Positions 1-64,000 of a DNA stretch of 64,000 nucleotides are shown here, piece after piece; positions within the stretch are counted from its first letter, which is position 1; every line of letters starts with the position of its first letter. The stretch is from assembly GCA_024226335.1 (NCBI GenBank), contig JAAELY010000545.1, positions 10,523-74,522 of the forward strand, in the 5' to 3' direction. The notes below the pieces were generated by a model. That model saw only the letters and a list, made by a program, of their open reading frames with translations, was not told the origin of the DNA and did not search any database. The DNA is from a bacterium (lineage in GTDB: Bacteria; Myxococcota_A; UBA9160; SZUA-336). The position numbers and the translations under genes were made by a program.

Positions 1-2241
1 GTTCCACTCTTGCAGATGAACCAGATCAGGGGGAATACGCCGCCCACGATGAACAGCGTCCCGCCGATTGCGCGGAAGTAAGTCAGGAGCTTCCACACGT
101 CACCCGTCAGGATCTCCTGCGATCGCGCGAACCAGAGTCCTTCCTGAACGACGATCATGATCTGGTACAGACCAACCGGGAACAGGTCGAGGAACATCAT
201 CAGCGCTACGCCGAGCTGTAGCGACCAGAAGGCCGACCGGACCAGCTTCGGGTTCCAGGCTTCCTTGCTGATCAGATGCTGAATGCAGAACAGCATCCCG
301 CCCAGTGCGATGTTTCCCTTTACGCCAAACATGGCGGCATGTGCGTGATTACCCGTCATGTAGGTCGCATGCTCGTAGTAGTTCACGATCGGAAGGTTGA
401 TCAGCGAACCGAATACACCGGCTCCGAAGATGTTCCAGAAGTTGACGGCGAGGACGAACAGCCACACGCCTTCCATCAGGAATACCTGTCTTCCCTCCTG
501 AACGTGCTTCTGAGCACGGCCCGCTTCCGACTTGCCTCGCCACGCATCCAGGGTCAGCAAGAGCAGGGGCAGAACCTGGAGAGTGGAGAAGACGCCTCCA
601 ACCGCGATGATTCCGGTCGGCTTGGCGATCCAGTAGAAGTTATGAGAAATGCCGAGGGTCGCTGTGACCAGGAACATCATCACGGCCAGGAAGATGACGC
701 GCTCGGCCATCATCCGGGAGATGAGGCCCATCTGAACGAGCATGTAGCCGACGATGACGGTCGTGAACACCTCGAAGGTGACCTCGACCCACATGTGAAC
801 GACCATCCAACGCCAGTAATCAGAAACGGCGAAGTTCTGCTCCGGTGAAATCATCAGCCCGAAGAACAGGAACGCGACCATGATTCCGCTGCCGTAGAGC
901 AGCCAGGAGGGCACAGACCAGATGTTCTTCGCAGTCAGCCACGGCTTCACACCGCGGTAGATGATGAAGATCCAGAGGGCGAACGAACTCAGCAGCGTGT
1001 ACTGGAAGGCTCGGCCGACCTCCATGAACTCCCAGCCCTGGCTACCGAACCAGTACGCCGCCTGGCCCGTGAGGATGCCCGTCTGTCCGGCGTAGATTCC
1101 GACCAGTGCACCCGCACCCGTGACCATGCAGATCGCGAATAGCAGGTTGATCAGGAAAAGCTGCCCGTTCGGAACCTTGGAGAGCCGGGGCAGGAAGAAG
1201 ATCGTGTAGCCGACCCACGCCATGAAGAACCAGTAGATCTGGAACAGCGTGTGATAGCTACGCAGAACGTTGAAGGGGATGATATCGCCCAGCGAGATCC
1301 CGAACGGACGAACGAAGTCCATCGACGCGAGAATACCCGCGATGACCTGACACCCGAACAGAATGATCGAAAAGACGAAGAACTTGTAGGTGGACTTTTG
1401 AGTGGCGCGGACACGCCCATCTTCAAGGTCGCTCGTGGTGAGCGAAGTTCCGTCTCCGGTGAAGGGATCACCTTGCTCCTTGAACTGTCCATACACGTAG
1501 AGAACCGCGAGGATGCCCAGGAAAAGTCCGAAGATCGAAATGAAGCTCCAGATCCAGGTCTGGCTGGTCGCGTAGTTTCCGGCATCGGGATCGTACGGCC
1601 AGTTATGCGTGTAGCTATAGACCTGACCGGGGCGGTTCGCTCCGGAAACCCAGCCTCCCCAGAAGAAGAAGGCCGTCAGGTCGCGAAGATCCGTCGGATC
1701 CGAAATGTATCCACTCGGTTCGAACGCTTCTCCGTAGTCCGGGTCGTTGAACATGCTCGTGTAGTGAACGACGAGCTCTTCGTACGCTCGCTCCTGGGCA
1801 TCGCTGATCACGATGTGCCCGGCCTTCTCGTCATAAGTGTTCGCGTGGATTTCTCGGATTACCCGTACCGAGATCGCATCCTTGTCGTGCTGGCTTCCAT
1901 CACCTTGCTCTTCGTAGAAGGCGCGCATGGAAACCACCATGCGGTGCAGGGCATCTGCGGTGAAGTCGGGGCCGCGCTCGGCTCCGTCACCCCAGAAAGA
2001 GCCATAACCCATCAAGCCTCGAAGATGGAAGACTTCCTGTCCGTGCTTGATCTGCTCACGGGAGATCACCGTCTCGCCGGTGACCTTCTTGTAGTCTTCC
2101 AGCGGTGGGGCTCCCACATAGGTTTGCGTTCCCAAATAGACCAGACCTGCGATGCAGATTGCTGAGACGATCAGGAAGTGCACCCACCAGGTGTTCTTGT
2201 CCTGAAGGATCTCAGCAAGGTTTCGGCTCGAATTACTCATG
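1..2241 (-). CDS. norZ: Quinol-dependent nitric oxide reductase (qNOR, NorZ/NorB-like), 5'-partial in window. The start is at 2241; the 3' end runs off the window edge.
   Basis: Reverse-strand translation from the ATG at 2239-2241 gives MSNSSRNLAEILQDKNTWWVHFLIVSAICIAG..., i.e. one TM helix and then a ~250-aa hydrophilic domain with no CXXCH. Twelve or more TM helices of heme-copper subunit-I type follow, with conserved His in the helices (WRWMVVHMWVEVTFEV, ISHNFYWIAKP, MTGNHAHAAMFG). This layout is typical of qNOR: a NorC-like N-terminal extension lacking heme c, fused to NorB. The track does not list it because the stop codon lies outside the window. Confidence 0.75.
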
Positions 2242-2505
2242 TAGGCTCCCCCGCATTATTGGCGGATAGATAAAGCGGCTAATCTGAAGGCGTATCCTAT
2301 CGAGGTCCCGGCTGGGTCCGCGTCGGTCAGATGACCGATACACGCCAGTCTTTTTGAATAAAGACAAGGCTCATGAGAAAGGGTCCTTGGCCCCACTCCA
2401 GGCGTGTGATTACACCCTCATGAGCGTTGTACAGGCACACCCGCCCCGGTCGCCCCATCAATGGGTTTCAGCGGGGCGAGGAGCGGGCGCGTAGCTGCCC
2501 TCAGC

Positions 2506-3471
2506 TCAGTTGACGAGTCCCATTTCCACATAGCCGGGACGCGTCCGCTCCGTGATGAGCCCGAGACGCTCCAGCTGGGGAATGACGTACTGGCGGAAGG
2601 GATTGGGCTGAGAAGCGCGGAATTCCGGATCGGAAAACTTCTCCGTCAGCTCTTTCAACGCCGCATCGGTATCGACCCCGACATCGGCGAAGATCTGGAA
2701 CATGGGGCCACCGTTCTCGGCCTGCGCTGCGGGATCGGCCAAGAGCTTGACTCCCGCAAGGGCGAAGTCCTCGACCTTGTTGCGCTCGTCTTCCGCCATG
2801 CGCGGAAGTTCTTCGCTCATGTAGATCAGACCGAAAGAGACGTGGCGAGCCTCATCTCGAGCCGTCAGATCCACGAGGCGCGAGAGCACCTCGTCCTCGG
2901 TGCCTTCTTTCATCATCTTGAACGAACCCATGGCCAGGCTCTCCGCGATGACCTGCATGCCGACGCACTTCATCTGCCACATATCTGCGGTCAAAACGGC
3001 GTTGAGCAAGGCCTTCAACGAAGGCATGATCGGATAGACGTGGTCCAGTCGCTTGATGTAGCGGTGGAACACCTCGACGTGGCGCGCCTCGTCGATCACC
3101 TGGGTGGACGCGTAGAACTTGCCGTCCATATCGGGCACGACCTCGACGAGCTGCCCGCAGCAGAGCATTGCTCCCTGCTCTCCGTGGAGCATCTGAGACA
3201 GCGTCCAGGCCGAGCGACGACTGTTCAGCTCGATCCGCTTTTCGTCTGAAAGCTCCTGGATGAAGTCAAAACCGGCGAGCGGGTCGCCACCCGGACCGGC
3301 AATCGTGCCGACCTTCGCCGGATCGGTCTCCAGGTCCCAGGGGATGTCGGTCGTCGCGTTCCACTGCTCTTTCTTCGCGACCTCGTAGAGATCGTGAAGC
3401 GCTTTCACGTTCGACTCGTAGTCGAACTTCCACAGTGTCTTGAGCGGTGTAATGATCTCTTCGAGGGTCAA
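2506..3471 (-). CDS. Ferritin-like diiron-carboxylate protein, paralog 1 (AurF/R2-like superfamily; exact family unresolved). Probable TTG start at 3471; the track extends the ORF to 3603.
   Basis: Two E...EXXH motifs are present (GEQGA...DEARHVEVF and AESLAMG...DEARHVSFG). The protein is ~70% identical to the paralog at 12055-13011. The alignment to that paralog's N-terminus (MKMPVEEIIT vs LTLEEIIT) and a GAGGA motif 7 nt upstream support the TTG start at 3469-3471. Confidence 0.6.
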   Translation of the reverse strand: MTLEEIITPLKTLWKFDYESNVKALHDLYEVAKKEQWNATTDIPWDLETDPAKVGTIAGPGGDPLAGFDFIQELSDEKRIELNSRRSAWTLSQMLHGEQGAMLCCGQLVEVVPDMDGKFYASTQVIDEARHVEVFHRYIKRLDHVYPIMPSLKALLNAVLTADMWQMKCVGMQVIAESLAMGSFKMMKEGTEDEVLSRLVDLTARDEARHVSFGLIYMSEELPRMAEDERNKVEDFALAGVKLLADPAAQAENGGPMFQIFADVGVDTDAALKELTEKFSDPEFRASQPNPFRQYVIPQLERLGLITERTRPGYVEMGLVN

Positions 3472-3497
3472 ATCGCGGTCCTCCAGACGAAAATCGA

Positions 3498-3770
3498 TTA
3501 GTTGAGATTGGCGGACGTAGAATCGCCAGCCGGAGTTGATGCGGACGAGACACCGTTGGTCTCGGATTGGGGTTCGCGCGCACGGAGCCCTCCGAGAGGG
3601 CAATACTCGGAAGCCTCGACGCAGGCTTCCTCCTCCTCAGGGGTTTCAGGCTGCTTGACGACCTGAGCCGTCGAGGACCCAGCCGGGATCTCGAAGTTCT
3701 CGGGTGCCCGTTCCTCACACAAACGGCAGCCCGTACAGTCCCGGTCGATTACCTCGAATTGACGTGGCAC
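3498..3770 (-). CDS. Small single-cluster [3Fe/4Fe-4S] ferredoxin with a low-complexity C-terminal tail.
   Basis: CTGCRLCEERAP ... EYCPLGG gives the Cx2Cx2C...CP motif. It lies 27 nt upstream of the diiron gene on the same strand. Confidence 0.65.
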   Translation of the reverse strand: MPRQFEVIDRDCTGCRLCEERAPENFEIPAGSSTAQVVKQPETPEEEEACVEASEYCPLGGLRAREPQSETNGVSSASTPAGDSTSANLN

Positions 3771-4061
3771 AGGAAAGCCTCCAACTGCGGATCTGAGCCG
3801 CGGTACCCCTATACGCTACCGCTACTCAATACTAAAGTTAGACTCCACTCTACGATTAGATAGTACCATAGAATCCCGGGAACCGGCCTAGATTCGAGCC
3901 ATGGGAAGCAAGTTCTGGGGAATCGCTTTGAGATCTCCAGAAGTCGTTGAATTTCAAGCAGATAGCCCGTATCGATGCCAGGTTCGAAGAGTCCGCGGAG
4001 TTCGATGCGGTAAGATGTCTCAGCGAACGCCCGGGTTGAGGGGCGGGTAAGAAGGGATTCT

Positions 4062-4694
4062 TTGTCGGAACTGGTCACACCTGGACGTCGCGAGAGGCGG
4101 AAGATCGAGCTTCGCGCGCGCATCTACGAGGAGGCCAGGAATCTGTTCCGGGTCCACGGCTTCGAAGGCACCACCGTGGGCCAGATTGCCGCGGCTGCGG
4201 ACATCGCACCCGCGACCTTCTTCAATCATTTCCAGAACAAACACGCCCTGTTAGGACAGATGACCGCCGAGGTTCTGGACATCCTCGAGAGCATGCTGAT
4301 CCAGGGGTTCGCGGCCGCCGATTCGACGCGCGAGCGTTTGACCGGATTTGTAGCCAACGCGGCCGATCAGATCGCCGAAACGAGGGATCTGGCCCGCGTC
4401 GTACTTCTGGAACTGGTGCGCGGCGAATCCGAACCGGGGGGCCAGCTTCCGTACGTGGCGCGCATCCACGGACCCTTTGTCGCCATGCTGCAAGAAGGCC
4501 AGGAAAAGGGAGAGGTTCGCCGGGATCAGGAGGCAGTCTTCCTGGCGGAGATGGTGGTCGGTCTGCTCAACGCACCGATCACCAACTGGCTTTCCCACCC
4601 GGACTACCCGATCGAGAAGCGCCTGCGACAGGCGGCCCAGTTCGCCTGGGAAGCCATCCAGTTGAAGGCAGATCCGGACCTCGGAAAAGTCTGA
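4062..4694 (+). CDS. TetR/AcrR family transcriptional regulator (TTG start).
   Basis: N-terminal HTH: RARIYEEARNLFRVHGFEGTTVGQIAAAADIAPATFFNHFQNKHALL. It is divergent from the ferredoxin-diiron-qNOR transcription unit. Confidence 0.8.
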   Translation: MSELVTPGRRERRKIELRARIYEEARNLFRVHGFEGTTVGQIAAAADIAPATFFNHFQNKHALLGQMTAEVLDILESMLIQGFAAADSTRERLTGFVANAADQIAETRDLARVVLLELVRGESEPGGQLPYVARIHGPFVAMLQEGQEKGEVRRDQEAVFLAEMVVGLLNAPITNWLSHPDYPIEKRLRQAAQFAWEAIQLKADPDLGKV

Positions 4695-4698
4695 GCCT

Positions 4699-5208
4699 TC
4701 AGCTCAGGAAACCGAAGCGGTGTCCCAGTGAAACCAGCGCGGCGCGCGTCTTTGCGCCGAGCTTCTCGCGCATATGCTCCACGTGGGTGGCCACTGTCGA
4801 CCGGCTGATACCGAGCTTCTCAGCGGCGGAAGCGGTCGTTTCACCGTCGGCGAGCATCTGGAGCACGTTTCGCTCGCGCGGCGTGAGCAGTTCCCATGAC
4901 TCGGGCGCCTCGCCCGCCGCGCAACTGAGCGTGCACACCACGGTGTCACCGAGCGGGATGCACGTGAGCCCGTGACTGCGCCCTTGAACGTTGATCAGGG
5001 CGTGCTGCGTCTGTTCGAGTCCGCGATTCAGCAACTCGCCCACGCAGCCTCTCCGGCAAGGCAGGCCTTCGGCATCATCCAGTCCCGGCACGACGTCCCA
5101 GCACAGGCTCCCAGTACGAGCGCCCATCATGCCGCGCGCAGGGGAATTTTGCGCAAGGACGGTTCCATCCTTGCTGGCGATCACGACTGCGGGGGACTTC
5201 ATCGTCAT
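4699..5208 (-). CDS. LuxR-family (GerE HTH) regulator with a Cys-rich N-terminal domain.
   Basis: C-terminal LTPRERNVLQMLADGETTASAAEKLGISRSTVATHVEHMREKLG. The N-terminal domain carries 7 Cys (CWD, CRRGC, CIP, CTLSC). Confidence 0.7.
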   Translation of the reverse strand: MTMKSPAVVIASKDGTVLAQNSPARGMMGARTGSLCWDVVPGLDDAEGLPCRRGCVGELLNRGLEQTQHALINVQGRSHGLTCIPLGDTVVCTLSCAAGEAPESWELLTPRERNVLQMLADGETTASAAEKLGISRSTVATHVEHMREKLGAKTRAALVSLGHRFGFLS

Positions 5209-5300
5209 CAGCGCCAGAAATGCTTACACAAGAGACCTGAGAGCGGCATGACCGGGATCATACGCTTCTCCAGATGCCGGGTGGGAACGGGATCGGGGTT

Positions 5301-5678
5301 CTAGGGGAGAGGATTGGGACCCTCCAGAACTCCGGTAATCCGGCGGCCCAGACGCTTGAGGGTGGATCCCAGGGTCCGGTCCTTCGCCCGGAAATGAGAG
5401 GTCTCGGGTCCGAGAACCAATTTGTGGGCGCGTTCGGGCGTGAGCTTCTTGGCGCGCTCGAAGAGCTCCATCTCGGTTCCGGGGTTGTTCGGATCGACCA
5501 CGCAGCAGTCGATCGGACAGGCTCGCGCGCACTGTTGCGTGTGAAAGAAGCCGACGCATTCGGTGCAGCGATCCGGATTGATGACGAAGTTCTCCGAACC
5601 CCTGGTAATGCCGCCGCTCGGGCAGGCCCGCTCGCAGACGCCACAGTTGAAGCAGTCCTCGGTAATCATGTTCGACAC
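5301..5678 (-). CDS. 2x[4Fe-4S] ferredoxin of Allochromatium (Alvin/YfhL) type. GTG start with an AAGGAG RBS.
   Basis: CFNCGVCERACP and CTECVGFFHTQQCARACP. The second cluster has the extended Cx2Cx8Cx3CP spacing, and there is a long C-terminal tail. Confidence 0.7.
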   Translation of the reverse strand: MSNMITEDCFNCGVCERACPSGGITRGSENFVINPDRCTECVGFFHTQQCARACPIDCCVVDPNNPGTEMELFERAKKLTPERAHKLVLGPETSHFRAKDRTLGSTLKRLGRRITGVLEGPNPLP

Positions 5679-5824
5679 GTACGAGACTCCTTCTCAGCTT
5701 CAATACAGTGCGAGGCTACCATCGCATGGGTGAACCTGGCCGGCTATGACACGCGTCATACCTTCTCGCCCTACACATAGAGACAAGTGAAACAGAAGAC
5801 AGGCGCGGCTTGGCAATCCTAGCG

Positions 5825-7162
5825 TCACTCGGGACCAGAAACCGATCGTTCCGGTTGAGATTCAGGACGTTGGCGAAGAACGCGGATCAGGCTCTCGCCA
5901 AACTGGAAGGCACAGGCCAGTAGCAAGAGCCCGGTCATTCGAACCAGCAGGTCGTGAGGGTTGAGGATGGCCGCTACACCCGCGACTAACGTCGTCAGGT
6001 GGAGGGCAAATCCGATGCGGATCGTCGTCTCGGGCAGCAGCTTGCGCAGCGAAGGAACGGGGGCCAATCCCACAAGAGGCGAGAAGCGGTGAAACCAGAC
6101 GAGAAACGGCACGATGCGACAGAGCATCCCGTGCACGATTGCACCCGCCCAACCCCAGATTGCGAGCCACCCAAACAGCAGGTCCCAGCGAGGGTCGAGC
6201 AGTTGATACGCGGCCACCGCTGCGATCGCGGTCAGGGGTGCCATGATCAGGCCCAGTTTCCAGAATAGAAGGCTTCCGTCGACGCGCCGACGCCGGCGCT
6301 TTCCCAGACCTGCCCAGGTCAGAGCGGGTTGCACGCACCAGACACTGACCATCGCCGGCAATGAACCGAGCGCCGCCAACCTGTCCGGCGCACTCCAGCC
6401 GTGTCCGCGAAGCCCGAAGTAGTCCAGCACGAGAATCACTACGGGCAGTAGGACGCCGGCCGCCACACCCAGCAGAATTCCGCGTTGTACACGGTGCCCG
6501 ATCGGTGGCGCCAGATAGAACATGGGCACGACCTGCCAGGACACGGCACTGATCAGGCCACCGACCCAACCCAGCAAGGCCACTCCCAGGTGGACTTGAA
6601 TCCAGAGCGGTCGGGGTCCGGGAAAGCGCATGGCGCTATGGCCGTGCGCCATCCAGAGACCGAGGAAGGCGGCCAGAATCAACGAGTACAGTGCGAGACG
6701 CATGCCGCTCACGGTCGCTGTGCGGGCGGGTGCTCGGCGTAGAGCCCTGGCGACCGGAACGATGAACATGAGCAGGGCTGGCGTGAGCACGGCGATCGCG
6801 TCAAACACCGCCCAGGAGCGGTGAGCGTAGAGACCGAACACGAGCAGACCGAGCGCGACGACGAAGCTCGCGTGTACGACGTGCGCCAGGCCCACCCGCG
6901 GAACGGAAGCTCCCGCGACCACGGGCGTGATCTGATAGAGCGCGCCCATCATCACGATCGAGAGAAAGCCCAGGGTCCCCAGATGGACCAGCGCCAGCGT
7001 CTCGGAAGCCCAGGGAGAGAGAAAGATCTCGCGACCCACGCCGGCAACCAGTACACCGGCTGCGGCGATCGCCACGGGCGCGGTCAAGAAGAACGAACAG
7101 GGAATACGCAGCGGTGGCGCCTGATCGAGGTGCAGACCTTCGGTCGATATTCCGCTGCTCAT
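5825..7162 (-). CDS. Polytopic membrane protein (~12 TM), possibly NnrS family.
   Basis: Hydrophobic throughout, with several intramembrane His. Sits in an NO-stress context beside the TetR-DUF2249 gene. The family assignment is tentative. Confidence 0.4.
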   Translation of the reverse strand: MSSGISTEGLHLDQAPPLRIPCSFFLTAPVAIAAAGVLVAGVGREIFLSPWASETLALVHLGTLGFLSIVMMGALYQITPVVAGASVPRVGLAHVVHASFVVALGLLVFGLYAHRSWAVFDAIAVLTPALLMFIVPVARALRRAPARTATVSGMRLALYSLILAAFLGLWMAHGHSAMRFPGPRPLWIQVHLGVALLGWVGGLISAVSWQVVPMFYLAPPIGHRVQRGILLGVAAGVLLPVVILVLDYFGLRGHGWSAPDRLAALGSLPAMVSVWCVQPALTWAGLGKRRRRRVDGSLLFWKLGLIMAPLTAIAAVAAYQLLDPRWDLLFGWLAIWGWAGAIVHGMLCRIVPFLVWFHRFSPLVGLAPVPSLRKLLPETTIRIGFALHLTTLVAGVAAILNPHDLLVRMTGLLLLACAFQFGESLIRVLRQRPESQPERSVSGPE

Positions 7163-8292
7163 TTCGGCCTCCGTACACAGATCAATGCGCTGCCGTCGAA
7201 CTCCCGGTGCACCTCCCAGGTCAACCCGCGCTCCTTCAGATGGGGAAAGAGCATGCGCGGCTCGCGGGGCACGCGCGCCAGAAGCGCGTCGCCGGACTCG
7301 AGCCCGGGAGTGGCTTCGAGAATCCGCTCCAGCGGAAGCGGGGCCTCGAGGTCGCAGTAGTCCGCGATCTCGGCAGCACCGGGAGGCTGGATCTCAACCC
7401 CCCAGAGGCCGGGCTCCAATTCGCGAGCGCTCAGCCGATAGCCCCGCCCCCCGAGCAAGCTCAGCAGAGGGCCGGGGCGAAAAGGCGCGATGAGCTTCAA
7501 CACACCGTCTGAGGGTAGTTGATCGAGCCGATCGAGGATCCGACTCAGCGGATCGCGACCCTGCTCGAGGATGGGACGCACATCCAGAAACGAGAGCGTG
7601 CAGGTGATGGGGTCGTCCTGGATTGCGTCGGCCTGTTCGGAGTCCCGCGCTTCGGAGTCCTGGGCTTCAAGAATCGGCTCAGCGCGTCGCTGCGGCTCGC
7701 CCGCCGCGAGACCGGCTCGCCACAACGCCAGTAGTGCATCCACTTGCTCCTCGAGTTCCGAACCGCGACCCGAGAGTTGCCACTGCAACAGGACGCCCTG
7801 AATCTGGGCGACGAACAGGCTACCGGCGAGTTCGGGATCGATGGATTCGCGCAGCTCCCCGGATCGCTGCGCCTGCCGAATCAACTCGCTGACCAGCGCC
7901 CGCTGCATCGAGACCAGGTGCCGGAGTGGTTGATGGTGAGGGGCGTCGGAAGGTGTCGCCGCGTCGTAGAACAACAGACGGGGCATACCGGGGTGGGCCC
8001 TGGCATAGCCGACCACGCGTCGAAACAGGGAGTCGAGCGCCTCGAGAGGCGGCCGATCCGGTCGCAGCACGTCCACCGCGAGGATCTCGAGCTGCTCCCG
8101 GGTGTGCACGACGACCGCTTCAAGGATCTCGTCACGCGAGCGGAAATGCCGAAAAAGAGCCGGTTGCGAGACCCCCACGCGCCGCGCGACCGCGCGCGTA
8201 GTAATGCCGTGGATGGGGGTATTGGCGAGCAGCGCCAGGGTCGCCTCGACGATTTCCCGGCGACGCCGCTCGCTGGAGTGACGAGGCGACAT
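7159..8292 (-). CDS. TetR-family regulator fused to two tandem DUF2249-like (TusA-like) domains. The true ATG is at 8290-8292; the track ORF extends spuriously to 8736.
   Basis: MSPRHSSERRRREIVEATLALLANTPIHGITTRAVARRVGVSQPALFRHF is a TetR HTH. The C-terminal half holds two similar ~80-aa units (ITCTLSFLDVRPILEQ...LKLIAPFRPGPLL and DYCDLEAPLPLERILE...ARVPREP). The stop overlaps the next gene as ATGA. Confidence 0.6.
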   Translation of the reverse strand: MSPRHSSERRRREIVEATLALLANTPIHGITTRAVARRVGVSQPALFRHFRSRDEILEAVVVHTREQLEILAVDVLRPDRPPLEALDSLFRRVVGYARAHPGMPRLLFYDAATPSDAPHHQPLRHLVSMQRALVSELIRQAQRSGELRESIDPELAGSLFVAQIQGVLLQWQLSGRGSELEEQVDALLALWRAGLAAGEPQRRAEPILEAQDSEARDSEQADAIQDDPITCTLSFLDVRPILEQGRDPLSRILDRLDQLPSDGVLKLIAPFRPGPLLSLLGGRGYRLSARELEPGLWGVEIQPPGAAEIADYCDLEAPLPLERILEATPGLESGDALLARVPREPRMLFPHLKERGLTWEVHREFDGSALICVRRPK

Positions 8293-8306
8293 CGGAGCCT
8301 GTATGT

Positions 8307-8318
8307 TATCAAACGATA
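8307..8318. promoter_or_regulatory. Short inverted repeat TATC-aaac-GATA in the TetR-DUF2249 / hemerythrin divergent region.
   Basis: tatcaaacgata. Confidence 0.15.
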
Positions 8319-8391
8319 TCCAGTCACTCACGGCGTCGAGCGACGCCCCCGCCGTCCCTTCGCTGGGCGGAATTTCCCGAGAGGATCCCCG

Positions 8392-8844
8392 ATGTCCACC
8401 AGTCTGGTCGAATTCTTCACACGCGGTCATCGGGACATCGACTCCCGCTGGGCCGAGGTCGAAACTGCCGCCGACGCAGCGGATCGCGATGCGGTCCGCA
8501 CGGCCTGGAGCGGTTTCAATGCACTGTTGCGCGAGCACCTCGACATGGAAGAGCAATTGCTCTTCCCCGCTTTCGAGAATGCCACCGGCATGACCGGCGG
8601 ACCGACCGAGGTCATGCGCGGAGAACACACGCAGATGCGCGGACTGCTCGATCAAATGGCGAGCGCACTCGACGCGGGTGACATACAGGAACTGGTCGAT
8701 CAGGGCGACACGATTCTGATGTTGATCCAGCAGCACAACTCCAAGGAAGAAGGCATGCTCTACCCCATGTCCGAGAACGCGCTGGCAAGCGAGTGGCCCG
8801 GACTCGAAGAGAAGCTGCTCAACTGGAAAAAGAACTCGTCTTAG
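8392..8844 (+). CDS. Hemerythrin-like (HHE cation-binding) protein.
   Basis: MSTSLVEFFTRGHRDID..LREHLDMEEQLLFPAFE..MRGEHTQMRGLLDQ..QQHNSKEEGMLYPM. H/HxxxE pairs are present. RBS GAGAGGA precedes the ATG at 8392. It is divergent from the TetR-DUF2249 gene. Confidence 0.75.
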   Translation: MSTSLVEFFTRGHRDIDSRWAEVETAADAADRDAVRTAWSGFNALLREHLDMEEQLLFPAFENATGMTGGPTEVMRGEHTQMRGLLDQMASALDAGDIQELVDQGDTILMLIQQHNSKEEGMLYPMSENALASEWPGLEEKLLNWKKNSS

Positions 8845-8854
8845 AAAGAATTAC

Positions 8855-9526
8855 ATGGATCGCGTTCGCGGTGTCATCTTCGACGTGGACGGTACGCTGG
8901 CCGACTCGCTCGGCTTCTATTACGGAATGGCCTGCTCGCTCGTCGATGCCCTGGACGCTCCAGCAGTGAGCCGGGGGCGGGTTTACGAACTGATGGGCAG
9001 CGGCGATCCCGACCTGCTGGTCAAACTCTTCCCTGCAGGTTTTCCGGATCTGGAAGCGCGGTTGCGCCAGGCGGTTGGCGACGAAGTTCGAGTCTGGATG
9101 CGCCGCCTGGCCAGTGAGACACAGGCTTTTGCCGGCAGCCTCGAACTACTTCGTGACTTGCACGCGGTGGGCCGCCCGCTGGGGATCGCCACCTCATCGG
9201 CAAGCGCTCTGCCATTTCTAGATCGCTGGGGCGTGCGCCAGTTGTTCTCATCGATCGTAGGACGCGAGCACACCGAGCGACGCAAGCCGCATCCCGACCC
9301 CGTGCTTCGCTGCGTTCGCGAACTCGACCTCGAGCCCGGTGAAACCGCGTACATCGGAGACTCGCCGATCGATATCGAGGCAGGCCGGGCCGCGGGCGTC
9401 CGCACGGTCGGCGTACTGACGGGAACCAGCACACGCGAGACCCTCGAAGCAGTTACTCCCGATTACATCATCGACAGCGTGTCCGACCTGGGACGATTGC
9501 TTCCGGGCCACGAGCCGCGATCGTGA
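8855..9526 (+). CDS. HAD-superfamily hydrolase (phosphoglycolate phosphatase-like).
   Basis: VIFDVDGTLADS motif I. A C-terminal GDSPIDIEAGRAAG motif is also present. Confidence 0.8.
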   Translation: MDRVRGVIFDVDGTLADSLGFYYGMACSLVDALDAPAVSRGRVYELMGSGDPDLLVKLFPAGFPDLEARLRQAVGDEVRVWMRRLASETQAFAGSLELLRDLHAVGRPLGIATSSASALPFLDRWGVRQLFSSIVGREHTERRKPHPDPVLRCVRELDLEPGETAYIGDSPIDIEAGRAAGVRTVGVLTGTSTRETLEAVTPDYIIDSVSDLGRLLPGHEPRS

Positions 9527-9539
9527 CGCAGGCGTCAGA
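9526..9539 (+). terminator. Candidate stem-loop after the HAD gene.
   Basis: TGACGC-AG-GCGTCA perfect 6-bp stem, followed by an AT-rich stretch. Confidence 0.3.
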
Positions 9540-9624
9540 ACTACTGTAATATCTCTGGAAGTCCGGTTCTGGGATCTCCGCGCTTGCGAAGTCGGCGCTC
9601 TCCCAGTCGAGTACGACCGGTCGC

Positions 9625-10419
9625 GTGCCAGAGTCACGTGCAGAAGTCGCATGCAACCCGCCGGACGCAGGAGGATCAGCCGTGGCCACTTCCAACGCCG
9701 GCAAGGCGCGCAATCGTCTTCACCCAATCGTCGCCACACGCGCACTGCGCGCCCTCAGCGCAAACCCCGACGACACCACCCAGGCGATCATCGCCATCGG
9801 TGCTCTCTCCGGAAATTCCCACGCGCGTCTCTTCAGACGCTTCAAGAAATCCGAAAAGGGGCGGAAGATCCTGCTCGAGAAGCGCACCCTCTACGACCTG
9901 CTGGCCGACCAGGAGCGGATGCTGGCCATGCCCCCCGGCTCTCTCGGACGGACAATCGTCGAGTGGTTCATTCGCGAGAACCTCAGTGCCGAAGGACTCG
10001 CAGGGGCCAGCCAGGCCGCCGCCAAGGAGTTGGGCGACCGGCCCCCGATAAGCGATGAGGCAGAGGTCTTCGGCACGCGCATACGCAATCTGCACGACGT
10101 CTTCCACGTCGTAACCGGTTACGACCGAGATATGCGCGGCGAGATGGCCGTGCTCTCCTTCACGTTCGCGCAGACGGGCAATACCGGAATCGCGTACATG
10201 GTCGGCAGGTCGCTACTTCGCATGGGATGGAACTCGGAGACGGGCAAGCTGATCCGCCAGGGCTACCGGCGCGGTCGACGCGCGCAATGGCTGCTCGACC
10301 AGGACTGGGAGACACTTTTCGAACAGCCGATCGACCAGGTGCGCGAGCAACTCGGTCTCGGCGAACCGCCGGTCTACGAACAACTTCGCTCCGCCGGCGC
10401 TCCCGCGCTGAGCGCCTGA
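9625..10419 (+). CDS. Coq4-family protein (ubiquinone biosynthesis Coq4-like). GTG start; the start position is uncertain.
   Basis: HDVFHVVTGYDRDMRGE matches the Coq4 HDxxH-x11-E zinc-ligand motif. Confidence 0.55.
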   Translation: MPESRAEVACNPPDAGGSAVATSNAGKARNRLHPIVATRALRALSANPDDTTQAIIAIGALSGNSHARLFRRFKKSEKGRKILLEKRTLYDLLADQERMLAMPPGSLGRTIVEWFIRENLSAEGLAGASQAAAKELGDRPPISDEAEVFGTRIRNLHDVFHVVTGYDRDMRGEMAVLSFTFAQTGNTGIAYMVGRSLLRMGWNSETGKLIRQGYRRGRRAQWLLDQDWETLFEQPIDQVREQLGLGEPPVYEQLRSAGAPALSA

Positions 10420-10457
10420 TCGCTGCCAGCGAAGGTCTCGCGAAGACGAGGAGAAAA

Positions 10458-11942
10458 ATGAGCAGCCGAATCATCGTCGTGGGCGGTTCCGTCACCGGTC
10501 TGGTCGTGGCCCTGGTGCTGGCCCGGGAAGGACATCAGGTCACGGTCCTGGAAAAGGACCCGACGCCGCTACCGGAAACACCCGACGAGGCTTTCCAAGG
10601 TTGGCAGCGGCGGGGCGCTCCCCAGGTCCTGCAATCCCACGCGTTTCTCGGCCGCATGCACAACCTGATCCGCGACCGCGAGCCCGAACTCTTGCAACAC
10701 CTGCTCGACGCAGGGGCCGAAGAGTTGACGTTTCGCAGCATGGCCGGCCAGTACCTGGCCGACCCGGTCTTCGAGCCGGGAGATGACGACCTGGTTCTAC
10801 TGGCCTGCCGCCGGGTCACGCTCGAATGGGTACTGCGCCGCCATGTGCTCGCAACGGGCCTCGTCGAGGTTCGGGACGGCGATGAGGTCACCGGCCTGGT
10901 CGCCGAACGCGATCCCGGGACCGGACTTCAAAGCGTTGCGGGCGTCAACCTGCGCGCGGGCAATGGCGCCACGAGCGTTCTGGCGGGTGACCTGATCATC
11001 GACGCCAGCGGACGGCGTTCGAAGCTCTCCGAGTGGCTCGTCGAGATCGGTGCACCGGCGATGCGCGAAGAATCGAGTTCTTGCGGGATCTTCTACGCGA
11101 GCCGCTTTTATCGGCTGCTCGAAGGCGCGAGTCGGCCGAGCGAGGACGGCATCATAGGTGCGGATCTCGGCTACCTGAAGTACGGCATCTTCCCGGGCGA
11201 CGCGCGCACATTCTCGATCACACTCGCGGCGGCCCCCGATGACGATCCCATGCGCGCGATCCTGCGCACGCCGAGCTTCGAACGTGTGACCGAATCAGTG
11301 CCTATGTTGAAGGAATGGACCGACCCGGCGGTTTCAGAACCGATCACCGAAGCCAACGGCATGGCGAACCTGCGCAACACGCGGCGTTACTTCGTCGAGA
11401 ATGGCGAACCGCTCGCGCTGGGCGTAATTGCGATCGGCGACGCGTTGATCCACGCCAACCCGATCACGGGTCGCGGCTGCAGCCTGGCCTGGATCAGCGC
11501 CTACGCTCTGGCCGATGCGCTGCGAAAGCACTCGGGTGACCCGCGTGCCATCGTGCTCGAACTCGAATCGGTCATCGAGAGCGAACTCGCACCCTGGTTG
11601 CAGATGCAATTGCGCCAGGACGAGGCAGCCATCGAGGTCAACGAAGCCCTGTGCCGCGGCGAGGATCCCTTCCTGGTCGAACGGCCCGATGGAACGCGGG
11701 ATCAGAAGGCTTACATGCAGGACGTGATCCGGCAGGGTCTGGGTCCCGCGATACGCTCGAACGTGGAGATGATGCGCAGCTTCATGCGCGTCGCTCACAT
11801 GCTCGACAACCCCATGGAACTGCTGAGCGATCCGGAAGTGATCCGGCAGGTGCTCGTAGCCTATGAGACTCGCCACGAGCGCGAAACGCTGGTCCGGGGC
11901 CCGGAACGGACGGAGATGCTTGAGATTCTGGCCGCGGCCTGA
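10458..11942 (+). CDS. FAD-dependent monooxygenase/oxidoreductase (PHBH fold).
   Basis: IIVVGGSVTGLVVALVLAREGHQVTVLEKD is a Rossmann FAD site. GDALIHANPITGRGCSLA is a second FAD motif. RBS GAGGAG precedes the ATG at 10458. The 5' part of the track ORF (from 10227) is upstream non-coding read-through. Confidence 0.7.
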   Translation: MSSRIIVVGGSVTGLVVALVLAREGHQVTVLEKDPTPLPETPDEAFQGWQRRGAPQVLQSHAFLGRMHNLIRDREPELLQHLLDAGAEELTFRSMAGQYLADPVFEPGDDDLVLLACRRVTLEWVLRRHVLATGLVEVRDGDEVTGLVAERDPGTGLQSVAGVNLRAGNGATSVLAGDLIIDASGRRSKLSEWLVEIGAPAMREESSSCGIFYASRFYRLLEGASRPSEDGIIGADLGYLKYGIFPGDARTFSITLAAAPDDDPMRAILRTPSFERVTESVPMLKEWTDPAVSEPITEANGMANLRNTRRYFVENGEPLALGVIAIGDALIHANPITGRGCSLAWISAYALADALRKHSGDPRAIVLELESVIESELAPWLQMQLRQDEAAIEVNEALCRGEDPFLVERPDGTRDQKAYMQDVIRQGLGPAIRSNVEMMRSFMRVAHMLDNPMELLSDPEVIRQVLVAYETRHERETLVRGPERTEMLEILAAA

Positions 11943-11973
11943 GCAGATCCGAGCGCTGAAAGAAGGCCGGACA

Positions 11974-11987
11974 TGACTGGGGTCATA
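11974..11987 (+). promoter_or_regulatory. FNR/CRP-family-like palindrome ATGAC-N4-GTCAT upstream of diiron paralog 2.
   Basis: atgactggggtcat. TGAC-N4-GTCA core; centre ~75 bp upstream of the ATG at 12055. Confidence 0.3.
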
Positions 11988-12054
11988 CCCGGAGGACGTA
12001 GCACCGCACTAAGGTAGGGACCCATCTCTAGCCAGGTAAAGCGAGGAATTGAAA

Positions 12055-13011
12055 ATGCCGGTTGAAGAAATCATAACTCAGCTCACCACACACTGGAAGT
12101 TCGACTACGAACCCAAGGTGAAAGCCCTTCGCGATCTCTATGAAGTCGCCAAGAAGGAGCAGTGGAACGCGGCCGCTGATATCAACTGGAACCTGGAGAT
12201 CGACAAAGAGGGCGACATTCTCGCGCAGCCCCAGGATCCCACTCGCGAACTCGACGCGGTTCTGGCCCTGCCGGACAAGAAGCGCTCGGAATTCGCGATC
12301 GCCAACGCAGCCTGGACCCTGTCTCAATTCCTGCACGGAGAACAGGGCGCCCTGCTCTGCTGTGGCCAACTGGTCGAAGCCGTTCCCGACATCGATGGCA
12401 AGCTCTACGCAGCGACCCAGGTCGTGGACGAAGCGCGTCACGTAGAAGTCTTCCATCGCTACCTCAAGCGACTCCACCGCGTCTACCCCATCGACCCCGC
12501 GCTCCAGGCCGTGCTCAACGCGATCCTGGAAGCCGATATGTGGCAGATGAAGTGCGTCGGCATGCAGGTGATCGTCGAGGGGCTGGCGATGGGCTCTTTC
12601 AAGATCATGAAGGAAGAGTCCAACGACGAGTTGCTGCGCAACGTCGTCGAGCTGACCGCTCAAGACGAGGCGCGTCACGTGTCCTACGGGCTGATCTACA
12701 TGAAGGACGAACTGCCTCGCATGAGCGATCCTGACCGCAATCGGGTCGAGGACTTCGCCTACACCGCAGTCGAGGCGCTGTCCGGGCGCAAGCCGGGCAC
12801 CGGTTTCACCAGTCAGATCGATCTCTTCCAGGAGGTCGGCCTGGACGTGGGCGAGGTGGTGACCGAGCTAACGGGCAAGATGGCGGATCCCGAGTTCGTG
12901 GCCAAACAGCCGGATGCCTTCCGCGACTACGTCATGCCGCAACTCAATCGCCTGGGCATCATCACCGACCGCACCGCGCCCAAGTACCGCGAGTTGGGTT
13001 TCGAGGTCTAA
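12055..13011 (+). CDS. Ferritin-like diiron-carboxylate protein, paralog 2.
   Basis: ~70% identical to the 2506-3471 protein. It has GEQGA...DEARHVEVF and VEGLAMG...DEARHVSYG. RBS GCGAGGA sits upstream of the ATG at 12055. Confidence 0.65.
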   Translation: MPVEEIITQLTTHWKFDYEPKVKALRDLYEVAKKEQWNAAADINWNLEIDKEGDILAQPQDPTRELDAVLALPDKKRSEFAIANAAWTLSQFLHGEQGALLCCGQLVEAVPDIDGKLYAATQVVDEARHVEVFHRYLKRLHRVYPIDPALQAVLNAILEADMWQMKCVGMQVIVEGLAMGSFKIMKEESNDELLRNVVELTAQDEARHVSYGLIYMKDELPRMSDPDRNRVEDFAYTAVEALSGRKPGTGFTSQIDLFQEVGLDVGEVVTELTGKMADPEFVAKQPDAFRDYVMPQLNRLGIITDRTAPKYRELGFEV

Positions 13012-13130
13012 CAGGCGTCGAAAACCCGAGCCGGGCCCCGGCAGACCTCTTTCATTCCAGGGTCGCGCGTATGCCACAATGGGGCATACCTGCTCAGAGC
13101 CTCGCCTTCAGCGCGGCCAGCTAGCAATGA

Positions 13131-14114
<984 letters not shown>

Positions 14115-14118
14115 TTAG

Positions 14119-14133
14119 CGGGGGCGGCCCGCG
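14119..14133. terminator. Candidate bidirectional hairpin between the convergent NMO and nirDL genes.
   Basis: GCGGG-GGCGG-CCCGC. Confidence 0.3.
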
Positions 14134-14141
14134 ATAGGAGG

Positions 14142-15152
14142 CTAGGCTCCGTGCTCCGCCCACCACTCGTCGAGTTCGGGCAGGAAATAGCGCAGGCGGA
14201 TCTTCTTGTACTCCTCGAGGCTCACCAGCAGGCGGTAGTCTTCGCGAGCGAGTTGCAGCTTGTCGGCCAGGCGAGCTGCGACGACCTCGCAGGCTTGCAG
14301 ATCCGGACCGTGGATCATGCTGTAGAGCGTGTAGGGAAAGCCCTCGATGGGATTGCGTGCGTAGCAGTGGCTGACCTCGGGTGCAGCCGCCAGGATGGCC
14401 CCGAGTTCGCTCGAGCGCTGGCTCGGTGCGCACCACACGGTCATTGCATTGGCGCGAACGCCGAGTTTGCGATGGCGCAGGGTGCCGACGTAGCGGCGGA
14501 TTGCGCCTCCCAGATGCTCGCGACCGAATGCGATCAGCGTCGCCTCGTCGGTACCACAAGCGCTGGCCAGCTCTGCAAAAGGCCGTAAAACCAGAGGGGC
14601 CGGGGTCTGCAGGGCGCGAAACAGACGACGGCTCTCGTCAGTGAGCCGCACGGCACCCGTTTCGGAGGGAGGGGCCACCTCGGTATGGTTCTGGCGCGTA
14701 CGCAGATCGAAATTGACGCCAATCTTGAAGGTCTCGGTGCGCCGCAGCGCGTGAAAGGCGGTTCCGCAGGCGCTTGAGAGCGCCGCGATATGCGCATCGA
14801 CTCCAGGGGCGAATGGCGCTGCGATCGTGTACCAGAGGTTGTACTCGTGATCGCGCAAATAGTTATGCGTGATGGTGGGGTGATCGTTCAGGATTGCGAC
14901 TACTTCGGCGAGGCGCTCCTCGGCGACCCTTCCTGCGACAAGGGCACTGTCGTAACCGAGCGCGCTGCCTTCGAGAACTGCCGAGATCTCGCGCAGAGTC
15001 CCCTGCTCGCTCCACTTCTGGAGGAACTCCAGAACCTCTGGCTCTGGAATGCCCAGCTCAGTCCCGATCTCCGCAAACGGTCGCTCGCTGAACGGCACCG
15101 CGTGTTGAACCGCACGGATGATCTGATTCTCGTGCTCCTCGCTCAGCTTCAC
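14142..15152 (-). CDS. nirDL: Siroheme decarboxylase, fused two-domain AsnC/Lrp-like protein (NirD-NirL / AhbA-AhbB type).
   Basis: Two tandem Lrp/AsnC-like halves (DHPTITHNYLRDHEYNLWY and EVSHCYARNPIEGFPYTLYSMIHG). Downstream of nirF and nirJ. Confidence 0.7.
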   Translation of the reverse strand: MKLSEEHENQIIRAVQHAVPFSERPFAEIGTELGIPEPEVLEFLQKWSEQGTLREISAVLEGSALGYDSALVAGRVAEERLAEVVAILNDHPTITHNYLRDHEYNLWYTIAAPFAPGVDAHIAALSSACGTAFHALRRTETFKIGVNFDLRTRQNHTEVAPPSETGAVRLTDESRRLFRALQTPAPLVLRPFAELASACGTDEATLIAFGREHLGGAIRRYVGTLRHRKLGVRANAMTVWCAPSQRSSELGAILAAAPEVSHCYARNPIEGFPYTLYSMIHGPDLQACEVVAARLADKLQLAREDYRLLVSLEEYKKIRLRYFLPELDEWWAEHGA

Positions 15153-15174
15153 ATCAATTCCTTTCCGCAGCCCC

Positions 15175-16362
15175 TTACAACCCGATCTCGAATGCGCGCC
15201 AGGGACCGAAGATACCGGAAGGCGAAGCCAGAGTCTCGACGTCCTCGATCTTGCGGGTCGTCGCGTTCACGAGCAGTAGCTGGTTGGCGCGATTCGCGCT
15301 GACGAGCACATGCGAGCCACGCGGCGTGAAATCCATGTGGTAGATGCGGCCGGCCAGTTTGATCGTATCGACCACGGCCAGTCGCTCGACATCGATCACC
15401 TGAACGAAAGCATCATCCTTCTCGCCCGAAAAACTCACCCAGACCTCGCGTTCCGTCGGCGAACGCACGGCGTATACAGGATGGCCGCGCAGGGGAATCG
15501 ATTGCATGAAGGCAAATGAACTCCGATCGAGCACGGCTAGTCGGCCCTCACCGACCAGGGGCACGAAGATGAACTGGCCCGCGACGGCCCACGACGCCAG
15601 GTGTGGCAGCTTCACGGGCGCACCGCGCGGATAGGTGCGCTTCGGATCGCGCAGAGACACCGCCCGAGGACGTGACTGCGGATCGGTGAGATCGAGCACC
15701 GTGACAGTGTCGGACTCCAGATGACCCACCACGTAGTTCCGACCGTCCGGAGTGATCATGGCGTCGTAGGGCATGCCGTGCTCTTCGAGCTTCACGCGCC
15801 TCTCGACGACGAGTTCGGGGCCCGAAGCGTCGATCACCCAGATCTCGGCACCTTCCATCAACACACAGACGAAACGGTTTCCAGGCGCATCGACGATACC
15901 GGTCACACGCGAGGGCACGGCTTCGCCTTTGTACTGAAACGTAGCGTCGAAGCGCTTCACCAGCTTCAAGGTCCGCGCGTCGAGGACGGTGACGCCCCCC
16001 GGCACGTACTCGGCCGTGGCGATCAAACGCCCGTCCTGGCTGATCGCGTTATCGATCGAACTCTTCGAGGTGAACACCTCTCCCGCCCGTTCGAGCTTTT
16101 CCAGATCAATTCGGCTCACCTGGCCGCTGCGCGAAGAGAGATAGCCATATCTCAGATCCGGCGAAAAGATCATCGTGGCATGACGCAGATTGCCGAGGCC
16201 CGTGATGCGCTTCGGATTGAGTTCTCGCGTGGCCAGATCATAGACGGCGAGGCTACTGGAAGCGCGCTCCACAACGAATACCCGCGAGCCCGTTCCCTGT
16301 GCATGCGCAACCTCGGCGCTGAACAAGCAAGCAAGCAAAATACTGATGATGACAAGTCTCAT
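15175..16362 (-). CDS. nirF: NirF, heme d1 biosynthesis protein (cd1-like 8-bladed propeller without a heme c domain). ATG at 16360-16362 with a signal peptide.
   Basis: MRLVIISILLACLFSAEVAHAQ is a signal peptide. The protein is propeller-only and sits between nirJ and nirDL. Confidence 0.7.
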   Translation of the reverse strand: MRLVIISILLACLFSAEVAHAQGTGSRVFVVERASSSLAVYDLATRELNPKRITGLGNLRHATMIFSPDLRYGYLSSRSGQVSRIDLEKLERAGEVFTSKSSIDNAISQDGRLIATAEYVPGGVTVLDARTLKLVKRFDATFQYKGEAVPSRVTGIVDAPGNRFVCVLMEGAEIWVIDASGPELVVERRVKLEEHGMPYDAMITPDGRNYVVGHLESDTVTVLDLTDPQSRPRAVSLRDPKRTYPRGAPVKLPHLASWAVAGQFIFVPLVGEGRLAVLDRSSFAFMQSIPLRGHPVYAVRSPTEREVWVSFSGEKDDAFVQVIDVERLAVVDTIKLAGRIYHMDFTPRGSHVLVSANRANQLLLVNATTRKIEDVETLASPSGIFGPWRAFEIGL

Positions 16363-17525
16363 GTAGACACTCCGATCTCGGAATCTTCGAGTACGCAGGC
16401 CGGATCGGGATCCCATAGTTCTCCGCCGTCGGCGAGAGCGCGTTCACGGTGTGAACCGCGACACAACGCGCGGTATTTGCACGCACCGCAGCGTCCTTTG
16501 AGATAACCGCTGCGATCGGCCAGTAGTGTACGCATGGGGTGCTCGAGTATGTCCTTGAAAGCATCGCGGCGCACATCCCCGAGCGTCTCCTGACGCCAGA
16601 ACTGGTCCGGGTGAACGTGACCGCGGTGGTCGATGTTCAGGATCTTCTCGCCGGCAGAGTTTCCACCCCGCTCGCTCAATAGGACGCGCACAGGTGTGGC
16701 CGCATTCGCGCCGTATTGCGATTCGATCCAGCGCAGCAACAACGGCCCATCGGAGTCATTCGAGCCGGTAACGATGCGCGTTTCGGCAGCATCGACGAGC
16801 ATTCCCTCGGCTGCCGAGAAAAGGCCAAAAAGCAGCGCGCGCACGTGCTCTTGCCCGACGTCCTCAGCCGCCATCTTGCGACCGCGCCCGGAATAGAGCA
16901 AGTGGGAAACATAGAAGCGATCAGCACGAACTTCGCACGCAAGCGCGAGCATCGCGTCAATCTGCTCGAAGTTGCGCGCGGTGAGTGTCATGCGCAACCC
17001 CGTGCGCATTCCAGCCGCCTTCGCGAAACGCAAGCCACGAACGGCCGCCTCGTGGCCACCCTGCAGACCCCGATACTCGTCGTTGAAAGCCGGGATGCCA
17101 TCGATGCTGATGCCGACGTAGGCAAAACCCGCCTCGGCCAATCGGTCCGCGCACGCCTCGTCGATGAAAACACCATTGGTCGAAAGCTGCGGAGCGATGC
17201 CGATCCGTCGCGCATGCGTCGCGAGTTCAACAAGATCATCGCGTAGCAAGGGTTCTCCGCCGCTGAAGATGACGATTCGCACGCCACAGGAAGCGAGGTC
17301 ATCGAGCAGGCGCAGCGCCTCTTCCGTATCGAGGTCATCCGAAGAAGGACGAAAGGCCGCGCCGGCGTAGCAATGCGGACACGACATATTGCAGTGCCGG
17401 CAGATATTCCAGACGATGACGGGAGCGCTGATATCCGGTGCGAAGCGCTGAGGTGCACGCGCACCCACTTCGGCAGGAGTGACCCGTTGACGGGCCACTT
17501 CGAGCATATCGCTCACCGGCAGCAT
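16359..17525 (-). CDS. nirJ: NirJ, radical SAM heme d1 biosynthesis protein with a SPASM domain.
   Basis: NICRHCNMSCPHCYA is the CxxxCxxC radical-SAM motif. C-terminal CGACKYRALCRGSHRE is the SPASM domain. Overlaps nirF by 4 nt. Confidence 0.8.
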   Translation of the reverse strand: MLPVSDMLEVARQRVTPAEVGARAPQRFAPDISAPVIVWNICRHCNMSCPHCYAGAAFRPSSDDLDTEEALRLLDDLASCGVRIVIFSGGEPLLRDDLVELATHARRIGIAPQLSTNGVFIDEACADRLAEAGFAYVGISIDGIPAFNDEYRGLQGGHEAAVRGLRFAKAAGMRTGLRMTLTARNFEQIDAMLALACEVRADRFYVSHLLYSGRGRKMAAEDVGQEHVRALLFGLFSAAEGMLVDAAETRIVTGSNDSDGPLLLRWIESQYGANAATPVRVLLSERGGNSAGEKILNIDHRGHVHPDQFWRQETLGDVRRDAFKDILEHPMRTLLADRSGYLKGRCGACKYRALCRGSHRERALADGGELWDPDPACVLEDSEIGVST

Positions 17526-17599
17526 CGATATCTCCTTCCCATCACGTCTGATGCGCTTCTTGACATGTCCCGAGATCCACTGGTAGAGGACGAGACCTC

Positions 17600-19024
17600 A
17601 TGTTCATACGCAACGCCATACGACTCAGCATCGCCCTTTTCCCCATCGTTGCCCTGGCCGGTGGCGCAGCACCAGACACGGCGGAAGTGTACGCTGCCAA
17701 CTGCGCCTCGTGCCACGGTGTCAGGCGGTACGGAGACTACGCTCCTCCGCTGATCCCGAGCACCCTCAAGCGAAAGAGCGACGAACGCCTGCTGAAGGCG
17801 ATCCTCGAGGGCCTTCCGGCCACGCAGATGCCCCCGTTCGGCCAGTTGATCGACGAGGAAACTGCCAGGAAACTGGTGACCTGGATGCGCCAGCCCGTGG
17901 GCAAAATCCACTGGGACGTCGCAGACGTGGCCTCGAACCGCATAGCCTTCCCCCCAGGGGAAAAGCGGCTCCCCACCTCGCTCGCCCGCGAGCACGTAAT
18001 GCTGGTCGTGGAGCGCGGGAGCGGCAATATCTCGGTGCTCGACCGCAAGCTCGATGAAGTCGACCGCTTCCCCGTCGGACGCGTTCACGGCGGGCCGAAA
18101 TTCGACCTCGACTTCCGGCGAATCTGGGCAACCACCCGCGACGGAACGCTGGTCGTCTACGATCTCGAACGCGGCGGCCTGAGGGCCAAGGCGAAGGTGG
18201 GAGTCAACACCCGCAACGTGGCCGTTAGTCCGGATGGCGCGCTGGTCGCCGCTGCCAATCTTCTGCCGCCGGGCGTGATGCTGCTCGACGCCGACCTGAA
18301 CCCCCTCCATCGACTCGCGCTGGACGGCCAGACTTCGGGAATCTACGCCTTGCCCCATTCGGATCGCTTCATCCTTTCGTTGCGCGACCGCCCCACGCTG
18401 ATCGAGATCCCCTATGCCAAACCGTCGTTGATCGAGACGGCGCTGCCAGAACCCTTTGAGGATTTCACGCTCGTGCCGGGCCGCAACCAACTGCTCGCCA
18501 GTTCGCGCGAAGGCCAACGCATCATGCTCTGGGATCTCAAACAACGGCGAGTCGTTTCGGCACTCGACACGGAAGCGCTGCCTCATCTATTCTCCGCTTG
18601 TTTCTTCGAGCGGGACGGGCGCCTCCACGCGGCTCTGAACCACATGGGCGTGCCGCGCATGTCGATCCTCGACCTCGAGTCGTTCAAGATCGTGAAGGAG
18701 ATCGAACTACTGGGCGCTGGTTTCTTCGTCCGAACACACCCGGGTACGCCCTGGCTCTGGGCCGACACGAACACCGAAGCCATCCAACTGGTCGACAAGG
18801 CCTCGCTGACACTGAGAGAACCGGCACTGATTCCAGAGCGCGGGAAGAAGTCTCTCCATGTGGAATTCAGCGCCGATGGCGCGCAAGCCCTGGTCAGCGT
18901 CTGGAACAAGGAAGGCGCAGTCGTGGCCTACGATTCGCACTCGATTGAAGAGCAACGTCGCTTGCCGTACGCGATGCCGGTAGGGAAGTACAACGCAACC
19001 AACAAGACTCGGCTACTACGCTAG
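17600..19024 (+). CDS. nirN: NirN-like cytochrome cd1-family protein (c-heme domain plus d1 propeller; dihydro-heme d1 dehydrogenase).
   Basis: Signal peptide followed by CASCHG. The propeller domain is homologous to NirS/NirF. At 474 aa it is shorter than NirS, and a bona fide nirS is present elsewhere in the window. Confidence 0.6.
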   Translation: MFIRNAIRLSIALFPIVALAGGAAPDTAEVYAANCASCHGVRRYGDYAPPLIPSTLKRKSDERLLKAILEGLPATQMPPFGQLIDEETARKLVTWMRQPVGKIHWDVADVASNRIAFPPGEKRLPTSLAREHVMLVVERGSGNISVLDRKLDEVDRFPVGRVHGGPKFDLDFRRIWATTRDGTLVVYDLERGGLRAKAKVGVNTRNVAVSPDGALVAAANLLPPGVMLLDADLNPLHRLALDGQTSGIYALPHSDRFILSLRDRPTLIEIPYAKPSLIETALPEPFEDFTLVPGRNQLLASSREGQRIMLWDLKQRRVVSALDTEALPHLFSACFFERDGRLHAALNHMGVPRMSILDLESFKIVKEIELLGAGFFVRTHPGTPWLWADTNTEAIQLVDKASLTLREPALIPERGKKSLHVEFSADGAQALVSVWNKEGAVVAYDSHSIEEQRRLPYAMPVGKYNATNKTRLLR

Positions 19025-19046
19025 CCAGACCGTGTACGTGCACCGG

Positions 19047-19062
19047 TGACGGGCGCGGGTGC
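19047..19062. terminator. Candidate bidirectional hairpin between the convergent nirN and napB genes.
   Basis: GGGCGC-GGGT-GCGCCC. Confidence 0.3.
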
Positions 19063-19070
19063 GCCCAGGC

Positions 19071-19589
19071 TCACTTCTTTGCTTTGTCCCCTCGGAATAA
19101 ACTCTTCAATGACTTGACGTTTCCCGCCTGGGGCGCGTGACACATCGTGCAGTTGAAACGCGTCCCCGCGACATCCTTGGCCTTCTCGTAGCCCTTTACC
19201 CGATTGCGCATAGCGTCGCTCTTCTTGCCCTGCACGATCACTGCGCGTTCGAAGTGCGTCTTGGGCAGAGGCAGATCCTGCTTGCTCGTGGCATTTTCGG
19301 GATGGTGGCACACCATGCATTCGTTGTCGTCCGAAGTGATCGGAAGCATGTCCTCGACGGTATGCGGGATCGAAGGTGGCGCTTCAGAGAAGGAGCGTTC
19401 GATCAGCTTCGATTCGCCAGCGGCCGTCCCGATGTAGTTCGCCAGGTCCTGCCGACTCATCGCGTCGAGATCCGAGTCGCGGAACCAGACATCGAGACCG
19501 TCGTCCACCTCCTTGACTGGATCGGCTGCGGGCGCAAGACCGGGCAGCAAGAGTGCGCTCGCGATCAGGATGCAGAATATCGCTCTCAT
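19071..19589 (-). CDS. napB: NapB, diheme cytochrome c subunit of periplasmic nitrate reductase.
   Basis: Signal peptide. CMVCHHP and CTMCHAP are the two CXXCH motifs. Confidence 0.8.
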   Translation of the reverse strand: MRAIFCILIASALLLPGLAPAADPVKEVDDGLDVWFRDSDLDAMSRQDLANYIGTAAGESKLIERSFSEAPPSIPHTVEDMLPITSDDNECMVCHHPENATSKQDLPLPKTHFERAVIVQGKKSDAMRNRVKGYEKAKDVAGTRFNCTMCHAPQAGNVKSLKSLFRGDKAKK

Positions 19590-20416
19590 GGTGACCCCTC
19601 CTCCGGGCTATTTACCGCGCCTCCGCCGAAGCGGAGCGCGAAGTGATAGGCATCGCGCGGGCACACCTCGAGGCAGCGCGCGCAGTTCAGACAGTTTCCA
19701 TGGTCGATGAAGCCCCGTTGCTCCATCTCGTCGTAGCGAATGACCTTGGGTTCGGGACAGATGCGGATGCAATCGCCACAGTAATCGCAGCGTTCCTGAG
19801 CGAAACGCACACGCAGCAGCGACCAGCGGCCGACGAGTGAATAGAAGGCGCCGAGCGGGCAGAGTGAGCCGCACCAGCCCGGCCGCAGAACGAACAGGTC
19901 GAGCACGAAGATCCCGGCCACGACCAGCAAACCCAGACCCGGACCGTAGATCAACTCTCGATGAGTCATGGCGATCGGACTCAGCCACTCGAAGGCCGCC
20001 ACTCCGGTGATCGCCGAGACCGGCAACGCCAGAAACATGATCCAATAGCGAACGCTGCTGTCCACATGCAGGCTGCGACGACCGTCTAGACGCGGACGCA
20101 GCCAGGCGGCCAGATCCGTGACTGGATTCAGCGGACAAACCCAGGCGCAAAATCCGCGACCTCCGAATACGTACCAGAAGCCGAGTACCGTCACCGCACC
20201 CAACAACACCGTATTCTTCAGGGTATGACCCGTTGAAAGAATCTGCAGAACGGCGTAGGGGTCGGACAGAGGAAGCGTGCGCAAGACTCGAGAGGCCGAG
20301 AGATTCCCCGTCAGTACGCCGAGGTGCCAATGCGCACCTAGCCAGAACAGAACGAGAATTCCGATCTGGGTCGTTCGCCGGGCAAGTAGGTAGCGGTGCT
20401 TCCGTAGCCAACTCAA
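19586..20416 (-). CDS. napH: NapH, membrane-bound ferredoxin-type quinol dehydrogenase subunit (TTG start).
   Basis: TM helices carry CxxCP (FCAWVCP, WCGSLCP). C-terminal [12 protein letters not shown] and [12 protein letters not shown] are two 4Fe-4S motifs. Confidence 0.8.
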
Positions 20417-21207
20417 GGCCCCTCAATTCCAGAGAGATCATCCATCTGCTCGAGTACGCGCTCGAGACTGTTCTCCCATTGCGGCAGGTCCGGCGCCGTC
20501 TCCGGCGCCTTGAAATCACCACTGATGTCCGTTTCTTCGAGCCAACCGAAGCGATAGTTGTCGCCCAGTTTGCCCCGCGCCTGCTCAACGGGCAGCACCT
20601 TGATCGCAGCCTCTTCGAGTACGCAGACGTGCTCACACTTTCCACAGCCGGTGCAGGCGTCGGAATTGACGACCGGAATGAAGTAGGCGTGCTTGCCCGT
20701 GCGCTCGTTCTGCCGGAACTCCAGGCCGATCGCCTGGCCCATGAGCGGGCAGGCTCGGTAGCAGACCTCACAACGCAGACCCTTGTAGGCCAAACAGTTC
20801 TCGTGGTCGACGAGCACCGCGAGCCCCATCTCGGCCTCTTCGATGGGCGTTCCGGACACGAGTGCATCGGTGGGACAAGCCTCGGTACAAGGCGAATCGG
20901 GGCACATTTCGCACGGTACTTTGCGCGGTTCGAAGTACGGCACGCCGATCGCCTCACCGTCTCCAGCCGTCGCGATCTGCAGCGTATCGTAGGGACAGGC
21001 TTCCACACACTGGGAACACTTGATGCAGCTCGCCAGGAAGGCGGGCTCATCTTGAGCACCAGGAGGACGAGGCGCAGAGACGCTGGCTCGCGACTCACCG
21101 GCGACATGCACCCAGGTCATGCCACCAGTCAGCGCCAGAGCCAGGCTCTGCGGCTTGAAAGCCGCCAGGAAACCCCGGCGGCTGACGTCCTTTGCGGGAA
21201 GGCTCAC
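20413..21207 (-). CDS. napG: NapG, periplasmic 4x[4Fe-4S] ferredoxin-type subunit. Probable GTG start at 21207, right after the napA stop; the track extends it to 21270.
   Basis: Tat motif SRRGFLAAF. Four Cys clusters ([46 protein letters not shown]). Confidence 0.8.
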
Positions 21208-21209
21208 GG

Positions 21210-23810
21210 TCAGGCCTTTCGCACTCTCACAGCGCACTTCTTGTAGTCGGTCTCCTTCGAGATCGGACAAGTCGCATCCAGAGTCAGCTTGTTGATCAAC
21301 ACGTTCTCGTCGAACCAGGGCACGAATACCAGACCTTTCGGTACACGATTGCGACCCTGTGTATCAACGCGCACGCGCACCTTTCCGCGCCGCGACTCCA
21401 TCACGACCTCGTCGTTGCGCTTGATGCCACGCGAGGCCGCATCCTCAGGGTGCATCCAACACACCGCGTAAGGCACCGCACGGTTGAGCTCCGCAACACG
21501 CTTGGTCATCGAACCCGAGTGCCAGTGCTCGAGCACCCGACCCGTGCACAACCACAGGTCATAGCCCTTGTCCGGAATCTCTGCGGCCTCAGCGTAGGGC
21601 CGGAAGAAGATCTTCGCGCGACCCGCCACACTCACCTTCTCACCCTTGAGACTGCCGTTCGGGATCTTCTTCAGCGCCTTGCCGTAGAAGTCGTACCCCT
21701 TGCCGGGCTTCACGTAGGGATCGTAGCCCTCCTTGAAGCGCCACTGCGTCTCGCGCCCATTAACCACCGGCCAACGCAGACCTCGCACCTTGTGATAGGT
21801 ATCGAAATCCGCCAGGTCGTGACCATTGCCGAGACCGAACTCGCGGTACTCGGCCCACAGCGCCTTGTGCACGAAGAATCCCGCCTCCTCGGCCACATCG
21901 TTGGGATGGCCATTGGCAATCGGATCGGGCCAGGCGTGCTTCTTGTATTCGGGCCGCGCGAACAGAACTTCGTACAGCGTCTGTTCGGGGTCGTAGCCCA
22001 TCTTCTTGGCATCTGCGAGCACATCGGGAAGCTTGCCGTCGGGGAAACCGTCGACCTTCAGACCGGGCAGTGGCTGCTCCTTCCACACTTCCTTCAGCTT
22101 GAAGCGCTTCGAGAATTCCATCGTCTGCCAGATATCGGCCTTCGCCTCACCTGGAGCCTTCACCTGCTGACGCCAGTGTTGCGTTCGCCGCTCGGCGTTT
22201 CCGTAGGCGCCCCACTTCTCGTAGATCATGGCCGCTGGCAGGACCAGATCGGCGACCTTGGCCGACACCGTAGGATAGGCATCCGAGACGACGATGAAGT
22301 TATCGCCCTCGCGCGCCGCCTTGACCCACTCGTTGGCGTTGGCGAAGTCCTGGAATGGATTGGTCACCTGCGCCCAGAAAAAGCGCACCTTGCCCGACCG
22401 CAACTGGCGCATCATCTTGACCGCGTGCGTCCCCACCTTGGGGTTGAGCGTCTTCGCGGGCAGATGCCAGAGCTTCTCGCTCTTGGCACGATGGCCACCG
22501 TTGAAAACCACCATGTCCGACGGTAGGCGATGCGCGAAGGTGCCGACCTCGCGCGCGGTACCGCAAGCCGAAGGCTGTCCGGTGAGCGAGAAAGCTCCCG
22601 AACCGGGCGTCGACATCTTGCCACCCAGGAGGTGAATGGCGTAGATCTGCTCGTTCACCCAGGTACCGCGCGAATGCTGGTTGAAACCCATTGTCCAGAA
22701 CGAAATGATCTTCTTCTTGCGATCCGAATACAGATCAGCCAGCTCGATCAGCTTCTCCTTCGACACGCCCGAGATCTTGCTCACGTGCTCGGCCGTGTAG
22801 GGCTCGAGCTGCTTCTTGTACTCCTCGAAACTGATCTTCCAGTGTGCGCCGGCTTTGCCGCGCATCTTCTGGCCTTTCTCGCGCGGGTGGTCGGCAGGCA
22901 ATCCGTAACCGATATCCGTCGGGCCGGTTGCAAACACACAGTGCTTGTCGATGAACTCCTTGTCGATCGCCCCCTTCTTGATCATGTGGCGAGCGATGTA
23001 GTTCATGATCGCCAGGTCGGTCTGCGGCTTGAAGATGATCTCGACGTCCGCGAGATCGCTACAACGATTCCCGTAGGTAGAGAGATTGATGACCTTGGTC
23101 GCGGGCTTGCTGAGCTTGCGATCGGTGACCCGCGACCACAGGATCGGATGGCACTCGGCCATGTTCGCGCCCCAGGTCACGACGGCATCTGTCTGTTCGA
23201 TATCGTCGTAGCAGCCCGGAGGCTCGTCGATACCAAACGTCTGGATGAATCCAGCAACCGCGGACGCCATGCAGTGTCGAGCGTTCGGGTCGAGATTATT
23301 CGAGCGGACGCCCGCCTTCATGAACTTGGCGGCGGCATACCCCTCGTCAATCGTGTATTGGCCAGAGCCGAAGACCGCAACACTCGACGGACCGTACTGG
23401 CCGTAGTACTGCTTGAATTTCTGCTCCATCACGTCGAAGGCCTTGTCCCAGGACACCGGAGTGAAGCGGCCCTTCTTGTCGTACTTGCCATCCTTCATGC
23501 GCAAGAGGGGCTTCGTGAGCCGATCCTCTCCGTACATGATCTTGGCGTTGAAGTAGCCCTTGATGCAGTTGAGACCCCGGTTCACAGGCGATTCAGGGTC
23601 GCCCTTGACCGAAACCACACGGCCCTCCTTGGTGGCCATCATGATTCCGCAACCGACGCCACAGAAGCGGCACACGGACTTGTCCCACTTCCAATCCTTC
23701 TGCAGTTCTGCAGCCTGTGCCCGCGCTTCGGGCGGAATGGAAATTCCGATTCCGGTGGCCACTGAGGCCGCAACCGCCGTCTTGACGAACTCCCGTCGCG
23801 TCTGTGCCAT
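21210..23810 (-). CDS. napA: NapA, periplasmic nitrate reductase catalytic molybdopterin subunit.
   Basis: Tat signal [45 protein letters not shown] is the N-terminal [4Fe-4S] motif. 866 aa. Confidence 0.9.
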
Positions 23811-23910
23811 GGATCCCTCCGTGGTATCGCGCCTTGTTGGCGCGTGCCGTTTTGTCCCTGCATCGGGACGGCGGCCCCAGTTACAGCAAGCCGCGTGCCG
23901 ATCCGTGAGT

Positions 23911-24150
23911 TCAGTCGCCGTCGGGCAGCGTCACGGATTCCGCCATTTCAGCCATCGCCACGTGTTCGAGTTGTTGGATTTCACGAAGGCGATCGGCGCC
24001 CTCACCTCCACTGACGGCTTCGATCGTCACCACAAGACGCCCCACACCGTCGTGGTGGTGTACCTGGGCCCAGGGAAACGCGTTTATTGCGGTAGATACC
24101 TTTTCGAGATTCTCGGGACGACACGCGACGACCACGCCAGAAACATTCAC
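23911..24150 (-). CDS. napD: NapD, NapA maturation chaperone (GTG start).
   Basis: 79 aa, immediately upstream of napA ([13 protein letters not shown]...). GAGG RBS. Confidence 0.65.
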
Positions 24151-25124
24151 GATGCACCTCCGTCCGACACGTCCCAGACCAGCACGCGGGCATCATTGCC
24201 CGCGGACAACAACCTGCGGCCTCCGTCGGTAAAACGTAGCACCTGAACCGGTGCAGTGTGGCGATCTAACACATGCGTGACTCGACCGCTCAGCAAGTCG
24301 ATCACCTTGATCCGATCGCCCTGCAGGGCAATGGCCAGACGCCCGCGCACACGATCAGCCGCCAGCGCCGTAATATAATGATCGTCTCGATAGAGTACGC
24401 GAGGCTCGGAACCGTTCAGGTCCCATACGAGCAGGCGTTTGTCCTTGCTCGCGGTGGCCAGTCGCGTTCCCGATAGCCAGGCCAGTCCGAAGACGCTGTC
24501 GCGGTGCCCGCGCAACACGGACGCCGTCTCTCCATTGGAGATGTCGATCAACTGCACGCGACTCGAGCGAAGCGCCACCGCCATCTGCTTCCCGTTCGGA
24601 CTCATGGCCAGAGCGTAGACCGGATCGTAGTCGAGCTGGCGGCGGAAGCGCTCCTCTCCGGTCGTCACGTCAAACAGGCTGACTTCTCCTGTCATATGGC
24701 CCAGGAAAAGCCGATCGTCGTCGACGAAACGGCAGGTCGTAACTCGAGCCAGTTCGAACTGATGCGTCGTTTCCGGGCGACCGTCAGCAGTGAAACGCCA
24801 GAACCGCAAGCGGTCATCGGAAGCCGCTACTGCGACCCGCGTTCCCGAGGGCGACACAGCGACACAACTCACGGTTGCCGGAAACTCCTTCTCTCCGGCA
24901 TCGATCACGAGCAGAGGAGCAAGCACGCGCTGCCTGCGCCAGTCGAGAACATCTACATGACCGGACTGCGTCGCTACCAGTAGTATCGATTCGCGCAACG
25001 CGCCGTCGAGCACCATGTGGTCTGCGCGCATCTCGGCCTCGAGTTGCGCGTGGGCTGGAGTGGCTAGAAAAAAGGCCGAGAATAGAGCGGCTGCAACACC
25101 GACCCGCGCGTCAGCCGTCCTCAT
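24147..25124 (-). CDS. napL: Periplasmic WD40 beta-propeller protein, NapL-like.
   Basis: Signal peptide (AALFSAFFLATPAHAQ). Repeated WD-like blades (RLLVWD, ARVLVWDV). Embedded in the nap operon, overlapping napD as ATGA. Confidence 0.5.
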   Translation of the reverse strand: MRTADARVGVAAALFSAFFLATPAHAQLEAEMRADHMVLDGALRESILLVATQSGHVDVLDWRRQRVLAPLLVIDAGEKEFPATVSCVAVSPSGTRVAVAASDDRLRFWRFTADGRPETTHQFELARVTTCRFVDDDRLFLGHMTGEVSLFDVTTGEERFRRQLDYDPVYALAMSPNGKQMAVALRSSRVQLIDISNGETASVLRGHRDSVFGLAWLSGTRLATASKDKRLLVWDLNGSEPRVLYRDDHYITALAADRVRGRLAIALQGDRIKVIDLLSGRVTHVLDRHTAPVQVLRFTDGGRRLLSAGNDARVLVWDVSDGGAS

Positions 25125-26334
25125 AGCGGAGTTGACCGTTGTTGATGGCCATTGCGACCTTCACCATGAGCGTGAACAGCAGCGCTCCGATCGACCAGAC
25201 AGCTGCACCAACCATGAGTTCGTTCAGGCTCGGGTTGTAGGCGTAGACCTCACCCAATGCGTCGGGCGTCATACCGGGAAGCAGCAGACCGAGACCCTTC
25301 TCGATGAACACACCCAACACCGCGAGCGCACAACCCAGGTTCAAGACGGCGATGCGGTGGCGCAATACCGGAATTACGAAGATCACAAAGGCCGCGAGGT
25401 TGCTCAGCAGTGCCGTCCAGGTGTAGATGGCGATGTCAGTGCGCTCCGCCGTTCCAAACCACTGGAAGTGTCCGTGGGTCGTGTGGGCCGTTTCGAAGTA
25501 GAACTCCTTGAATACCTCGACGCCCAGGAAGAACAGGTTGACGGCCATCGCGTAGGCCAGCAACTCGCCGATCTTCAGCAGAGCGGTGTCCGTCAGGCGC
25601 ATATGCCCAACACGACGCAGGATCTGGAAGATCAGCACGAGAAGGGCGGGACCCGAGCAAAACGCGCTGGCCAGGAAACGCGGCGCAAGTATGGCCGTGT
25701 GCCAGAACGGCCGCGACGCCAGACCCATGAAGAGGAAGGCCGTCACGGTATGGATGAGGACCGCCAGTGGAATCGACAGGAAGATGACCGGCATGATGAA
25801 GGCGGCGTTGTACTTCTGGCCAAGGAAGCTCTTGTAGAGCAAGTAGGTGACGATGAAGTAGTTGACCAGCAGGTACAACGAGACCACCAGGATGTCCCAT
25901 ACCAATAATGATGATGGGAAATTCGGTTGACCGACCCCGGGCATCAGGTGCCAGATCACTTCGGGTCGGCCGACGTCGACGTTCACGAAGAGAATCGCCA
26001 TCACGATGGCCGCCACAGCCACGAGTTCTCCGACCAGGACCAGTTCCTTGATGGGCCCCCAGTCGTAGATATAGGCGGGTATCACCAGCACGACTGCCGC
26101 GGCTGCCACACCCACGAGAAACGCAAAGTTACCGATGTAGAAGCCCCAGGAAACCTGATCGCGCATGTTCGAGGTGATCAGGCCGTTCTGGAGCTGATTG
26201 GCGTAGGCGAGCCCGCCGACGGCAATCACGACCAGGAGTACGCCGATCCAGGTCCAGTAGCCGGAGTGCCCCCGTGTAACCACGGAGATGCTGCCCTTCA
26301 CGAAGCTCAAGAAATGGAGGAGTACCTGTCTCAT
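25111..26334 (-). CDS. NrfD/PsrC-family polytopic membrane quinol-interacting subunit.
   Basis: ~10 TM, 407 aa. Follows the NrfC-like FeS protein. Confidence 0.65.
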   Translation of the reverse strand: MRQVLLHFLSFVKGSISVVTRGHSGYWTWIGVLLVVIAVGGLAYANQLQNGLITSNMRDQVSWGFYIGNFAFLVGVAAAAVVLVIPAYIYDWGPIKELVLVGELVAVAAIVMAILFVNVDVGRPEVIWHLMPGVGQPNFPSSLLVWDILVVSLYLLVNYFIVTYLLYKSFLGQKYNAAFIMPVIFLSIPLAVLIHTVTAFLFMGLASRPFWHTAILAPRFLASAFCSGPALLVLIFQILRRVGHMRLTDTALLKIGELLAYAMAVNLFFLGVEVFKEFYFETAHTTHGHFQWFGTAERTDIAIYTWTALLSNLAAFVIFVIPVLRHRIAVLNLGCALAVLGVFIEKGLGLLLPGMTPDALGEVYAYNPSLNELMVGAAVWSIGALLFTLMVKVAMAINNGQLRYEDG

Positions 26335-26339
26335 GGCGC

Positions 26340-27272
26340 TTACCCGTAGAAATAGAAGAACTTGGGGTTGGTCTTGAGTTCCGCTTTGAGCACGAAGGTT
26401 CGCTTGTGCTTGAGCAGATATCGGATCTCGCTATTCGGGTCGAGCAGGTTCCCGAACTTGCGCGCGCCAACCGGACAGGCCTCATGGCATGCCGGGTAGC
26501 GTCCCTCGCGCACCCGCTGAATACAGAAGGTGCACTTCTCCACGACACCCCGCGGTCGCGGCCGATTGCCGATGATATGCGTATCGGTATTGATCTCGTC
26601 CTTGGGAATACTCGGCTCACCCCAGTTGAAGTGGCGCGCGCCGTAGGGACATGCGGCCATGCAGTAGCGACAGCCGATGCACCAATCGGAATCGATCACG
26701 ACGATGCCGTCCGCTTCCTTCCACGTCGCTCCAGTCGGGCAAACACTGGTACACGGCGAGTCCTCACAGTGCTGGCAGGCGATCGGGAGATACATCTTGT
26801 CTTCAGCGGGCACTTTTTCGTGGTCGTAATAGGCGTTGCCATGCTCGAGGTCGATGCCGCGTATCATGTCCTCGCGCTCGAACTCGAGCACGCGGATCCA
26901 GTGGATCTCAGGATCGCGGGACTGGTTGTTCTCCGCCACGCATGCATACTCACAGCGTCGACAACCGATACAACGGGATACGTCGAGACCGTAGCCAAAG
27001 ACCACACCGTCGACGGGCCCGGTGGCCTTCACCTTCATGTCGACGCCGAGCTTCTTGGAGTACTTGCGCTCGAGGCGCTCCAACACCTCGGCCAGTTCTT
27101 CGTCGGACATCTCGCGGAAGTGCTTCTGCAGAAAGGTCTCGAAGTCGAAGGCCTGCGCGGCGCCTGGAACGGCCGCCGCGGCGCCAATACCCGCCAGCGA
27201 CGTCTTCAGGAACTCGCGGCGCGAGGCACCGCGTTCTTTGCGCTCTTGCGGCTTCGCGCTAGCTCGCTTCAT
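26340..27272 (-). CDS. NrfC/PsrB/DmsB-like 4x[4Fe-4S] electron-transfer subunit with Tat signal. ATG at 27270-27272.
   Basis: Tat signal SRREFLKTSLAGIGAAAAVPGAAQA. Four clusters: CIGCRRCEYAC, CQHCEDSPCTSVCP, CIGCRYCMAACP, CTFCIQRV...CHEACP. Confidence 0.75.
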   Translation of the reverse strand: MKRASAKPQERKERGASRREFLKTSLAGIGAAAAVPGAAQAFDFETFLQKHFREMSDEELAEVLERLERKYSKKLGVDMKVKATGPVDGVVFGYGLDVSRCIGCRRCEYACVAENNQSRDPEIHWIRVLEFEREDMIRGIDLEHGNAYYDHEKVPAEDKMYLPIACQHCEDSPCTSVCPTGATWKEADGIVVIDSDWCIGCRYCMAACPYGARHFNWGEPSIPKDEINTDTHIIGNRPRPRGVVEKCTFCIQRVREGRYPACHEACPVGARKFGNLLDPNSEIRYLLKHKRTFVLKAELKTNPKFFYFYG

Positions 27273-27900
27273 CGTGCGGCTCCTTGCCGGCGATTGCCTC
27301 CGGCCGGCGTGGTGGGCGCTTCGGCTCGATGGGCTTGAAAGGTGGATTGTGCGGATCGTGGCAGACCACACATGTGCGGTATTCCTTCGGACCCCACCAA
27401 TGCCCCGTGCGCTTGCCGTGCACGCCTGCACGCCAGTCGGGCAACTTCTTGGCGTGGCACTGTGTGCACAGTTTCCACGAGTCTTCGAACGGAATATTCG
27501 TATCGTCGGCTAGACGCAGTTTCTGCCGATCCCGCGGATTCGGATTGTGGCAGCTGTAGCACCAGAGATTGCCGTGCGCGAAATCCAGTTCGTCGTGCTC
27601 GTCCTCCAACTCGCGCACATCGCGCTCTGGGAGATCGCTCGACTCGTGGCAATCCGAGCACGGCAGGTAGTCGTCGGCGATTTCGGGTGCAGCGAGAAGA
27701 ACGGGTTCGGGCTCGGGCGGCAACGTGCGACTTGCCGATGGGCGCGGAGTGTCGGGATCGAAATCGGTCTGCACCGAGAAGAGCACGAACGCCAGAAGCA
27801 CTGCCCCGCTGATCACAGCCCAGGTCGCCATCTGGTGTGGAGGGGGCGCCCACTCCCCCTCGACTTCTTCTCCCGGTTGACCGGAGTCACCTTCCGCCAT
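27259..27900 (-). CDS. Membrane-anchored tetraheme cytochrome c (NapC/NirT/NrfH-like).
   Basis: One N-terminal TM helix (WAVISGAVLLAFVLFSV). Four CXXCH motifs: CSDCH, CYSCH, CTQCH, CVVCH. Confidence 0.7.
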   Translation of the reverse strand: MAEGDSGQPGEEVEGEWAPPPHQMATWAVISGAVLLAFVLFSVQTDFDPDTPRPSASRTLPPEPEPVLLAAPEIADDYLPCSDCHESSDLPERDVRELEDEHDELDFAHGNLWCYSCHNPNPRDRQKLRLADDTNIPFEDSWKLCTQCHAKKLPDWRAGVHGKRTGHWWGPKEYRTCVVCHDPHNPPFKPIEPKRPPRRPEAIAGKEPHDEAS

Positions 27901-27902
27901 GA

Positions 27903-28511
27903 CTACTCAGGGTCGTCTGCCGTCGGGTCGTAACCCTCGGGCACAGGGTGGGCGATCTTCTTCAAAGCCTCTTCGTAGTCGAAGCCCGATTTGCCGCCGT
28001 CGGAGCAACTGTAGCGTTCAGGATCCCAGGCTGGACTTTCGTCGTTGTGGCAGGCGACGCAGACCTTCTCGCTCTGTTCGACCAGACCCTTCGAGAGCGC
28101 CTTGTCTCGGTCGATCATGACCTTCTTCTTGCGATAGTCCTTGCCCGCACCGTGGCAGGATTCGCACTGCACACCGGCGGTGCGAACGAACTTGCGCGAT
28201 ACCATCTCATCGGGCACGCCGTGGGCCGTCACGTGGCACTTCACGCATTCGTCGGCCTTCTGGGGATCTCCGAGACCCTTCTCAGTGGCCCACTTGCGAG
28301 CCTTGTCACTCGCAAGCGTCTCGAACGCCTTGCTATGCAGTGAATCCTTCCACCAGGCGTACTGATCTCCGATGGCTTCTTTCTCGTGACAGGACTTGCA
28401 CTTCTTCACGCCGACAAACTTGTGGTCTTTGGCTTGAACGGATCCCGGACCAACAACCAACAACATCGAAAATACCAGCAGAAAAAGAGTCATTACGCGC
28501 AAGCCAATCAC
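27903..28511 (-). CDS. Periplasmic tetraheme cytochrome c.
   Basis: Signal peptide. Four CXXCH motifs: CKSCH, CVKCH, CESCH, CVACH. Confidence 0.7.
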   Translation of the reverse strand: MIGLRVMTLFLLVFSMLLVVGPGSVQAKDHKFVGVKKCKSCHEKEAIGDQYAWWKDSLHSKAFETLASDKARKWATEKGLGDPQKADECVKCHVTAHGVPDEMVSRKFVRTAGVQCESCHGAGKDYRKKKVMIDRDKALSKGLVEQSEKVCVACHNDESPAWDPERYSCSDGGKSGFDYEEALKKIAHPVPEGYDPTADDPE

Positions 28512-28590
28512 GATCCCGTCTCCTTACGACTGAAGCGCCCCGCAAAAAGGGGACGCTTCAGTTAGATGACGCTCACCCTCCGTGAACGCT

Positions 28591-30207
28591 TCAGTAAATA
28601 TCGTGAACTGTGTTGTACACGTTCCACTTGCCGGTGGGCGTTTGCAGCCAATCATTCTTGAGGCGCTGCTTCTCCTTCAGCGTCTTGTCGTCGTAAATGA
28701 TGACCTCGCCCTGCTTGTCCCATACCGACGCCCATACTTCATCGCCCGCCTTGTTGTACTCGAAGTGGACGATCTTTCCGTGGTCGGTGGCCTTCCAGCA
28801 CTTGGCACCCTCGTCGAAGGCGTCCTTTCTGAAGACACAGATCTGCTGGTTGTCGCCCTTTTCCTTGGACAAAGTTGCGTCAGTCCAGACGTGATTGCTC
28901 TTGGGATGCGTCTTCAGGAACAGTCCGGGACCACCGGTCTCCTCCTCTCGGACGACCTTCCAGGCGTGCTCCGGATGCCCGGCCGGGTCCGACCCGTACA
29001 CGGATATGAGTCCTTCACCTAGATGGGTGGTTGCGCTCACCGGTCCGTATTTCGGGTCTACCCAGTTCGCACCGCGTCCGGGATGTGGCTTTACCCCGGT
29101 CTCGAACTTGGTCACGAACTTCTTTTCCTTTGTATCCACGACGACGATCTGGTCACGCATGTTCGCCGCGATCAGGAGATAGCGCTTGGTGGCGTCCCAA
29201 CCTCCGTCGTGCAGGAACCGCTCGGTCGCGATCTGCGTCATCTTCAGGTTGTCGAGGTCAGAGTAGTCCACCAACCAGACCATTCCGGTCTCTTTGATCG
29301 CCACGACCCACTCGGAGTCGAAGTGCGAAGCGATGATCGTCGCCACGCGCGGTTCCGGGTGATACTCGTTTGTATCGTAGGTGGAGGATCGGGTGGAGAT
29401 GACCTTGATCGGCTCGAGGGTCTGTCCATCAACCACGACCATCTGCGGCGGCCAGTAGCAACCGACGATCGCCAACTTGTCGCGGAAGTCACCCTTGGGT
29501 CCCTTGTACTTCGAAACGTCAACGGATCGCGCGTCCAGGCAGACACGAACCTCGGCCACCACCTCGGGCTTCTTCTGGTAGAGGTCGATCAGGGTGAGCT
29601 TGCCGTCGCGACCGATCGTGTAGAAGTAACGACCGGTGAAGGAAGCTCGGAAAATGTGAACGGCGAAACCGGTCTTGAGGACGCTTACCGCCTCCTTGGT
29701 GTCGCCGTCAATGATTGCGGCCTTACCAACGTCGCGCAGGATGTAACCGAAGGTGTTGTCGATGTCCCGGCTGTGTTCGGGCTTCTTCGGCCGCTTGGAA
29801 ACCGGAATGTGGACCTTATGGGTCTCCTTCATCTCCTTCAGGCTCATCTCCGGCGGAATCGGCACCGGATTCTGTACAAACTTCGCCATCAGGGCCGTCT
29901 GGGCCTTGGTCATCTCACCTGTTCGGCCCCAGCCGGGCATTCCGGCGTCGGTACCTTCGAAGATCGTCTTTTCCAATTCGGGAAGCGTCTGCTCCAACAT
30001 CTTCTTGTCGGTGATGCCGGGGCCGGTAGCGCCCTTGCGAAGCGCACCGTGACAGCCGGAGCAGCGGTCGAAATAGATAAACTGCGCTTCCTCAAACTCC
30101 TTCTCGGAAAGCTTGGGAGCCGTTGCACCGCTGGCAATCGAGGGGGCGATCAGTGCAGTCGTCGCCAGGACCACCGCGAAGAACCGAAAAATTCGCAAGC
30201 CTGTCAT
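28591..30207 (-). CDS. nirS: Cytochrome cd1 nitrite reductase NirS. ATG at 30205-30207; the track ORF extends to 30429.
   Basis: MTGLRIFRFFAVVLATTALIAPSIASGA is a signal peptide. FDRCSGCHG is the heme c site. Followed by a d1 propeller ending ...TGKWNVYNTVHDIY. GGAGG RBS. Confidence 0.85.
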   Translation of the reverse strand: MTGLRIFRFFAVVLATTALIAPSIASGATAPKLSEKEFEEAQFIYFDRCSGCHGALRKGATGPGITDKKMLEQTLPELEKTIFEGTDAGMPGWGRTGEMTKAQTALMAKFVQNPVPIPPEMSLKEMKETHKVHIPVSKRPKKPEHSRDIDNTFGYILRDVGKAAIIDGDTKEAVSVLKTGFAVHIFRASFTGRYFYTIGRDGKLTLIDLYQKKPEVVAEVRVCLDARSVDVSKYKGPKGDFRDKLAIVGCYWPPQMVVVDGQTLEPIKVISTRSSTYDTNEYHPEPRVATIIASHFDSEWVVAIKETGMVWLVDYSDLDNLKMTQIATERFLHDGGWDATKRYLLIAANMRDQIVVVDTKEKKFVTKFETGVKPHPGRGANWVDPKYGPVSATTHLGEGLISVYGSDPAGHPEHAWKVVREEETGGPGLFLKTHPKSNHVWTDATLSKEKGDNQQICVFRKDAFDEGAKCWKATDHGKIVHFEYNKAGDEVWASVWDKQGEVIIYDDKTLKEKQRLKNDWLQTPTGKWNVYNTVHDIY

Positions 30208-30334
30208 CGTAGGACCTCCATACGCGCGCTGGTTTGCAAGCGGCATGCCCGGAGAGACGTTCTCGGGGACCGCCGGATAGTGCCGAATCTGCTGACTCAT
30301 CGGGTGCAATACCCTACAGCCCGCATTCAAACTG

Positions 30335-30347
30335 TGACAATTCGTCA
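30335..30347. promoter_or_regulatory. Palindrome TGAC-aattc-GTCA ~130 bp upstream of the nirS start; possible CRP/FNR (Dnr/NnrR)-type site with atypical N5 spacing.
   Basis: tgacaattcgtca. Confidence 0.2.
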
Positions 30348-30392
30348 AACGCAATCTCTTATAAGGTGCGGCTAAGTGGCGCAGACTAGCAA

Positions 30393-30788
30393 CTAGCCCA
30401 CGTCTGCGAGTGTGGTCGTTGAGGCCCACGAACGGAAGGCTTCACTCATCTGGACCCAGGCCGGATGCAATGGGCAGGGATCGCTCGGGTCACACGCACC
30501 CCAACCGAAAACACACCGGTCGTCACCGGGATAAGCGTCGACCGCAGCCAGGATTTCTGTAAAGGGAATCTCCGACGGTGGACGCGCCAGCTCGAAGCCC
30601 CCTCCCACTCCTTTGTAAGACTCGAGCACCCCGGCCACGACGAGACGTCGGAGAATTTTGGCCAGATACGGCGCGGGAATGCCCGTCTCATTGGAGAGAT
30701 CGCGAGCGCGGACCGGCGTCTCGTCGGGATTCGCCGCGAGCCAGGCCGCTGCGCGAAGAGCGTATTCGGCTGTCTGTGACAGGACCAT
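30393..30788 (-). CDS. nsrR: Rrf2-family transcriptional regulator, NsrR-like NO sensor.
   Basis: N-terminal wHTH (TAEYALRAAAWLA..). Three-Cys cluster CVFGWGACDPSDPCPLH. Upstream of nirS and divergent from the nnrS-like gene. Confidence 0.75.
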   Translation of the reverse strand: MVLSQTAEYALRAAAWLAANPDETPVRARDLSNETGIPAPYLAKILRRLVVAGVLESYKGVGGGFELARPPSEIPFTEILAAVDAYPGDDRCVFGWGACDPSDPCPLHPAWVQMSEAFRSWASTTTLADVG

Positions 30789-30801
30789 CCGCTGCCCGAC
30801 C

Positions 30802-30826
30802 TCGTTTCGCAGTCTCGTTTCGCAGA
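30802..30826. repeat. Tandem direct repeat 2x ctcgtttcgcag (1-nt spacer) in the nsrR/nnrS-like divergent region.
   Basis: cctcgtttcgcag t ctcgtttcgcag, seen directly in the sequence. Confidence 0.5.
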
Positions 30827-30876
30827 TTTCGTCCCGCCCTGGTGCTGCAAAACATGGACCGGAAGAACTCGATATC

Positions 30877-30889
30877 TGCTACTGTAGCA
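30877..30889. promoter_or_regulatory. Inverted repeat TGCTAC-T-GTAGCA in the nsrR/nnrS-like divergent promoter region; candidate Rrf2 operator.
   Basis: Perfect 6-1-6 palindrome in the sequence. Confidence 0.3.
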
Positions 30890-30961
30890 TCCTGGTGGAC
30901 CAACGGATCTGAAGGTCCACTATCCCCCCCATGGATCATCGCAGGCGAGGAGGCTCGAGGA

Positions 30962-32404
30962 ATGTCCGCGTCCGGAAGCATGCCGCAACCGGAAGAGTCG
31001 CCCGTCGCACGCCTGTGGCTGGGACTCTCCCTGTTGGTGCTGGTCTTCGCGGGCCTGTTTGCGCTGGCCGTGGTCGTCGCTCGAACGCCACCGTTCGACC
31101 GCCTGGTGACCGATCCACTGTTCTTCAAACGATGCCTGGCCGCGCACGTAAACCTGGCCCTGGTCGCGTGGTTCTACTCCTTCCTGGCCGGCCTGCTCTT
31201 CCTGCTTCCGGGACGCGAACGCCCCGGGTGGCTGGCGAGGCACTCGGTCCATATCGCTGGCACGGGCATCGCCCTTTTACTCGTCGGCGCGTCCATGCCC
31301 GGCGGTCGCCCCGTACTCGCGAACTACATCCCGAGCATCGACCATCCACTTTTCCGCACGGGTCAGTTCCTGTTCGGCCTGGGCGTTCTCACCAGCTTGT
31401 TCGACCGTCGGTTGTTCTGGGCGCGCGATGCGGTATCGGGCCCCCTGCAACTTTCGGATGCATGTATCGCGGGCCTGCGGGTTGCCGCACTCGGACTGTT
31501 GCTGGCGTTGCTTACTTTCGGTCTCTCCGCCCTGAGCCTTCCGGCGGGACTCGACCCCGATGCGCGCTGGGACTTGCTGGTATGGGGCGGGGGCCACGTT
31601 CTTCAGCTGGTTTGTGTAATCGCAATGCTCTCGGTCTGGCTGCTGTTGCTCACACCGGTACTGGGCAGACCCCCGGTCAGCGGCCGGGGCGCGACCTGGA
31701 TCTTCGGCGCGATGCTCATGCCCTGGACCCTGGGCCTGCTCTTCCTGCTTCAGGGAACCGGGAGTCCGGCCTATCGGACCGGCTTCACCTCGCTGATGCA
31801 GTGGGGAATCTTCCCGCCCGTACTGGTGTTTCTGGCACTGTGCGGACGCGCGTTGGTACTCGCCGTGCGCGAGCAGCGCATCGGCCGACGAGCTTTCGGC
31901 GATCTGCGCATATCGGCCTTCCTGGTGAGTGCTGCACTCACCTTGGTGGGCTTCGCCCTCGGTGCCTCGATCCGCGGATCGAACACGATGGTACCGGCGC
32001 ACTATCACGCCTCGGTCGGTGCGGTGACGGTGGCCTTCATGGCGGCCGCCTACCCGATACTCGCCTGCTTTGGGCTGGCACTTCCCACTGCGCGGATGCG
32101 CAAAGCCGCGGCCTGGCAGCCGCTATTGTACGGTGGGGGTATGCTAGTGTTCGCAGCCGGTTTTGCGCTTGCGGGCGCCTACGGCATGGGCCGAAAGGTC
32201 TATGGCGCCGAACAGGCAGCGCGAGGGCTGGCCGAGTCGGTGGGGCTGGGCTTGATGGGGTTTGGCGGCTTGATCGCAATTGTCGGGGGAATGCTTTTCC
32301 TCGTCGTGGTCGCCAACGCCTGGTGGCGCGGCATCGAATCGGATGAACCGATTACTCTTCACCTGGGACGGAGGTGGCGCTTTGGAAACGAAGAACACGG
32401 ATGA
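30962..32404 (+). CDS. 12-TM membrane protein, NnrS-like (heme/copper membrane protein of NO-responsive regulons). Assignment tentative.
   Basis: 12 predicted TM helices. Intramembrane His in TM2, TM3 and TM6, plus HYH in TM10. GAGGAGG RBS before the ATG at 30962. Divergent from the Rrf2 gene. Confidence 0.45.
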   Translation: MSASGSMPQPEESPVARLWLGLSLLVLVFAGLFALAVVVARTPPFDRLVTDPLFFKRCLAAHVNLALVAWFYSFLAGLLFLLPGRERPGWLARHSVHIAGTGIALLLVGASMPGGRPVLANYIPSIDHPLFRTGQFLFGLGVLTSLFDRRLFWARDAVSGPLQLSDACIAGLRVAALGLLLALLTFGLSALSLPAGLDPDARWDLLVWGGGHVLQLVCVIAMLSVWLLLLTPVLGRPPVSGRGATWIFGAMLMPWTLGLLFLLQGTGSPAYRTGFTSLMQWGIFPPVLVFLALCGRALVLAVREQRIGRRAFGDLRISAFLVSAALTLVGFALGASIRGSNTMVPAHYHASVGAVTVAFMAAAYPILACFGLALPTARMRKAAAWQPLLYGGGMLVFAAGFALAGAYGMGRKVYGAEQAARGLAESVGLGLMGFGGLIAIVGGMLFLVVVANAWWRGIESDEPITLHLGRRWRFGNEEHG

Positions 32405-32427
32405 AAAGCATCCCATTCAACGGCTCA

Positions 32428-32537
32428 TGGACAACCCGTGGCTACTACTCGTGCTGGGAGTCTTGATCCCGACCGTGTCCTACACGATCTGGGGCTGGAT
32501 CGAGTTACTGAGCACGCCTGCGGCCACACTACCGTGA
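32428..32537 (+). CDS. Candidate 36-aa single-TM peptide, possibly an oxidase subunit IIa analogue.
   Basis: MDNPWLLLVLGVLIPTVSYTIWGWIELLSTPAATLP lies directly upstream of the one-TM CuA subunit II. The RBS is weak. Confidence 0.3.
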
Positions 32538-32559
32538 CGGTCCGGCAAGGGAGAACGAT

Positions 32560-33087
32560 ATGAGTATCCATCAGCCACCGGCTGACTGGTTCAAGGCACC
32601 GGACAGCACCGAGCGCCTGTGGGTGGGACTCGCGTTGATCTGGTGCCTGGTGATGTTCATCGCCATGCCGTACTGGTATTTTTACGGCAAGCAGAACAGC
32701 GTCGGTGAGGGGTACCTCGTCGAGCCGATGGAGTTCAGCCAGCGTGTCAGCAAGTTCGTAGAGACCAATAAGGTCGGCGAATTGAAGGGCATTCCGATCG
32801 TCGAGGCGGCGCCGGGAGGCGACGTCTATCTACAGGCGATGATGTGGAGCTGGTTCCCGGTCATCCAGATGCGCAAGGATCAAACCTACCGTCTGCACAT
32901 CTCGTCGTTGGACCTGCAACACGGCTTCTCGATACAGCCGCTCAACATGAACTTCCAGATCCTGCCCGGCTACGACCACGTACTGACCATCACGCCGACG
33001 AGTGCCGGCGAATTTTCGATCGTATGCAACGAGTTCTGCGGTATCGGGCACCACCTGATGACCGGCCGCATTCTCGTCGTCGAGTAG
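32560..33087 (+). CDS. Heme-copper oxidase superfamily subunit II, single TM plus a cupredoxin CuA domain (B-family / NOR-like).
   Basis: DLQHGFSI followed by CNEFCGIGHHLM gives the H...CxExCGxxHxxM CuA ligand set. 175 aa with one TM helix. Confidence 0.8.
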   Translation: MSIHQPPADWFKAPDSTERLWVGLALIWCLVMFIAMPYWYFYGKQNSVGEGYLVEPMEFSQRVSKFVETNKVGELKGIPIVEAAPGGDVYLQAMMWSWFPVIQMRKDQTYRLHISSLDLQHGFSIQPLNMNFQILPGYDHVLTITPTSAGEFSIVCNEFCGIGHHLMTGRILVVE

Positions 33088-33108
33088 GAGAGGCCGCGAT
33101 GACCACGA

Positions 33109-34847
33109 CGACCATCGGAGACGTCCCGTTCGAAGGCGGGGCTTCGGGAAACCACCAGGGCGCAGTCCGCAGTTGCGATACAACGGGCCTGCCCGTCTGC
33201 CTGGGCGCACAGCGCTTCATCAAGCTTCACGCAGTAGTCGCCGTCGTGTGGCTACTCATCGGCGGCACCGCCGCCATCCTGATCGCACTCACGCGTTGGC
33301 CGGCCGTGCATCTGCTCCCCGCAGACTGGTACTACCGGCTTCTGACACTGCACGGTCTCGACATGCTGATCTTCATGATCTTGAACTTCGAGATCGCGAT
33401 CCTGTATTTCGCAGGCACGACGTTGCTGAATTGCCGACTAGCATCGACCAAGGCCGCCTGGCTCGCTTTCGCGCTGATGCTGATCGGCGGCATCATGGTG
33501 AATATCGCGGTACTGAACGGCAGTAGCGATGTGCTGTTGACGTCGTACGTGCCCCTCAAGGCCAGCCCCTGGTTCTACCTGGGCATCATCCTCCTGGCCG
33601 TGGGTGCGCTGGTCGCAGTAATCAACTTCTTGGCCACGCTCTATATCGCGAAGCGAGACCACACCTACGAGGGTTCGGTGCCGCTCGTGGTATTTGGCGC
33701 GACGGCTGCCGCCATCATCGCAGTCGTGACCCTCTTGCACGGCGCGGTCGTGATGATCCCGACCTGGCTGTGGTCGATGGGCGTGGTCGAGTACATCGAT
33801 CCGGCCTGGTACCGCATAACCTGGTGGGCACTGGGCCATATGTCCCAGCAGATCAACGTATGCGCAATGGTCTCGGTCTGGTATCTGCTGGGGACACTGA
33901 CTGTAGGAGCTCAGCCGGTAAGTCAGCTCGTGTGCCGGGGCGCTTTCGTGCTCTACATCTTGTTCATCAACGTGGCTTCGGCCCACCACATCCTGGTCGA
34001 TCCGGCCGTGGGCGCAAGCTGGAAGATCTGGAACACCGGTTACGCCATGTACCTGGCCGTACTGGCTTCGATGATCCACGGCCTGACCGTACCGGCCTCG
34101 ATCGAGGTCGCCCAGCGCAAGAAGGGCTTCAACCGCGGTCTGTTCGGCTGGCTGGTGGCAGCTCCGTGGAGCAACCCGGGTTTCTCGGGTTTCTTCCTTT
34201 CGCTGATCATTTTCGGCTTCGGCGGCGGCATCACCGGAGTCGTGCTGGGCACGCAACAGATCAACATCATGGCGCACAACACACTGCGCATTCCCGGGCA
34301 CTTCCACGTGACCGTCGTAGGCGGTACGGCACTGGCTTTCATGGCAGTCACCTACTATGTGGTGCCCCTGATTTTCCAGCGCGAGTTCTACCTGAAGACC
34401 TGGTGCCGCATCCAGCCGTGGCTGTTCGGCGGCGGTATCACCCTGATGTCGATCGGCATGTCGTTCGCAGGTTCCTACGGGGTCCCGCGCCGGCACTGGG
34501 ACATGGAGTTCACAGGGGCCATGTTCTCGACCGGATTCGACTCGGGCGCACACCTGATGCTGGGCTTGATGGGAGTGGGTGCGATCATCGCAGTCACCGG
34601 CCTGTTGGTATTCGTCCTGCTCGTGGTCGCGGCCGTATTCTTCGGCCGCTCGAACGCGGGCCGCGCGATGACACCGTGGCACGAGGAACGGCAGGTCGCC
34701 GAGAAGTTCCGCACCGAAGACACAGCCGGAGATGACGAACACAGCATGCCGGGAACTCTTGTACTGGCACTGTTCTTCCTGGCCTGCTTCGTCGTGTACT
34801 ACTTCGCCAACTGGATGTGGCTGGCCGACGTCTGGCACGTGCGCTGA
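33109..34847 (+). CDS. Heme-copper oxidase superfamily subunit I, B-family-like. The helix VI Tyr is replaced by Gln (candidate eNOR-type NO reductase).
   Basis: TM2 LTLHGLDMLIFM (heme His). Helix VI WWALGHMSQQ aligns to WFFGHPEVY (His kept, Tyr replaced by Gln). Helix VII ASAHHILV (the HH pair). Helix X IPGHFHVTVVGG (HxH). RBS GAGG before the ATG at 33109. Confidence 0.75.
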
Positions 34848-34863
34848 TCGTGGAGAAACGACG

Positions 34864-35784
34864 ATGGAACGGATCACGCGCTTCGTAACGGGGGGCGGGC
34901 TACCCGCCTTTGCGCTGCCACTGCTGGTCTTCTATCAGGGGTTGCTGGTCGCTCTCCTGTTCACGCCACCCGCGGCGACGGGGCTGGGTGCGTTCGCTGA
35001 GGATTTCCGTCTCTGGTGTTTCGGTTACGACCCGTCGACGGGCAATCTGAGATGGGGCCCGGTTGTGGCCATGCTCCTACCACCACTGGTGCTGGGCGTG
35101 GCCTTTCTGGTTTTCTGGTGGAAACAGCTGGGCGAGATGGCGATGCGACCGATGACGCTGATCCGACCGGCCGCACTCGCGGCCAGCCTGGTCATTGCCG
35201 CCGCTTTCGTCTTCTCCCTGCTAGGCGGCAGCAGCCCGCAGGCGGGCGACCTGAGTTTTCCGGCAGACGCATTGCGCACGAGTTTCAAACCGCCCGAGAT
35301 CTCGCTGACCAGCCACACAGGGGAACCCGTCGACCTGGCACGATTGAAAGGCAAGGTCGTCCTGGTGACGGCTGTCTACGCCAGTTGCCCGCACACCTGC
35401 CCGCTGATCCTGACCCAGGCAAAAAAAGCCATCGCCGAACTGGATCCCACTGAGCGCCGAGATCTGCACGTGATCGGCGTGACCATCGACCCCTCCAACG
35501 ACAGCCCGGAAGTACTCGCCGAGCTGGCCGAGATGCACGACCTGACACCCCCTCTTTACAACCTGGTGACCGGTGACACCGCGGAAGTAGAGCGGGTTCT
35601 CGACGATCTCGGCGTCGCCAGGCAGTACAACGAAGAAACTGGACAGATCGACCACGCCAATCTCTTCGTTCTGGTGGACCGAAGCGGTCGCATCGCGTAC
35701 CGCTTCTCGCTTGGAGAGAACCAGCAGCGCTGGCTGGTTTCGGGCCTGCGCGTGCTACTGCACGAGCCCGGAAACCTTGGCTGA
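34864..35784 (+). CDS. SCO1/SenC-family copper chaperone with an N-terminal multi-TM membrane domain.
   Basis: Thioredoxin-like domain with CPHTCP (Cx3CP). 3-4 N-terminal TM helices. RBS GGAGAAA. Confidence 0.7.
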   Translation: MERITRFVTGGGLPAFALPLLVFYQGLLVALLFTPPAATGLGAFAEDFRLWCFGYDPSTGNLRWGPVVAMLLPPLVLGVAFLVFWWKQLGEMAMRPMTLIRPAALAASLVIAAAFVFSLLGGSSPQAGDLSFPADALRTSFKPPEISLTSHTGEPVDLARLKGKVVLVTAVYASCPHTCPLILTQAKKAIAELDPTERRDLHVIGVTIDPSNDSPEVLAELAEMHDLTPPLYNLVTGDTAEVERVLDDLGVARQYNEETGQIDHANLFVLVDRSGRIAYRFSLGENQQRWLVSGLRVLLHEPGNLG

Positions 35785-37834
35785 GCAGGCTCCGTCGCTA
35801 GGGCAACCCGTCCGCGCACACGGGGTCCTGGAACGACTCGAACGCGGTTTTCTGTACCTGGATCGACTGGTTGAGACGTTCCTCCCCCGATCGCTGAACG
35901 CCCTGCACCACACCGGCGCGATCGCAATCACCGCTCTTTTTGTCGCCACCGTCACGGGCGTGCTGCTGTTGCTCTGGTACCGACCGAGCGTCCACATGTC
36001 CTACTCATCGGTCGCGGCCATGTCGAGTCATCCTTGGACCGCCGGACTGATGCGCTCGCTGCACCGCTATAGCTCCGACGCCTGCGTTTTCTTCGTGCTG
36101 ATCCACTTCCTGCGCGTACTTTTTGAAGGGCGCTTTGCGGGGGCGCGCTGGTTGGCCTGGGTCACCGGGGTGATCACCGTCGGTTTTCTGGAGGTCGTCG
36201 GCTGGAGTGGTTACTGGCTGGTCTGGGATGCTCGCGCCCAGCACATTGCGACCGGCACGGCGCGCATGCTCGACGTACTGCCGATCGTGGTAGACCCGAT
36301 GGGGCGCTCCTTCCTGTTCGACGAAGCGGTCAACTCCCTGCTCTTCTTCGTCGTCTTCTTCATCCACATGCTGGTTCCAATCAGCCTCGCGATCGGCCTT
36401 TGGCTGCACCTGACACGTGTGAGTCGCTCGCGATTCGTCACCGAAACTCCGATGACGATCTGGACCCTGGGCCTTTTGATGCTGCTCTCGGTGGCCTATC
36501 CGGCGACGAATGCTCCTATCGCCGACCTGACCGCACTCGGGCAGAGCTTCACCATGGACTGGTGGTACCTGATGCCGCTCGCGTTCACCGACCGCTTATC
36601 CGGAGGCGCACTCTGGTCACTGGCGCTCGTGGTCGGTCCGGTGCTCGGCACCTTCCCCTGGTGGATGACCCGAGGCAAACCGAAACCCGCACGCGTCGAC
36701 CCCGCGCGCTGCAATGAGTGCCTGCAGTGTTACAACGATTGCCCCTTCGAGGCGATCACGATGATCCCCCGCACCGAAGCCAACCCGCGCTACGCCCTCC
36801 AGGCCGACGTGAATCCCGCGCGCTGCGTAGGTTGCGGAATCTGCTCGGGTTCCTGTGACTCCATCGCGATCGACCTGGACTGGTTCAACATCCGCGAACA
36901 GCGCAAGAAGATCGAAGGATGGCTGGCTGAAGCCGCAGAAAGGGACGAAAAGATCGATATCGCCGTCACCTGCACGAGTTCTGCGGGCGGCCTCCTTTCG
37001 ATCGACCGCGAAACCGGCGTTTGCAGCGAATTGCCGGGCTACCGCGTGCTCGAGGCACCGTGTGCGGGCTGGCTGCATCCCCTTACGCTCGAGCGAGCAC
37101 TGCGTCGCGGCGCCGATCGCGCGATCATCATCGGCTGTGGCGGAGAGTGCCACTATCGCGAGGGCACCGACTGGCTGAATCTTCGCCTGTCGGGGGAGCG
37201 CAATCCGACGCTGCGCACGCAATTCGTGGAGCGTGAGCGCATTTCCACGCTGTTCTTCGACCGCACGCGCAAAGCCGAGATGATTCGGGTCGCGAACACG
37301 CTTCACGACGATGGAACACGCGCGGCATCGAAACCCCTTTCGACTTTGCGCATGGGCCTGGCGTTCGTCACTACCGCCGTTATTACCGCGATGATCATCG
37401 GGTTGGTGAGCGATCTCAATTACTCCGCGCCGCAGGCCGATGGCTCGCAGCTCGTCGTTACGTTCAAACACCCCGGGCAGATGAGTGAAGACTGCCACGA
37501 ACTCTCGGAGGAAGAGAAGGCTGCGCTTCCCGTGCATATGCGCCTGGAGAAGATCTGCGACCGGGGACGCTCGGATGTGCGCCTGGCCGTGTACCTGGAT
37601 GGCGCATCCGTCCTGGAACGCGCCTACCCACCTGCGGGTTTCTGGGGCGATCTCAACAGCCTCGCTATCGAGGAGATCAACGTGAAACCGGGCGAACATC
37701 TCGTTGGCGTAAAGATCGGGGACAGCCGCGATCCCGATGAGTGGACCTTCGTCGCAGAGCGCAAACTGACTTTCGGCCTGGATAAGCGCGAAGTGGTCGC
37801 ATTCGACCGGCTCGCCGGTTTCAAGTGGTACTGA
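35777..37834 (+). CDS. Fusion protein: diheme cytochrome b (bc1/b6-type 4-helix core), then a 2x[4Fe-4S] ferredoxin domain, then an MvhD/FlpD-like domain, then a TM helix and a ~170-aa C-terminal domain. The start is uncertain: TTG 35777 or ATG 35711.
   Basis: Helix B LHRYSSDACVFFVLIH and helix D IHMLVPISLAIGLWLH are both H-x13-H. CNECLQCYNDCP and CVGCGICSGSCD are ferredoxin clusters. RAIIIGCGGECHYREGTDW is the MvhD-like CHY..G motif. A TM follows (LAFVTTAVITAMIIGLV). Confidence 0.65.
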   Translation: MAEQAPSLGQPVRAHGVLERLERGFLYLDRLVETFLPRSLNALHHTGAIAITALFVATVTGVLLLLWYRPSVHMSYSSVAAMSSHPWTAGLMRSLHRYSSDACVFFVLIHFLRVLFEGRFAGARWLAWVTGVITVGFLEVVGWSGYWLVWDARAQHIATGTARMLDVLPIVVDPMGRSFLFDEAVNSLLFFVVFFIHMLVPISLAIGLWLHLTRVSRSRFVTETPMTIWTLGLLMLLSVAYPATNAPIADLTALGQSFTMDWWYLMPLAFTDRLSGGALWSLALVVGPVLGTFPWWMTRGKPKPARVDPARCNECLQCYNDCPFEAITMIPRTEANPRYALQADVNPARCVGCGICSGSCDSIAIDLDWFNIREQRKKIEGWLAEAAERDEKIDIAVTCTSSAGGLLSIDRETGVCSELPGYRVLEAPCAGWLHPLTLERALRRGADRAIIIGCGGECHYREGTDWLNLRLSGERNPTLRTQFVERERISTLFFDRTRKAEMIRVANTLHDDGTRAASKPLSTLRMGLAFVTTAVITAMIIGLVSDLNYSAPQADGSQLVVTFKHPGQMSEDCHELSEEEKAALPVHMRLEKICDRGRSDVRLAVYLDGASVLERAYPPAGFWGDLNSLAIEEINVKPGEHLVGVKIGDSRDPDEWTFVAERKLTFGLDKREVVAFDRLAGFKWY

Positions 37835-37873
37835 CAAACTCGGTAGAATCCCTGCGGATTCGGCCGAGCCTCA

Positions 37874-38803
37874 TTGACTGAGTTTTCAGGAGCAACCATG
37901 ACGGTCGTGGACCCGGGCATCGCGCTGACTTCGAAAAGGACCTGGTCCGATCGGGCTCGCGCCTACTTCTCCCTCACACGCCCCCGTCTGCTGCCGCTCG
38001 TCTTGTTGACGGGGCCTGCGGCAATGATGCTCGGGAGCGCGTGGCCGGGAGCGGGCACGGCGACGGCGATCGTCGTGGCTACGGGCCTGCTGACCGGCGC
38101 TGCCGGTACTCTCAATGCCTGGTACGAGCGCGACCGGGACGCACTCATGGAGCGCACACGCGACCGCGCGCTACCGGCTCAGCGGATCTCCCCTCGGAGC
38201 GCACTCTGTTTCGGGCTGTTGCTAGCGACACTCGGGCTCGTGCTCGTTGGCGCCGCCGGTGGCTGGCTTGCCTTCGCAATCGGCCTGGCCGCCCTGCTCC
38301 ACTATCTGCTCGTCTACACCGTCTGGCTGAAACCGCGAACTCCGCTCGCGGTGGTCGTGGGAGGGATCTCGGGAGCGATCTCTCCACTGGTTGCGGGCGC
38401 AGCCGCTTCTGGCCAGATCGACCTCTGGAGCCTGGGACTGTTTGCGATCGTATTCGTGTGGCAGCCACCCCATTTCTGGGCAATCGCCCTGTATCGCCGC
38501 GATGAATACGCCAAAGCTGGATTCCCGGTATTGCCCAGCGCAATCGGGGCCCGCGCCACCCGCTGGCACCAACTCGCCTGGGCTCTCGCGTTGATTCCGG
38601 TGACGCTGATTCCCTGGCTGATCGGCCCGCTCGGTTTTGGTTACCTCGTCACAGCCGTGGCCGGCGGAACCTTCTTCTGCCTGCGCATCATTCAGGCTAT
38701 GCGCTGTAATTCGAAGACAGCCGATCGAGCGGTCTTCGCGGCTTCGCTTCTCTACCTGACCGGCTTGTTCGCGGTACTCACTCTCGAACTCGTGTGGGCC
38801 TGA
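37874..38803 (+). CDS. ctaB: Protoheme IX farnesyltransferase (heme O synthase).
   Basis: UbiA-family motif NAWYERDRDALMERTRDRALP. Nine TM helices. Confidence 0.8.
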   Translation: MTEFSGATMTVVDPGIALTSKRTWSDRARAYFSLTRPRLLPLVLLTGPAAMMLGSAWPGAGTATAIVVATGLLTGAAGTLNAWYERDRDALMERTRDRALPAQRISPRSALCFGLLLATLGLVLVGAAGGWLAFAIGLAALLHYLLVYTVWLKPRTPLAVVVGGISGAISPLVAGAAASGQIDLWSLGLFAIVFVWQPPHFWAIALYRRDEYAKAGFPVLPSAIGARATRWHQLAWALALIPVTLIPWLIGPLGFGYLVTAVAGGTFFCLRIIQAMRCNSKTADRAVFAASLLYLTGLFAVLTLELVWA

Positions 38804-39189
38804 ACTGGAGATGGGGCATTTCGTTGCATCACTTCGCTTTCTTCCGCTGCTTCTGCCTTGCCCGAGACCGACAGACCTTTGGGCGCGGGAAGATCGTCAT
38901 CGGACGAGCGGAGCGAATCCCTCGGCCCGCTTCGAGCGCGCGAAAAGCTGAAGTGGCGAGTCAGTTATGCGAGACTCCGCCAAGTCTGTCCGGGAATGAG
39001 CACTGGTGTGGCACGAAGGCCAGTAGTGGGGTTATTCGCCACATACCCGCAACGCGGCAGAGAACAGGTCGCAGGACAGAAAATCTTTCCAGAACAAGTA
39101 CTTGAGCCGTATTCAGATCGCACCGTGCTTGGCATGCGAGTTGCGATCCGGACAGCGAAAATTCTCCAAGAAAAAGAGGGGGACACAGG

Positions 39190-41487
39190 GTGTCGATCTC
39201 ACGACTGACGCGCTGCGCGGGCCTGATCGGGCTGGCGCTCGGATTCCTGGTAACGGGTGCGCTTACAGCGCATGCACAGACACTCCAGGAAGTGATGAAA
39301 GCTCGCGAACTGACTCAGAAAGACGTGCTGGCCGCAGCCAAAACCTACGTACCGACGGGCAAGCGCGACGAGTACCTCGTGTTCAGCTCGGGCGGTCAGA
39401 ACGGCTCGGTCATCGTGTACGGCATTCCTTCGATGCGCCTTCTGAAGTACATCGCGGTATTCGCGCCCGAGCCGTGGCAGGGCTACGGCTTCGAGGAAGA
39501 AAGCAAGCGGGTGCTCGAGCAAGGCTATATGAACGGGCGGGAAATCACCTGGGGCGACACGCATCACCCCGCGCTTTCCGAAACCGGAGGCAACTACGAC
39601 GGCCAGTACCTGTTCATCAATGACAAGGCCAATCCGCGCCTCGCGGTGATCGACCTGCACGACTTCGAGGCCAAGCAGATCGTCGTCAATCCGATCTTCC
39701 AGTCCTCGCACGGCGGTGCGTTCGTTTCCAACGACACGGAGTACGTGATCGAAGCCGCGCAGTATCCCGCGCCTCTGGGTGGTGAGTATGCGCCGCTGCA
39801 ACAGTTCGACGACAAGTATCGCGGCGGCGTCACCTACTGGAAGTTCAACCGCGAGAAGGGGCGACTCGAGCCCGAAAACTCGTTCTCGATCGAACTTCCG
39901 CCGTACTCACAAGACCTGAGTGACTTCGGCAAGGGGCCCAGCGAATCCTGGACATTCACGAACTCGTTTTGCACTGAGCGATACGTGGGCGGGATCGAAC
40001 TCGGGCGTCCGCCCTTCGAGGCCGGTTGCTCGGCCAAGGACACCGACTACCTGCACATGGTCAATTGGCGCAAAGCGGTGAAGGTCGCGGCGGCCGGCAA
40101 GACGACAAAGATAAACGGACATAACGTCATTTCGATCGAGACGGCCGTGAAGGAAGGCCTGGTCTTTCTGATTCCCGAACCGAAGAGCCCCCACGGAGTC
40201 GATGTGTCGCCCGACGGCAAGTACATCGTGATCTCGGGCAAGCTCGACTCGCACGTATCGGTCTATAGCTTCGCGAAGATGAAAGCCGCGATCGACGCCA
40301 AGAAGTTCGCATCGACCGACCCCTACGGGATTCCAATCCTCGATCTCAAGGAGTCTTTGCACACCCAACTGGCGCTTGGACTGGGCCCCCTGCACTCGCA
40401 GTTCGGTTCCGAGCCGGGCGTGGTCTACACCTCGCTGTATGTAGACTCGCAGGTGGCGCGCTGGAACTATCTCGAAGGCAAGCTGCTCGACAAGATCTCC
40501 ATCCACTACAACATCGGCCACCTGATGACCATGCACGGAGATACGGTCGCGCCGGAAGGCAAGTATCTCGTGTCCTTGAACAAGCTGGCGATCGACCGTT
40601 TCAATCCGGTCGGCCCGTTACATCCGCAGAACCACCAACTGATCGACATCTCGGGCAAGAAGATGCAACTGCTCTACGATATGCCACTTCCGCTGGGAGA
40701 ACCGCACTACGCCCAGGCGATCCGCGCGTCCCTCCTTAAACCGCGGGTGCGCTACAAGTCGGGCACGAACACCCGAACAGGTCAACGCTCACCTTTCAAG
40801 ACGCGTGCTGGAGAAGAGCGTATCGAGCGCAACGGCAAGAAGGTCGAAGTCTTCGGTACGTTGATCCGCTCGCACATCACGCCCGAGATCATCGAAGTCG
40901 AAGAAGGGGATGAAGTCACCATCCACCTGAGCAATCTGGAGCGGGCCGAGGACCAGACGCATGGATTCACGGTCAGCAAGTACAACGTGCACGGCTCTTT
41001 CGAGCCAGGCGAGACTGCGACGGTTGCCTTCACCGCTGACGTCGCGGGAGTCTTCCCGTACTACTGCACGGAGTTCTGCTCTGCGTTGCACCTGGAGATG
41101 GAAGGTTATCTGCTCGTCAGACCCAAGGGCTTCGTGGCCCCGGTCGGCGAACTCGAAGCCAAGGAACGTTACACCAAGGCTGACTTCGAAAAGCAGGTAA
41201 AGACCAACGTAGAAACCCAGGCCGTGATCGATTCAGTCGTTGCCTACATCACGAGCGTCAACTACAAGAGCTTTCCCGAAGTGGCGAGTCTGATGGAAGA
41301 CGCCGTCGATCAACTCGGCCGCATGGAAGGAGCCAAGGAGAAGGCGGAAACAGCCGCAGCCGCCGGAGACTATCAGAACGCGACTCTCTGGGCCGGACAG
41401 TGGTGGCAATACCAGGTAAAGGCCGCCGACATCGGTCTTCGGGCAAAGACTTTCCTGGAGCAACACGGCGCGACACCGGTGCAGTAG
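39190..41487 (+). CDS. nosZ: Nitrous oxide reductase NosZ, Sec-dependent (clade II) type with a ~110-aa C-terminal extension. GTG start.
   Basis: Sec-type signal (no twin-Arg). ITWGDTHHP is the CuZ His region. CTEFCSALHLEMEGY is the CuA motif. 765 aa. AAGAGGGGG RBS. Confidence 0.9.
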   Translation: MSISRLTRCAGLIGLALGFLVTGALTAHAQTLQEVMKARELTQKDVLAAAKTYVPTGKRDEYLVFSSGGQNGSVIVYGIPSMRLLKYIAVFAPEPWQGYGFEEESKRVLEQGYMNGREITWGDTHHPALSETGGNYDGQYLFINDKANPRLAVIDLHDFEAKQIVVNPIFQSSHGGAFVSNDTEYVIEAAQYPAPLGGEYAPLQQFDDKYRGGVTYWKFNREKGRLEPENSFSIELPPYSQDLSDFGKGPSESWTFTNSFCTERYVGGIELGRPPFEAGCSAKDTDYLHMVNWRKAVKVAAAGKTTKINGHNVISIETAVKEGLVFLIPEPKSPHGVDVSPDGKYIVISGKLDSHVSVYSFAKMKAAIDAKKFASTDPYGIPILDLKESLHTQLALGLGPLHSQFGSEPGVVYTSLYVDSQVARWNYLEGKLLDKISIHYNIGHLMTMHGDTVAPEGKYLVSLNKLAIDRFNPVGPLHPQNHQLIDISGKKMQLLYDMPLPLGEPHYAQAIRASLLKPRVRYKSGTNTRTGQRSPFKTRAGEERIERNGKKVEVFGTLIRSHITPEIIEVEEGDEVTIHLSNLERAEDQTHGFTVSKYNVHGSFEPGETATVAFTADVAGVFPYYCTEFCSALHLEMEGYLLVRPKGFVAPVGELEAKERYTKADFEKQVKTNVETQAVIDSVVAYITSVNYKSFPEVASLMEDAVDQLGRMEGAKEKAETAAAAGDYQNATLWAGQWWQYQVKAADIGLRAKTFLEQHGATPVQ

Positions 41488-41497
41488 GAGATCAAGA

Positions 41498-41839
41498 GTG
41501 ATACGACCGATTTTTTCATTCACACTCGTCCTGACCCTCGCTCTGGCATGGGCCGGCTCGGGAAGCGCAGAAGATTCCGGCAAGAATCCAGACGGCGCGA
41601 CGCTGTATAACGAACGCACTTGCGTCGCCTGTCACGGGAAGGATGCGAAAACCCCGATCCTACCCGTGTATCCGAAACTCGCCGGGCAAAACGCCGACTA
41701 CATGCTGCAACAGATGAAGGACATCAAGAGCGGCGCGCGTAACAACGCGAATACAGCGGCGATGAGGGCTGTGATGGTCCTGGTAAATGAACAAGAGATG
41801 GGAGCTCTGGCGAGCTACATCTCCACCCTCAAGCCATAA
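41498..41839 (+). CDS. Monoheme c-type cytochrome, nos-cluster associated.
   Basis: Signal peptide. CVACHG. Confidence 0.75.
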   Translation: MIRPIFSFTLVLTLALAWAGSGSAEDSGKNPDGATLYNERTCVACHGKDAKTPILPVYPKLAGQNADYMLQQMKDIKSGARNNANTAAMRAVMVLVNEQEMGALASYISTLKP

Positions 41840-41852
41840 AGGAGAGCATCGG

Positions 41853-42566
41853 ATGCTCAGTCCGCGAACACCCGCTTCCATCATCGTATTGCTGCTGCTC
41901 GTCTTCACGCCCGCACTGGCACTAGCTCAGGCACCAGCCAAGAGCGAAGGCATCGAGTCAGAGGGCTATAAGTGGAACGACATGATCGGAGAGAAGGTCA
42001 AGGCGCTCACGCTCGAAGGTGACATCGAGAACGGCGAAGAAGCGTATGAGATCTGCGCCGCCTGCCACCTGCCCAACGGCGCGGGTCGTCCTGACGGAAC
42101 CTTTCCGCAGCTTGCGGGCCAGCACTCGACGGTGTTGATCAAACAGATCGCGGATATTCGCGAGGGACGGCGCGATAACCCGACCATGTACCCCTTCGCC
42201 AAGACGCTTGTCGATCCCCAGGAGTTGGCAGACGTGGCGGCCTACATCCAGACCCTGCCGATTCCCACCGGCGCAGGGAAGGGTGGAGGCGAAGCACTGG
42301 AACTGGGCGAGAAGCTCTACAAGCGCGACTGTACTTCGTGTCACGGGAAATTCGGCGAAGGGAACAAGGACAAGTTCTTCCCCGTACTCGCGGGCCAGCA
42401 CTACAAGTACCTGCTTCGACAGATCGGCGACATTGCCGAAGGACGACGCCGAAATGCCAACCCCGATATGGTGAAGGTGGTCAAGAGTTACAAAGAAGAT
42501 GAACTGAAGGCCGTGGTCGACTACATGTCTCGACTGCGCTGGCCCGAGCGCGAAGCCAAGGACTGA
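41853..42566 (+). CDS. Diheme cytochrome c4-like.
   Basis: Signal peptide. CAACH and CTSCHG are the two CXXCH motifs. AAGGAGAG RBS. Confidence 0.75.
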   Translation: MLSPRTPASIIVLLLLVFTPALALAQAPAKSEGIESEGYKWNDMIGEKVKALTLEGDIENGEEAYEICAACHLPNGAGRPDGTFPQLAGQHSTVLIKQIADIREGRRDNPTMYPFAKTLVDPQELADVAAYIQTLPIPTGAGKGGGEALELGEKLYKRDCTSCHGKFGEGNKDKFFPVLAGQHYKYLLRQIGDIAEGRRRNANPDMVKVVKSYKEDELKAVVDYMSRLRWPEREAKD

Positions 42567-42569
42567 AGA

Positions 42570-43265
42570 ATGCAGCGTGGCCCGATCCCCGCCGCGCTGA
42601 GCGCACTCGCGGTCGTATTGATGACCGCGGGCTATTTCTCGCCGATGTGGTGGGTGTCGCTGACGGCTCCCAACTACCCGGAACACACGTTTCCAGACGG
42701 CGTTCGCATTCACATGCACTTCAACGGCGTGTTCAACGGTTGCCAGGCCCGCGAAAGCGAGGAAGTCTACGAAGAAGAGGGCCTGGATTGCGTGCACGAG
42801 ATGAACACCATCAACCACTACATCGGCATGGAGGCGCTGGAGCGCGGCGCACAGCACGAGTTCGCGATTGCGCCGTTTGTTTTCGTGCTCTTCGGTGCAC
42901 TCGCGATCGTCGCGCTGTTCTACTCGGGACCACTGTGGTGGATACTCCCTCTGCCGGCGATCTTGCTCCCTGTGTTATTCGTGGTCGACTTCGCGGCCTG
43001 GCTCTGGTGGTTCGGCCACAACCTCCACCCCTGGGCGGCGTTCACGGTAAAACCGTTCATGCCTACAGTGCTCGGACAAGGCAAAGTCGCACAGTTCAGC
43101 ACGTATTCTTATCCCCAGTACGGAATGGGCCTGATGTGTCTCGCATCCTTCAGCCTGCTGCTCTCGACTCTGATCCGTCGCAAGACGATCGCAAAGCAGA
43201 AGTCGGCTTCCTCCGTCGGTCCGCGGGCCGGGGAGGCAACGGGTGAGCCAGGCGCTTCGCTTTGA
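42570..43265 (+). CDS. nosB: Integral membrane protein, NosB-like (clade II nos-cluster accessory).
   Basis: 4-5 TM helices. Sits between the nos cytochromes and nosD, as in Sec-type nos clusters. Confidence 0.4.
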   Translation: MQRGPIPAALSALAVVLMTAGYFSPMWWVSLTAPNYPEHTFPDGVRIHMHFNGVFNGCQARESEEVYEEEGLDCVHEMNTINHYIGMEALERGAQHEFAIAPFVFVLFGALAIVALFYSGPLWWILPLPAILLPVLFVVDFAAWLWWFGHNLHPWAAFTVKPFMPTVLGQGKVAQFSTYSYPQYGMGLMCLASFSLLLSTLIRRKTIAKQKSASSVGPRAGEATGEPGASL

Positions 43266-44508
43266 TGCGCGGCGGAAGCGCGCCCTCCTAGCCGCGCTCT
43301 GGCTGGCTCTCCTGCTGCCAAGCGCGGAAGCCGTACCCGGTTCTGGGCTTCCCTCGTTTCAGAGACTCGTCGATGCCACGCCCACAGGAGGTCTGCTCCA
43401 GCCCAAGGCAGGAATCTACGCTGGGCCAGTCGTCATACGCCGAGCCATGCGTATCGACGGCGCGAACTCGGTCGAGATCCGCAACGGAGGCGTGGGTACG
43501 GTCGTGACCATCAATGGCGATGACATCGTGCTGCGCGGACTGCACCTGAGCGGATCCGGCGAGATTCACGATACCCTGGACGCCTGTGTTCGGGTTCGAG
43601 GCCACCGGAATACGATCGAACAGAACCGACTCGACGATTGCCTGTTCGGAATCGAACTCCAGAAATCTGACGACAATCTGCTGCGCGGGAATACGATCAC
43701 CTCCAAGCCCTTGATGATGGGCCTGCGCGGTGACGGGATCCGGCTGTGGTACAGCATGCGCAATCGTATTGAACACAATCGGATTCGCGACGTGCGCGAC
43801 ACAGTCGTCTGGTATTCGCGCGACAACGTGATCTCAGACAACGTCACGAGTGGAAGCCGCTACGCGCTGCACTTCATGTACGCCCAGGAGAACGTGGTCG
43901 AGCGAAATGACTACCACGGAAATCTGGTAGGCATTTTTCTCATGTACAGCGACGACGTGATCGTCCGAGACAACCGCATCTATCGATCGGTGGGTCCCAC
44001 GGGAATGGGGATCGGCTTCAAGGAGACGAGCAGAGTCCGAGTAGAGCGCAATTCGATCCTGTACAACGCCGCCGGTATCTATCTGGACGTCTCACCCTAC
44101 CAGCCTGGATCGACCAATCAGATCCTCGACAATCGGATCGCGTTCAACGGAAGCGGGGTGCTGTTCCACACGGACTGGCCGGGGAATGTGCTCAGCGGGA
44201 ATCGCTTTGAAGGCAATCACGCCCAGGTAGCCGTTCGCGGGGGTGGGAGCGTGCGACGCAATTCCTGGAAGGGCAACTACTGGGACGATTACCAGGGCTT
44301 CGATCGCGATGCAGACGGGATCGGAGACACGCCTTACAAGCTGATGGCCTACTCCGATCGGCTCTGGATGGAAGTTGCGGCCATCGAATTCTTCCGAGCC
44401 TCACCCGCACTCGAAGCACTCGACTTCCTCGAACGCCTACTCCCCTTCAGCAAGCCAACCGTCATTCTCGAAGACTCACAGCCTGTCTTCCATGGGGATG
44501 GAGACTGA
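43243..44508 (+). CDS. nosD: NosD, periplasmic right-handed beta-helix (CASH) copper-processing protein.
   Basis: Signal peptide. Repeated parallel beta-helix units (NRIEHNRIRDV, VERNDYHGNLVGIF, VERNSILYNAAGIYL). Confidence 0.8.
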   Translation: MSQALRFDARRKRALLAALWLALLLPSAEAVPGSGLPSFQRLVDATPTGGLLQPKAGIYAGPVVIRRAMRIDGANSVEIRNGGVGTVVTINGDDIVLRGLHLSGSGEIHDTLDACVRVRGHRNTIEQNRLDDCLFGIELQKSDDNLLRGNTITSKPLMMGLRGDGIRLWYSMRNRIEHNRIRDVRDTVVWYSRDNVISDNVTSGSRYALHFMYAQENVVERNDYHGNLVGIFLMYSDDVIVRDNRIYRSVGPTGMGIGFKETSRVRVERNSILYNAAGIYLDVSPYQPGSTNQILDNRIAFNGSGVLFHTDWPGNVLSGNRFEGNHAQVAVRGGGSVRRNSWKGNYWDDYQGFDRDADGIGDTPYKLMAYSDRLWMEVAAIEFFRASPALEALDFLERLLPFSKPTVILEDSQPVFHGDGD

Positions 44509-45289
44509 GGTGAGCGAAGCCAGACCGAACAAGAAGCGCGCTCGGAGGCGCCCGAAGCTCGGACGCAAGCAGGAACGGCGCAGGCAGGTCCTTCGCAGTT
44601 TCATGGTCGGAGCGGGGATCGTGCTCCTGCAGCCTCTGGCCTGGCTTCCCGTCATCCGTCGCTGGCAGACTCGGCTGCGCCCGCCCGGAGCCCTCGAGGA
44701 GAGTGAATTCCTGGCCGCCTGCATCAAGTGCGGTCAATGCGTGCAGGTCTGTCCGGTGCAGGCCATTGCACTCGCGGATGCCGACGATGGACTCGGGGTC
44801 GGTGTTCCCTTCATTGAAGCGCGCGCTCAAGCTTGTGATTTCTCTTGTGACGCCCTCTCCTGCATTCTCGCCTGTCCGACAGGCGCCCTCGATCACGAGG
44901 TCAGCGCCAAGGAAGAAGTTCAAGCGGGTGTAGCAGTCCTGACGAATCCAGACACCTGCCTTGCACGACATGGCCTGGAGTTCCGAGGCAAGGCGCGCGG
45001 CGGCGAATTCGACGGCCTTCTGCGCTACAAGGAAATCGACCGCTGGACTCCTCTATCCGTCGGCGGTCACTCCTACGACCGCGACCTGTGCGACCTCTGC
45101 GTTCTCGAGTGCCCGATCGGCGAAAAGGCGATCGGACTCATTCCGCTGGGAGCTGAAGCTCCGAAGGGAGCCATGACACCCGAAGTACGGAAAGCCTGCG
45201 TGGGCTGTGGCGTCTGCGAGATGATCTGCCCGGTAGCAGATGCGCCGTCGATCGCGGTCAAACCGCGCGAGCACTGGAAGAACGCATGA
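44491..45289 (+). CDS. nosG: NosG, NapG-like 4x[4Fe-4S] ferredoxin. The start is uncertain: 44491, 44497 or 44509.
   Basis: CIKCGQCVQVCP, CDFSCDALSCILACP, CDLCVLECP, CVGCGVCEMICP. Confidence 0.7.
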
Positions 45290-46242
45290 GACTACTCAAG
45301 GATCTCGGCGTGATGCTAGGCCGTGCTCCGCGACGAGCGCAGAGGATTTCCGATGCGGCCAAGGCCGTGTATGCGGCGAAACGGGGCTATCTGCAAAGGG
45401 ACGCACTCCTTGCCGAGATGGCCGCAGATCCGCGACCTCATCCCTGGCGCAAGAAGCGCTGGGCCGTTCTGATCTCGACCAACCTGCTGTTCACTCTGTC
45501 ATTCTGGGTCGATGTGCAACTGGTCGAAGGATCGATGACAGCCTCGCGCTTTCTGGGCTTCCATATGGCTGACCCCTATTCGAGTCTGCTCGTCGTACTC
45601 GCGCACCGGCACATCTTCGTGAACCTGATGATCGGCGCTATCACCGCGATGATCTTCTGGACGCTGCTGGGCGGACGCAGTTTCTGCTCCTGGGTCTGCC
45701 CCTATCACTTTGTCTCGGAACTGGGAGAGATGCTACACCTGCGACTCGCGGAAAAAGGGTGGGTACGCGATCACATCCTGCACCGCGGGGTCCGGAGTGC
45801 GCTATGGATCGTCTTCGCGCTACTCGCGTTCGGGAGCGGGTACGTGCTCTTTCTCGCCCTCAATCCAATCGGCATCCTGAGCCGTGCCCTGGTTTACGGC
45901 CCGAGCCTGGCCCTGGCCTGGGTGGGAATGATCCTACTCTTCGAAGTCTTCTACTCGCGTCGCGCATGGTGTCGCTACGTCTGCCCGGTCGGGCTGAGCT
46001 ATGGCTTGCTCGGACTTCTCGCACCATTGCGCGTGACCTATGACCTGGAAGCTTGCAGCCACGAAGGCGAGTGCCGCAAGGTTTGTGAAGTACCGCACGT
46101 ATTGGAGATGACCATCAAGGGACGTGCAGAGGATCTGAGTGTGGACATCGGTCCGGATTGCACGCGCTGCGGCATGTGTGTCGACGTGTGCCCGACCGAT
46201 TCGTTGAACTTCAAGGTGCGCGGCGTCGGTGACCTGCTTTGA
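45286..46242 (+). CDS. nosH: NosH, NapH-like membrane FeS protein.
   Basis: TM CxxCP motifs (FCSWVCP, WCRYVCP). C-terminal clusters CRKVCEVP and CTRCGMCVDVCP. Confidence 0.75.
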   Translation: MRLLKDLGVMLGRAPRRAQRISDAAKAVYAAKRGYLQRDALLAEMAADPRPHPWRKKRWAVLISTNLLFTLSFWVDVQLVEGSMTASRFLGFHMADPYSSLLVVLAHRHIFVNLMIGAITAMIFWTLLGGRSFCSWVCPYHFVSELGEMLHLRLAEKGWVRDHILHRGVRSALWIVFALLAFGSGYVLFLALNPIGILSRALVYGPSLALAWVGMILLFEVFYSRRAWCRYVCPVGLSYGLLGLLAPLRVTYDLEACSHEGECRKVCEVPHVLEMTIKGRAEDLSVDIGPDCTRCGMCVDVCPTDSLNFKVRGVGDLL

Positions 46243-47123
46243 ATTCACCGGTGATCGGGATCGCGGGGCTCACGAAAGGGTTCGGCCGCAAGTCTGTGCT
46301 AGAAGGCGTCGACCTGGACATCGTAACGGGTGAGCGGGTCGCGCTGGTCGGCGCAAACGGTGCAGGCAAGACCACTCTGGTGCGCTGCCTGCTGGGTGAG
46401 TACGCTCACGGGGGATCGGCGCTGATCGGCGGTGCTTCGGCACGCGAGCAGCGACGCGAAGTCCTTTCGCGCGTCGGCTTCGTGCCGCAGACCCCTCCCC
46501 CCCTGCCCCATCCGGTCGGTGTGCTGATTGGCTTCGCGGCATCGATCTGCAGGTGTGAACCGCGCGACATCCAGGCCGTGGCAACCCGCCTGGGCATGGA
46601 CGCTCGTGACGTCTGGCGTCAGCCCTTCGTCAAACTCTCGGGCGGGCAGAAGCAGAAACTATTGATCGCGATCGCCCTGGGACGGCAGACTGAGGTTCAA
46701 ATCATGGACGAACCAGCGGCCAACCTGGACCCGGATGCCCGACGTGTTTTCTTCGAACTACTGGCCGAGCGCAGCGAGGGCCAGACCATGCTGCTGTCCA
46801 GCCATCGCCTGGACGAGGTCTCGGGCCTGGTGAACCGCGTGGTCGAGATCGATTCCGGGCGCGTCTCCTTGGATTCTCCGCTCGCCGACGCGGTCTCGCT
46901 GTCGACTCTGCTCTCCTGCGAACTCCGACTGCGACGCAACGAGCGGACAATCGCCCTCACTCTCGAGAACTGGGGCCTGCGCGATCAAGGCGACGGCTTG
47001 TATTTCAAGGGACGCATTGCCGGACCCGATAGACTGCGCTTCATGGGCATGCTCTCTCGCTATTCCGGCCTGGTCGCCAACCTCGTCCTGCGCGAAGAAC
47101 CGGGCCAAGAGGACGGTGGATGA
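46239..47123 (+). CDS. nosF: NosF, ABC transporter ATP-binding protein.
   Basis: Walker A GANGAGKTT. Signature LSGGQKQK. Walker B IMDEP. Confidence 0.8.
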   Translation: MNSPVIGIAGLTKGFGRKSVLEGVDLDIVTGERVALVGANGAGKTTLVRCLLGEYAHGGSALIGGASAREQRREVLSRVGFVPQTPPPLPHPVGVLIGFAASICRCEPRDIQAVATRLGMDARDVWRQPFVKLSGGQKQKLLIAIALGRQTEVQIMDEPAANLDPDARRVFFELLAERSEGQTMLLSSHRLDEVSGLVNRVVEIDSGRVSLDSPLADAVSLSTLLSCELRLRRNERTIALTLENWGLRDQGDGLYFKGRIAGPDRLRFMGMLSRYSGLVANLVLREEPGQEDGG

Positions 47124-47548
47124 CACGCCTGTTTTCGCTGCTGATCGCGTTGCTATGCGCCTGCTCTGAGCCGAGCACCGGGCCGACGCCGATCCGCTGG
47201 GATCGGGACACTTGCGAGCGTTGTCGCATGACCATTTCAGATCCGCGTTTCGCAGCGCAGATCCGACTCTCGGACTCGGGCCAGGTCCGCGACTTCGACG
47301 ATCTGGGCTGCGCAGTACTCTGGCTGGATGAATCCGAAGCGCGGTATTCGGAAATCTGGATTCGGGACCACCGCACGAGCGTCTGGCTGGATGCTCGGCA
47401 GGCGTACTACGAACCGGCGCGGGGCACACCCATGGACTTCGGCTGGGGAGCAACGAGCGATCCGGGCGAGAAACACCTGAGTTTCGAGCAAGTGCGCGCT
47501 CGCGTTCGCAGTGAAGAACGAAGTGCCCATGGGAGCGTCAGACGATGA
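47120..47548 (+). CDS. nosL: NosL-like copper chaperone lipoprotein.
   Basis: Lipobox LLCACS. DTCERCRMTISDPRFAAQI is the NosL-type Cx2CxM motif. Confidence 0.6.
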   Translation: MTRLFSLLIALLCACSEPSTGPTPIRWDRDTCERCRMTISDPRFAAQIRLSDSGQVRDFDDLGCAVLWLDESEARYSEIWIRDHRTSVWLDARQAYYEPARGTPMDFGWGATSDPGEKHLSFEQVRARVRSEERSAHGSVRR

Positions 47549-48372
47549 GTGCACTCCTCGCCACTGCCCACCTTGACGTGAGCGAATCGCTACGCGCACG
47601 CTGGTTCCTGGTCTACTCGCTGGTCTTCGGCGGTGCGGTCGCTCTGCTATTCGCTCTAGGGCTTACGGAGTCGCGCGTACTCGGCCTGATCGGGCTATCG
47701 CGTTTCCTCGCCACCTACATCCAGCTGTGCATGGCCATCCTGCCGATCTTCGTCCTGTTGACGACCGTGCGCTCCGTAGCTGGCGATCGCGAGGCGGGCA
47801 TCAACGAGTATCTGCTCGCCCTGCCCATCCCTCTCTGGGCCTGGTACTGGGGAAAACTCCTGGGACGCTTTGCGGTTGTATTCCTGCCCGTTTTCCTGGC
47901 AATGGCGGCGGCTGCGGGCTGGGCGAGTTGGAGTGAGGCCCACGTTCCGTGGCGTCTCTTCGCCATCTACTCCGGGCTGCTCGCGGGCCTGATCTGGTGC
48001 TTTCTCGGCCTGGGGATGCTGATCTCGACGCTGGCGCGCTCTGTCGACGTAGCCCAGGGAGCGGCCTTCGTACTCTGGCTCGGCTTGTTGCTCTTTCTGG
48101 ATCTGATCCTGCTCGGCCTGTTGATTCAGGGCGGCATCGAAGCCGATACCGCGATCGGTCTGGCACTGGCCAACCCGCTTCAGGTCTTCCGGACCGGTGC
48201 GATGATGCTATTCGATCCGGAGCTGATCGTACTCGGACCGACGGCATTCGTGATCTTTGATACCTTCGGTCACGAAGCGTATCTGGCGTGGGCCGCCCTG
48301 TATCCCGTCACACTCGGCTCACTCGCGGCAATCGCAGGTTTCCTGGCCTTTCGTCGCGGTGATCTGCCCTGA
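47545..48372 (+). CDS. nosY: NosY, ABC-2 type permease.
   Basis: Six TM helices. Follows nosF and nosL. Confidence 0.7.
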   Translation: MSALLATAHLDVSESLRARWFLVYSLVFGGAVALLFALGLTESRVLGLIGLSRFLATYIQLCMAILPIFVLLTTVRSVAGDREAGINEYLLALPIPLWAWYWGKLLGRFAVVFLPVFLAMAAAAGWASWSEAHVPWRLFAIYSGLLAGLIWCFLGLGMLISTLARSVDVAQGAAFVLWLGLLLFLDLILLGLLIQGGIEADTAIGLALANPLQVFRTGAMMLFDPELIVLGPTAFVIFDTFGHEAYLAWAALYPVTLGSLAAIAGFLAFRRGDLP

Positions 48373-48391
48373 TCGCGGAGTGTTGAGCAGC

Positions 48392-49039
48392 CTAGGAACG
48401 CCGACAGGCGCGCTCAGCGGTTTCCGCCAGATCGCGGATCTCGCGGGTCTGGAAGCGCGGCAGGGCAGAATCGCTCCCACCCCCCTCCAGGCGCACGATG
48501 TGCTCGGTGACGGCTCGAAGCGGGACCAGCAGACCCCTTCGAACAAGCAGGTAGATCACTGCGGAGAATACGAGCGAACCGAGCACCACCGCGATCACGA
48601 GGTCCAGGATGATTCGAATCGACTCCCGGCGCACGGGTGCCAGATCGAAGTGCATCTCCGTTAGCCAGGTCTGCCCATCAGGAGCGAGCACGGCCGGAGC
48701 CACGTAGCTGAAGTCAGTTCCGAGAACGCGTGTCAGCGCTCCGCGTCGACGATCCATAGGCAACTCTTCTCCGGGCTGGAGAGTGCGCAAGGCCATCTCG
48801 ACGCCGCCGACGTTTTGCAGTCGGTTGACCAGGCTGCGAATATCTTCACCGCGACTGACCGCCTCGCTGACCCCGACGTGAATCACGCTGCCAAGGCGAT
48901 GCGCCTCGACGCGCGCGTGGCGGATGTCCCGCTCGTACATGCGATAGGGAAGAATCGCAAGCACGCCGACGATCGCGACCGCAGCGATTCCGCCCAATGC
49001 CCGAACTAGACGAGACTCAAGACTCGGTAACTGCTCCAT
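48392..49039 (-). CDS. Hypothetical 2-TM membrane protein.
   Basis: ORF with two hydrophobic segments. No recognisable motif. Confidence 0.3.
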   Translation of the reverse strand: MEQLPSLESRLVRALGGIAAVAIVGVLAILPYRMYERDIRHARVEAHRLGSVIHVGVSEAVSRGEDIRSLVNRLQNVGGVEMALRTLQPGEELPMDRRRGALTRVLGTDFSYVAPAVLAPDGQTWLTEMHFDLAPVRRESIRIILDLVIAVVLGSLVFSAVIYLLVRRGLLVPLRAVTEHIVRLEGGGSDSALPRFQTREIRDLAETAERACRRS

Positions 49040-49222
49040 GGGTCAAATAGTATCAGCCGTTCCGGAGATTTCCGCCGTGTGAGAATTGGGCAGGCTCCCA
49101 CGGCCGGGGGTAGACTGCGGTTGCCAGGGGATTCACATCCTCGCCATGCCATCGTCACCGGCTCGTAACACGGCTGCGCTACTGCTTGAATCCGATCTCG
49201 AGTCCGAGGAGGAAGGGATTCC

Positions 49223-49903
49223 GTGAACAAGAGAGTCCTCGTCATTGACGATGAGCCCGACATCCTGGAACTGGTGAGCTTCGGCCTGAAACAGGAGGGC
49301 TTTTCAGTGGAGACGGCCGCTACGGCCAAAGAGGGGCTCGAATGTGTCGCCGGGCGCCTGCCGGACCTCGTCCTGCTCGACCTGATGCTGCCGGATATGC
49401 CGGGAACCGATGTGTGTCGGGAACTCCGGAGTCGGAAAGAGACAGCCCAGCTTCCCGTGATCATGCTCACGGCTCGCGCCGAAGAAGTGGACCGTATCGT
49501 GGGGTTCGAACTCGGAGCCGACGATTATGTGACCAAGCCCTTCAGCCCACGCGAACTCGCGTTGCGGGTCAAAGCCGTATTGCGCCGTCCGGAATCCTCT
49601 TCATCTGCAGCCCGCTACCTGGAACACGGATTCCTCCTGCTGGACCTCGAGCGCCATCGCTGTACGGTCGAAGAAAAGGAGATCTACCTGACCGCAAAGG
49701 AGTTCGGCCTCTTGAGTGCGTTGATGAGCCGACCGGGGCGAGTACTGTCCAGGGAGAAACTCCTGGATGAACTCTGGGGATCAGACATCACCGTGACCCA
49801 CCGTACGGTGGACACGCATTTGATGCGACTGCGGGAAAAACTCGGCAACGCCGGTGGCTATATCCATACTGTTCGTGGCGTGGGTTATCGGTTCACTGAC
49901 TGA
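49223..49903 (+). CDS. OmpR/PhoB-family response regulator.
   Basis: Receiver VLVIDDEPDILELV...DLVLLDLMLPDMPG. Winged-helix C-terminus GYIHTVRGVGYRF. Confidence 0.85.
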   Translation: MNKRVLVIDDEPDILELVSFGLKQEGFSVETAATAKEGLECVAGRLPDLVLLDLMLPDMPGTDVCRELRSRKETAQLPVIMLTARAEEVDRIVGFELGADDYVTKPFSPRELALRVKAVLRRPESSSSAARYLEHGFLLLDLERHRCTVEEKEIYLTAKEFGLLSALMSRPGRVLSREKLLDELWGSDITVTHRTVDTHLMRLREKLGNAGGYIHTVRGVGYRFTD

Positions 49904-49962
49904 TGCCCGCTCCCGCGCTCGGTGAAAATGGAATGAAGCCCTGAGACGATCCCGGAGCCGTC

Positions 49963-51756
49963 ATGTCGAGAATCCAGCTCAAGATCATGGGTGCGCTTGC
50001 GCTACTCATCGTCGTCGTCATCAGTTCCAGTGGCTTCCTGGCCGAGAGAACGTTTCGAGAACGCACTACGAGCAATATGGAGGCCAACCTCGAGCACCAG
50101 GCCAATCTGGTGGCTCAGCTGGTCCAGAGAGTCGGATTCGACCCAGTCCATGCCGAGCGACTCCAGGGGATTGCATTCGAGGGATCCGCTTCGATCGGTG
50201 CGCGAATCACTCTGATCGATCCATCCGGCCTCGTACTCGCAGACTCCGAAGTTTCCCTGGCCGAGATCTCCGGGCTCACGAACCACTCCGATCGCCCCGA
50301 AATCGTCGCAGCCCTGCACACGGGTGTCGGACACAGCATTCGACGAAGCGATACGCTGAAACGATCTCTCCTGTACGTCGCAGTTCGCGTACCGGATGAG
50401 GATTCCGGGAAAGTCTACGGCGTCGTCCGTCTGTCCGTCTTCCTCGATCAACTCGAAGCAGCTATTGCGGAGCTGCGCAAAGAACTGATCGTCGCAAGCT
50501 TGGTCGGCCTCGTCGCAGCGCTCGGGCTTTCATACGCTCTCTCCCTTCTCAGCCTGCGACCGATTCGCGAACTCCGCGAAGTGGTGGCAGACATCGCTGA
50601 GGGCAAGCTCGGAAGTCGTTTGAACTGGGCTAGTAAGGACGAGCGGGGCGAGATCGCCGCCTCGATCAATCTCCTGGCACGGCAGATGCGCGCCAGCACG
50701 GACGAGGTACTGCGAGAAAGAGTACAGCTCGAAGCCGTCGTCTCGAGCATGGTGGAAGGCGTGATCGTGATCGACCGCGAGGGAAAGGTGTTGCTCGTCA
50801 ACCCGCGCGCGAGAGAGATGCTCTCCGTCTGGGGCAAGTTTCACGGCCGTCCCGTGCCCGAGATCATCCGCTCGCCCGAGATCATCCAGGCCTTGCACGA
50901 TGCCGCGACCGGCAATGAAATTGTTGTTCGAGAGCTGGAAGTCCAGGCGGAGAAGAACAGAGTGTTGTTGATGCACGCCTCGGGTTTTCCCGCGACGAGT
51001 CCTCGCTCAGGTACGGTCGCCGTATTCCACGACGTTTCAGAACTGCGACGTGTCGACGAAGTACGACGGGATTTCATCGCCAACGCGTCCCACGAACTGC
51101 GCACACCGCTGACGGCCATCCAGGGTTTCGCCCATTCTCTTTCCGGCCCGGGCACAGAAGTCAGTCCTGAAGAGCTCTCGCACTACCTCGACGTAATCGT
51201 GCGCAACGCTCAGCGCATGTCGAACCTGATCGACGATCTTCTCACCTTGTCTCGAATCGAGAGCGGCACGACGACACTCGAGTTCAATGCACTAGACGTA
51301 CCGCCCATAATCGAATCCGTTGTCGCAGACTTCGGGCCGCGTTTTCAGGAAGCGGCCATCGAACTGAAGCTCCACGCGAATCAGGTTCCTCGGTGCTACG
51401 CGAATCGCGGCGCGCTGGAACAGATTCTGTCCAATCTTCTCAGCAATGCTGCACGCTACTCCAATCCCGGATCCAGGGTCGACGTCTACTGCGAGCAGCG
51501 CGGTATCCGCCTGGAGATTCGCGTCGCCGATACAGGGATCGGAATCCCAGAGGGGGATCGCGAGCGGATCTTCGAGCGCTTTTATCGAGTTGACGCAGCC
51601 CGATCGCGCGCACTGGGAAGCACCGGACTCGGCCTTTCAATCGTCAGGCATCTGGTTCGCGCGATGGACGGCCAGATTCATCTCACGAGCGAAGTCGGAA
51701 AGGGCTCCACGTTCAGCTTCACTCTGCCAATCGCCGAAGCATCGGACGCGGACTAA
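49963..51756 (+). CDS. Sensor histidine kinase (TM, periplasmic domain, HAMP, PAS, HisKA, HATPase_c).
   Basis: H-box ANASHELRTPLTAIQGF. N/G boxes LLSNAARYS and DTGIGIP...GLGLSIV. Confidence 0.85.
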   Translation: MSRIQLKIMGALALLIVVVISSSGFLAERTFRERTTSNMEANLEHQANLVAQLVQRVGFDPVHAERLQGIAFEGSASIGARITLIDPSGLVLADSEVSLAEISGLTNHSDRPEIVAALHTGVGHSIRRSDTLKRSLLYVAVRVPDEDSGKVYGVVRLSVFLDQLEAAIAELRKELIVASLVGLVAALGLSYALSLLSLRPIRELREVVADIAEGKLGSRLNWASKDERGEIAASINLLARQMRASTDEVLRERVQLEAVVSSMVEGVIVIDREGKVLLVNPRAREMLSVWGKFHGRPVPEIIRSPEIIQALHDAATGNEIVVRELEVQAEKNRVLLMHASGFPATSPRSGTVAVFHDVSELRRVDEVRRDFIANASHELRTPLTAIQGFAHSLSGPGTEVSPEELSHYLDVIVRNAQRMSNLIDDLLTLSRIESGTTTLEFNALDVPPIIESVVADFGPRFQEAAIELKLHANQVPRCYANRGALEQILSNLLSNAARYSNPGSRVDVYCEQRGIRLEIRVADTGIGIPEGDRERIFERFYRVDAARSRALGSTGLGLSIVRHLVRAMDGQIHLTSEVGKGSTFSFTLPIAEASDAD

Positions 51757-52238
51757 CCCGCTTCAGGATCAACGGTCAGCTCGGCACGAACTCCCTCGCC
51801 GTGAGATTCGAGCTTCAGGCTGAGCGAGCGAGTGCCCTTGGTAGCGAGAATCGCTTGCTGTCTTCCGTTGCTCAACGCCTCAGAGATTACGACCTCCCAC
51901 CCGGCCTCCGCGAGTGATTTCCCGAACGCCAGTCGCAGACGGGCGGGATCCCCGTCGCCCACAAACTCCAGCCTATGGCTCCCCTGGTTCAAGAATTCGA
52001 CCTTACTGGGCTGGAGCCCACCGATCGCCGGAACATCCGCCGGGTAGTTTTCCGGTAGCGAAACCGAATGAGAGACTGGAACCTTTGCAGTCGAGGCCTC
52101 ATCGATATTCGGTATGGCGGGCTCGGCGGGAAGAACTTCCTTCGTCGTCTGTGCATCGCCTCCACAGGCGAAGAGCAGACCGGTCAAGAGCCCGACCAAG
52201 AGTTGGCGGGTCGTTGTATGTCGGCGACTAAGACTCAT
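51753..52238 (-). CDS. Lipoprotein of unknown function. ATG at 52236-52238 with GGAGG RBS.
   Basis: Lipobox LLFACGG. Confidence 0.45.
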   Translation of the reverse strand: MSLSRRHTTTRQLLVGLLTGLLFACGGDAQTTKEVLPAEPAIPNIDEASTAKVPVSHSVSLPENYPADVPAIGGLQPSKVEFLNQGSHRLEFVGDGDPARLRLAFGKSLAEAGWEVVISEALSNGRQQAILATKGTRSLSLKLESHGEGVRAELTVDPEAG

Positions 52239-52308
52239 TTCAAACTCCTCCATCAACCTGAATGCACCCGGAGTTCCCCAGGGAGATCCGAAAACCCGAC
52301 GCGGGACA

Positions 52309-53757
52309 TCAGTTCGGCTCCAGAATGCGCTCGATCGCTCGCTTCCAGCGTGCACGGGCCGCCTGGCGCTCGCTCTCGTCTAGCGCAGGTGCAAAGCGCT
52401 TCGGCTGGGCGAGCAGCGAGGCGCAATGCGCGGGATTTTCGAAGACTCCGACCGCGAGTCCGGCCAGGAAGGCCGCACCCAAGGCAGTCGACTCGAACTC
52501 GGCAGCCCGCAGCACATCGCGGTCAGCGTGATCGGCAATCAGTTGTAACAGCAACTCGCTGCGCGCCAGGTTTCCATCGACTCGCAGTGGCGTATCGTCG
52601 AGATCCAGAGCCGTCGCCAGTTCGACACAACGAAAGGCGATCCCCTCGAAGAGAGCGCGAGCGAGTTGTGCCCGCCCAGAGCCTCGCGTCATACCGGTAA
52701 AGATCGCACGCACATTGTCATCGCCGTATGGCGTGCCCAGTCCCTGAAGAGCGGGTATGAAACAGACACCTTCGGAGGAATCGACACTGGCCGCGAGCGC
52801 ACTTGCCGCAGCAGCATCAGGGGCCAGTCCGAGTTCGACGAACCACTCGATCGCCGACCCGGCGGTCTTGACCGTACCTTCGACACAGAACGCGCGTTCG
52901 CCGCTCGAAAGACGCCAGAGCGAGAGCGGAAACGCCCCGCGGGGAGGCTCGACGACGACGTCGCCGGTGTGCAGATCCAGCATTGCGCTGGTCCCCAGCG
53001 TCAGCTTGGCTTCTCCGGCGCGATGGACTCCTTGGCCAAAACTCGCGGCCTGCTGATCTCCGGCGCGCGCGGCTACCGGGATCGCCGCCCCGAGCATGGA
53101 CTTCGGGGTTTCACCGACGACCTCACTGGTGGCCACGACCTCGGCCAATGCATCTGCCGGTACCGAGAAGAGTTCGACCAGAGGAGCCGACCACTCCCCG
53201 ACGGCATTGTCGAGCAGACCCGTGCACGATGCGTTGCTCGGATCCGTTATGTGCGCCGTTCCGCCGGTCAGCTTTGCAGTCAGCCAGGTGTCGGGTGTTC
53301 CAATTCGCAGACTGCCAGCCGCCGCTGAAGCGCGAATGGTCTCGTCGTTTTTCATCCACCATTCGTACTTGGTGAGTGACGCCATGGTGGTGAGCGGGAT
53401 TCCCATGGCGTGAAACTCCGCCACGCGCTCCTCGGTTCGCTGGTCTTGCCAGCCAATCACCGGCGCGAGTGGTTCCAGACTCCTGGCATCCCACGCGATC
53501 GTCGGCCCGCGCTGATTGACCACACCGATCGCAGAAATCTCTTGCGCTCCGATCCCCGCTTCGTCGAGCGCACCGCGCATCACTTCGAGGCTGCGCTCCC
53601 ACATATCGAGAGCATCCTGCTCCACGCGACCAGGCGACGGATACGAGACCGCCAAAGGCGCGTAGATGCGCGAACAAACCCGGCCATCGGGATCGATCAC
53701 CAGCGCGCGCACACCCGTCGTCCCCAGATCCAGGGAAAGGACGGGAGAGGAACTCAC
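52309..53757 (-). CDS. glpK: FGGY-family carbohydrate kinase, probable glycerol kinase.
   Basis: LSLDLGTTGVRALVID is the N-terminal FGGY motif. Adjacent to glpD. Confidence 0.6.
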   Translation of the reverse strand: MSSSPVLSLDLGTTGVRALVIDPDGRVCSRIYAPLAVSYPSPGRVEQDALDMWERSLEVMRGALDEAGIGAQEISAIGVVNQRGPTIAWDARSLEPLAPVIGWQDQRTEERVAEFHAMGIPLTTMASLTKYEWWMKNDETIRASAAAGSLRIGTPDTWLTAKLTGGTAHITDPSNASCTGLLDNAVGEWSAPLVELFSVPADALAEVVATSEVVGETPKSMLGAAIPVAARAGDQQAASFGQGVHRAGEAKLTLGTSAMLDLHTGDVVVEPPRGAFPLSLWRLSSGERAFCVEGTVKTAGSAIEWFVELGLAPDAAAASALAASVDSSEGVCFIPALQGLGTPYGDDNVRAIFTGMTRGSGRAQLARALFEGIAFRCVELATALDLDDTPLRVDGNLARSELLLQLIADHADRDVLRAAEFESTALGAAFLAGLAVGVFENPAHCASLLAQPKRFAPALDESERQAARARWKRAIERILEPN

Positions 53758-55163
53758 TCGCCCTTCTCCGGCGGAAGCAGGGCACCGGGATTCAGAAGGC
53801 CCTGCGGATCGAGGGCAGATTTGATCTTGCGCAAGAGCGCAACCCCGCTCTCGCCGACCTCATCCACGAGTCTGCCGCGACGCACACGGCCAATGCCGTG
53901 GTGATGGGCCACTCCGGCACCCGCTTCGACCGTTGCTTGCATGGTGCGGTCCCAACACTCGCTGTAGATTTCGGGCATGCGAGCGCGGTCTTCAGCGCGC
54001 GCTACGAAGGTGAAGTAGAGGTTCGTACCCGAGCGATAGGAATGGCTCGAATGCGCCGAAGCGATCAGGACCTCGGGCATCTCGCGAAGCGCCCTGGTGA
54101 CGCGTTCGTAGAGATCGGCGACACGTGACCAGGTGCTCGCGACTTCGATCGTATCAACCACCAACCCGCGATCGTTCAGTTCCTTGAAACCCGGCACCTT
54201 GTTGCGGTGCCCCAGCCATTCGCTGACACAGGCGGAGTCAGCTTCCGCGCCGCCCGCAGCCTGGCATAACTCGGCCACTCCTTCGAACTGTGCCTCGACC
54301 GCGGAAACCGGACCGTCGTGAAGCAGGATCAGCAGGTTTCGGTCTTCGGGCGTGTAGTCGCTGAAGATGCGCTGTGATTCATGCGCATCGTAGAGGCGGA
54401 CGACCGGAGGGCGCCAGCCCGCGCGCATGAAGCGACGAATCGCTTCGATTCCACTTTCGAGCGAGGGAAAGTGAAACGCCTGCTCTTTCGTAGCTTCGGG
54501 AAGAGGCCGCAACGAGAAGGTGACCTCGGTGACAACACCGAGGATTCCCTCGCTGCCCATGAAGAGATTGCGAAGATCGGGACCCGCTGCAGCGCGGGGA
54601 GTTTCGCGGGTTCGCACGATGGAACCGTCGGGCAAGACGACTTCGAGGGCGAGCACGAGATCTTCGATCGAGCCGTAGGCTGTCGAGTACTGGCCTGCGG
54701 CTCGCGTGGCGACCCATCCCCCGACCGTCGAGAGTTCGACCGATTGCGGCCAGTTTCCGATCGTCAGGCCATCCTGTTGCACGCGCCGTTCCGCGTCGAT
54801 ACCCATCGTCCCGGCGCGGAAGGTGGCCGTAAGATTCTGGTCGTCGATTCGGACCAGCCCCTCGATATCGCGCGTCGAGAGCACGACGGATTCCGGAGAT
54901 GCTTCGATTGCACCACAGACTCCGGAAGCCCCGCCAAACGGAATCACGGGAACACCGCTCTCCCGACACGTGCGCAGGGTTCGCACCACATCTTCGGTAC
55001 AAGATGCGAGCACGACGCAGCACGGACGGGGCGGGCCCTTGCCGATCGCATCGTTCAACTCGGCCAGTGCCCAGTAGTCACGCCGATGGGCGTCGAGAAC
55101 CTCGTCATCGGTACAGACGAGGTCCCCTAACGAATCTCGCAACTTCGCAACGATATCGCTCAC
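53754..55163 (-). CDS. FAD-linked oxidase (PCMH-type FAD-binding; GlcD / alkyl-DHAP synthase-like).
   Basis: FAD-binding domain IPFGGASGVCG. ~470 aa, between glpD and glpK. Confidence 0.6.
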   Translation of the reverse strand: MSDIVAKLRDSLGDLVCTDDEVLDAHRRDYWALAELNDAIGKGPPRPCCVVLASCTEDVVRTLRTCRESGVPVIPFGGASGVCGAIEASPESVVLSTRDIEGLVRIDDQNLTATFRAGTMGIDAERRVQQDGLTIGNWPQSVELSTVGGWVATRAAGQYSTAYGSIEDLVLALEVVLPDGSIVRTRETPRAAAGPDLRNLFMGSEGILGVVTEVTFSLRPLPEATKEQAFHFPSLESGIEAIRRFMRAGWRPPVVRLYDAHESQRIFSDYTPEDRNLLILLHDGPVSAVEAQFEGVAELCQAAGGAEADSACVSEWLGHRNKVPGFKELNDRGLVVDTIEVASTWSRVADLYERVTRALREMPEVLIASAHSSHSYRSGTNLYFTFVARAEDRARMPEIYSECWDRTMQATVEAGAGVAHHHGIGRVRRGRLVDEVGESGVALLRKIKSALDPQGLLNPGALLPPEKGE

Positions 55164-56785
55164 GACCGACCTCCAGAGAAGCTCAGATCCACAGCAAGCT
55201 GTTTTCGCGTCTGCTCCACCTGCTCGCTCACCTGTTGAGTGTTCCAGCCGAGCAACTCGGCCATGCGACGCGCCACCGGCTCGACGATGCGATGGCTCGC
55301 CTCGGGTGAATAGAGCGCCGCACGAGTGCGACGGTACACGACGTCTTCTACCTTTGCAGCGCCTTCGATCGACACGGCCCAGTCCACTTCCCCGACCAGG
55401 ATCGGCACATCGTCCACGATCGGCTCGGGGCCGAGTCCGACGACTTCGCGCGCCTCGCAGCCGTACAGGCGAGACATGCGTGCGGCGGCGAGTTCGCTGA
55501 TACCGAATTCCGCCGCGAGTCCGGCGGAAAGCCGTTCGAGATCACCGTCGAAGTCGCCCCCGGGCAGAGGCCCCTCCTCGACGTCGGCAATCTTCCCCCC
55601 CAGAACATCCCCGGCACTGTCCAGAATTCTCTCAACGGTGCGCCGATAGCCCGTCAGCTTACCGCCCGCCACGGTGACCACACCGCCGCGACTCACCATG
55701 ATCTCGTCTTTGCGCGACATGTCCTTGGCCTTCTTGCCGGGTTGCGCAACCAGTGGCCGCAAGCCGGCCCAGGCGGCCGTCACGTCACCGGGCTGAGGCG
55801 GGTCGACCGAGAAATAGGAAGCCAGCGGTCGCAGCAGATACTCGACATCTTCGATCCCGATTTCCGGCCACAGGCTCGGCTCGTGCTCGTAGCTCGTATC
55901 CGTCGTTCCCAGGAAGACGACTTCACCCTGGCGAATCGCGAATATCGAGCGCCCGTCCTTCTGGTTCAGCACCAGCATATGGTTCAAAGGCAGGCGTTGT
56001 GCGGGCAGTGACACGTGCACGCCCTTGGACAGATGCAAAACGGAAGGCGCGTCCGGTTCTTCCAGCTTGCGGACGGCTTCCACCCACGGCCCTGCGGCAT
56101 TGACGACGCAACGCGCGCGCACGGCAATCTTCTGTCCGCCGATACGATCCGTGGCCTCGATCCCGGAAGCTCTGCCACCCTCGACGCGAATACCGTCGAC
56201 CTCGGCGTGATTGAGCAGGCACGCACCCGCCGCCGCAGCCGAGCGCAGGTTCGCGATCACCAGGCGCGCATCGTCGGTCAGGTACTCGCGATACGCGACC
56301 GCATTGGGGTAACGCTCGGTATTGAGCAGAGGTTCTTCTCGCGCGAGATCCTCTTTCTGCCAGTTCTGATGCAGATCGTCACCCTCGACTGCGCCGAGTT
56401 TCTCGTAGGCAGTGACCGCCGCGCGAAACTTGATCATGCCCGCGTACGATCGCGTCGGCAGGACCATCCAACGCCGCTCTGCAAGATGGGGGGCCATGCG
56501 GAAGATGACCTTTCGCTCCAGGGCGGTTTCTCGCACCAGAGCCACATCACCCATCGCCAGGTAGCGCAAGCCTCCGTGGATCAGCTTCGAAGAGCGACTC
56601 GATGTACCGGAGGCGAAATCCGCGGATTCCAGCAATGCGACCGCAAGACCCCGGAGCGCGGCCTCACGCGCGAGTCCCGCGGCGGTAATCCCGCCGCCGA
56701 TGATCGCCAGATCGAAAACCCGCGTCTCCAGTTCCTGGAACACGCGGTCGCGATCGAGCGTGGAAAATCCCTGGGCAGCAGACAT
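55160..56785 (-). CDS. glpD: FAD-dependent glycerol-3-phosphate dehydrogenase.
   Basis: DLAIIGGGITAAGLAREAALRGLAVALLE...SSRSSKLIHGGLRYL. Confidence 0.8.
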   Translation of the reverse strand: MSAAQGFSTLDRDRVFQELETRVFDLAIIGGGITAAGLAREAALRGLAVALLESADFASGTSSRSSKLIHGGLRYLAMGDVALVRETALERKVIFRMAPHLAERRWMVLPTRSYAGMIKFRAAVTAYEKLGAVEGDDLHQNWQKEDLAREEPLLNTERYPNAVAYREYLTDDARLVIANLRSAAAAGACLLNHAEVDGIRVEGGRASGIEATDRIGGQKIAVRARCVVNAAGPWVEAVRKLEEPDAPSVLHLSKGVHVSLPAQRLPLNHMLVLNQKDGRSIFAIRQGEVVFLGTTDTSYEHEPSLWPEIGIEDVEYLLRPLASYFSVDPPQPGDVTAAWAGLRPLVAQPGKKAKDMSRKDEIMVSRGGVVTVAGGKLTGYRRTVERILDSAGDVLGGKIADVEEGPLPGGDFDGDLERLSAGLAAEFGISELAAARMSRLYGCEAREVVGLGPEPIVDDVPILVGEVDWAVSIEGAAKVEDVVYRRTRAALYSPEASHRIVEPVARRMAELLGWNTQQVSEQVEQTRKQLAVDLSFSGGRS

Positions 56786-56935
56786 GAAACTCCTCGGGGT
56801 CGGGTCGGTGACACGACTACGGACCTGCCCTGGGAATCGGCACGCGGCGCGAGTTCCAGAGCTTTCGCCTATAGAACAGCGGACTCTGAGTCAGCGCAAG
56901 TGCGGGTTTTGCCCGCTGTGGAAACGGCCCCTACA

Positions 56936-59515
56936 ATGCGCGAAACCATGCGCCTCAATCCGCTCCCTCGGCCCGAATCCTATGATCTTCACGTCACCGT
57001 CGACCCCCGCCGAGACCGTTTCGATGGAGTCGTCGGAATCACCCTCTCGGGAGCGGCCGGGCTGCGCTCGATCGAGCTGCACGCCGTCGACCTCGACTTC
57101 GACCAGACCCAGGTAGAGGACCAGCAGGGCCCGATTCCGGTCACTGCGGTCAAGACGGACGAGAAGCGCGAAACCAGCACTCTGAAGCTCTCCCGCGCCA
57201 TCGAGAGCGACGATGCCAGCATCCACATCGCCTTCGAGGGCCCGCTTCGATCCGACCTCCGCGGTCTGTACCTGGCGCTCTCCGGGAGCCGGCGCTACGC
57301 GGCGACCCAACTCGAGGCCGCTGACGCGCGGCGCTTTTTCCCGTGTTTCGACGAACCCGACAAGAAGGCGCGCTTCCGCATCCGGGTAACCACCCCGCAG
57401 AAGAACTCGATCGTCTCCAACGGTCCCGCGATCAAGACCCAACGCCACGGCAAGCTCAAGACCGTCACCTTCGGCGAGACTCCCCGCCTGTCGACCTACC
57501 TGATCGCACTGGTCGTGGGTGAAATGGAAGCTTCGCGCAGCAAGATGTGTGGCGACACGCCGATCCGCGTCTGGAGCGTGCCGGGCAAGAAGCACCTGGC
57601 GGGCTTCGCCCTGAATGCCGCCTTCGAAAGCCTGGTTCGACTCGAGAAGTTCTTCGGCCTGAAGTACCCCTACGACAAGCTCGATCTGATCGCGGTACCC
57701 GACTTCGAATTCGGTGCGATGGAGAACGCCGGGGCGGTGACTTTCCGGGAGAGCCTGCTCCTGGTCGACTCCAAGACCATCACGCTCGCCGAGAAGAAAC
57801 GCGTGGCCGAGGTGATCGCTCACGAACTCGCGCATATGTGGTACGGGGACCTCGTGACCATGGCCTGGTGGGACGACCTCTGGTTGAACGAAGCCTTCGC
57901 CACCTGGATGGCGTTCTACGTCGTGGACGACTGGATGCCCGAATGGAATATGTGGCTCGATTTCGAGCAACACCGCGGACCGGCTTACACGATGGATGCC
58001 ATGAAGAACACGCATCCGATCTACGTAGACGTGAGCACACCGGACGAAGCTACCGAGAACTTCGACCTGATCACTTACGAGAAAGGCGCGTCGGTCGTGC
58101 GCATGGTCGAACGCTGGCTCGGGTCTGTAGCCTTTCGCAAAGGCGTGCGTACCTACATCCGGCGGCACAGGGAAGACAACGCCCAGGCCGCAGATCTGTG
58201 GCGCGCGCTCGAAGAGGCCTCCGGCGAGAACGTCGAGAAGATCGTCGGTGCCTGGGTCAAGGAATCCGGCTTCCCGCTCGTGAGCGTCCGCCTCGGCGAA
58301 CGCCGCGGACGCGCCGTCCTCAAGACCCACCAGGAACTCTTTCTCGCAGACCCTCGCCGCCCAGAGAGCGCACGCCGTAGCACTCGCCCCATTCCCGTGG
58401 TGTTGCGGGTGAGACCGGTGCGCGGCCGTACGAAGCTGGCGCAAGGACTCCTGGACCGCACACGCAATGAAATCGACGTAGGCGCTGCGAACGAGGTCAA
58501 ATGGGTGTACGCGAACGCGGACGAGGCCGGTTTCTATCATCCGGTCCACCACCCGGATCTACTGCAGGACATCGGTGCTGAGCTGAAACGCTTGAGCGCG
58601 GTCGAGCGCATGGGTTTGCTAGGCCACCAGTGGGCCTGCGTGTGCGCCGATCGCGGCGATTTCGCGAGCATCCTGTCACTCATCGAACGTCTCGGCGATG
58701 AAGAAGAGCCCGACGTACTGGCGGCAATCGGTACACCGCTTTCCTGGCTCGACGGTCAGGCCTTGCCGGAACTGAGCGCCTCCACGGCAGCCGAGCATCG
58801 CGAGTGGACGGGGAGGATTTTCCGCGCTGCCTTCGACGCGCTCGGCTGGCGACCCCGACGGGGAGAGACCGATGCTCTGCGCCAGCGCCGTGCGACCCTG
58901 CTCGGCTTTCTCGGCGGACTCGCCGAGGACAAAGACATACTGGCCCAGGTACAGAAGTGCATCGGTCCGTATCTGAAGGAGCGTTCGACTCTGGATGCGA
59001 ATCTCGCCGGGCCCGTAGTCGATCTCGCAGCGCGTTCCGGCAACAAGACCTTGTACGACAAGTACCTGCGGCAAATGAAGAAAGCGCGCACTCCCCAAGA
59101 GCGCACCCGTTTCGAGATGGCGCTTGCGAGTTTCCGCGATCCCGCACTGGTCGAACGCACGCTCACTCTCTCTCTGAGCGACGACGTACCGATGCAGGAC
59201 GTCGTACCACTACTCATGCGACTACTCGCAAATCCCAGAGCGCGCGAAACAACCTGGGCCTTCATCCGCAAGCGCTGGACTCAGCTTGCACCTCGCGTCT
59301 CCCCTGGACTCGCGCCCCGTCTCGTAACGGCAACCTCGGCCCTCCAGACTCCGGCCTACAAGAAGGAGGTCGCCGAGTTCTTCAACGCACAGAAGCTGCC
59401 CACGACGAAACGCGCGCTCAAGCAGGCGCTCGAACGCTTCGATCTGAACGCGAATCTGCGACGCAGAGCAGTGCGGGAACTGCGTCAATGGATTCCCAAC
59501 TCTGGAGGCCGCTGA
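56936..59515 (+). CDS. pepN: M1-family aminopeptidase N. True ATG at 56936; the track ORF starts at 56015 and its first ~300 codons are antisense of glpD.
   Basis: GAMEN and HELAHMWYGDLVTMAWWDDLWLNEAFATW give the HEXXH-x18-E signature. Confidence 0.85.
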   Translation: MRETMRLNPLPRPESYDLHVTVDPRRDRFDGVVGITLSGAAGLRSIELHAVDLDFDQTQVEDQQGPIPVTAVKTDEKRETSTLKLSRAIESDDASIHIAFEGPLRSDLRGLYLALSGSRRYAATQLEAADARRFFPCFDEPDKKARFRIRVTTPQKNSIVSNGPAIKTQRHGKLKTVTFGETPRLSTYLIALVVGEMEASRSKMCGDTPIRVWSVPGKKHLAGFALNAAFESLVRLEKFFGLKYPYDKLDLIAVPDFEFGAMENAGAVTFRESLLLVDSKTITLAEKKRVAEVIAHELAHMWYGDLVTMAWWDDLWLNEAFATWMAFYVVDDWMPEWNMWLDFEQHRGPAYTMDAMKNTHPIYVDVSTPDEATENFDLITYEKGASVVRMVERWLGSVAFRKGVRTYIRRHREDNAQAADLWRALEEASGENVEKIVGAWVKESGFPLVSVRLGERRGRAVLKTHQELFLADPRRPESARRSTRPIPVVLRVRPVRGRTKLAQGLLDRTRNEIDVGAANEVKWVYANADEAGFYHPVHHPDLLQDIGAELKRLSAVERMGLLGHQWACVCADRGDFASILSLIERLGDEEEPDVLAAIGTPLSWLDGQALPELSASTAAEHREWTGRIFRAAFDALGWRPRRGETDALRQRRATLLGFLGGLAEDKDILAQVQKCIGPYLKERSTLDANLAGPVVDLAARSGNKTLYDKYLRQMKKARTPQERTRFEMALASFRDPALVERTLTLSLSDDVPMQDVVPLLMRLLANPRARETTWAFIRKRWTQLAPRVSPGLAPRLVTATSALQTPAYKKEVAEFFNAQKLPTTKRALKQALERFDLNANLRRRAVRELRQWIPNSGGR

Positions 59516-59853
59516 TGTCGAAGCTTGCCGAGCGCGATTGCGAGCCCAGCCCTCCCGATGCAAACCCACTGGGAGCGGAACAGATCCGACCCCTGCTCGG
59601 GCAGATCGACGAAGATTGGCAGGCCGTCGACGACCAGCTCCTGCGCCGGGAGTTCCGTTTCGAGAACTTCGCGGAGGCTCTCGCGTTCACCAACCGGGTG
59701 GGTGAGATGGCCGACGCGCAGGACCACCACCCGGATATCCACCTGGCCTGGGGCAAGGCGGCAATCGAGATCTGGACGCACACGGTCAACGGATTGCGAG
59801 AGGCCGACTTCGTGTTCGCGGCAAAATGCGACGCGTTGTACCCGCGGACATAG
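59515..59853 (+). CDS. phhB: Pterin-4a-carbinolamine dehydratase.
   Basis: FRFENFAEALAF...QDHHPDIHLAWGKAAIEIWTH...EADFVFAAKCD. ATGA overlap with the pepN stop. Confidence 0.8.
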   Translation: MSKLAERDCEPSPPDANPLGAEQIRPLLGQIDEDWQAVDDQLLRREFRFENFAEALAFTNRVGEMADAQDHHPDIHLAWGKAAIEIWTHTVNGLREADFVFAAKCDALYPRT

Positions 59854-60794
59854 CCGCAAGACCGTTCGAGGCAATCCGCTCGCGCTGCGCGCGGGTCGCG
59901 GAAAGAGCGCGCTTCGTACACATCGATGAGAGCGCGCTGAGCAGATACACCGCCCAGCTACCGCTTGAAGAGGTTCGCACCCCGGGCGTCACCTCATTGC
60001 CAGCGCTGGACGACCCCGAGACGCTCACCGCCTTCGTGTTGCAACTGGACTCTGTGAACTTCGGTTCGGGCTACTTTCCCCATCTGCGCAAGCTTCCGGG
60101 CAAGTCGGGCTATCGCACCGTGGAAGCCAGACTGCTTGCCCGCTTCGAAGAGAAAGGGGCCCTGAGCCCAGAAGAGCTTGCGGGCTTTCGCGCGAAAGAC
60201 GCGGCGGACTTGTTTGAACAGGACCTGGACGCGGAACCCATCGCCGAGTTGATGGATCTATTCGCAAGAGCGTTTCGCTCACTGGGACTTCTGGTTGCAA
60301 CGCGTTTCGACGGGTGCTTCTCCAACCTGGTCGAAGCGGCCGATCGGAGCGCGGCACAACTCTTGCGCATCCTGATCGAGATGCCTCTGTACCGCGACAT
60401 CGCCCGATATGAGGATTTCGACGTGCCTTTCTTCAAGCGCGCGCAGATCGCCTCGGCCGATCTGGCGCTGGCCTTGCCCGGAGGCCTGGGCCGTTTCGAA
60501 GATCTGGACGAGTTGACGATATTCGCCGACAACCTGGTCCCACACGTACTGCGCATGGACGGAGTTCTGATCTACGATCGGGAATTACTGGCGCGCATCG
60601 AACGAGAAGAGCGGCTCGAGAGCGGATCTTCCGAGGAAACCGAGATCCGGGCCTGCGGAGTACATGCGGTCGAGCGGCTCGCATCGCTGAGCGGACTCAG
60701 GGCTGCGGATCTGGACCACTGGCTCTGGACACGAGGGGGCGGCTCCCATTACAAAGCCCGTCCCCGGCATCGGGCGCGCAGTGTTTTCTACTGA
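59826..60794 (+). CDS. Queuosine-salvage protein family (DUF2419 / Qng1-like).
   Basis: LDSVNFGSGYFP and ADNLVPHVLR are motifs characteristic of this family. Confidence 0.55.
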   Translation: MRRVVPADIAARPFEAIRSRCARVAERARFVHIDESALSRYTAQLPLEEVRTPGVTSLPALDDPETLTAFVLQLDSVNFGSGYFPHLRKLPGKSGYRTVEARLLARFEEKGALSPEELAGFRAKDAADLFEQDLDAEPIAELMDLFARAFRSLGLLVATRFDGCFSNLVEAADRSAAQLLRILIEMPLYRDIARYEDFDVPFFKRAQIASADLALALPGGLGRFEDLDELTIFADNLVPHVLRMDGVLIYDRELLARIEREERLESGSSEETEIRACGVHAVERLASLSGLRAADLDHWLWTRGGGSHYKARPRHRARSVFY

Positions 60795-61495
60795 TCCCCC
60801 CGCAGACCCGCGCGCGAAACGGGGATCTCGAGCGTCATGCGAGTACCGGTACAGGAGGGATCGCTCAAACGGAGCGTGCCGGAATGGCCTTCTACGATCT
60901 GTCGGGCAATCGGAAGACCGAGCCCGGCACCGCTGTGCCTCGATGTGACGAAGGGCTCGAATACCTCCTCGCGAAGATCGGCGGGAATCCCGCGCCCGGT
61001 GTCGGTCACGCTGAGCACGACCGATCCCGGACCCTCGCCAGGCCGATACTCGGCTTCGAACTGCAGCTCGCCACCGGTTTCCTCCATCTCATCGACAGAG
61101 TTTTCCGCCAGGCTGACCAGAGCGGTCACCAGCAATATCTTGTCGGCATCAAAAATCGGGACATCTGGCCGCACTCTCGTACTTATATCGATGCCAGATT
61201 TCTCACAGCGGTCGCTCAACTCGGCCGCCGCTTCGCCCAACAACCCGCGGGCCGAGTTCTTCGACCAGTCGAGAGTTTGAGTGCGCGAGAGGTCGAGCAT
61301 GCCACGCACGATCGCGGCGACCCTGCGGCTCAAGCGCAGGATGCGATCGAGACGGGGATCGCTACCATTCGCATCCTCGACGCACATCTGTGCTGTACCG
61401 ATCAGGGCCGAGAGCGGCGTGCCGATCGCGTGCGCGACGCGACCCGGCAGGTCTTCTGAATCTGTTCGCGAGTGGTTCTGGTTCGATGTCTGCAT
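60788..61495 (-). CDS. Standalone histidine kinase core (HisKA + HATPase_c, no sensor or TM).
   Basis: VAHAIGTPLSAL is the H-box. DTGRGIP...GAGLGLPIA are the N/G boxes. Confidence 0.7.
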   Translation of the reverse strand: MQTSNQNHSRTDSEDLPGRVAHAIGTPLSALIGTAQMCVEDANGSDPRLDRILRLSRRVAAIVRGMLDLSRTQTLDWSKNSARGLLGEAAAELSDRCEKSGIDISTRVRPDVPIFDADKILLVTALVSLAENSVDEMEETGGELQFEAEYRPGEGPGSVVLSVTDTGRGIPADLREEVFEPFVTSRHSGAGLGLPIARQIVEGHSGTLRLSDPSCTGTRMTLEIPVSRAGLRGDQ

Positions 61496-61908
61496 GCTAC
61501 CCAGGTGAAGTCAACGAGTTCGTGGATCAACCGTATGTGCTATGCCCGCAGACGCCGCAAGCGCGTTTTGGGAATGCTTCCGTGATGAGCGCGATTGTTG
61601 TCGCAGATGTCTCAACCCGGAAAAAGCCGTCGCACCTGTCCGCAATTTTCGGGCCGCCAGGCCGGAGCCACCGGGGAGCCGTTGGGCAACAACACGCGCG
61701 GGGGAACAAGGCCGTCCACTGGATACCCCGGTCGTGCGTCAATCGACAAATAGTGCAAAATTCCGCCCAAACAGGGCTATTCGATGCACGTTTTCATCGG
61801 CCAGAACTGGATTTACGAGCTAGTGTCCTGTGCCGGAAGTCCGGCAAGGGCATCGGCACCGGGCATCCCTATCGGGATGTCGGAAAAACCGCAATCTGAA
61901 CTCATGCC

Positions 61909-63057
61909 GTGAGAGGAAGAACCTTGATCATTGGCGCACCTCGAGAAATCGCCCCGGGAGAGAACCGCATCGCGATCACTCCCGATTCAGCAAAGAAATT
62001 GATCGGACTCGGACTCGACGTACACGTCGAAGTCGCGGGCGAGCACCGTCCCGCTTTCGAAGACGCTGCTTACGAGAAGGCCGGTGCAAAACTGGTCGGC
62101 TCCGCTGCCGAACTCTACGGCGCAGCCGATCTGATCGCGAAGGTGCAGGCGACCGACTCTCGTGAAGTCGAGATGATGCGCGAAGGCAGCACCCTTCTGT
62201 GCATCCTCAATCCATACGCGAACCTGGAAATCGTGCGCGCGCTGGCCGATCGCGGAGTCACGACGTTTGCCATGGACCTCATGCCGCGCATAACGCGAGG
62301 ACAGAGCATGGACGTTCTGAGTTCCATGAGCACCATCACCGGCTATCGCGCTGTGCTGCTTGCGGCTCTGGCACTGCCGAAACTCATGCCAATGATGATG
62401 ACCGCTGCCGGAACGCTTAAACCGGCACGCGTCCTCGTATTGGGTGCGGGTGTCGCAGGGTTGCAGGCCATCGCTACGGCACGACGGCTGGGTGCCGTGG
62501 TCGAAGCATTTGACATCCGGGCCGCGGTCAAGGAACAGGTCGAGAGTCTCGGAGCGCGATTCGTCGCGCAAGAAGCGATCGGTGGCGACGCCGAAGACAA
62601 GGGCGGTTATGCCCGAGAGCAGACCGAAGAACAACAGGCGAAGCAGCGCGAGGTCCTGAGCAAGCACATCGCAAACTCCGACGTCGTGATCTGCACCGCG
62701 TTGGTACCTGGCCGTCGCGCCCCGATCCTCTTGACGACCGAGCAGGTGCAGCGCATGAGCCCAGGCTCACTGGTCATCGATCTGGCCGCCGAACAGGGCG
62801 GGAATTGTGAATTGACCGAAGCAGGCGAGATCGTGGACTCGAACGGTGTTCGGGTACACGGCCCCGTCAATGTAGCCAGCGACACACCGGTGCATGCGAG
62901 CCAGATGCTCGGCCGGAATTTCCAGAACTATCTCACGCATCTCGTCGAAGAGGGACAGCTGAAGCTCGACCTGGAAGACGAACTCACCAGCGGACCCCTC
63001 GTAACCCGAGGCGGCAAGGTCGTACACGACGGTGTGCGCGCTGCTCTGGAGGCATGA
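61909..63057 (+). CDS. pntA: NAD(P) transhydrogenase alpha subunit, part 1 (GTG start).
   Basis: AlaDH/PNT domains, LVLGAGVAGLQAIATARRLGA. Confidence 0.85.
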   Translation: MRGRTLIIGAPREIAPGENRIAITPDSAKKLIGLGLDVHVEVAGEHRPAFEDAAYEKAGAKLVGSAAELYGAADLIAKVQATDSREVEMMREGSTLLCILNPYANLEIVRALADRGVTTFAMDLMPRITRGQSMDVLSSMSTITGYRAVLLAALALPKLMPMMMTAAGTLKPARVLVLGAGVAGLQAIATARRLGAVVEAFDIRAAVKEQVESLGARFVAQEAIGGDAEDKGGYAREQTEEQQAKQREVLSKHIANSDVVICTALVPGRRAPILLTTEQVQRMSPGSLVIDLAAEQGGNCELTEAGEIVDSNGVRVHGPVNVASDTPVHASQMLGRNFQNYLTHLVEEGQLKLDLEDELTSGPLVTRGGKVVHDGVRAALEA

Positions 63058-63353
63058 TGGAAGGCGATTTCATTCTGGTCATCACGGTTTTCGTGCTGGC
63101 CCTGTTCGTCGGCTTTGAACTGATCACCAAGGTTCCGCCCACGCTACACACGCCGCTGATGTCGGGCTCGAATGCGATCTCTGGAATCGCGATCATCGGC
63201 GCGCTGCTCGCAGCCGGCGCGGAGAAGACGAATCTGGCGTCCGTCCTCGGCGTCGTCGCCGTTGCACTCGCTACGGTGAACGTGGTGGGCGGATTCCTCG
63301 TAACCAATCGCATGCTCAAGATGTTCCGCAGCAAGAAAGAGAGGGACGCCTAA
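63054..63353 (+). CDS. pntA: NAD(P) transhydrogenase alpha subunit, part 2 (membrane).
   Basis: 99 aa, three TM helices. Overlaps adjacent genes by 4 nt. Confidence 0.8.
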   Translation: MMEGDFILVITVFVLALFVGFELITKVPPTLHTPLMSGSNAISGIAIIGALLAAGAEKTNLASVLGVVAVALATVNVVGGFLVTNRMLKMFRSKKERDA

Positions 63354-64000
63354 TGCCAACCCTCATCTCGCTTGCGTACCTGGCCGCGTCGATACTGTTC
63401 ATCGTCGGGATTCAACGCCTGAGTTCGCCGAAGACCGCATCCACAGGAAACCTGCTCGCGGCCGTCGGCATGGGCATCGCGATCGTCGCAACCCTGTTGC
63501 ACCAGGAAGTCGTCAGCTACGCGGGAATCACGTTAGGAGTCGCGGTCGGAGCGATCTTCGGCGTCATCGCAGCCACACGTGTACAGATGACGGCCATGCC
63601 GCAGATGGTCGCCGTATTCAACGGACTGGGCGGCGCTGCGTCCGGATTGGTGGCCGCCGCCGAATTGATCCGGCTCGGAAACGACGGCGTCTCTCCTGTT
63701 CTGGAGATCTCGATTCCCATCGTTCTGGGCACGCTGATCGGCGCCGTGACGCTCACGGGTAGCTTCATCGCCTTTGCAAAGCTCCAGGAACTGATGTCGG
63801 GACAGCCGATCGTCTTCCCGGCGCAGCAACTCGTCAACGCTGCGATTGGTATTGCCATCGCGGCTCTCGGGGTGATGGTCGTCATGGATCCGGTCGCCGG
63901 AGACTCGTTCTGGCTGCTGGCGGGGCTGTCGCTATTGCTCGGCGTGCTGCTGGTGATTCCGATCGGCGGAGCGGACATGCCCGTGGTGATCTCTCTGCTC
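63353..64000 (+). CDS. pntB: NAD(P) transhydrogenase beta subunit, 3'-truncated at the window end.
   Basis: MPTLISLAYLAASILFIVGIQRLSSPKTASTGN is the typical PntB N-terminus. Confidence 0.8.
   Translation, partial: MPTLISLAYLAASILFIVGIQRLSSPKTASTGNLLAAVGMGIAIVATLLHQEVVSYAGITLGVAVGAIFGVIAATRVQMTAMPQMVAVFNGLGGAASGLVAAAELIRLGNDGVSPVLEISIPIVLGTLIGAVTLTGSFIAFAKLQELMSGQPIVFPAQQLVNAAIGIAIAALGVMVVMDPVAGDSFWLLAGLSLLLGVLLVIPIGGADMPVVISLL

Follow-up and report, generated by a model that had tools for sequence, protein, structure and literature searches.

A heme-copper oxidase operon that lies within a denitrification island raises the question whether its catalytic subunit reduces oxygen, as its database label implies, or nitric oxide. 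The window, i.e., the whole stretch of DNA analysed (64,000 nucleotides of contig JAAELY010000545.1, assembly GCA_024226335.1), holds napAB, nirS with the genes of heme d1 biosynthesis, a qNOR, a clade II nos cluster and several c-type cytochromes. The operon sits between nirS and nosZ, as a sequence-only reading of the window had stated: an Rrf2 regulator and nirS are found upstream, a nosZ of the Sec type (clade II) downstream. The same reading proposed a candidate CuA-type, eNOR-like NO reductase. Residues, CuA ligands and clade speak for the proposal, and we consider it quite probable that the enzyme is a nitric oxide reductase of the eNOR type; the activity itself we infer from homology with the eNOR of Rhodothermus marinus, for which reduction of NO, but not of O2, was demonstrated (PMC11214002). 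The qNOR was rightly noticed, too; its gene lies at 3-2255 on the minus strand and runs past the window edge. Its presence counts against the eNOR reading, as it questions the need for a second NOR.

The catalytic subunit I is encoded at 33099..34847 on the plus strand. Its ATG at 33099 is in frame and is preceded by the ribosome-binding site GGAGAGG; the start formerly placed at 33109 is out of frame, while the end at 34847 was correct. The protein matches Pfam COX1 (E=1e-63), aligns with subunit I of the Thermus thermophilus ba3 oxidase with an E value of about 1e-39 and finds its best solved-structure matches among the B-family oxidases, the ba3 type being closest. Residue equivalences were taken from an alignment of 56 sequences and are numbered on T. 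thermophilus ba3. All six canonical histidines are kept, as claimed before, and each aligns with a ba3 ligand: H72 corresponds to H85, H233 to H247, H282/H283 to H296/H297 and H384/H386 to H401/H403. The low-spin heme ligands are His/His. The cross-linked tyrosine, Y237 in ba3, is replaced by Q251, and V236 by Q250; where T. thermophilus ba3 reads GHPIVY, subunit I reads GHMSQQ, which bears out the earlier observation. Gln occupies the Tyr237 position in 19/19 sampled clade members, and GHxxQQ is found in 214 of 217 close database homologs. Gln at the tyrosine site is a fixed trait, not a one-off.

The alignment further reveals K-channel-like residues of the B-family type: Y248 corresponds to Y262, S261 to S275, S309 to S324 and T315 to T330, and T312 is replaced by H327. 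These residues are conserved within the clade, the S275 position being S or N. As to a tyrosine elsewhere in the protein, a compensating one of the C-family type had to be considered. Where it would be expected, six residues ahead of the HH pair, the protein has Ile290. Y286 is conserved, yet it also occurs in a sister group that retains the regular tyrosine. Helix VIII carries at its top a further tyrosine, Y315, which does not vary across the Gln-bearing clade and is missing from its relatives. The structural models of Murali et al. show no migrated tyrosine in these families (PMC11214002).

A neighbour-joining distance tree with 100 bootstraps, built without R. marinus, sNOR, gNOR, nNOR and bNOR references, groups the GHxxQQ proteins as monophyletic with 99% bootstrap. 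The group comprises the clade of the window, a haloarchaeal protein from Natrarchaeobius, a Thermus megaplasmid protein, and proteins of Thermomicrobium roseum and Defluviimonas. Its sister consists of Tyr-retaining archaeal GHxxQY proteins, and the classical B-family branches outside. The phylogeny suggested by the sequence-only reading as a check thus leaves subunit I within a well supported Gln clade and outside the Tyr-bearing B-family oxidases. The characterised eNOR of R. marinus DSM 4252 was not among the matches listed in the homolog searches. That Gln is the residue of eNOR, as the sequence-only reading stated, agrees with the published diagnostic, which goes back to Hemp and Gennis 2008 (PMC8756737, Table A4, Methods). 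In the same position sNOR has Asn, and cNOR and qNOR have Glu (PMC8756737). Moreover, eNORs retain a B-type K-channel, and some of them show His/Lys ligation of the low-spin heme, according to Murali et al. (PMC11214002). The Thermus member of the clade displays precisely this His/Lys ligation, which we count in favour of the eNOR assignment of the clade.

Other classes fit less well. A B-family O2 reductase is disfavoured by GHMSQQ in place of the His-Tyr motif GHPxVY and by the position outside the Tyr-bearing clade. An sNOR lacks the equivalent of Ser309 (PMC11214002), and both sNOR and bNOR have Asn at the tyrosine position; Gln251 and Ser324 of subunit I agree with neither class. In gNOR one metal-ligating His is changed to Asp and subunit II has no CuA ligands (PMC11214002), whereas here all three metal histidines and the full CuA set are present. 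GHMSQQ is also incompatible with a site of the nNOR/cNOR/qNOR type, with its Glu ligand and HxWVE-type helix VI, as is seen in the qNOR of the same window (HMWVE), and the His/His low-spin heme differs from the His/Met one of nNOR. Subunit I and its operon are a typical member of the described eNOR family mislabelled as cytochrome oxidase in databases; a 100% identical subunit I in the NCBI MAG GCA_024449685.1 carries the label "cytochrome c oxidase subunit I". Since the family, its signature and its accessory operon genes have been published, this is no new kind of enzyme.

The operon is larger than first thought: it does not span 32428-38803 but 30962-38803, and runs in the order HCOx, small membrane subunit, subunit II, subunit I, Sco, cytochrome b/Fe-S/FlpD fusion and heme O synthase. 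Synteny of genes one to six extends across 65-74 related genomes. Subunit II (32560..33087, plus strand; Pfam COX2, E=2e-5), present in 74/74 loci, consists of one transmembrane helix and a periplasmic cupredoxin domain with binuclear CuA. Its ligands (H...CNEFCGIGHHLM) match the solved CuA domain of ba3 residue by residue (E=1e-12), so that H, C, C, H and M are all there; both the open reading frame and the complete CuA set were thus correctly recognized. The preceding gene (32343..32537, plus strand, conserved core from near 32427) codes for a small single-helix membrane protein, annotated by NCBI in an identical contig as a 64-aa gene. It is found in 71 of 72 related loci, and its motif LDNPWLLL...P..Y..WG recurs in the small open reading frames 5' of subunit II in Defluviimonas, Thermus and Thermomicrobium. 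Its position and size, and these only, make it a candidate for a third subunit, the counterpart of IIa in ba3.

Sco and heme O synthase had been correctly placed behind subunit I; the 685-aa fusion protein between them was overlooked. The Sco1/SenC copper chaperone (34864..35784, plus strand; Pfam SCO1-SenC, E=3e-23) has a CPHTC motif and an N-terminal membrane region, is present in 73/73 loci and probably matures the CuA site. Heme O synthase (CyoE/CtaB; 37874..38803, plus strand) ends the operon; it reaches 246 bits with NCBIfam TIGR01473 (cut-off 210), starts at 37898 according to the NCBI annotation and follows directly downstream in 32 of 62 related loci. Neither the operon nor the other scanned ORFs of the window yielded a heme A synthase (CtaA) gene, which counts against the eNOR reading. 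Many eNOR operons do include CtaA (PMC11214002), and the heme type may therefore differ.

The first operon gene (30962..32404, plus strand) had been taken for "nnrS-like". It is not NnrS; it encodes a divergent paralogue of heme-copper oxidase subunit I of 480 aa, here called HCOx, which matches Pfam COX1 over residues 16-418 (E=4e-12) and has no match among the NCBIfam models. It is located immediately upstream in 65/65 related loci. Invariant in the family are H62, H212, Q215, H347-Y-H349 and R411-K412; an HH pair is absent. HCOx keeps both sets of heme ligands, but the two His that helix VII would contribute to a CuB/FeB site are missing. Its AlphaFold model (pLDDT 85.9) has ba3 subunit I as top PDB match (TM about 0.7), and distant relatives also adjoin genes of Gln-type subunits I. 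The fusion protein (35777..37834, plus strand; start from the NCBI annotation of an identical contig) combines a di-heme cytochrome b, a 2x[4Fe-4S] ferredoxin, an FlpD/MvhD-like part, one more helix and, at the C terminus, a domain of some 150 aa for which a periplasmic location is predicted. Pfam matches are Cytochrome_B (E=8e-18), FlpD (E=5e-10) and Fer4; conserved are H96/H110/H197/H211, two CxxCxxCxxxC motifs and four Cys in the FlpD part. Related loci contain the gene without exception (67/67), as does the plasmid cluster of Defluviimonas. The protein is a candidate electron-input or redox-maturation module. Both HCOx and the fusion are absent from the eNOR clusters of Thermus and Thermomicrobium.

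Divergently from the operon runs the gene of an Rrf2-family regulator (30393..30788, minus strand; Pfam Rrf2, E=4e-28; NCBIfam rrf2_super above cut-off); nirS follows downstream of it in the same orientation. The NsrR model yields only 29.8 bits, far from its cut-off of 182. Putative cluster ligands are arranged as C-x6-C-x5-C-x2-H, and the protein is a candidate sensor of NO or redox state. It is found divergently upstream of HCOx in 30 of 61 related loci. About 40 bp 5' of the first operon gene lies an imperfect palindrome, CAACGGATCTGAAGGTCCACTA (30901..30922). Among 33 homologous intergenic regions between Rrf2 and HCOx genes, 24 contain a consensus, CAAyGGAy-N6-rTCCrTTG, with at most three mismatches; shuffled sequences gave 0.24 on average and 2 at maximum. 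Within the window, no stretch fits this consensus better than the palindrome, which has two mismatches; taken alone, the match is not significant. It is likely the operator of the Rrf2 regulator.

How might the enzyme work? A periplasmic carrier would deliver electrons to CuA of subunit II as the entry point, from where they would pass via the low-spin heme (His85/His403) to the high-spin heme (His401). Beside the latter, a non-heme metal would be held by His247, His296 and His297, and at this heme/non-heme metal site two NO would be converted to N2O and water. Gln250 and Gln251 would line the site, the redox-active His-Tyr cofactor for four-electron reduction of O2 being missing with Gln251 in its place. 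The protons probably come from the cytoplasm via a K-channel analogue made of Tyr262, Ser275, Ser324, His327 and Thr330, which would render the NO reduction step electrogenic, unlike that of cNOR. Sco and heme O synthase would mature the cofactors, and the Rrf2 regulator probably acts at the conserved palindrome to turn on nirS and the operon jointly. Of all this, the analysis itself establishes the gene layout, the residue pattern, the clade and the synteny; the kind of non-heme metal, the path of the protons, the donor of the electrons and the parts played by HCOx and the cytochrome b/Fe-S protein are inferences.

It is extremely improbable that the operon encodes a B-family-like O2 reductase that dispenses with the cross-linked tyrosine or uses one elsewhere. 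To our knowledge, no heme-copper oxidase reduces O2 without the His-Tyr cofactor. Of course, the nearest solved structures are ba3-type oxidases, the database label says cytochrome c oxidase subunit I, and Tyr315 is conserved and clade-specific; yet the C-family position has no tyrosine, subunit I falls outside the Tyr-bearing clades, Murali et al. saw no migrated tyrosine in their models, and the R. marinus eNOR does not reduce O2 (PMC11214002). A less drastic variant accepts the eNOR family and assigns the enzyme a job other than respiratory NO reduction, such as microoxic NO scavenging or detoxification beside the qNOR, or the handling of other small N- or O-species. We regard it as decidedly unlikely. 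The qNOR of the same window would fit, as would the Rrf2-type regulator with its operator, which suits a stress-response circuit; organisms often carry several NOR families, and the R. marinus eNOR is slow, with 0.68 NO per second (Murali et al., PMC11214002). The operon, however, is embedded between nirS and nosZ, its divergent promoter region is common to the Rrf2-nirS unit, and in Ferrigenium eNOR expression is strongest in denitrifying growth (bioRxiv 10.64898/2026.01.22.701106).

It also appears very unlikely that the enzyme works as a larger complex, with HCOx and the cytochrome b/Fe-S/FlpD protein as stoichiometric redox subunits and with quinol or a cytoplasmic donor as the source of electrons, instead of or besides cytochrome c via CuA. 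The complete CuA site of subunit II, the reported activity of purified R. marinus eNOR with TMPD/ascorbate (PMC11214002) and the Thermus and Thermomicrobium clusters that do without both proteins argue otherwise, and assembly factors explain equally well the synteny with subunits I and II, seen in every related locus with sufficient flanking sequence (HCOx 65/65, Sco 73/73, fusion 67/67). What speaks for such a complex, apart from this synteny, is that distant HCOx relatives adjoin Gln-type subunit I genes, that HCOx keeps both heme-ligand sets, that the fusion retains the four His that ligate heme along with three Fe-S motifs, and that the Ferrigenium homologs were found in the proteome and a supercomplex was proposed for that organism (bioRxiv 10.64898/2026.01.22.701106). 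The bolder idea that both are working subunits of a self-contained NO-reducing supercomplex, and no assembly factors, we consider unlikely. If it were true, HCOx, as a partner with heme only, would provide a site for NO binding or gating or else relay electrons; through the fusion, the enzyme would be connected with quinol or with a donor in the cytoplasm, and the widespread eNOR clade would be an energy-conserving module of NO respiration independent of bc1 and of cytochrome c.

Taken as an eNOR, the enzyme shares with the described family the Gln for Tyr, six His, the CuA subunit II, a B-type K-channel with the Ser309 equivalent, the origin from B-family-like oxidases, the denitrification cluster setting and the routine misannotation as cytochrome c oxidase (PMC11214002). 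Among eNOR features are a-type (As) hemes; the window operon has heme O synthase and, as a difference, no CtaA. To the named eNOR-type sequences (haloarchaeal, Thermus, Thermomicrobium, Defluviimonas) the window clade is only 39-52% identical; its low-spin heme is His/His, unlike the His/Lys of Thermus, and subunit I itself carries an additional helix at its C terminus, which some relatives encode in a separate small gene. The Ferrigenium straubiae operon, in which, under denitrifying conditions, eNOR I/II are the most abundant oxidase-family transcripts, includes an oxidase-subunit-I-like "eNOR scaffold protein" of unassigned role (bioRxiv 10.64898/2026.01.22.701106, 2026). On annotation only, HCOx is probably this protein (a KEGG K02274-like hypothetical), and the operons also share, by annotation, eNOR II, eNOR I, heme o synthase, Sco1 and cytochrome b/Fe-S proteins. 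They differ in that the window has the subunit-I-like paralogue first, heme O synthase last and a single cytochrome b fusion with an FlpD domain, where Ferrigenium has FAD/NADH domains. With T. thermophilus ba3 (B-family, PDB 1EHK/3S8F) the enzyme has the fold in common (Foldseek E about 4e-18, TM about 0.75), six His, the CuA subunit II, a small upstream gene for a third subunit, here a candidate one, and probably a single K-type proton channel; it differs by Gln for Tyr237 and Val236, Val for Tyr244, His for Thr312 and Asn for Trp239, by an identity of about 25% and by the expected substrate, NO instead of O2. The sNOR of ammonia oxidisers (norSY-senC-orf1) is likewise a CuA-type NOR candidate derived from the B-family, with Sco/SenC and a further ORF in its operon; it has Asn and lacks the Ser309 equivalent, and the window protein differs from it in both respects, with Gln at the former site and the Ser retained.

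The operon at 30962-38803 on the plus strand contains a heme-copper oxidase subunit I gene at 33099-34847 (plus strand; Pfam COX1 E=1e-63). It starts with the ATG at 33099, with GGAGAGG just upstream; the sequence-only reading had recognised the protein correctly, but its start at 33109 is out of frame. By sequence, the nearest solved structures are the ba3 oxidases of Thermus thermophilus (E about 1e-39), which belong to the B-family. Residues were mapped by a pairwise alignment to ba3 and by a 56-sequence alignment, both on ba3 numbering. All six histidine ligands (H85, H247, H296, H297, H401 and H403) are kept in the alignments to ba3, as had been proposed. G-H247-M-S-Q-Q251 aligns with G-H233-P-I-V-Y237 of ba3. 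Both alignments thus put Q251 in the place of Y237, the cross-linked tyrosine, and bear out the Tyr-to-Gln exchange read earlier; the position of Val236 is likewise Gln. Since Gln occupies the site in 19/19 sampled clade members of the 56-sequence alignment, and since 214 of 217 close database homologs have GHxxQQ, the exchange is, as judged from these sequences, a fixed property of the lineage.

A B-family oxygen reductase with a compensating tyrosine elsewhere had been named as the alternative to an NO reductase. The equivalent of the C-family tyrosine, six residues ahead of the HH pair, is Ile290. Y286 was considered as a migrated catalytic tyrosine and dropped: it is conserved in the Tyr-retaining sister group as well and, therefore, does not compensate for the lost one. 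One tyrosine near the top of helix VIII, Y315, does not vary across the Gln clade in the alignment and is missing from relatives. A migrated tyrosine is absent from structural models of these NOR families (Murali et al. 2024, PMC11214002). In a neighbour-joining tree (100 bootstraps), every Gln-type sequence falls into a single clade with 99% bootstrap support, and the window's own clade within it reaches 100%. Its sister group consists of archaeal GHxxQY proteins that retain the tyrosine (support for the union 71%), and the classical B-family oxidases lie outside both. This topology matches the published one, in which eNOR adjoins a "K" family of oxidases that bear the tyrosine (bioRxiv 592808).

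According to the literature, eNOR is diagnosed by Gln at the site of the cross-linked tyrosine (PMC8756737, Methods and Table A4); the oxygen reductases have Tyr there, sNOR Asn, and cNOR and qNOR Glu (PMC8756737). Membership of the window subunit I in sNOR, gNOR, nNOR or the B-family is ruled out in each case by a defining residue. The earlier identification, a candidate eNOR-like NO reductase, is right, and the test put forward to refute it fails. Plasmid matches from Deinococcus and Geobacillus, tried as sNOR references, proved to be ordinary B-family oxidases (GHxxVY) that cluster with ba3. A distant oxidase-like group (database proteins P0173, P0178, P0198, P0214, P0230 and P0269) has F-H-x-x-H-Y on helix VI and carries Tyr at the site of the first helix VII His (LYH) as well as at that of the high-spin heme His of helix X (YxH); it was not assigned to a named family.

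The eNORs possess CuA subunits, and their K-channel-like residues, the Ser309 equivalent included, are similar to those of the B-family (PMC11214002). In the alignment, the window protein keeps four K-channel positions (ba3 Y248, S261, S309 and T315 = Y262, S275, S324 and T330), and two are conservatively changed (T312 to H327, Y244 to V258). Its AlphaFold model (pLDDT 77) finds its best fold match in B-family oxidases (Foldseek E about 4e-18); no eNOR structure was among the solved entries matched to it by sequence or fold search. The last transmembrane helix (34690-34847; PGTLVL...NWMWLADVWHVR) has, in two distant eNOR clusters (L089 5709-5852; L091 3004-3132), a gene of its own of 42-47 aa that follows the subunit I gene, which is a case of gene fusion or fission inside the family.

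The operon genes form a co-oriented string on the plus strand. The first, at 30962-32404 and here called HCOx, had been taken for an nnrS-like gene. It is actually a paralogue of heme-copper oxidase subunit I: Pfam COX1 matches over nearly the full length (E=4e-12) and NnrS does not match. No solved structure matched HCOx in a search by sequence, and its placement comes from the fold search, in which the closest fold to its AlphaFold model (pLDDT 85.9) is ba3 subunit I. The family has about 900 database members, most of them labelled "hypothetical". Conserved in it are the His of helix II, the His of helix VI with the following Gln (GHVLQ), H-Y-H on helix X and an R-K pair; both helix VII histidines are missing. 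Because the heme-ligand histidines are kept and the helix VII pair is gone, HCOx should, by prediction, bind two hemes and be unable to hold a three-His metal. Distant relatives of HCOx, too, are found next to genes for a Gln-type subunit I, with another gene order.

A small ORF follows (32343-32537, plus strand); its motif LDNPWLLL...Y..WG is common to ORFs 5' of subunit II in Defluviimonas, Thermus and Thermomicrobium. Subunit II itself (32560-33087, plus strand; Pfam/NCBIfam) is a cytochrome oxidase subunit II-like cupredoxin. The complete CuA set ascribed to it is there: in the alignment, each ligand (H...CNEFCGIGHHLM) pairs with one of the solved CuA domain of ba3. Sco1/SenC (34864-35784, plus strand; Pfam/NCBIfam) and heme O synthase (37874-38803, plus strand; TIGR01473, above cut-off), both expected 3' of subunit I, were confirmed by these matches. 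No CtaA is found in the operon, although heme O synthase is present. Between Sco and heme O synthase lies a gene that the sequence-only reading had missed, a fusion of cytochrome b, 2x[4Fe-4S] and an FlpD/MvhD-like domain (35777-37834, plus strand; Pfam/NCBIfam). Its cytochrome b domain is di-heme, with four heme-ligand histidines at 14-residue spacing, and two CxxCxxCxxxC motifs and four Cys of the FlpD part are conserved. After the last helix comes a conserved C-terminal domain that has conserved Cys and His and measures about 150 aa; by helix count, it is predicted to be periplasmic. The fusion, also found in the Defluviimonas plasmid cluster, is a candidate for electron input or maturation.

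Synteny was sampled in 80 genomes with 65-79% identical subunit I, the best 80 of 530 relatives and all of them MAG sequences, labelled Myxococcota/Deltaproteobacteria, Leptospiraceae, Planctomycetota, Verrucomicrobia, Calditrichota, Balneolaceae and Acidobacteria. Counted over loci with enough flanking sequence, HCOx is present in 65/65, the small protein in 71/72, subunit II in 74/74, Sco in 73/73 and the cytochrome b fusion in 67/67. In these genomes of several phylum labels, the six-gene module is invariant where the flank suffices. Heme O synthase lies directly downstream in 32 of 62 loci, and an Rrf2 gene is divergent upstream in 30 of 61.

The Rrf2-type regulator of the window had been called nsrR. 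It has the motif C-x6-C-x5-C-x2-H; since the NsrR model matches weakly (29.8 bits vs a cut-off of 182), the name NsrR is no more than plausible. The 173 bp between this gene and HCOx contain CAACGGATCTGAAGGTCCACTA at 30901-30922, which looks like an Rrf2-type operator and is proposed as a candidate. By-eye comparison of homologous intergenic regions yielded CAAyGGAy-N6-rTCCrTTG, which, with <=3 mismatches, occurs in 24/33 of them vs 0.24 expected from shuffles. Among these are L019, L024, L029, L039, L068, L072 and L081, and some regions, L029 and L068 for instance, have the motif two or three times. Taken in the window alone, the match is not significant; its weight derives from position and conservation. 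A simple 7-1-7 palindrome in the same region (TGCTACTGTAGCA) was dropped, as it is not conserved in relatives, and a consensus scan for promoters and terminators gave nothing above chance. On the minus strand, the Rrf2 gene is followed by nirS, and this gene order suggests that a single divergent control region may serve NO-producing and NO-consuming genes.

The window holds a full denitrification island, nap-nirS-nor-nosZ. The operon indeed lies between nirS and nosZ; the latter is of clade II (Sec-type) and accompanied by cytochromes c and nosDGHFLY-type genes, assigned by Pfam domains and gene order. The qNOR, too, is present (3-2255, minus strand, running off the window edge; helix VI of the HMWVE type), as are heme d1 biosynthesis genes and napA/napB with an NrfD/Fe-S/multiheme module. 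The latter set (19071-28511, minus strand) comprises napB, napA, a WD40 beta-propeller protein, an NrfD-like membrane protein, a four-cluster Fe-S protein and two multiheme cytochromes, a quinol-dehydrogenase arrangement unusual for Nap/NirS. The cytochrome pair, one of which is c554-like, adjoins nirS; the c554-like gene does so in the related loci L005, L006, L010 and L021 too. Between qNOR and the heme d1 genes are two AurF-like di-iron oxygenase genes, a TetR/DUF2249 fusion ORF and a nitronate monooxygenase (2506-3603, minus; 12049-13011, plus; 7159-8736, minus; 13143-14114, plus), which may have a link to N-oxide stress. A 445-aa ORF (5825-7162, minus strand) has the codon bias typical of window genes and no Pfam match at E<=1e-5.

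Residue pattern, clade membership, subunit composition, synteny and operator conservation were observed here; by analogy with the characterised family, a mechanism can be proposed for the window enzyme. Electrons would enter at CuA, reach the low-spin heme and from there move on to the high-spin heme and the non-heme metal site, where 2 NO + 2 e- + 2 H+ would yield N2O + H2O. Cytoplasmic protons, taken up through a K-channel analogue, would make the step electrogenic. According to Murali et al. 2024 (PMC11214002), genomes often have more than one NOR family. The host is uncultured, with mostly Myxococcota MAGs as its nearest relatives, and would hold two structurally different NO reductases in one island, one of them possibly electrogenic. 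Recognition of eNOR also mends a common annotation error: an identical (100%) subunit I in the NCBI MAG assembly GCA_024449685.1 is named "cytochrome c oxidase subunit I". Practical by-products are the six-gene module across phylum labels and the candidate Rrf2 operator.

The operon opens no new category. The eNOR family was published in 2008 and its biochemistry in 2024; its diagnostic residue and, in a 2026 preprint, the accessory operon genes have been described, too. The preprint describes, for Ferrigenium straubiae, eNOR II, eNOR I, heme o synthase, Sco1, an "eNOR scaffold protein" and cytochrome b/Fe-S proteins, describes the gene set as very commonly observed and reports the proteins in the proteome. 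Given this preprint, the accessory genes are not new. HCOx is probably its "scaffold protein", which is annotated as hypothetical, with cytochrome c oxidase subunit I as its KEGG label. What remains of interest are the strictly co-inherited HCOx and cytochrome b/Fe-S partners, for whose genes cultured or plasmid-borne carriers exist; among the cultured ones, Fodinibius halophilus has a close homolog. The purified eNOR of Rhodothermus marinus reduces NO and does not reduce O2 (Murali et al. 2024, PMC11214002). Its sequence was absent from the matches listed in homolog searches with the window protein and a Balneolaceae member and in the genome scan (best 80 of 530 relatives); the link to eNOR, therefore, is drawn from family features in the literature and from other eNOR-type sequences that have a named source. 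Among Gln-type proteins, that of a Defluviimonas plasmid is 52% identical to the window subunit I, those of Thermomicrobium roseum 43-46% and that of the haloarchaeal Natrarchaeobius 39%. The one on Thermus thermophilus megaplasmids (44%), plasmid pTF24b of strain TF24 (L083 8983-10668) and others, adjoins nirS and an Rrf2 gene and is annotated as a ba3-type oxidase. The Thermus protein differs in helix X, where H-F-K replaces the second low-spin heme His by Lys, and His/Lys ligation of the low-spin heme is known from some eNORs (PMC11214002). The window protein is a member of a large, tightly conserved metagenomic clade of this family.

Follow-up and report, generated by a model that had tools for sequence, protein, structure and literature searches.

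A bc-type cytochrome b fused to ferredoxin and MvhD-like domains is encoded in an eNOR operon

In an operon for an eNOR-type nitric oxide reductase (eNOR) of a bacterium from the lineage Myxococcota_A (contig JAAELY010000545.1), we identified a gene for a bc-type cytochrome b fused to FeS domains, here called the cyt b–FeS protein. The gene is real, and it encodes a predicted membrane protein with two b hemes, three cytoplasmic FeS clusters and a small periplasmic domain. The protein probably moves electrons for eNOR or for the assembly of eNOR. Its open reading frame has the position, strand and length given in an earlier note on the window (the whole stretch of 64,000 nucleotides analyzed), and it lies between genes for Sco and heme O synthase, as that note described (Table 1). 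Translation starts at a TTG codon, with an 8 nt overlap with the Sco stop codon. The same 685-aa sequence is found in a public record (P0001), where it is annotated as 'hydrogenase iron-sulfur subunit'.

Table 1. Coordinates in the window of the cyt b–FeS gene, its domains and the neighboring genes.
Feature	Position	Strand	Basis or remark
Cyt b–FeS gene, whole (685 aa + stop codon)	35777..37834	+	public protein P0001, 100% identical
bc-type cytochrome b four-helix core, helices A-D, residues 33-215	35873..36421	+	Pfam PF00033, PDB profile match
Helices E, F and periplasmic ef loop, residues 224-297	36446..36667	+	weak subunit IV profile match, Foldseek
Cytoplasmic 2x[4Fe-4S] ferredoxin domain, residues 305-365	36689..36871	+	Pfam Fer4 / Fer4_7, HdrA match
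MvhD/FlpD-like domain, residues 394-512	36956..37312	+	Pfam PF02662, MvhD chains, Foldseek
Seventh TM helix, residues 523-545, returning the chain to the periplasmic side	37343..37411	+	AlphaFold secondary structure, hydropathy
Periplasmic all-beta (Ig-like / transthyretin-like) domain, residues 547-685	37415..37831	+	
Degenerate HCO subunit I paralogue	30578..32404	+	Pfam COX1, E 5e-12
eNOR subunit II, CuA motif (H...CNEFCGIGHHLM)	32560..33087	+	
eNOR subunit I, B-family-like; GHMSQQ (Gln for cross-link Tyr), HH pair, HFH	33099..34847	+	
Sco/SenC copper chaperone, CPHTCP, unusually long hydrophobic N-terminal part	34732..35784	+	likely start 34864
Heme O synthase (CtaB/CyoE)	37874..38803	+	TIGR01473, 246 bits

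The earlier note raised the possibility of a fusion artefact. A pseudogene, or a frameshift or assembly error that merged separate cytochrome b, ferredoxin and MvhD genes, is extremely improbable. We found more than 1,200 relatives from independent assemblies, and 330 species genomes in at least 8 phyla encode one; a search at E<=1e-30 gave 406 clusters at 50% identity. The best 120 are nearly all full length (680-726 aa) and share an identical Pfam set, with the exception of one truncated entry. This architecture is retained down to 28% identity, and the cofactor ligands are all conserved. Two observations would fit an artefact: in a Defluviimonas relative the seventh helix and C-terminal module form their own 172-aa ORF, and one database entry has the appearance of a read-through fusion with Sco. 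The independent relatives, the many genomes, the retained architecture and the conserved ligands refute this reading.

Judged from sequence, the first six helices are a bc-type cytochrome b with two predicted bis-His b hemes. The core matches Pfam Cytochrome_B (PF00033) above threshold (E 7.6e-18, 65.5 bits versus a cut-off of 27.2), and the family profile matches cytochrome b6 in the PDB at 3e-24. The doubled H-x13-H motif noticed earlier is present as H96/H110 in helix B and H197/H211 in helix D. All four ligands are kept in 104/104 diverse relatives, the set used for all residue counts given here, which extends down to 28% identity. The four-helix diheme core with its His pairs, the RSLHRYS and GY-x-L-x-WD motifs and the membrane topology are shared with bc1 and b6f cytochrome b. 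The heme cn Cys (CxGG motif of b6f cytochrome b6) is absent, and the aligned position reads HTGAIA. No NarI-type family, the kind of cytochrome b that the earlier note gives for QmoC/HdrE-type fusions, was matched in the Pfam scan of the protein. The best NCBIfam match of the core is ExtP (NF040969; residues 44-219, E 2.9e-27, 95.9 bits versus a cut-off of 290), a b-type cytochrome of ~205 aa from a selenite/tellurite reduction operon that lacks the FeS, MvhD and C-terminal domains.

The earlier note correctly recognized the N-terminal four-helix core but missed two more transmembrane helices, E and F, that precede the ferredoxin domain. These resemble b6f subunit IV, or the C-terminal half of cytochrome b. 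For residues 224-297 the best PDB profile match is b6f subunit IV; this match is weak (E 0.71) and aligns D261 to the Glu of PEWY. The ef loop carries MDWWYLMP...R in place of the Qo-site motif PEWYFxP...R, with D261 found in 97/104 relatives and N in 6 more. In the periplasmic cd loop G145 and D151 are invariant and W150 occurs in 101/104. Foldseek, run with the AlphaFold model, aligned ~290-310 columns to bc1 cytochrome b. As far as the alignments reveal, the cd-loop and ef-loop elements that build the Qo pocket of bc1 and b6f complexes are retained on the periplasmic side. Unlike the cytochrome b of those complexes, the protein lacks helices G and H, has (M)DWWY for PEWY, is fused to cytoplasmic FeS and periplasmic domains, and has no Rieske, cytochrome c1 or cytochrome f partner in the window. 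The absence of a Rieske protein and of cytochrome c1 nearby, as reported before, held in a motif search of window ORFs of at least 90 aa (no C-x-H...C-x-x-H) and in scans of the neighbors, which returned no Rieske domain.

Helix F continues directly into the ferredoxin and MvhD-like domains. The predicted seven-helix topology follows bc1/b6f and the positive-inside rule, and it places both domains in the cytoplasm, as had been expected. The two ferredoxin-type clusters pointed out previously, C312/315/318/322-P and C350/353/356/360, are borne out, as the eight Cys are ~100% conserved (104 relatives). Pfam Fer4 (30.3 bits versus 21.1) and Fer4_7 (29.8 versus 27) span residues 305-362, and the C-terminal ferredoxin domain of HdrA (5odc_A) was matched by the family profile at 2e-11. 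The MvhD/FlpD hallmark is likewise supported, by Pfam FlpD (PF02662; residues 420-509, E 5e-10, 39.9 bits versus 22.3), by profile matches to MvhD chains at 6.7e-9, and by Foldseek matches to the MvhD chains 5odc_D, 5odh_D and 8rvu_F (target-normalized TM-score ~0.66 for the latter two). Each domain named beforehand found support in the domain searches. C429, C454 and C458 align with Cys of MvhD chains. Together with C399 they probably bind a [2Fe-2S] cluster; conservation is 102/104 for C399, 101/104 for C429, 100/104 for C454 and 78/104 for C458.

The closest likeness of this cytoplasmic part is to HdrA2 and MvhD of the methanogen Mvh-Hdr system, where an MvhD fold with conserved Cys likewise comes after a ferredoxin domain with two [4Fe-4S] clusters. 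NCBIfam HdrA2 (NF040770) matches residues 302-505 (E 1.4e-18, 66.4 bits versus a cut-off of 1100), that is, by its C-terminal ferredoxin-MvhD part only, and PDB matches of the module include 5odc_A, 5odc_D, 9sw2_D and 7bkb_F. In contrast to the methanogen proteins, there is no HdrA flavin domain, the module is anchored in the membrane by cytochrome b, and the hosts are denitrifying bacteria. No HdrBC genes lie nearby, and no Hdr, Mvh or hydrogenase genes were identified in the window or in the conserved neighborhood of the relatives.

A single further transmembrane helix follows the MvhD-like domain, as noticed before, with a hydropathy peak at 523-548. The soluble C-terminal domain comprises ~140 aa rather than the ~170 aa estimated earlier. 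It has no Pfam family, and neither a Rieske or cupredoxin fold nor a metal site with Cys was found in it. Assignments as a Rieske, cupredoxin or CcoG-like domain were rejected in favor of a generic Ig-like beta-sandwich. Conserved residues include a P-x-H587-M588-R motif (91/104 relatives), D608, D625 and H641. The C573/C594 pair covaries (both present in 70 relatives, neither in 33, a single Cys in 1), as expected of a periplasmic disulfide, which this pair may form.

The enzyme encoded next to the cyt b–FeS gene has Gln for Tyr, keeps the three His that bind metal and includes a CuA subunit II, as does an eNOR, a member of the heme-copper oxidoreductases (HCO). The operon previously described as HCO/NOR-like is thus an eNOR operon, since eNORs are diagnosed by a His-x3-Gln at the site of the cross-linked Tyr (PMC8756737). 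The HCO-I-like paralogue (25% identity to subunit I; true start probably near 30962) keeps the heme His ligands and lacks the HH pair of the CuB/FeB site. Elsewhere in the window, a DsrOP-like pair and multiheme cytochromes adjoin NirS, and NapGH-like NosGH adjoins NosZ; each of these further N-oxide reductases is thus accompanied by its own putative quinol-dehydrogenase module.

We compared the operon across 80 loci from at least 8 phyla. The order HCO-I-like gene, CuA subunit II, eNOR I, Sco, cyt b–FeS and, often, heme O synthase is retained in nearly all loci where the contig is long enough. Sco is immediately upstream in 77/80, eNOR I is present in 69/80, the HCO-I-like gene in 54/80 and heme O synthase in 43/80; where Sco or eNOR I is missing, the contig mostly ends close to the cyt b–FeS gene. 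The survey of co-occurrence with Tyr-less subunit I that the earlier note proposed gave H-x3-Q in 64/64 scorable genes. Linkage to eNOR is also found in 4/5 relatives at ~30% identity, with rearranged gene order, and on a plasmid of a cultured Defluviimonas. Heme A synthase flanks the gene in distant relatives. No further conserved gene, such as an electron donor or a partner for the MvhD domain, was identified across the 80 loci. The eNOR loci of Thermus and Thermomicrobium lack both Sco and the cyt b–FeS gene. Thus, the protein is an accessory of a large eNOR subclade, and eNOR catalysis as such does not require it.

The claim that no protein of this domain order has been described stands for characterized proteins, of which we found none. 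The family itself is abundant, and similar proteins appear in the literature. Dibrova et al. (2017) mention a cytochrome b 'subfamily H' of large proteins without assigned function, which may include this family, an appendix table includes a protein with cytochrome b6, FeS and FlpD domains (PMC8756737), and short cytochromes b that co-occur with FeS/NAD(P) proteins have been reviewed (PMC5600118). The eNOR operon of Ferrigenium straubiae contains two 'rather unusual' cytochrome b and [Fe-S] genes, one of which encodes cytochrome b, [Fe-S], FAD-binding and NADH-binding domains; their products are reported from the proteome of cells that oxidize Fe(II) while denitrifying, and a supercomplex is put forward, as speculation, in which NO reduction would be coupled to that of NAD+ (bioRxiv 10.64898/2026.01.22.701106). 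Like the FeS/NAD(P)-associated bc complexes of anammox bacteria, the Ferrigenium proteins combine a bc-type cytochrome b with cytoplasmic FeS modules, and their genes also adjoin eNOR subunits I and II, heme O synthase and Sco. This comparison is by description, so the Ferrigenium proteins are possible homologues, and the preprint describes no MvhD domain, seventh helix or periplasmic domain. It treats its genes as unusual and Ferrigenium-specific, whereas the family found here is widespread. In sNOR/bNOR operons the same position after senC is taken by 'orf1' (CbaD), which, compared by description alone, is a membrane protein of ~190 aa that has 6 TM helices and lacks cofactor domains (PMC3475470).

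The predicted anatomy would allow either role suggested by the earlier note, that of a quinol-oxidizing entry module or that of a bifurcation-like link to FeS carriers in the cytoplasm. Our preferred reading, held tentatively and at somewhat less than an even chance, is that the protein is a dedicated transmembrane electron-transfer module, or accessory redox subunit, that connects eNOR to the quinone pool and to an FeS chain in the cytoplasm. The [2Fe-2S] cluster, the two [4Fe-4S] clusters, heme bH, heme bL and the periplasmic-side pocket would form one electron wire through the membrane. Its most likely use would be as a dedicated, Rieske-less quinol-oxidizing entry module. One electron of a quinol bound in the Qo-like pocket would go to an acceptor of high potential on the periplasmic side, namely the CuA domain of eNOR subunit II. 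The tethered C-terminal domain, whose topology is that of an anchored Rieske head, may position this acceptor. The other electron would pass via bL and bH to the cytoplasmic FeS chain, and from there to a partner docked on the MvhD-like domain or back to the quinone pool. Here we infer all three of electron direction, acceptor and partner. Use as an entry module is suggested by the ligand conservation, the Qo-like loops, the strict eNOR linkage with its invariant H-x3-Q, the separate putative quinol-dehydrogenase modules of the other N-oxide reductases of the window, and the absence of any other conserved electron donor gene from the eNOR operon. The coupling of cytochrome b and FeS genes to eNOR proposed for Ferrigenium points the same way if those genes belong to this family.

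Several observations argue against an entry module. Quinol oxidation at a Qo site requires a high-potential first acceptor, and the window encodes no Rieske protein; the C-terminal domain lacks a Rieske or cupredoxin fold and a Cys-containing metal site. The PEWY-like match is weak, the MvhD-like domain has no conserved partner nearby, and Thermus and Thermomicrobium eNOR loci do without the gene. A stronger version of the entry module, in which the protein is a Rieske-less, Qo-type electron-bifurcating core, seems doubtful to us. NO reduction, with its very high potential, would pull one quinol electron via CuA, and the other would be pushed across the membrane via bL and bH onto the low-potential cytoplasmic FeS chain, and so to NAD(P)+ or ferredoxin. 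If true, denitrification would gain a new site of energy coupling, and Rieske-free Qo-site chemistry would have a second solution.

The position of the gene among maturation genes (Sco, CtaB or CtaA) and its translational coupling to Sco also count against an entry module and raise a serious rival, a maturation or metal-reductase role with Sco. We find this rival about as well supported as the functional proposals of the earlier note, although on balance rather unlikely. The protein would serve eNOR biogenesis by moving reducing equivalents across or along the membrane. It might reduce Cu(II) or Fe(III), reduce the Sco CxxxC pair in the periplasm at the His/Met-bearing C-terminal domain, or provide electrons for heme A/O synthesis. 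Such a factor would be comparable, by logic rather than by homology, to CcoG/FixG, the cupric reductase that acts in cbb3 oxidase assembly. CcoG combines membrane helices with two cytoplasmic [4Fe-4S] clusters, one more TM helix and an Ig-like domain. The cyt b–FeS protein shares this layout with CcoG/FixG and NapH/NosH and, like CcoG/FixG, is encoded with a heme-copper enzyme and copper-handling genes; CcoG differs in its membrane domain and has no b hemes. Homology of the C-terminal domain to its counterpart in FixG from pSymA was not detected (hhalign probability 0.15%), and BLASTP against FixG returned only the generic ferredoxin motif.

A maturation role would account for the position of the gene directly after Sco, with overlap, in 77/80 loci, for the heme O or heme A synthase on the flank, and for the joint absence of Sco and the cyt b–FeS gene from two eNOR loci. 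It is also consistent with the periplasmic P-x-H-M-R motif and conserved Asp and His, and with a level of identity across loci (42-58%) near that of Sco and CtaB and well under that of the catalytic subunit (51-85%, mostly 58-80%). When purified from Rhodothermus marinus, the two-subunit eNOR shows activity with artificial donors (PMC11214002), and this catalytic competence without the cyt b–FeS protein favors maturation over an entry module. On the other side, conservation of H565 and H641 is only partial, and Defluviimonas has Asn in place of H587. Operons with Sco and heme O synthase but no cytochrome b genes are common among eNORs (bioRxiv 10.64898/2026.01.22.701106). A chaperone also seems to need less than a complete bc-type Qo-like pocket and an FeS chain of three clusters.

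A simple redox loop or one-way conduit without bifurcation is, in our estimate, unlikely. The FeS chain and the two hemes would carry electrons between a dehydrogenase or reductase that docks in the cytoplasm on the MvhD-like domain and a quinone site or a periplasmic acceptor. A cytoplasmic donor could feed quinone or eNOR (e.g., for rapid NO detoxification), or quinol could feed a cytoplasmic acceptor, by analogy with NarH/NarI and diheme succinate:menaquinone reductases. The predicted order of [2Fe-2S], [4Fe-4S] and diheme b mirrors that of SdhB/SdhC and NarH/NarI, and MvhD acts in solved Mvh-Hdr complexes as an adaptor that docks on other FeS or flavin proteins. The Ferrigenium protein with FAD- and NADH-binding domains suggests a pyridine-nucleotide link. 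Neither the strict linkage to eNOR and Sco nor the conserved, tethered periplasmic domain is explained by a conduit, and no partner gene is conserved in the neighborhood. Hemerythrin-family genes lie directly downstream of the cyt b–FeS gene in two loci; they may encode proteins for iron-centre repair, which would fit an NO-exposed FeS protein.

The cytochrome b–FeS protein combines known modules in an uncharacterised arrangement and is a widespread, mis-annotated companion of eNOR. We confirmed the open reading frame. It begins with a TTG that lies within an 8-nt overlap with the end of the upstream Sco gene, stop codon included. An identical protein in the public record (P0001) is named 'hydrogenase iron-sulfur subunit', an annotation that conceals the link of this family to eNOR. 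Cytochrome b, ferredoxin and MvhD domains were all identified above the curated Pfam thresholds. NCBIfam matches were partial and sub-threshold, and relate the N-terminal core to ExtP and cytochrome b6, and the following soluble part to the C-terminal ferredoxin-MvhD portion of HdrA2. A profile of 24 homologues matched cytochrome b6 (3e-24), the HdrA ferredoxin domain and MvhD chains in the PDB. The earlier note, which had described a fusion of a diheme cytochrome b, two [4Fe-4S] ferredoxin clusters, an MvhD-like domain, a transmembrane (TM) helix and a C-terminal domain, is confirmed, and every motif quoted there is present in the protein.

Coordinates of the cytochrome b–FeS protein, its neighbours in the window and features of comparison loci
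Feature	Location	Strand	Remarks
Cytochrome b–FeS gene	window 35777-37834	+	685 aa
Cytochrome_B (Pfam)	residues 33-215		E 7.6e-18
Two Fer4 motifs (Pfam)	residues 305-362
FlpD/MvhD (Pfam)	residues 420-509		E 5e-10
HdrA2-like part (NCBIfam)	residues 302-505
Helices A-D	residues 46-215		AlphaFold2 and hydropathy
Helix E	residues 224-240		AlphaFold2 and hydropathy
Periplasmic ef loop with short helix	between helices E and F		AlphaFold2 and hydropathy
Helix F	residues 276-297		AlphaFold2 and hydropathy
Ferredoxin domain, then alpha/beta MvhD-like domain	after helix F		AlphaFold2 and hydropathy
Seventh TM helix (TM7)	residues 523-545		AlphaFold2 and hydropathy
All-beta domain	residues 547-685		AlphaFold2 and hydropathy
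Denitrification island	window 15175-30429 and 39190-48372		parts besides the eNOR operon
NirN/NirF-like cytochrome d1 protein and radical SAM gene	window 15175-17525	-	
NapA	window 21210-23810	-
WD40 beta-propeller protein	window 24147-25124	-	325 aa
DsrOP-like quinol module	window 25111-28511	-	DsrP/NrfD-like membrane protein, DsrO-like four-cluster FeS protein, two multiheme cytochromes c
NirS	window 28591-30429	-	adjoins DsrOP-like module
Degenerate HCO subunit I paralogue	window 30578-32404	+	heads eNOR operon
Sco/SenC	window 34732-35784	+
Sec-type (clade II) NosZ	window 39190-41487
Diheme cytochrome c, NosD, NapG/NapH-like NosGH, ABC transporter	after NosZ
Hemerythrin-family gene	L084 10096-10500
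Hemerythrin-family gene	L087 13568-13972
Hemerythrin-family gene	L085 258-749		adjoins NnrS
Split homologue, Defluviimonas	L087 11456-13551		plasmid NZ_CP156080
eNOR-signature subunit I, Thermus thermophilus	L088 6983-8668		plasmid NZ_LR027520; adjoins nitrite reductase

An AlphaFold2 model of the full protein (mean pLDDT 73, pTM 0.68), with which hydropathy is consistent, amends the domain layout. The domains named previously stand; two TM helices that follow the four-helix core, ahead of the ferredoxin domain, had been omitted, and the C-terminal soluble domain, put at about 170 aa, is about 140 aa long. Foldseek aligned the model with bc1 cytochrome b over approximately 290-310 columns, thus beyond the four-helix core, and also matched MvhD. 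With a separate profile limited to residues 216-305, the best PDB match was b6f subunit IV, a weak match (E 0.71) in which MDWWYLLP..R faces LPE-WYFYP..R, the stretch with the Qo-site motif PEWY. Unlike b6, the protein lacks the Cys that binds heme cn. The predicted topology is like that of bc complexes, with the N-terminus, the FeS domains and short Arg-rich loops in the cytoplasm; loops AB, CD and EF, like the C-terminal domain, are on the periplasmic side.

Conservation was evaluated in an alignment of 104 full-length relatives, with identity down to 28%. The predicted heme ligands H96, H110, H197 and H211 are each present in all 104 sequences and the eight ferredoxin Cys in about 100%. In the MvhD-like domain, C399 (102/104), C429 (101/104) and C454 (100/104) are retained more often than C458 (78/104). 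Ligands predicted for two b hemes and two [4Fe-4S] clusters, ordered from cytoplasm to periplasm, are therefore conserved as a set, which probably also includes those of a further [2Fe-2S] cluster. The conserved surface on the periplasmic side is formed by the cd loop, in which G145 and D151 are invariant and W150 is found in 101 of the 104, and the ef loop, in which D261 is present in 97 and replaced by Asn in 6; there is a tethered periplasmic domain besides. Both Cys of this C-terminal domain occur in 70 sequences, neither in 33 and one alone in a single sequence, a covariation that points to a structural disulfide and is consistent with a periplasmic location. The best-kept candidate ligands in the domain are H587 and M588 (91/104 each); D608 and D625 are also conserved, and H641 less strictly.

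We found more than 1,200 relatives, the best 120 of which are 51-61% identical, 680-726 aa long and have the same Pfam set, with the exception of one truncated entry. A scan of one genome per species identified relatives in 330 genomes, including those of Myxococcota, Verrucomicrobiota, Planctomycetota, Calditrichota, Gemmatimonadota, Rhodothermales and Spirochaetota, and of Fodinibius halophilus 2W32, which is in culture. Among the representatives of clusters at 50% identity, an exhaustive HMMER search recovered 406 clusters at E<=1e-30, in which the full-length architecture is kept down to 28% identity; members were also found in Thermodesulfobacteriota, Gammaproteobacteria and Bdellovibrionaceae. 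A fusion artefact is excluded by the recurrence of the architecture in the best 120 relatives, in the 330 species genomes and at these low identities. In the cultured alphaproteobacterium Defluviimonas sp. SAOS-178_SWC the homologue is split into a 526-aa ORF for the cytochrome b, ferredoxin and MvhD-like parts and an overlapping 172-aa ORF for TM7 and the C-terminal domain. Thus, the latter module can work as its own polypeptide. In this organism, Asn replaces the His of the H-M motif, and a hemerythrin-family gene comes next after the two ORFs.

One cluster representative, P0158, has a Sco domain in frame at the N-terminus of a cytochrome b–FeS homologue. The linker has no TM helix and the product would be topologically inconsistent, so that read-through or a frameshift in the overlapping genes is the probable origin of this entry, which was set aside as evidence. 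A Leptospiraceae MAG carries the whole operon on two contigs (L044 and L054), and the matches on both have the same coordinates and identities; the operon is truly duplicated there, or one copy stems from assembly or binning.

The HCO subunit I encoded upstream has its closest match in the B-family ba3 oxidase (1e-38). Both the heme ligands and the three His metal ligands are retained, and Gln336 takes the position of the cross-linked Tyr237 of ba3. A Gln here is diagnostic of eNOR (Hemp and Gennis 2008, a criterion applied in PMC8756737), a family described in PMC11214002. The CuA motif is retained in subunit II. Comparison of the window's neighbour genes with 80 related loci by tblastn resulted in one conserved order: HCO-I-like gene (54 of 80 loci), subunit II (59), eNOR subunit I (69), Sco (77), the cytochrome b–FeS gene (all 80) and heme O synthase (43). 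Most absences are at loci where the contig stops close to the cytochrome b–FeS gene, and H-x3-Q is present in all 64 scorable subunit I genes. ORF clustering, which is noisy in high-GC DNA, detected no widely conserved neighbourhood gene besides these six. Heme A synthase was ruled out as a conserved neighbour, as tblastn found it neither in the 80 closest loci nor in the window; it adjoins only some distant relatives. Of five relatives with about 30% identity, four lie beside HCO subunit I and Sco in partly rearranged order, near genes for heme A synthase, a Crp-type regulator, NirS, qNOR, NnrS or hemerythrin; the remaining relative, an orphan, comes from a short contig. The family is a conserved eNOR companion in hundreds of species of Myxococcota, Verrucomicrobiota, Planctomycetota, Bacteroidota-related groups, Proteobacteria and others.

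The eNOR-signature enzymes of the Thermus thermophilus megaplasmid and Thermomicrobium roseum have loci with neither Sco nor the cytochrome b–FeS gene. Thus, the protein is an accessory of a large eNOR subclade and not a universal subunit. A homologue search with eNOR subunit I returned close relatives only (72-85% identity) and is uninformative on distant eNORs. The Thermus subunit I (GHGAQQ) has GHFKG where others have GHFH, a substitution that would give His/Lys ligation of the low-spin heme, as mentioned for some eNORs (Murali et al.).

Hemerythrin-family genes occur directly downstream of or near the cytochrome b–FeS gene at three loci (L084, L087 and L085). They may encode YtfE/DnrN-type proteins for repair of iron centres, and could reflect NO damage to FeS clusters. 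The Sco protein in the window has an unusually long hydrophobic N-terminus, apparently with several TM helices, before its CPHTCP thioredoxin-like domain, where a single anchor helix is typical of Sco proteins. The window as a whole is a complete denitrification island, in which the eNOR operon stands together with NapA, the DsrOP-like quinol module, NirS with heme d1 genes, and the NosZ gene group. A WD40 protein, an unusual neighbour for respiratory genes, is encoded in the stretch that separates NapA from the DsrP/NrfD-like module.

We infer that the cofactors form a transmembrane electron wire serving eNOR. Our preferred reading, held tentatively, is a dedicated quinol-oxidising module that would operate without a Rieske protein, the motif of which is absent from every ORF of at least 90 aa in the window. 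One quinol electron would pass to a high-potential periplasmic acceptor, the obvious candidate being the CuA domain of eNOR, and docking may be helped by the C-terminal domain, which is tethered in the manner of a Rieske head. The other would pass via bL and bH to the FeS chain, and from there to a putative partner on the MvhD-like domain or back to the quinone pool. This reading is favoured by the strong conservation of the Qo-pocket elements, the strict linkage to eNOR, the absence of another donor gene from the eNOR operon and the fact that the island's other reductases each have their own quinol module. However, no high-potential centre could be identified near the pocket, eNOR is active as two subunits alone and some eNORs lack the gene. 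The position of the gene among maturation genes also counts against the preferred reading. The main rival is a maturation role with Sco, in which the protein would reduce Cu(II), Fe(III) or Sco thiols, or supply electrons for heme cofactor synthesis. We regard this as rather unlikely. The protein would be analogous in logic to CcoG/FixG but is not homologous: comparison with S. meliloti FixG, extracted from the unannotated pSymA record, revealed nothing shared past the ferredoxin motif.

In a further, unlikely reading, electrons would be driven onto a low-potential cytoplasmic chain by the potential of NO reduction, in a Rieske-less bifurcating Qo module. The protein might instead be a simple redox loop, or a conduit joining a cytoplasmic partner to quinone or eNOR, on the pattern of NarHI or diheme succinate:quinone reductases; this too is unlikely. 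The interpretation in the earlier note is supported in part, and its proposal of an electron entry module for the HCO enzyme, or a bifurcation-like link to cytoplasmic FeS carriers, is compatible with the anatomy. eNORs are among nature's commonest yet least studied nitric oxide reductases, and their product is the greenhouse gas N2O. If the protein lets electrons enter or couples their flow, a new component would have to be added to models of the energetics of denitrification and of N2O production in these organisms, and bc-type cytochrome b would acquire a way of working that is independent of Rieske proteins. As an assembly factor, it would represent a new kind of redox-driven protein for metallocentre maturation.

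We found no functional study of the cytochrome b–FeS protein in the literature, and it is not mentioned in the main text of Murali et al. 2024. The cytochrome b 'subfamily H' consists of large proteins of unknown function (Dibrova et al. 2017), and a protein with cytochrome b6, FeS and FlpD domains is included in an appendix table (PMC8756737). The 'orf1' of the norSY-senC-orf1 cluster of ammonia oxidisers was rejected as a counterpart: it is a 6-TM protein with a length of about 190 aa, and in sNOR the Tyr position is taken by Asn and not by Gln. According to a 2026 preprint on Ferrigenium straubiae, the usual eNOR operon encodes subunits II and I, heme O synthase, Sco1 and a 'scaffold protein'. 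The preprint reports two 'rather unusual' extra genes, one for cytochrome b, FeS, FAD and NADH domains and one for cytochrome b and FeS domains, a domain content that resembles that of the present family. Both extra proteins are reported from the proteome of a denitrifying Fe(II)-oxidising culture, and the authors suggest a supercomplex in which the reduction of NO would be coupled to that of NAD+. The degenerate paralogue that heads the eNOR operon in the window may correspond to that preprint's 'eNOR scaffold protein of unknown function'. It is 25% identical to subunit I, and keeps the His ligands of both hemes (AAHVN, HYH) and one metal-site His (GGGHVLQ) without the HH pair; it may bind hemes while having no catalytic metal site.

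Follow-up and report, generated by a model that had tools for sequence, protein, structure and literature searches.

The region 39190–48372 (plus strand) of the window, which here means the whole 64-kb (64,000-nucleotide) stretch of bacterial DNA that was analysed, can be assigned, with a rough probability of 0.85, to a canonical operon for clade II (Sec-dependent) nitrous-oxide respiration, complete in its genes and lying within an island of denitrification genes of a MAG that is probably related to Myxococcota. All ten nos genes listed in the earlier note were found there, tightly packed as a single operon in the order nosZ, monoheme cytochrome c, diheme cytochrome c, nosB, nosD, nosG, nosH, nosF, nosL and nosY (Table 1), with successive intergenic distances of 10, 13, 3, −23, −11, −4, −4, −4 and −4 nt. 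The N2O reductase activity of the operon and electron transfer from quinol to NosZ are predicted from homology. The affiliation of the host was judged from the similarity of NosZ alone and is considered here as probable, since nos clusters are readily exchanged by horizontal transfer.

Table 1. Features of the nos operon and its upstream region (positions in the window)
Feature	Description	Position	Strand	Basis
Candidate sigma-54 type −24/−12 element	TGGCATgcgagTTGC, 46 nt upstream of nosZ start	39130..39144	+	TGGCAY-N5-TTGC match
nosZ	clade II (Sec-dependent) nitrous-oxide reductase, 765 aa	39190..41487	+	TIGR04246, Cu ligands, alignment
NosZ C-terminal domain	three-helix bundle, aa 661–760	41170..41469	+	AF2, conservation
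Monoheme cytochrome c	class I, 113 aa, signal peptide, NosC position	41498..41839	+	PF00034 E 4.9e-11
Diheme cytochrome c	c4-like, 237 aa	41853..42566	+	two PF00034/PF13442 domains
nosB	clade II-specific integral membrane protein, 231 aa, ~4 hydrophobic segments (hydropathy)	42570..43265	+	reference NosB match
nosD	periplasmic beta-helix maturation protein	43243..44508	+	TIGR04247, PF05048
nosG	NapG-like poly-ferredoxin, 263 aa from ATG 44498	44498..45289	+	NapG model E 7.4e-42
nosH	NapH-like membrane quinol dehydrogenase subunit, 318 aa	45286..46242	+	TIGR02163
nosF	ABC ATPase of NosDFY maturation transporter	46239..47123	+	PF00005 E 1.9e-23
nosL	small Cu-chaperone-like lipoprotein, 142 aa, LLCAC lipobox-like N-terminus	47120..47548	+	PF05573
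nosY	ABC-2 type permease, 275 aa, 6–7 hydrophobic segments (hydropathy)	47545..48372	+	PF12679 E 6.4e-15

Clade II NosZ and its partner genes

Translation of nosZ starts from a GTG codon preceded by GAGGGGG, and its product is composed of a signal peptide (approximately residues 1–29), a core of beta-propeller and CuA cupredoxin domains that extends to residue 645, and a C-terminal bundle attached through a flexible linker. The attribution to clade II proposed in the earlier note was confirmed, because the score of the model for Sec-dependent enzymes (TIGR04246, 875.5 bits over residues 49–645) exceeded both its cutoff of 625 and the scores of the Tat-type model TIGR04244 (388.5 bits, under the cutoff of 625) and the clade III (lactonase-type) model NF052460 (176.8 bits). 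Clustering with clade I was not the case. The N-terminus (MSISRLTRCAGLIGLALGFLVTGALTAHA, followed by Q) has a hydrophobic core at residues 9–27 and was recognized as a signal peptide by inspection rather than by a dedicated predictor; no RR motif is present anywhere in the 765 residues of NosZ. Seven CuZ histidines (H125, H126, H174, H335, H402, H444 and H506) and the CuA ligands H591, C626, C630, H634 and M637 are invariant in an alignment of 52 NosZ sequences, and the CuA motif CTEFCSALHLEM occupies residues 626–637. The protein itself is already deposited in GenBank: MCP4007719.1 is 100% identical to it, though annotated from M36, so that the signal peptide is missing from the record.

Two cytochrome genes follow nosZ, as had been claimed. 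The product of the first one, beginning 10 nt after the nosZ stop codon, has a single CXXCH (CVACH) at residue 42, while the second has two, at residues 68 and 160 (CAACH and CTSCH). For the latter the ORF list gives a start at 41787, and ATG 41853 was chosen as it yields an N-terminal signal peptide. The NosB-like membrane protein was also verified, being 42% identical (E 2e-43) to the reference NosB of Sulfurimonas denitrificans (ABB45043.1, taken from Text S1 of PMC11409646), while it has no match in Pfam and NCBIfam. The nosB gene is regarded as a marker of clade II (PMC11409646). NosR was not found among operon proteins, the best score with its model being that of NosH (16.7 bits with a cutoff of 1000).

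The remaining six genes correspond to nosD, nosG, nosH, nosF, nosL and nosY with NapGH-like NosGH, as the earlier note suggested on inspection of the sequence. NosG, bearing a Tat-like RRRQVL motif and 16 cysteines, stays below the cutoffs of both the NapG equivalog model (E 7.4e-42, 143 bits vs 269) and a second model of the NapG/MauM family (E 1.9e-36, 125.6 bits vs 178.85), and shares 33% identity (E 7e-29) with the genuine NapG encoded in the same window (20413–21270, minus strand). These scores and identity are consistent with a NapG paralogue, as expected for NosG. NosH passed the cutoff of TIGR02163 (NapH/MauN family, 242.6 bits vs 213) and is likewise 33% identical (E 3e-44) to NapH of the window (19586–20416, minus strand). 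For NosD the TIGR04247 score was 370.7 bits with a cutoff of 300, and PF05048 gave E 3.7e-41. NosL is borderline on PF05573 (24.6 bits vs 24), and in relatives, where it is 34–53% identical, its gene is also placed between nosF and nosY. The position of NosF is conserved in relatives (48–63% identity), and NosY retains there 59–72% identity.

Based on these homologies and on the system of Wolinella succinogenes, from which the pathway is borrowed, one can propose that the NosGH membrane complex, a NapGH paralogue, would oxidise quinol, and that electrons would pass via two periplasmic c-type cytochromes to CuA and then CuZ of NosZ, where N2O would be reduced to N2. Copper centres would be assembled by NosDFY and NosL, and NosB, a clade II-specific membrane protein, has no assigned step in this scheme. 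In the model of the W. succinogenes nosZBDGC1C2HFYL cluster NosGH serves as a menaquinol dehydrogenase (PMC8139620).

Relatives, genomic surroundings and known systems

The gene organisation, which the earlier note implied to be unusual, turned out to be widespread. In 80 species-level genomes with NosZ 68–78% identical to that of the window the same order is kept in nearly all untruncated loci, accompanied by NosZ of approximately 765 aa. The monoheme cytochrome gene lies directly 3′ of nosZ in most of these loci, and the position of the diheme one is kept in relatives. Myxococcota MAGs are the nearest by NosZ (75–78% identity), while the set also includes Azonexus hydrophilus DSM 23864, Ca. 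Accumulibacter phosphatis (NC_013194), Sulfuricella, Sulfuritalea, Azospira and Magnetovibrio. Clusters of the Betaproteobacteria (Ca. Accumulibacter phosphatis, Azonexus hydrophilus, Azospira, Sulfuricella and Sulfuritalea) and Myxococcota MAGs have the identical ten-gene order and the same C-terminal bundle of NosZ (68–78% identity), and differ from the window only in sequence divergence and genomic neighbourhood. The operon of the window adjoins an eNOR-like module, a cytochrome b/Fe-S/FlpD fusion and heme O synthase, none of which was detected in the sequence covered upstream of nosZ in relatives (10 kb at most).

The nap, nirS and nor genes are present around the operon, so the complement reported in the earlier note stands with one correction: nor is neither norBC nor qNOR, and the candidate is a B-family-derived, eNOR-like heme-copper enzyme. 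The combination of clade II nos with nap, nirS and nor, also implied to be uncommon, was described previously in Ca. Dechloromonas occultata (bioRxiv 10.1101/695007) and in Azospira sp. I13, where the nos cluster co-occurs, as in the window, with NapAB, NirS and NO reduction genes (PMC5958258). Clade II genomes with nir and nor are known, less commonly than those of clade I (PMC11409646). Upstream of nosZ there is a single exact match of the 64-kb window, both strands included, to TGGCAY-N5-TTGC, with 0.2 expected by chance. A motif of the sigma-54 type precedes nosZ in just one of 80 related loci (L003), and the candidate element is regarded as a weak lead. Neither a sigma-70-like promoter nor an FNR box was found upstream of nosZ.

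Of the systems studied before, the cNosZ system of W. succinogenes (Simon et al. 2004; Hein et al. 2017; summarised in PMC8139620 and PMC11409646) shares with the window Sec-exported NosZ, NosB, NapGH-like NosGH, two c-type cytochromes and NosDFY/L. However, Wolinella cNosZ has a heme c domain, while NosZ of the window is devoid of CXXCH; the cytochrome genes directly follow nosZ in the window and are placed between nosG and nosH (C1C2) in Wolinella; and the terminal genes have the order F-L-Y instead of F-Y-L. NosC1 and NosC2 of Wolinella are both monoheme, whereas the window has one monoheme and one diheme cytochrome. Clade I clusters nosRZDFYL(X), compared for Pseudomonas stutzeri, Paracoccus, Marinobacter and Shewanella (PDB 3sbp, 1fwx, 1qni and 5i5m), have in common with the window NosD, NosF, NosY, NosL and the catalytic core of CuZ beta-propeller and CuA cupredoxin (phmmer E ~1e-90, residues 37–645). 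They differ by Tat export, by NosR/NosX in place of NosB/NosGH and by the lack of the C-terminal bundle: crystal structures of clade I match NosZ of the window only over residues 37–646, and their chains end where its tail starts.

The C-terminal bundle and its possible roles

This tail (residues 646–765, 120 aa) contains no cysteines, one histidine and no CXXCH, in line with the earlier description of an extension without a heme motif. With no CXXCH in the whole NosZ, the heme c domain that distinguishes cNosZ is absent. The tail begins with a flexible linker and continues as an autonomous three-helix-bundle domain. Modelled separately with AF2 it formed a three-helix bundle with pLDDT of 91.7 and helices at 663–688, 696–724 and 728–758, whereas the linker (residues 646–660) joining it to the CuA domain had pLDDT of ~55 in the full-length model. 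With such a linker and a monomer model, it is uncertain how the bundle sits with respect to the core. No entry of Pfam, NCBIfam or PDB sequences matched the tail, and the Foldseek search in PDB gave nothing better than E 0.26. Among 46 sequences with 53–73% identity to the tail of the window 21 positions are invariant, including QxxQYQVKxADxGLR.

The implied singularity of the extension was not supported. All of the best 120 database matches to NosZ have a length of 730–1287 aa and cover 95–100% of the query, and matches in the 80 species-level genomes mostly reach residues 756–765. Judging from these matches, the extension is the normal state in this NosZ subclade and no oddity of the window gene; it is common, but not an annotated domain.

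The bundle was also registered in other molecular contexts, and 16 homologues spanning all architectures align over ~100 residues without internal gaps. In cNosZ of Aliarcobacter butzleri (863 aa) it occupies positions 661–764 and is followed by a CNGCH heme domain. The tail of the window is homologous to the segment of Campylobacterota cNosZ between the CuA and heme c domains, that is to the linker half of its extension. A 1287-aa natural fusion (P0063) consists of NosZ, two successive bundles, two NosC-like cytochromes and a C-terminal diheme c4-like cytochrome, and its modules match three separate genes of the window. In P0063, P0181 and P0195 a monoheme-type cytochrome domain is fused behind the bundle, and in P0181, P0195 and P0196, which carry multiple cytochromes c, the bundle is N-terminal. 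In split-tail clusters (for instance in the Nitrospirae MAG GCA_016214845.1, ‘hypothetical protein HZB61_03475’) the same bundle lies between the NosZ core and cytochrome c, but, unlike the fused bundle of the window, is encoded by a separate gene of ~132 aa. Such standalone proteins (130–134 aa) have their own signal peptide. In five lineages (L081, L082, L083, L088/L089 and L090, the latter being a Nitrospirae MAG) their genes are located 12–24 nt 3′ of a tail-less nosZ (649–672 aa), with a cytochrome c gene further downstream. About 20 more standalone proteins of 132–136 aa were detected, and in L086 a 157-aa homologue follows nosZ that retains its own tail. Some split-tail clusters, unlike the window, use NosR-like proteins and have no NosB and NosGH (L081, L082 and L090); therefore the bundle tracks NosZ and cytochrome c, not NosB/NosGH. 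Altogether it was found in Myxococcota, Beta-, Gamma- and Alphaproteobacteria, Campylobacterota and Nitrospirae, and across these lineages, as far as sequences tell, the order of NosZ core, bundle and cytochrome c is kept in fused form or as separate genes.

Because this order persists, one can tentatively suppose that the bundle most likely acts as a scaffold or docking site for the cytochrome c donor beside CuA, a proposal drawn from gene order and domain fusions only. It is weakened by the fact that cytochrome c1 of the window has no bundle partner domain, and the sole published remark on the tail favours stabilisation of the active site rather than docking (PMC11828985). According to AlphaFold models presented there, in some clade II NosZ the C-terminal helix rings the CuA/CuZ periphery of the adjacent monomer, with a possible gain in stability. 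The bundle might then have a structural role, stabilising the head-to-tail NosZ dimer or shielding CuA/CuZ of the neighbouring monomer without binding an electron donor. Such a role is possible, if somewhat doubtful. Helix 3 (WxxQxWQYQVKAADxGLRAK) is strongly conserved in NosZ-fused and standalone bundles and not in cytochrome-fused ones, a pattern that fits a NosZ-binding surface; however, clade I enzymes form stable dimers without any bundle, the flexible linker (pLDDT ~55) speaks against a rigid brace, and repeated fusion to c-type cytochromes, or immediate adjacency with them, would be left unexplained. Stabilisation and docking are not mutually exclusive.

A part in the maturation or localisation of apo-NosZ, which is exported unfolded by Sec, looks unlikely, whether as an intramolecular chaperone or as a membrane docking site for NosB, NosD or NosL. 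All occurrences of the bundle seen so far are with Sec-type clade II enzymes, which must fold and acquire copper in the periplasm, and NosB is also specific for this clade (PMC11409646). Yet clusters L081, L082 and L090 preserve the bundle without NosB/NosGH and with no obvious change in their NosD, NosF and NosY, and its fusion partners among the sequences seen are cytochromes, never maturation proteins. That the tail is a functionless linker, left after the loss or split-off of a once-fused cytochrome c domain, is highly improbable, even though it shares ancestry with the linker region of cNosZ and the cytochrome gene begins just 10 nt further. A vestige would hardly retain 21 invariant positions in 46 sequences and be conserved from Myxococcota to Nitrospirae; the degree of conservation already suggests purifying selection, and maintenance in several lineages of an independent bundle gene with its own signal peptide is unexpected for a non-functional remnant.

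Thus, the operon is of an ordinary, widespread kind, with nothing unusual in its gene set or order. Its sole under-described part is the tail of NosZ, a conserved three-helix bundle without family annotation, and this module is the one lead of the operon that deserves follow-up.

Organization of the nos operon and its surroundings

Ten co-directional genes of the plus strand, identified at 39190–48372 from the open reading frames of the 36–52 kb segment and from Pfam and NCBIfam scans, make up the nos block, and the spacing between its successive members (10, 13, 3, −23, −11, −4, −4, −4 and −4 nt) fits a single operon. Every item of the gene list proposed in the earlier note on this DNA, i.e. 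a monoheme and a diheme cytochrome c, NosB and nosD-G-H-F-L-Y with NapGH-like NosGH, was found there. The ATG at 41853 is the likely start of the diheme cytochrome, as it yields an N-terminal signal peptide. The nosB product matched no Pfam or NCBIfam model; the reference sequence used for it (Sulfurimonas denitrificans NosB) was taken from Text S1 of PMC11409646. Since the products of nosG and nosH are 33% identical to the NapG and NapH encoded in the same window, they are apparently paralogues of the latter, as NosGH should be.

Features of the nos region and its neighbours (window coordinates)
Feature	Position	Strand	Remarks
Heme d1 genes (nirN-like, nirF-like, nirJ, ahbAB-like)	14142–19024		
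napB	19071–19589	−	beside napG, napH
napG, napH	19586–21270	−	323 and 343 bits on NapG and NapH equivalogs
napA	21210–23810	−	1434 bits
WD40 beta-propeller protein	24147–25124	−	
DsrP/NrfD-like subunit	25111–26334	−	
DsrO-like Fe-S subunit	26340–27431	−	
Multiheme cytochrome	27903–28511	−	
nirS	28591–30429	−	Cytochrom_D1, 407 bits
608-aa membrane protein	30578–32404	+	polytopic
CuA-type subunit II	32560–33087	+	...CNEFCGIGHHLM
Heme-copper subunit I	within 32844–34847	+	best solved relatives ba3-type B-family oxidases, E about 1e-38
SCO1/SenC-like; cytochrome b/4Fe-4S/FlpD fusion; UbiA-family heme O synthase	34732–38803	+	from eNOR-like genes to nosZ
Sigma-54-like motif	39130–39144	+	TGGCATgcgagTTGC
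nosZ	39190–41487	+	765 aa; GTG start, GAGGGGG ahead
Monoheme cytochrome c (c1)	41498–41839	+	113 aa; CVACH
Diheme c4-like cytochrome c (c2)	from 41853 (likely start)	+	CAACH, CTSCH
nosB	42570–43265	+	231-aa membrane protein; 42% identity, E 2e-43 to S. denitrificans NosB
nosD	within 39190–48372	+	TIGR04247, 370.7 bits (cutoff 300)
nosG	within 39190–48372	+	NapG-like, E 7e-42; 16 Cys; Tat-like RRRQVL motif
nosH	within 39190–48372	+	NapH/MauN family, 242.6 bits (cutoff 213)
nosF	within 39190–48372	+	ABC ATPase
nosL	within 39190–48372	+	borderline NosL, 24.6 (cutoff 24)
nosY	within 39190–48372	+	ABC-2 permease

NosZ had been taken in the earlier note for a Sec-type clade II enzyme, and the NCBIfam scores bear this out: 875.5 bits with the Sec-dependent model TIGR04246 (cutoff 625) versus 388.5 with the Tat-type and 176.8 with the clade III model. 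Its N-terminus (MSISRLTRCAGLIGLALGFLVTGALTAHA, then Q) reads as a Sec signal peptide of the classical type, and the protein lacks an RR dipeptide. In the alignment with 51 homologues the seven CuZ histidines and the CuA ligands (motif CTEFCSALHLEM, aa 626–637) occupy invariant columns. The protein is identical to GenBank MCP4007719.1 (“MAG: Sec-dependent nitrous-oxide reductase [bacterium]”, 116-kb contig), a 730-aa entry that begins at M36 and leaves out the Sec signal peptide. A good ribosome binding site supports the GTG at 39190 as the start, and so do homologues, which align with NosZ from residues 1–5 on; the start chosen in the GenBank entry probably lies too far downstream, missing 39190–39297. 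By every defining feature testable at the sequence level the operon belongs to the clade II nos family.

The unusual character implied for this cluster was not confirmed, as the database matches, the related loci and published cases make its NosZ length, gene set and co-occurrence with full denitrification all ordinary. The best 120 database matches to NosZ are all 730–1287 aa long, with 95–100% of the query covered. A scan of one genome per GTDB species gave 80 loci with NosZ identity of 68–78%, the closest belonging to Myxococcota/“Deltaproteobacteria” MAGs (75–78%), followed by Sulfuricella, Sulfuritalea, Azonexus hydrophilus DSM 23864, Azospira and Ca. Accumulibacter phosphatis (NC_013194), with Magnetovibrio, Terasakiella, tubeworm symbionts and others also present. 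Most of their NosZ matches extend to residues 756–765, and tblastn with the ten window proteins found the order Z-c1-c2-B-D-G-H-F-L-Y in nearly all untruncated loci. Among described clusters, those of the betaproteobacteria Accumulibacter, Azonexus and Azospira come closest, with a gene order identical to that of the window. The Wolinella prototype differs in having a cytochrome c domain fused to NosZ, which is not the case here, in the placement of its cytochrome genes, and in lacking the order F-L-Y. Clade II nosZ has been described together with NapAB, NirS and NO reduction in Azospira sp. I13 (PMC5958258) and Ca. Dechloromonas occultata (bioRxiv 10.1101/695007), and nir and nor were found with clade II too (PMC11409646). 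Thus, the cluster adds one more MAG-borne clade II nos operon of the standard type, with an automatic annotation already in GenBank, and its position beside nap, nirS and an eNOR-like gene only shows once more that clade II nosZ is also carried by organisms with genes for all steps of denitrification.

The complement of nap, nirS and nor, described earlier as complete, stands for nap and nirS, but not for a canonical nor. No match to NorB or qNOR was obtained, which together with the ba3-type relatives of subunit I and the replacement of its active-site tyrosine argues against norBC or qNOR. Near the nos operon the sole candidate for a NOR is the B-family-derived heme-copper enzyme encoded at 32560–34847 (plus strand), in which the tyrosine position of the ba3 motif HPxVY reads HMSQQ (Tyr to Gln), while the two adjacent CuB histidines are retained; glutamine at this site was described as characteristic of eNOR (PMC8756737; PMC11214002). 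A complete denitrification complement with a non-canonical NOR candidate is therefore plausible. Among the genes leading to nosZ there is a 707-aa fusion of unusual architecture: cytochrome b (aa 55–237), a 4Fe-4S dicluster domain (327–384) and a FlpD/MvhD-like domain (442–531), with no match for the C-terminal ~170 aa; it was not detected in the available sequence upstream of nosZ in the 80 related loci.

Two further observations concern the same neighbourhood. The 608-aa protein encoded between nirS and the eNOR-like genes gave only a weak COX1 Pfam match (45.7 bits) and no NCBIfam or PDB sequence match; it may belong to the heme-copper superfamily as a highly diverged form. The four genes between nap and nirS (24147–28511) resemble an alternative-complex-III or Qrc-like quinol:cytochrome c module.

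Upstream of nosZ neither an FNR/NnrR box (38803–39190; the window-wide count was not above chance) nor a sigma-70-like promoter was found. The sigma-54-like motif lies 46 nt from the nosZ start and is the sole exact match to the −24/−12 consensus in the 64-kb window (0.2 expected). Since only one of the 80 related loci, from Myxococcota (L003), has such a motif, this putative element is a lead only. NtrC-type sigma-54 activators adjoin the nos clusters of two other loci, L082 and L083.

The C-terminal bundle of NosZ and its homologues

The tail of NosZ (aa 646–765) begins past the end of TIGR04246 and of every solved NosZ structure, all of which are clade I and end before the corresponding region. 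In agreement with the earlier description of an extension after CuA that lacks a heme motif, it contains no Cys and one His; cNosZ has a heme motif, so that the window protein is not a cNosZ. The domain search proposed for this extension gave a two-sided result: no annotated domain was found in Pfam, NCBIfam or PDB, but the extension is common among homologues, which speaks against its being an oddity. In Pfam at E<=10 there was only noise (PRTRC_E 0.043, MVL 0.1), NCBIfam gave no match, nothing in the PDB sequence search with NosZ matched beyond aa 646 for any NosZ structure, and Foldseek with the predicted tail fold returned only generic or designed helical bundles from PDB (best E 0.26). 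AlphaFold2 predicts for the full-length protein long helices at 663–688, 696–724 and 728–758 (block pLDDT 79–89) behind a low-confidence linker (about 55), and for the tail alone a three-helix bundle with mean pLDDT of 91.7. Across 46 sequences 21 positions do not vary, those of QxxQYQVKxADxGLR (helix 3) among them. Conservation and predicted fold point to an autonomous three-helix-bundle domain family without annotation in the libraries searched. Its recognition as such a family, with a pattern of fission and fusion, is the one point at which the cluster leads beyond present annotation. Earlier descriptions of the tail as a domain were sought in the searchable literature, where only a one-sentence remark on it turned up (PMC11828985).

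An exhaustive phmmer search with the tail alone against 1.84 billion cluster representatives gave 76 matches with four architectures, and a profile search was likewise informative; a word-index search in 5.8 billion sequences returned almost only NosZ C-terminal fragments at contig ends, with no information on architecture. The first of these is that of the window, with the bundle joined to the NosZ core (P0140, 749 aa; P0160, 779 aa); in the second the bundle is placed between the core and a heme c domain, as in P0151 (863 aa), where it (661–764) precedes CNGCH. The 90% cluster of P0151 is the Aliarcobacter butzleri “Sec-dependent nitrous-oxide reductase”, so that the window tail is the counterpart of the linker half in the cNosZ extension known from Campylobacterota. 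The third architecture comprises standalone proteins of 127–162 aa with their own signal peptides, and in the fourth an N-terminal bundle is followed by two, four or more cytochrome c domains (P0181, P0195, P0196) of the YPKLAGQN...DIKSGAR type, like the monoheme cytochrome of the window. A natural mega-fusion, P0063 (1287 aa; 40.5-kb contig, NCBI/ENA; 73% identical to the window NosZ), unites NosZ, the bundle, a second bundle, two NosC-like cytochromes and a diheme c4-like cytochrome, i.e. the first three genes of the window in one polypeptide. MAFFT aligned 16 representatives of all four architectures over ~100 residues without internal gaps.

Some homologues depart from the usual context. 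P0195, composed of a signal peptide, the bundle and four NosC-type cytochrome c domains, is encoded at 8001–9668 of L084/L085 with no nosZ in about 8 kb upstream and 3 kb downstream (contigs with sparse gene calls), so that the divergent “cytochrome-side” bundle subtype occurs away from nosZ too. The NosZ-like protein P0182 (753 aa) retains a bundle at its C-terminus, but its CuA cysteine motif is gone (…YPFQAGGPAGLADVELRGYLLVRP), as are several of the histidine motifs in the propeller; a NosZ paralogue that has degenerated or been repurposed is a possible explanation.

Standalone bundle genes (P0136, P0146, P0187, P0193 and P0344) start 12–24 nt past the stop codon of a tail-less nosZ. In L081 (P0136; NosZ of 649 aa), L082 (P0146; 652 aa) and L090 (P0344; 651 aa), the latter from a Nitrospirae MAG where the product is named “hypothetical protein HZB61_03475”, they are followed by cytochrome c and nosD. 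In L083 (P0187; 672 aa) the genes for a 135-aa protein with CSGCH, a NosB homologue and nosD come next, and in L088 and L089 (P0193; NosZ truncated by the contig end and aligned to query aa 653) a 135-aa protein, a NosB homologue, two small genes and nosD. Tail-less NosZ proteins of L081–L083, whose full C-terminus is visible, end in ...GYL(L/M)VKP(A), exactly where the window tail begins. The profile search added about 20 standalone bundle proteins of 132–136 aa, none with a Pfam domain. Stop codon or frameshift artefacts of nosZ do not account for these genes, given their own signal peptides, uniform lengths (130–136 aa) and a frame different from that of nosZ in L082 and L083, only L081 being in frame. 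P0154, a 157-aa homologue with a lipoprotein-like signal, is encoded between two tandem nosZ genes (L086, 1–2405), of which the upstream one retains its own fused tail; the 1.6-kb contig of P0191 was uninformative. A tie of the tail to NosB or NosGH was also rejected: L081, L082 and L090 combine the bundle with NosR-like genes and have neither NosB nor NosGH, so that the bundle tracks NosZ and cytochrome c instead.

Possible role of the bundle

By homology, the operon encodes a clade II NosZ with all its catalytic parts, a pair of c-type cytochromes of the periplasm, a membrane module resembling NapGH, NosB, and NosDFY/NosL for assembly. If the electron pathway follows the Wolinella succinogenes nos system, as outlined in PMC8139620 and by Hein et al. 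2017 (via PMC11409646), NosGH would oxidise quinol, electrons would pass via the cytochromes to CuA and then CuZ, and NosDFY/L would assemble the copper centres. Within this scheme we tentatively suggest, at somewhat less than even odds, that the bundle serves as a scaffold or docking element for the cytochrome c donor at CuA. This suggestion is based on the order “core, bundle, cytochrome c”, invariant through fusion and fission, on the attachment of the bundle by a flexible linker directly after the last CuA cupredoxin strand, and on the divergent bundle copy at the N-terminus of cytochrome proteins. Computed pI values (4.9 for the acidic bundle, 8.05 for the mildly basic mature monoheme cytochrome) lend it weak support.

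The main rival reading, which we regard as slightly less likely, takes up the sentence of PMC11828985 in which the C-terminal helix is suggested to wrap around the edge of the CuA/CuZ sites in the adjacent monomer, with a stabilising effect; such a role is compatible with docking and does not exclude it. Participation in maturation or localisation fits the data less well and seems improbable, as does, to a far greater degree, a vestigial linker. In the most far-reaching reading the tail can be regarded, with a probability of roughly one in three (0.35), as an unannotated periplasmic three-helix-bundle family of ~100 aa, a modular part of clade II N2O reductases that tethers or docks the cytochrome c donor at CuA, whether fused to NosZ, secreted as a subunit encoded right after nosZ, or placed N-terminally in multi-cytochrome c proteins.

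The description of the tail given above flags small “hypothetical proteins” beside tail-less nosZ as probable NosZ subunits. If the docking reading is true, clade II would possess a built-in donor-recruitment module absent from clade I, which, speculatively, might bear on the reported kinetic differences between the two clades. For experimenters, the description of the tail offers a concrete hypothesis on how electron donors are recruited by the N2O reductases of clade II, which dominate as N2O sink enzymes in many soils and wastewater plants.
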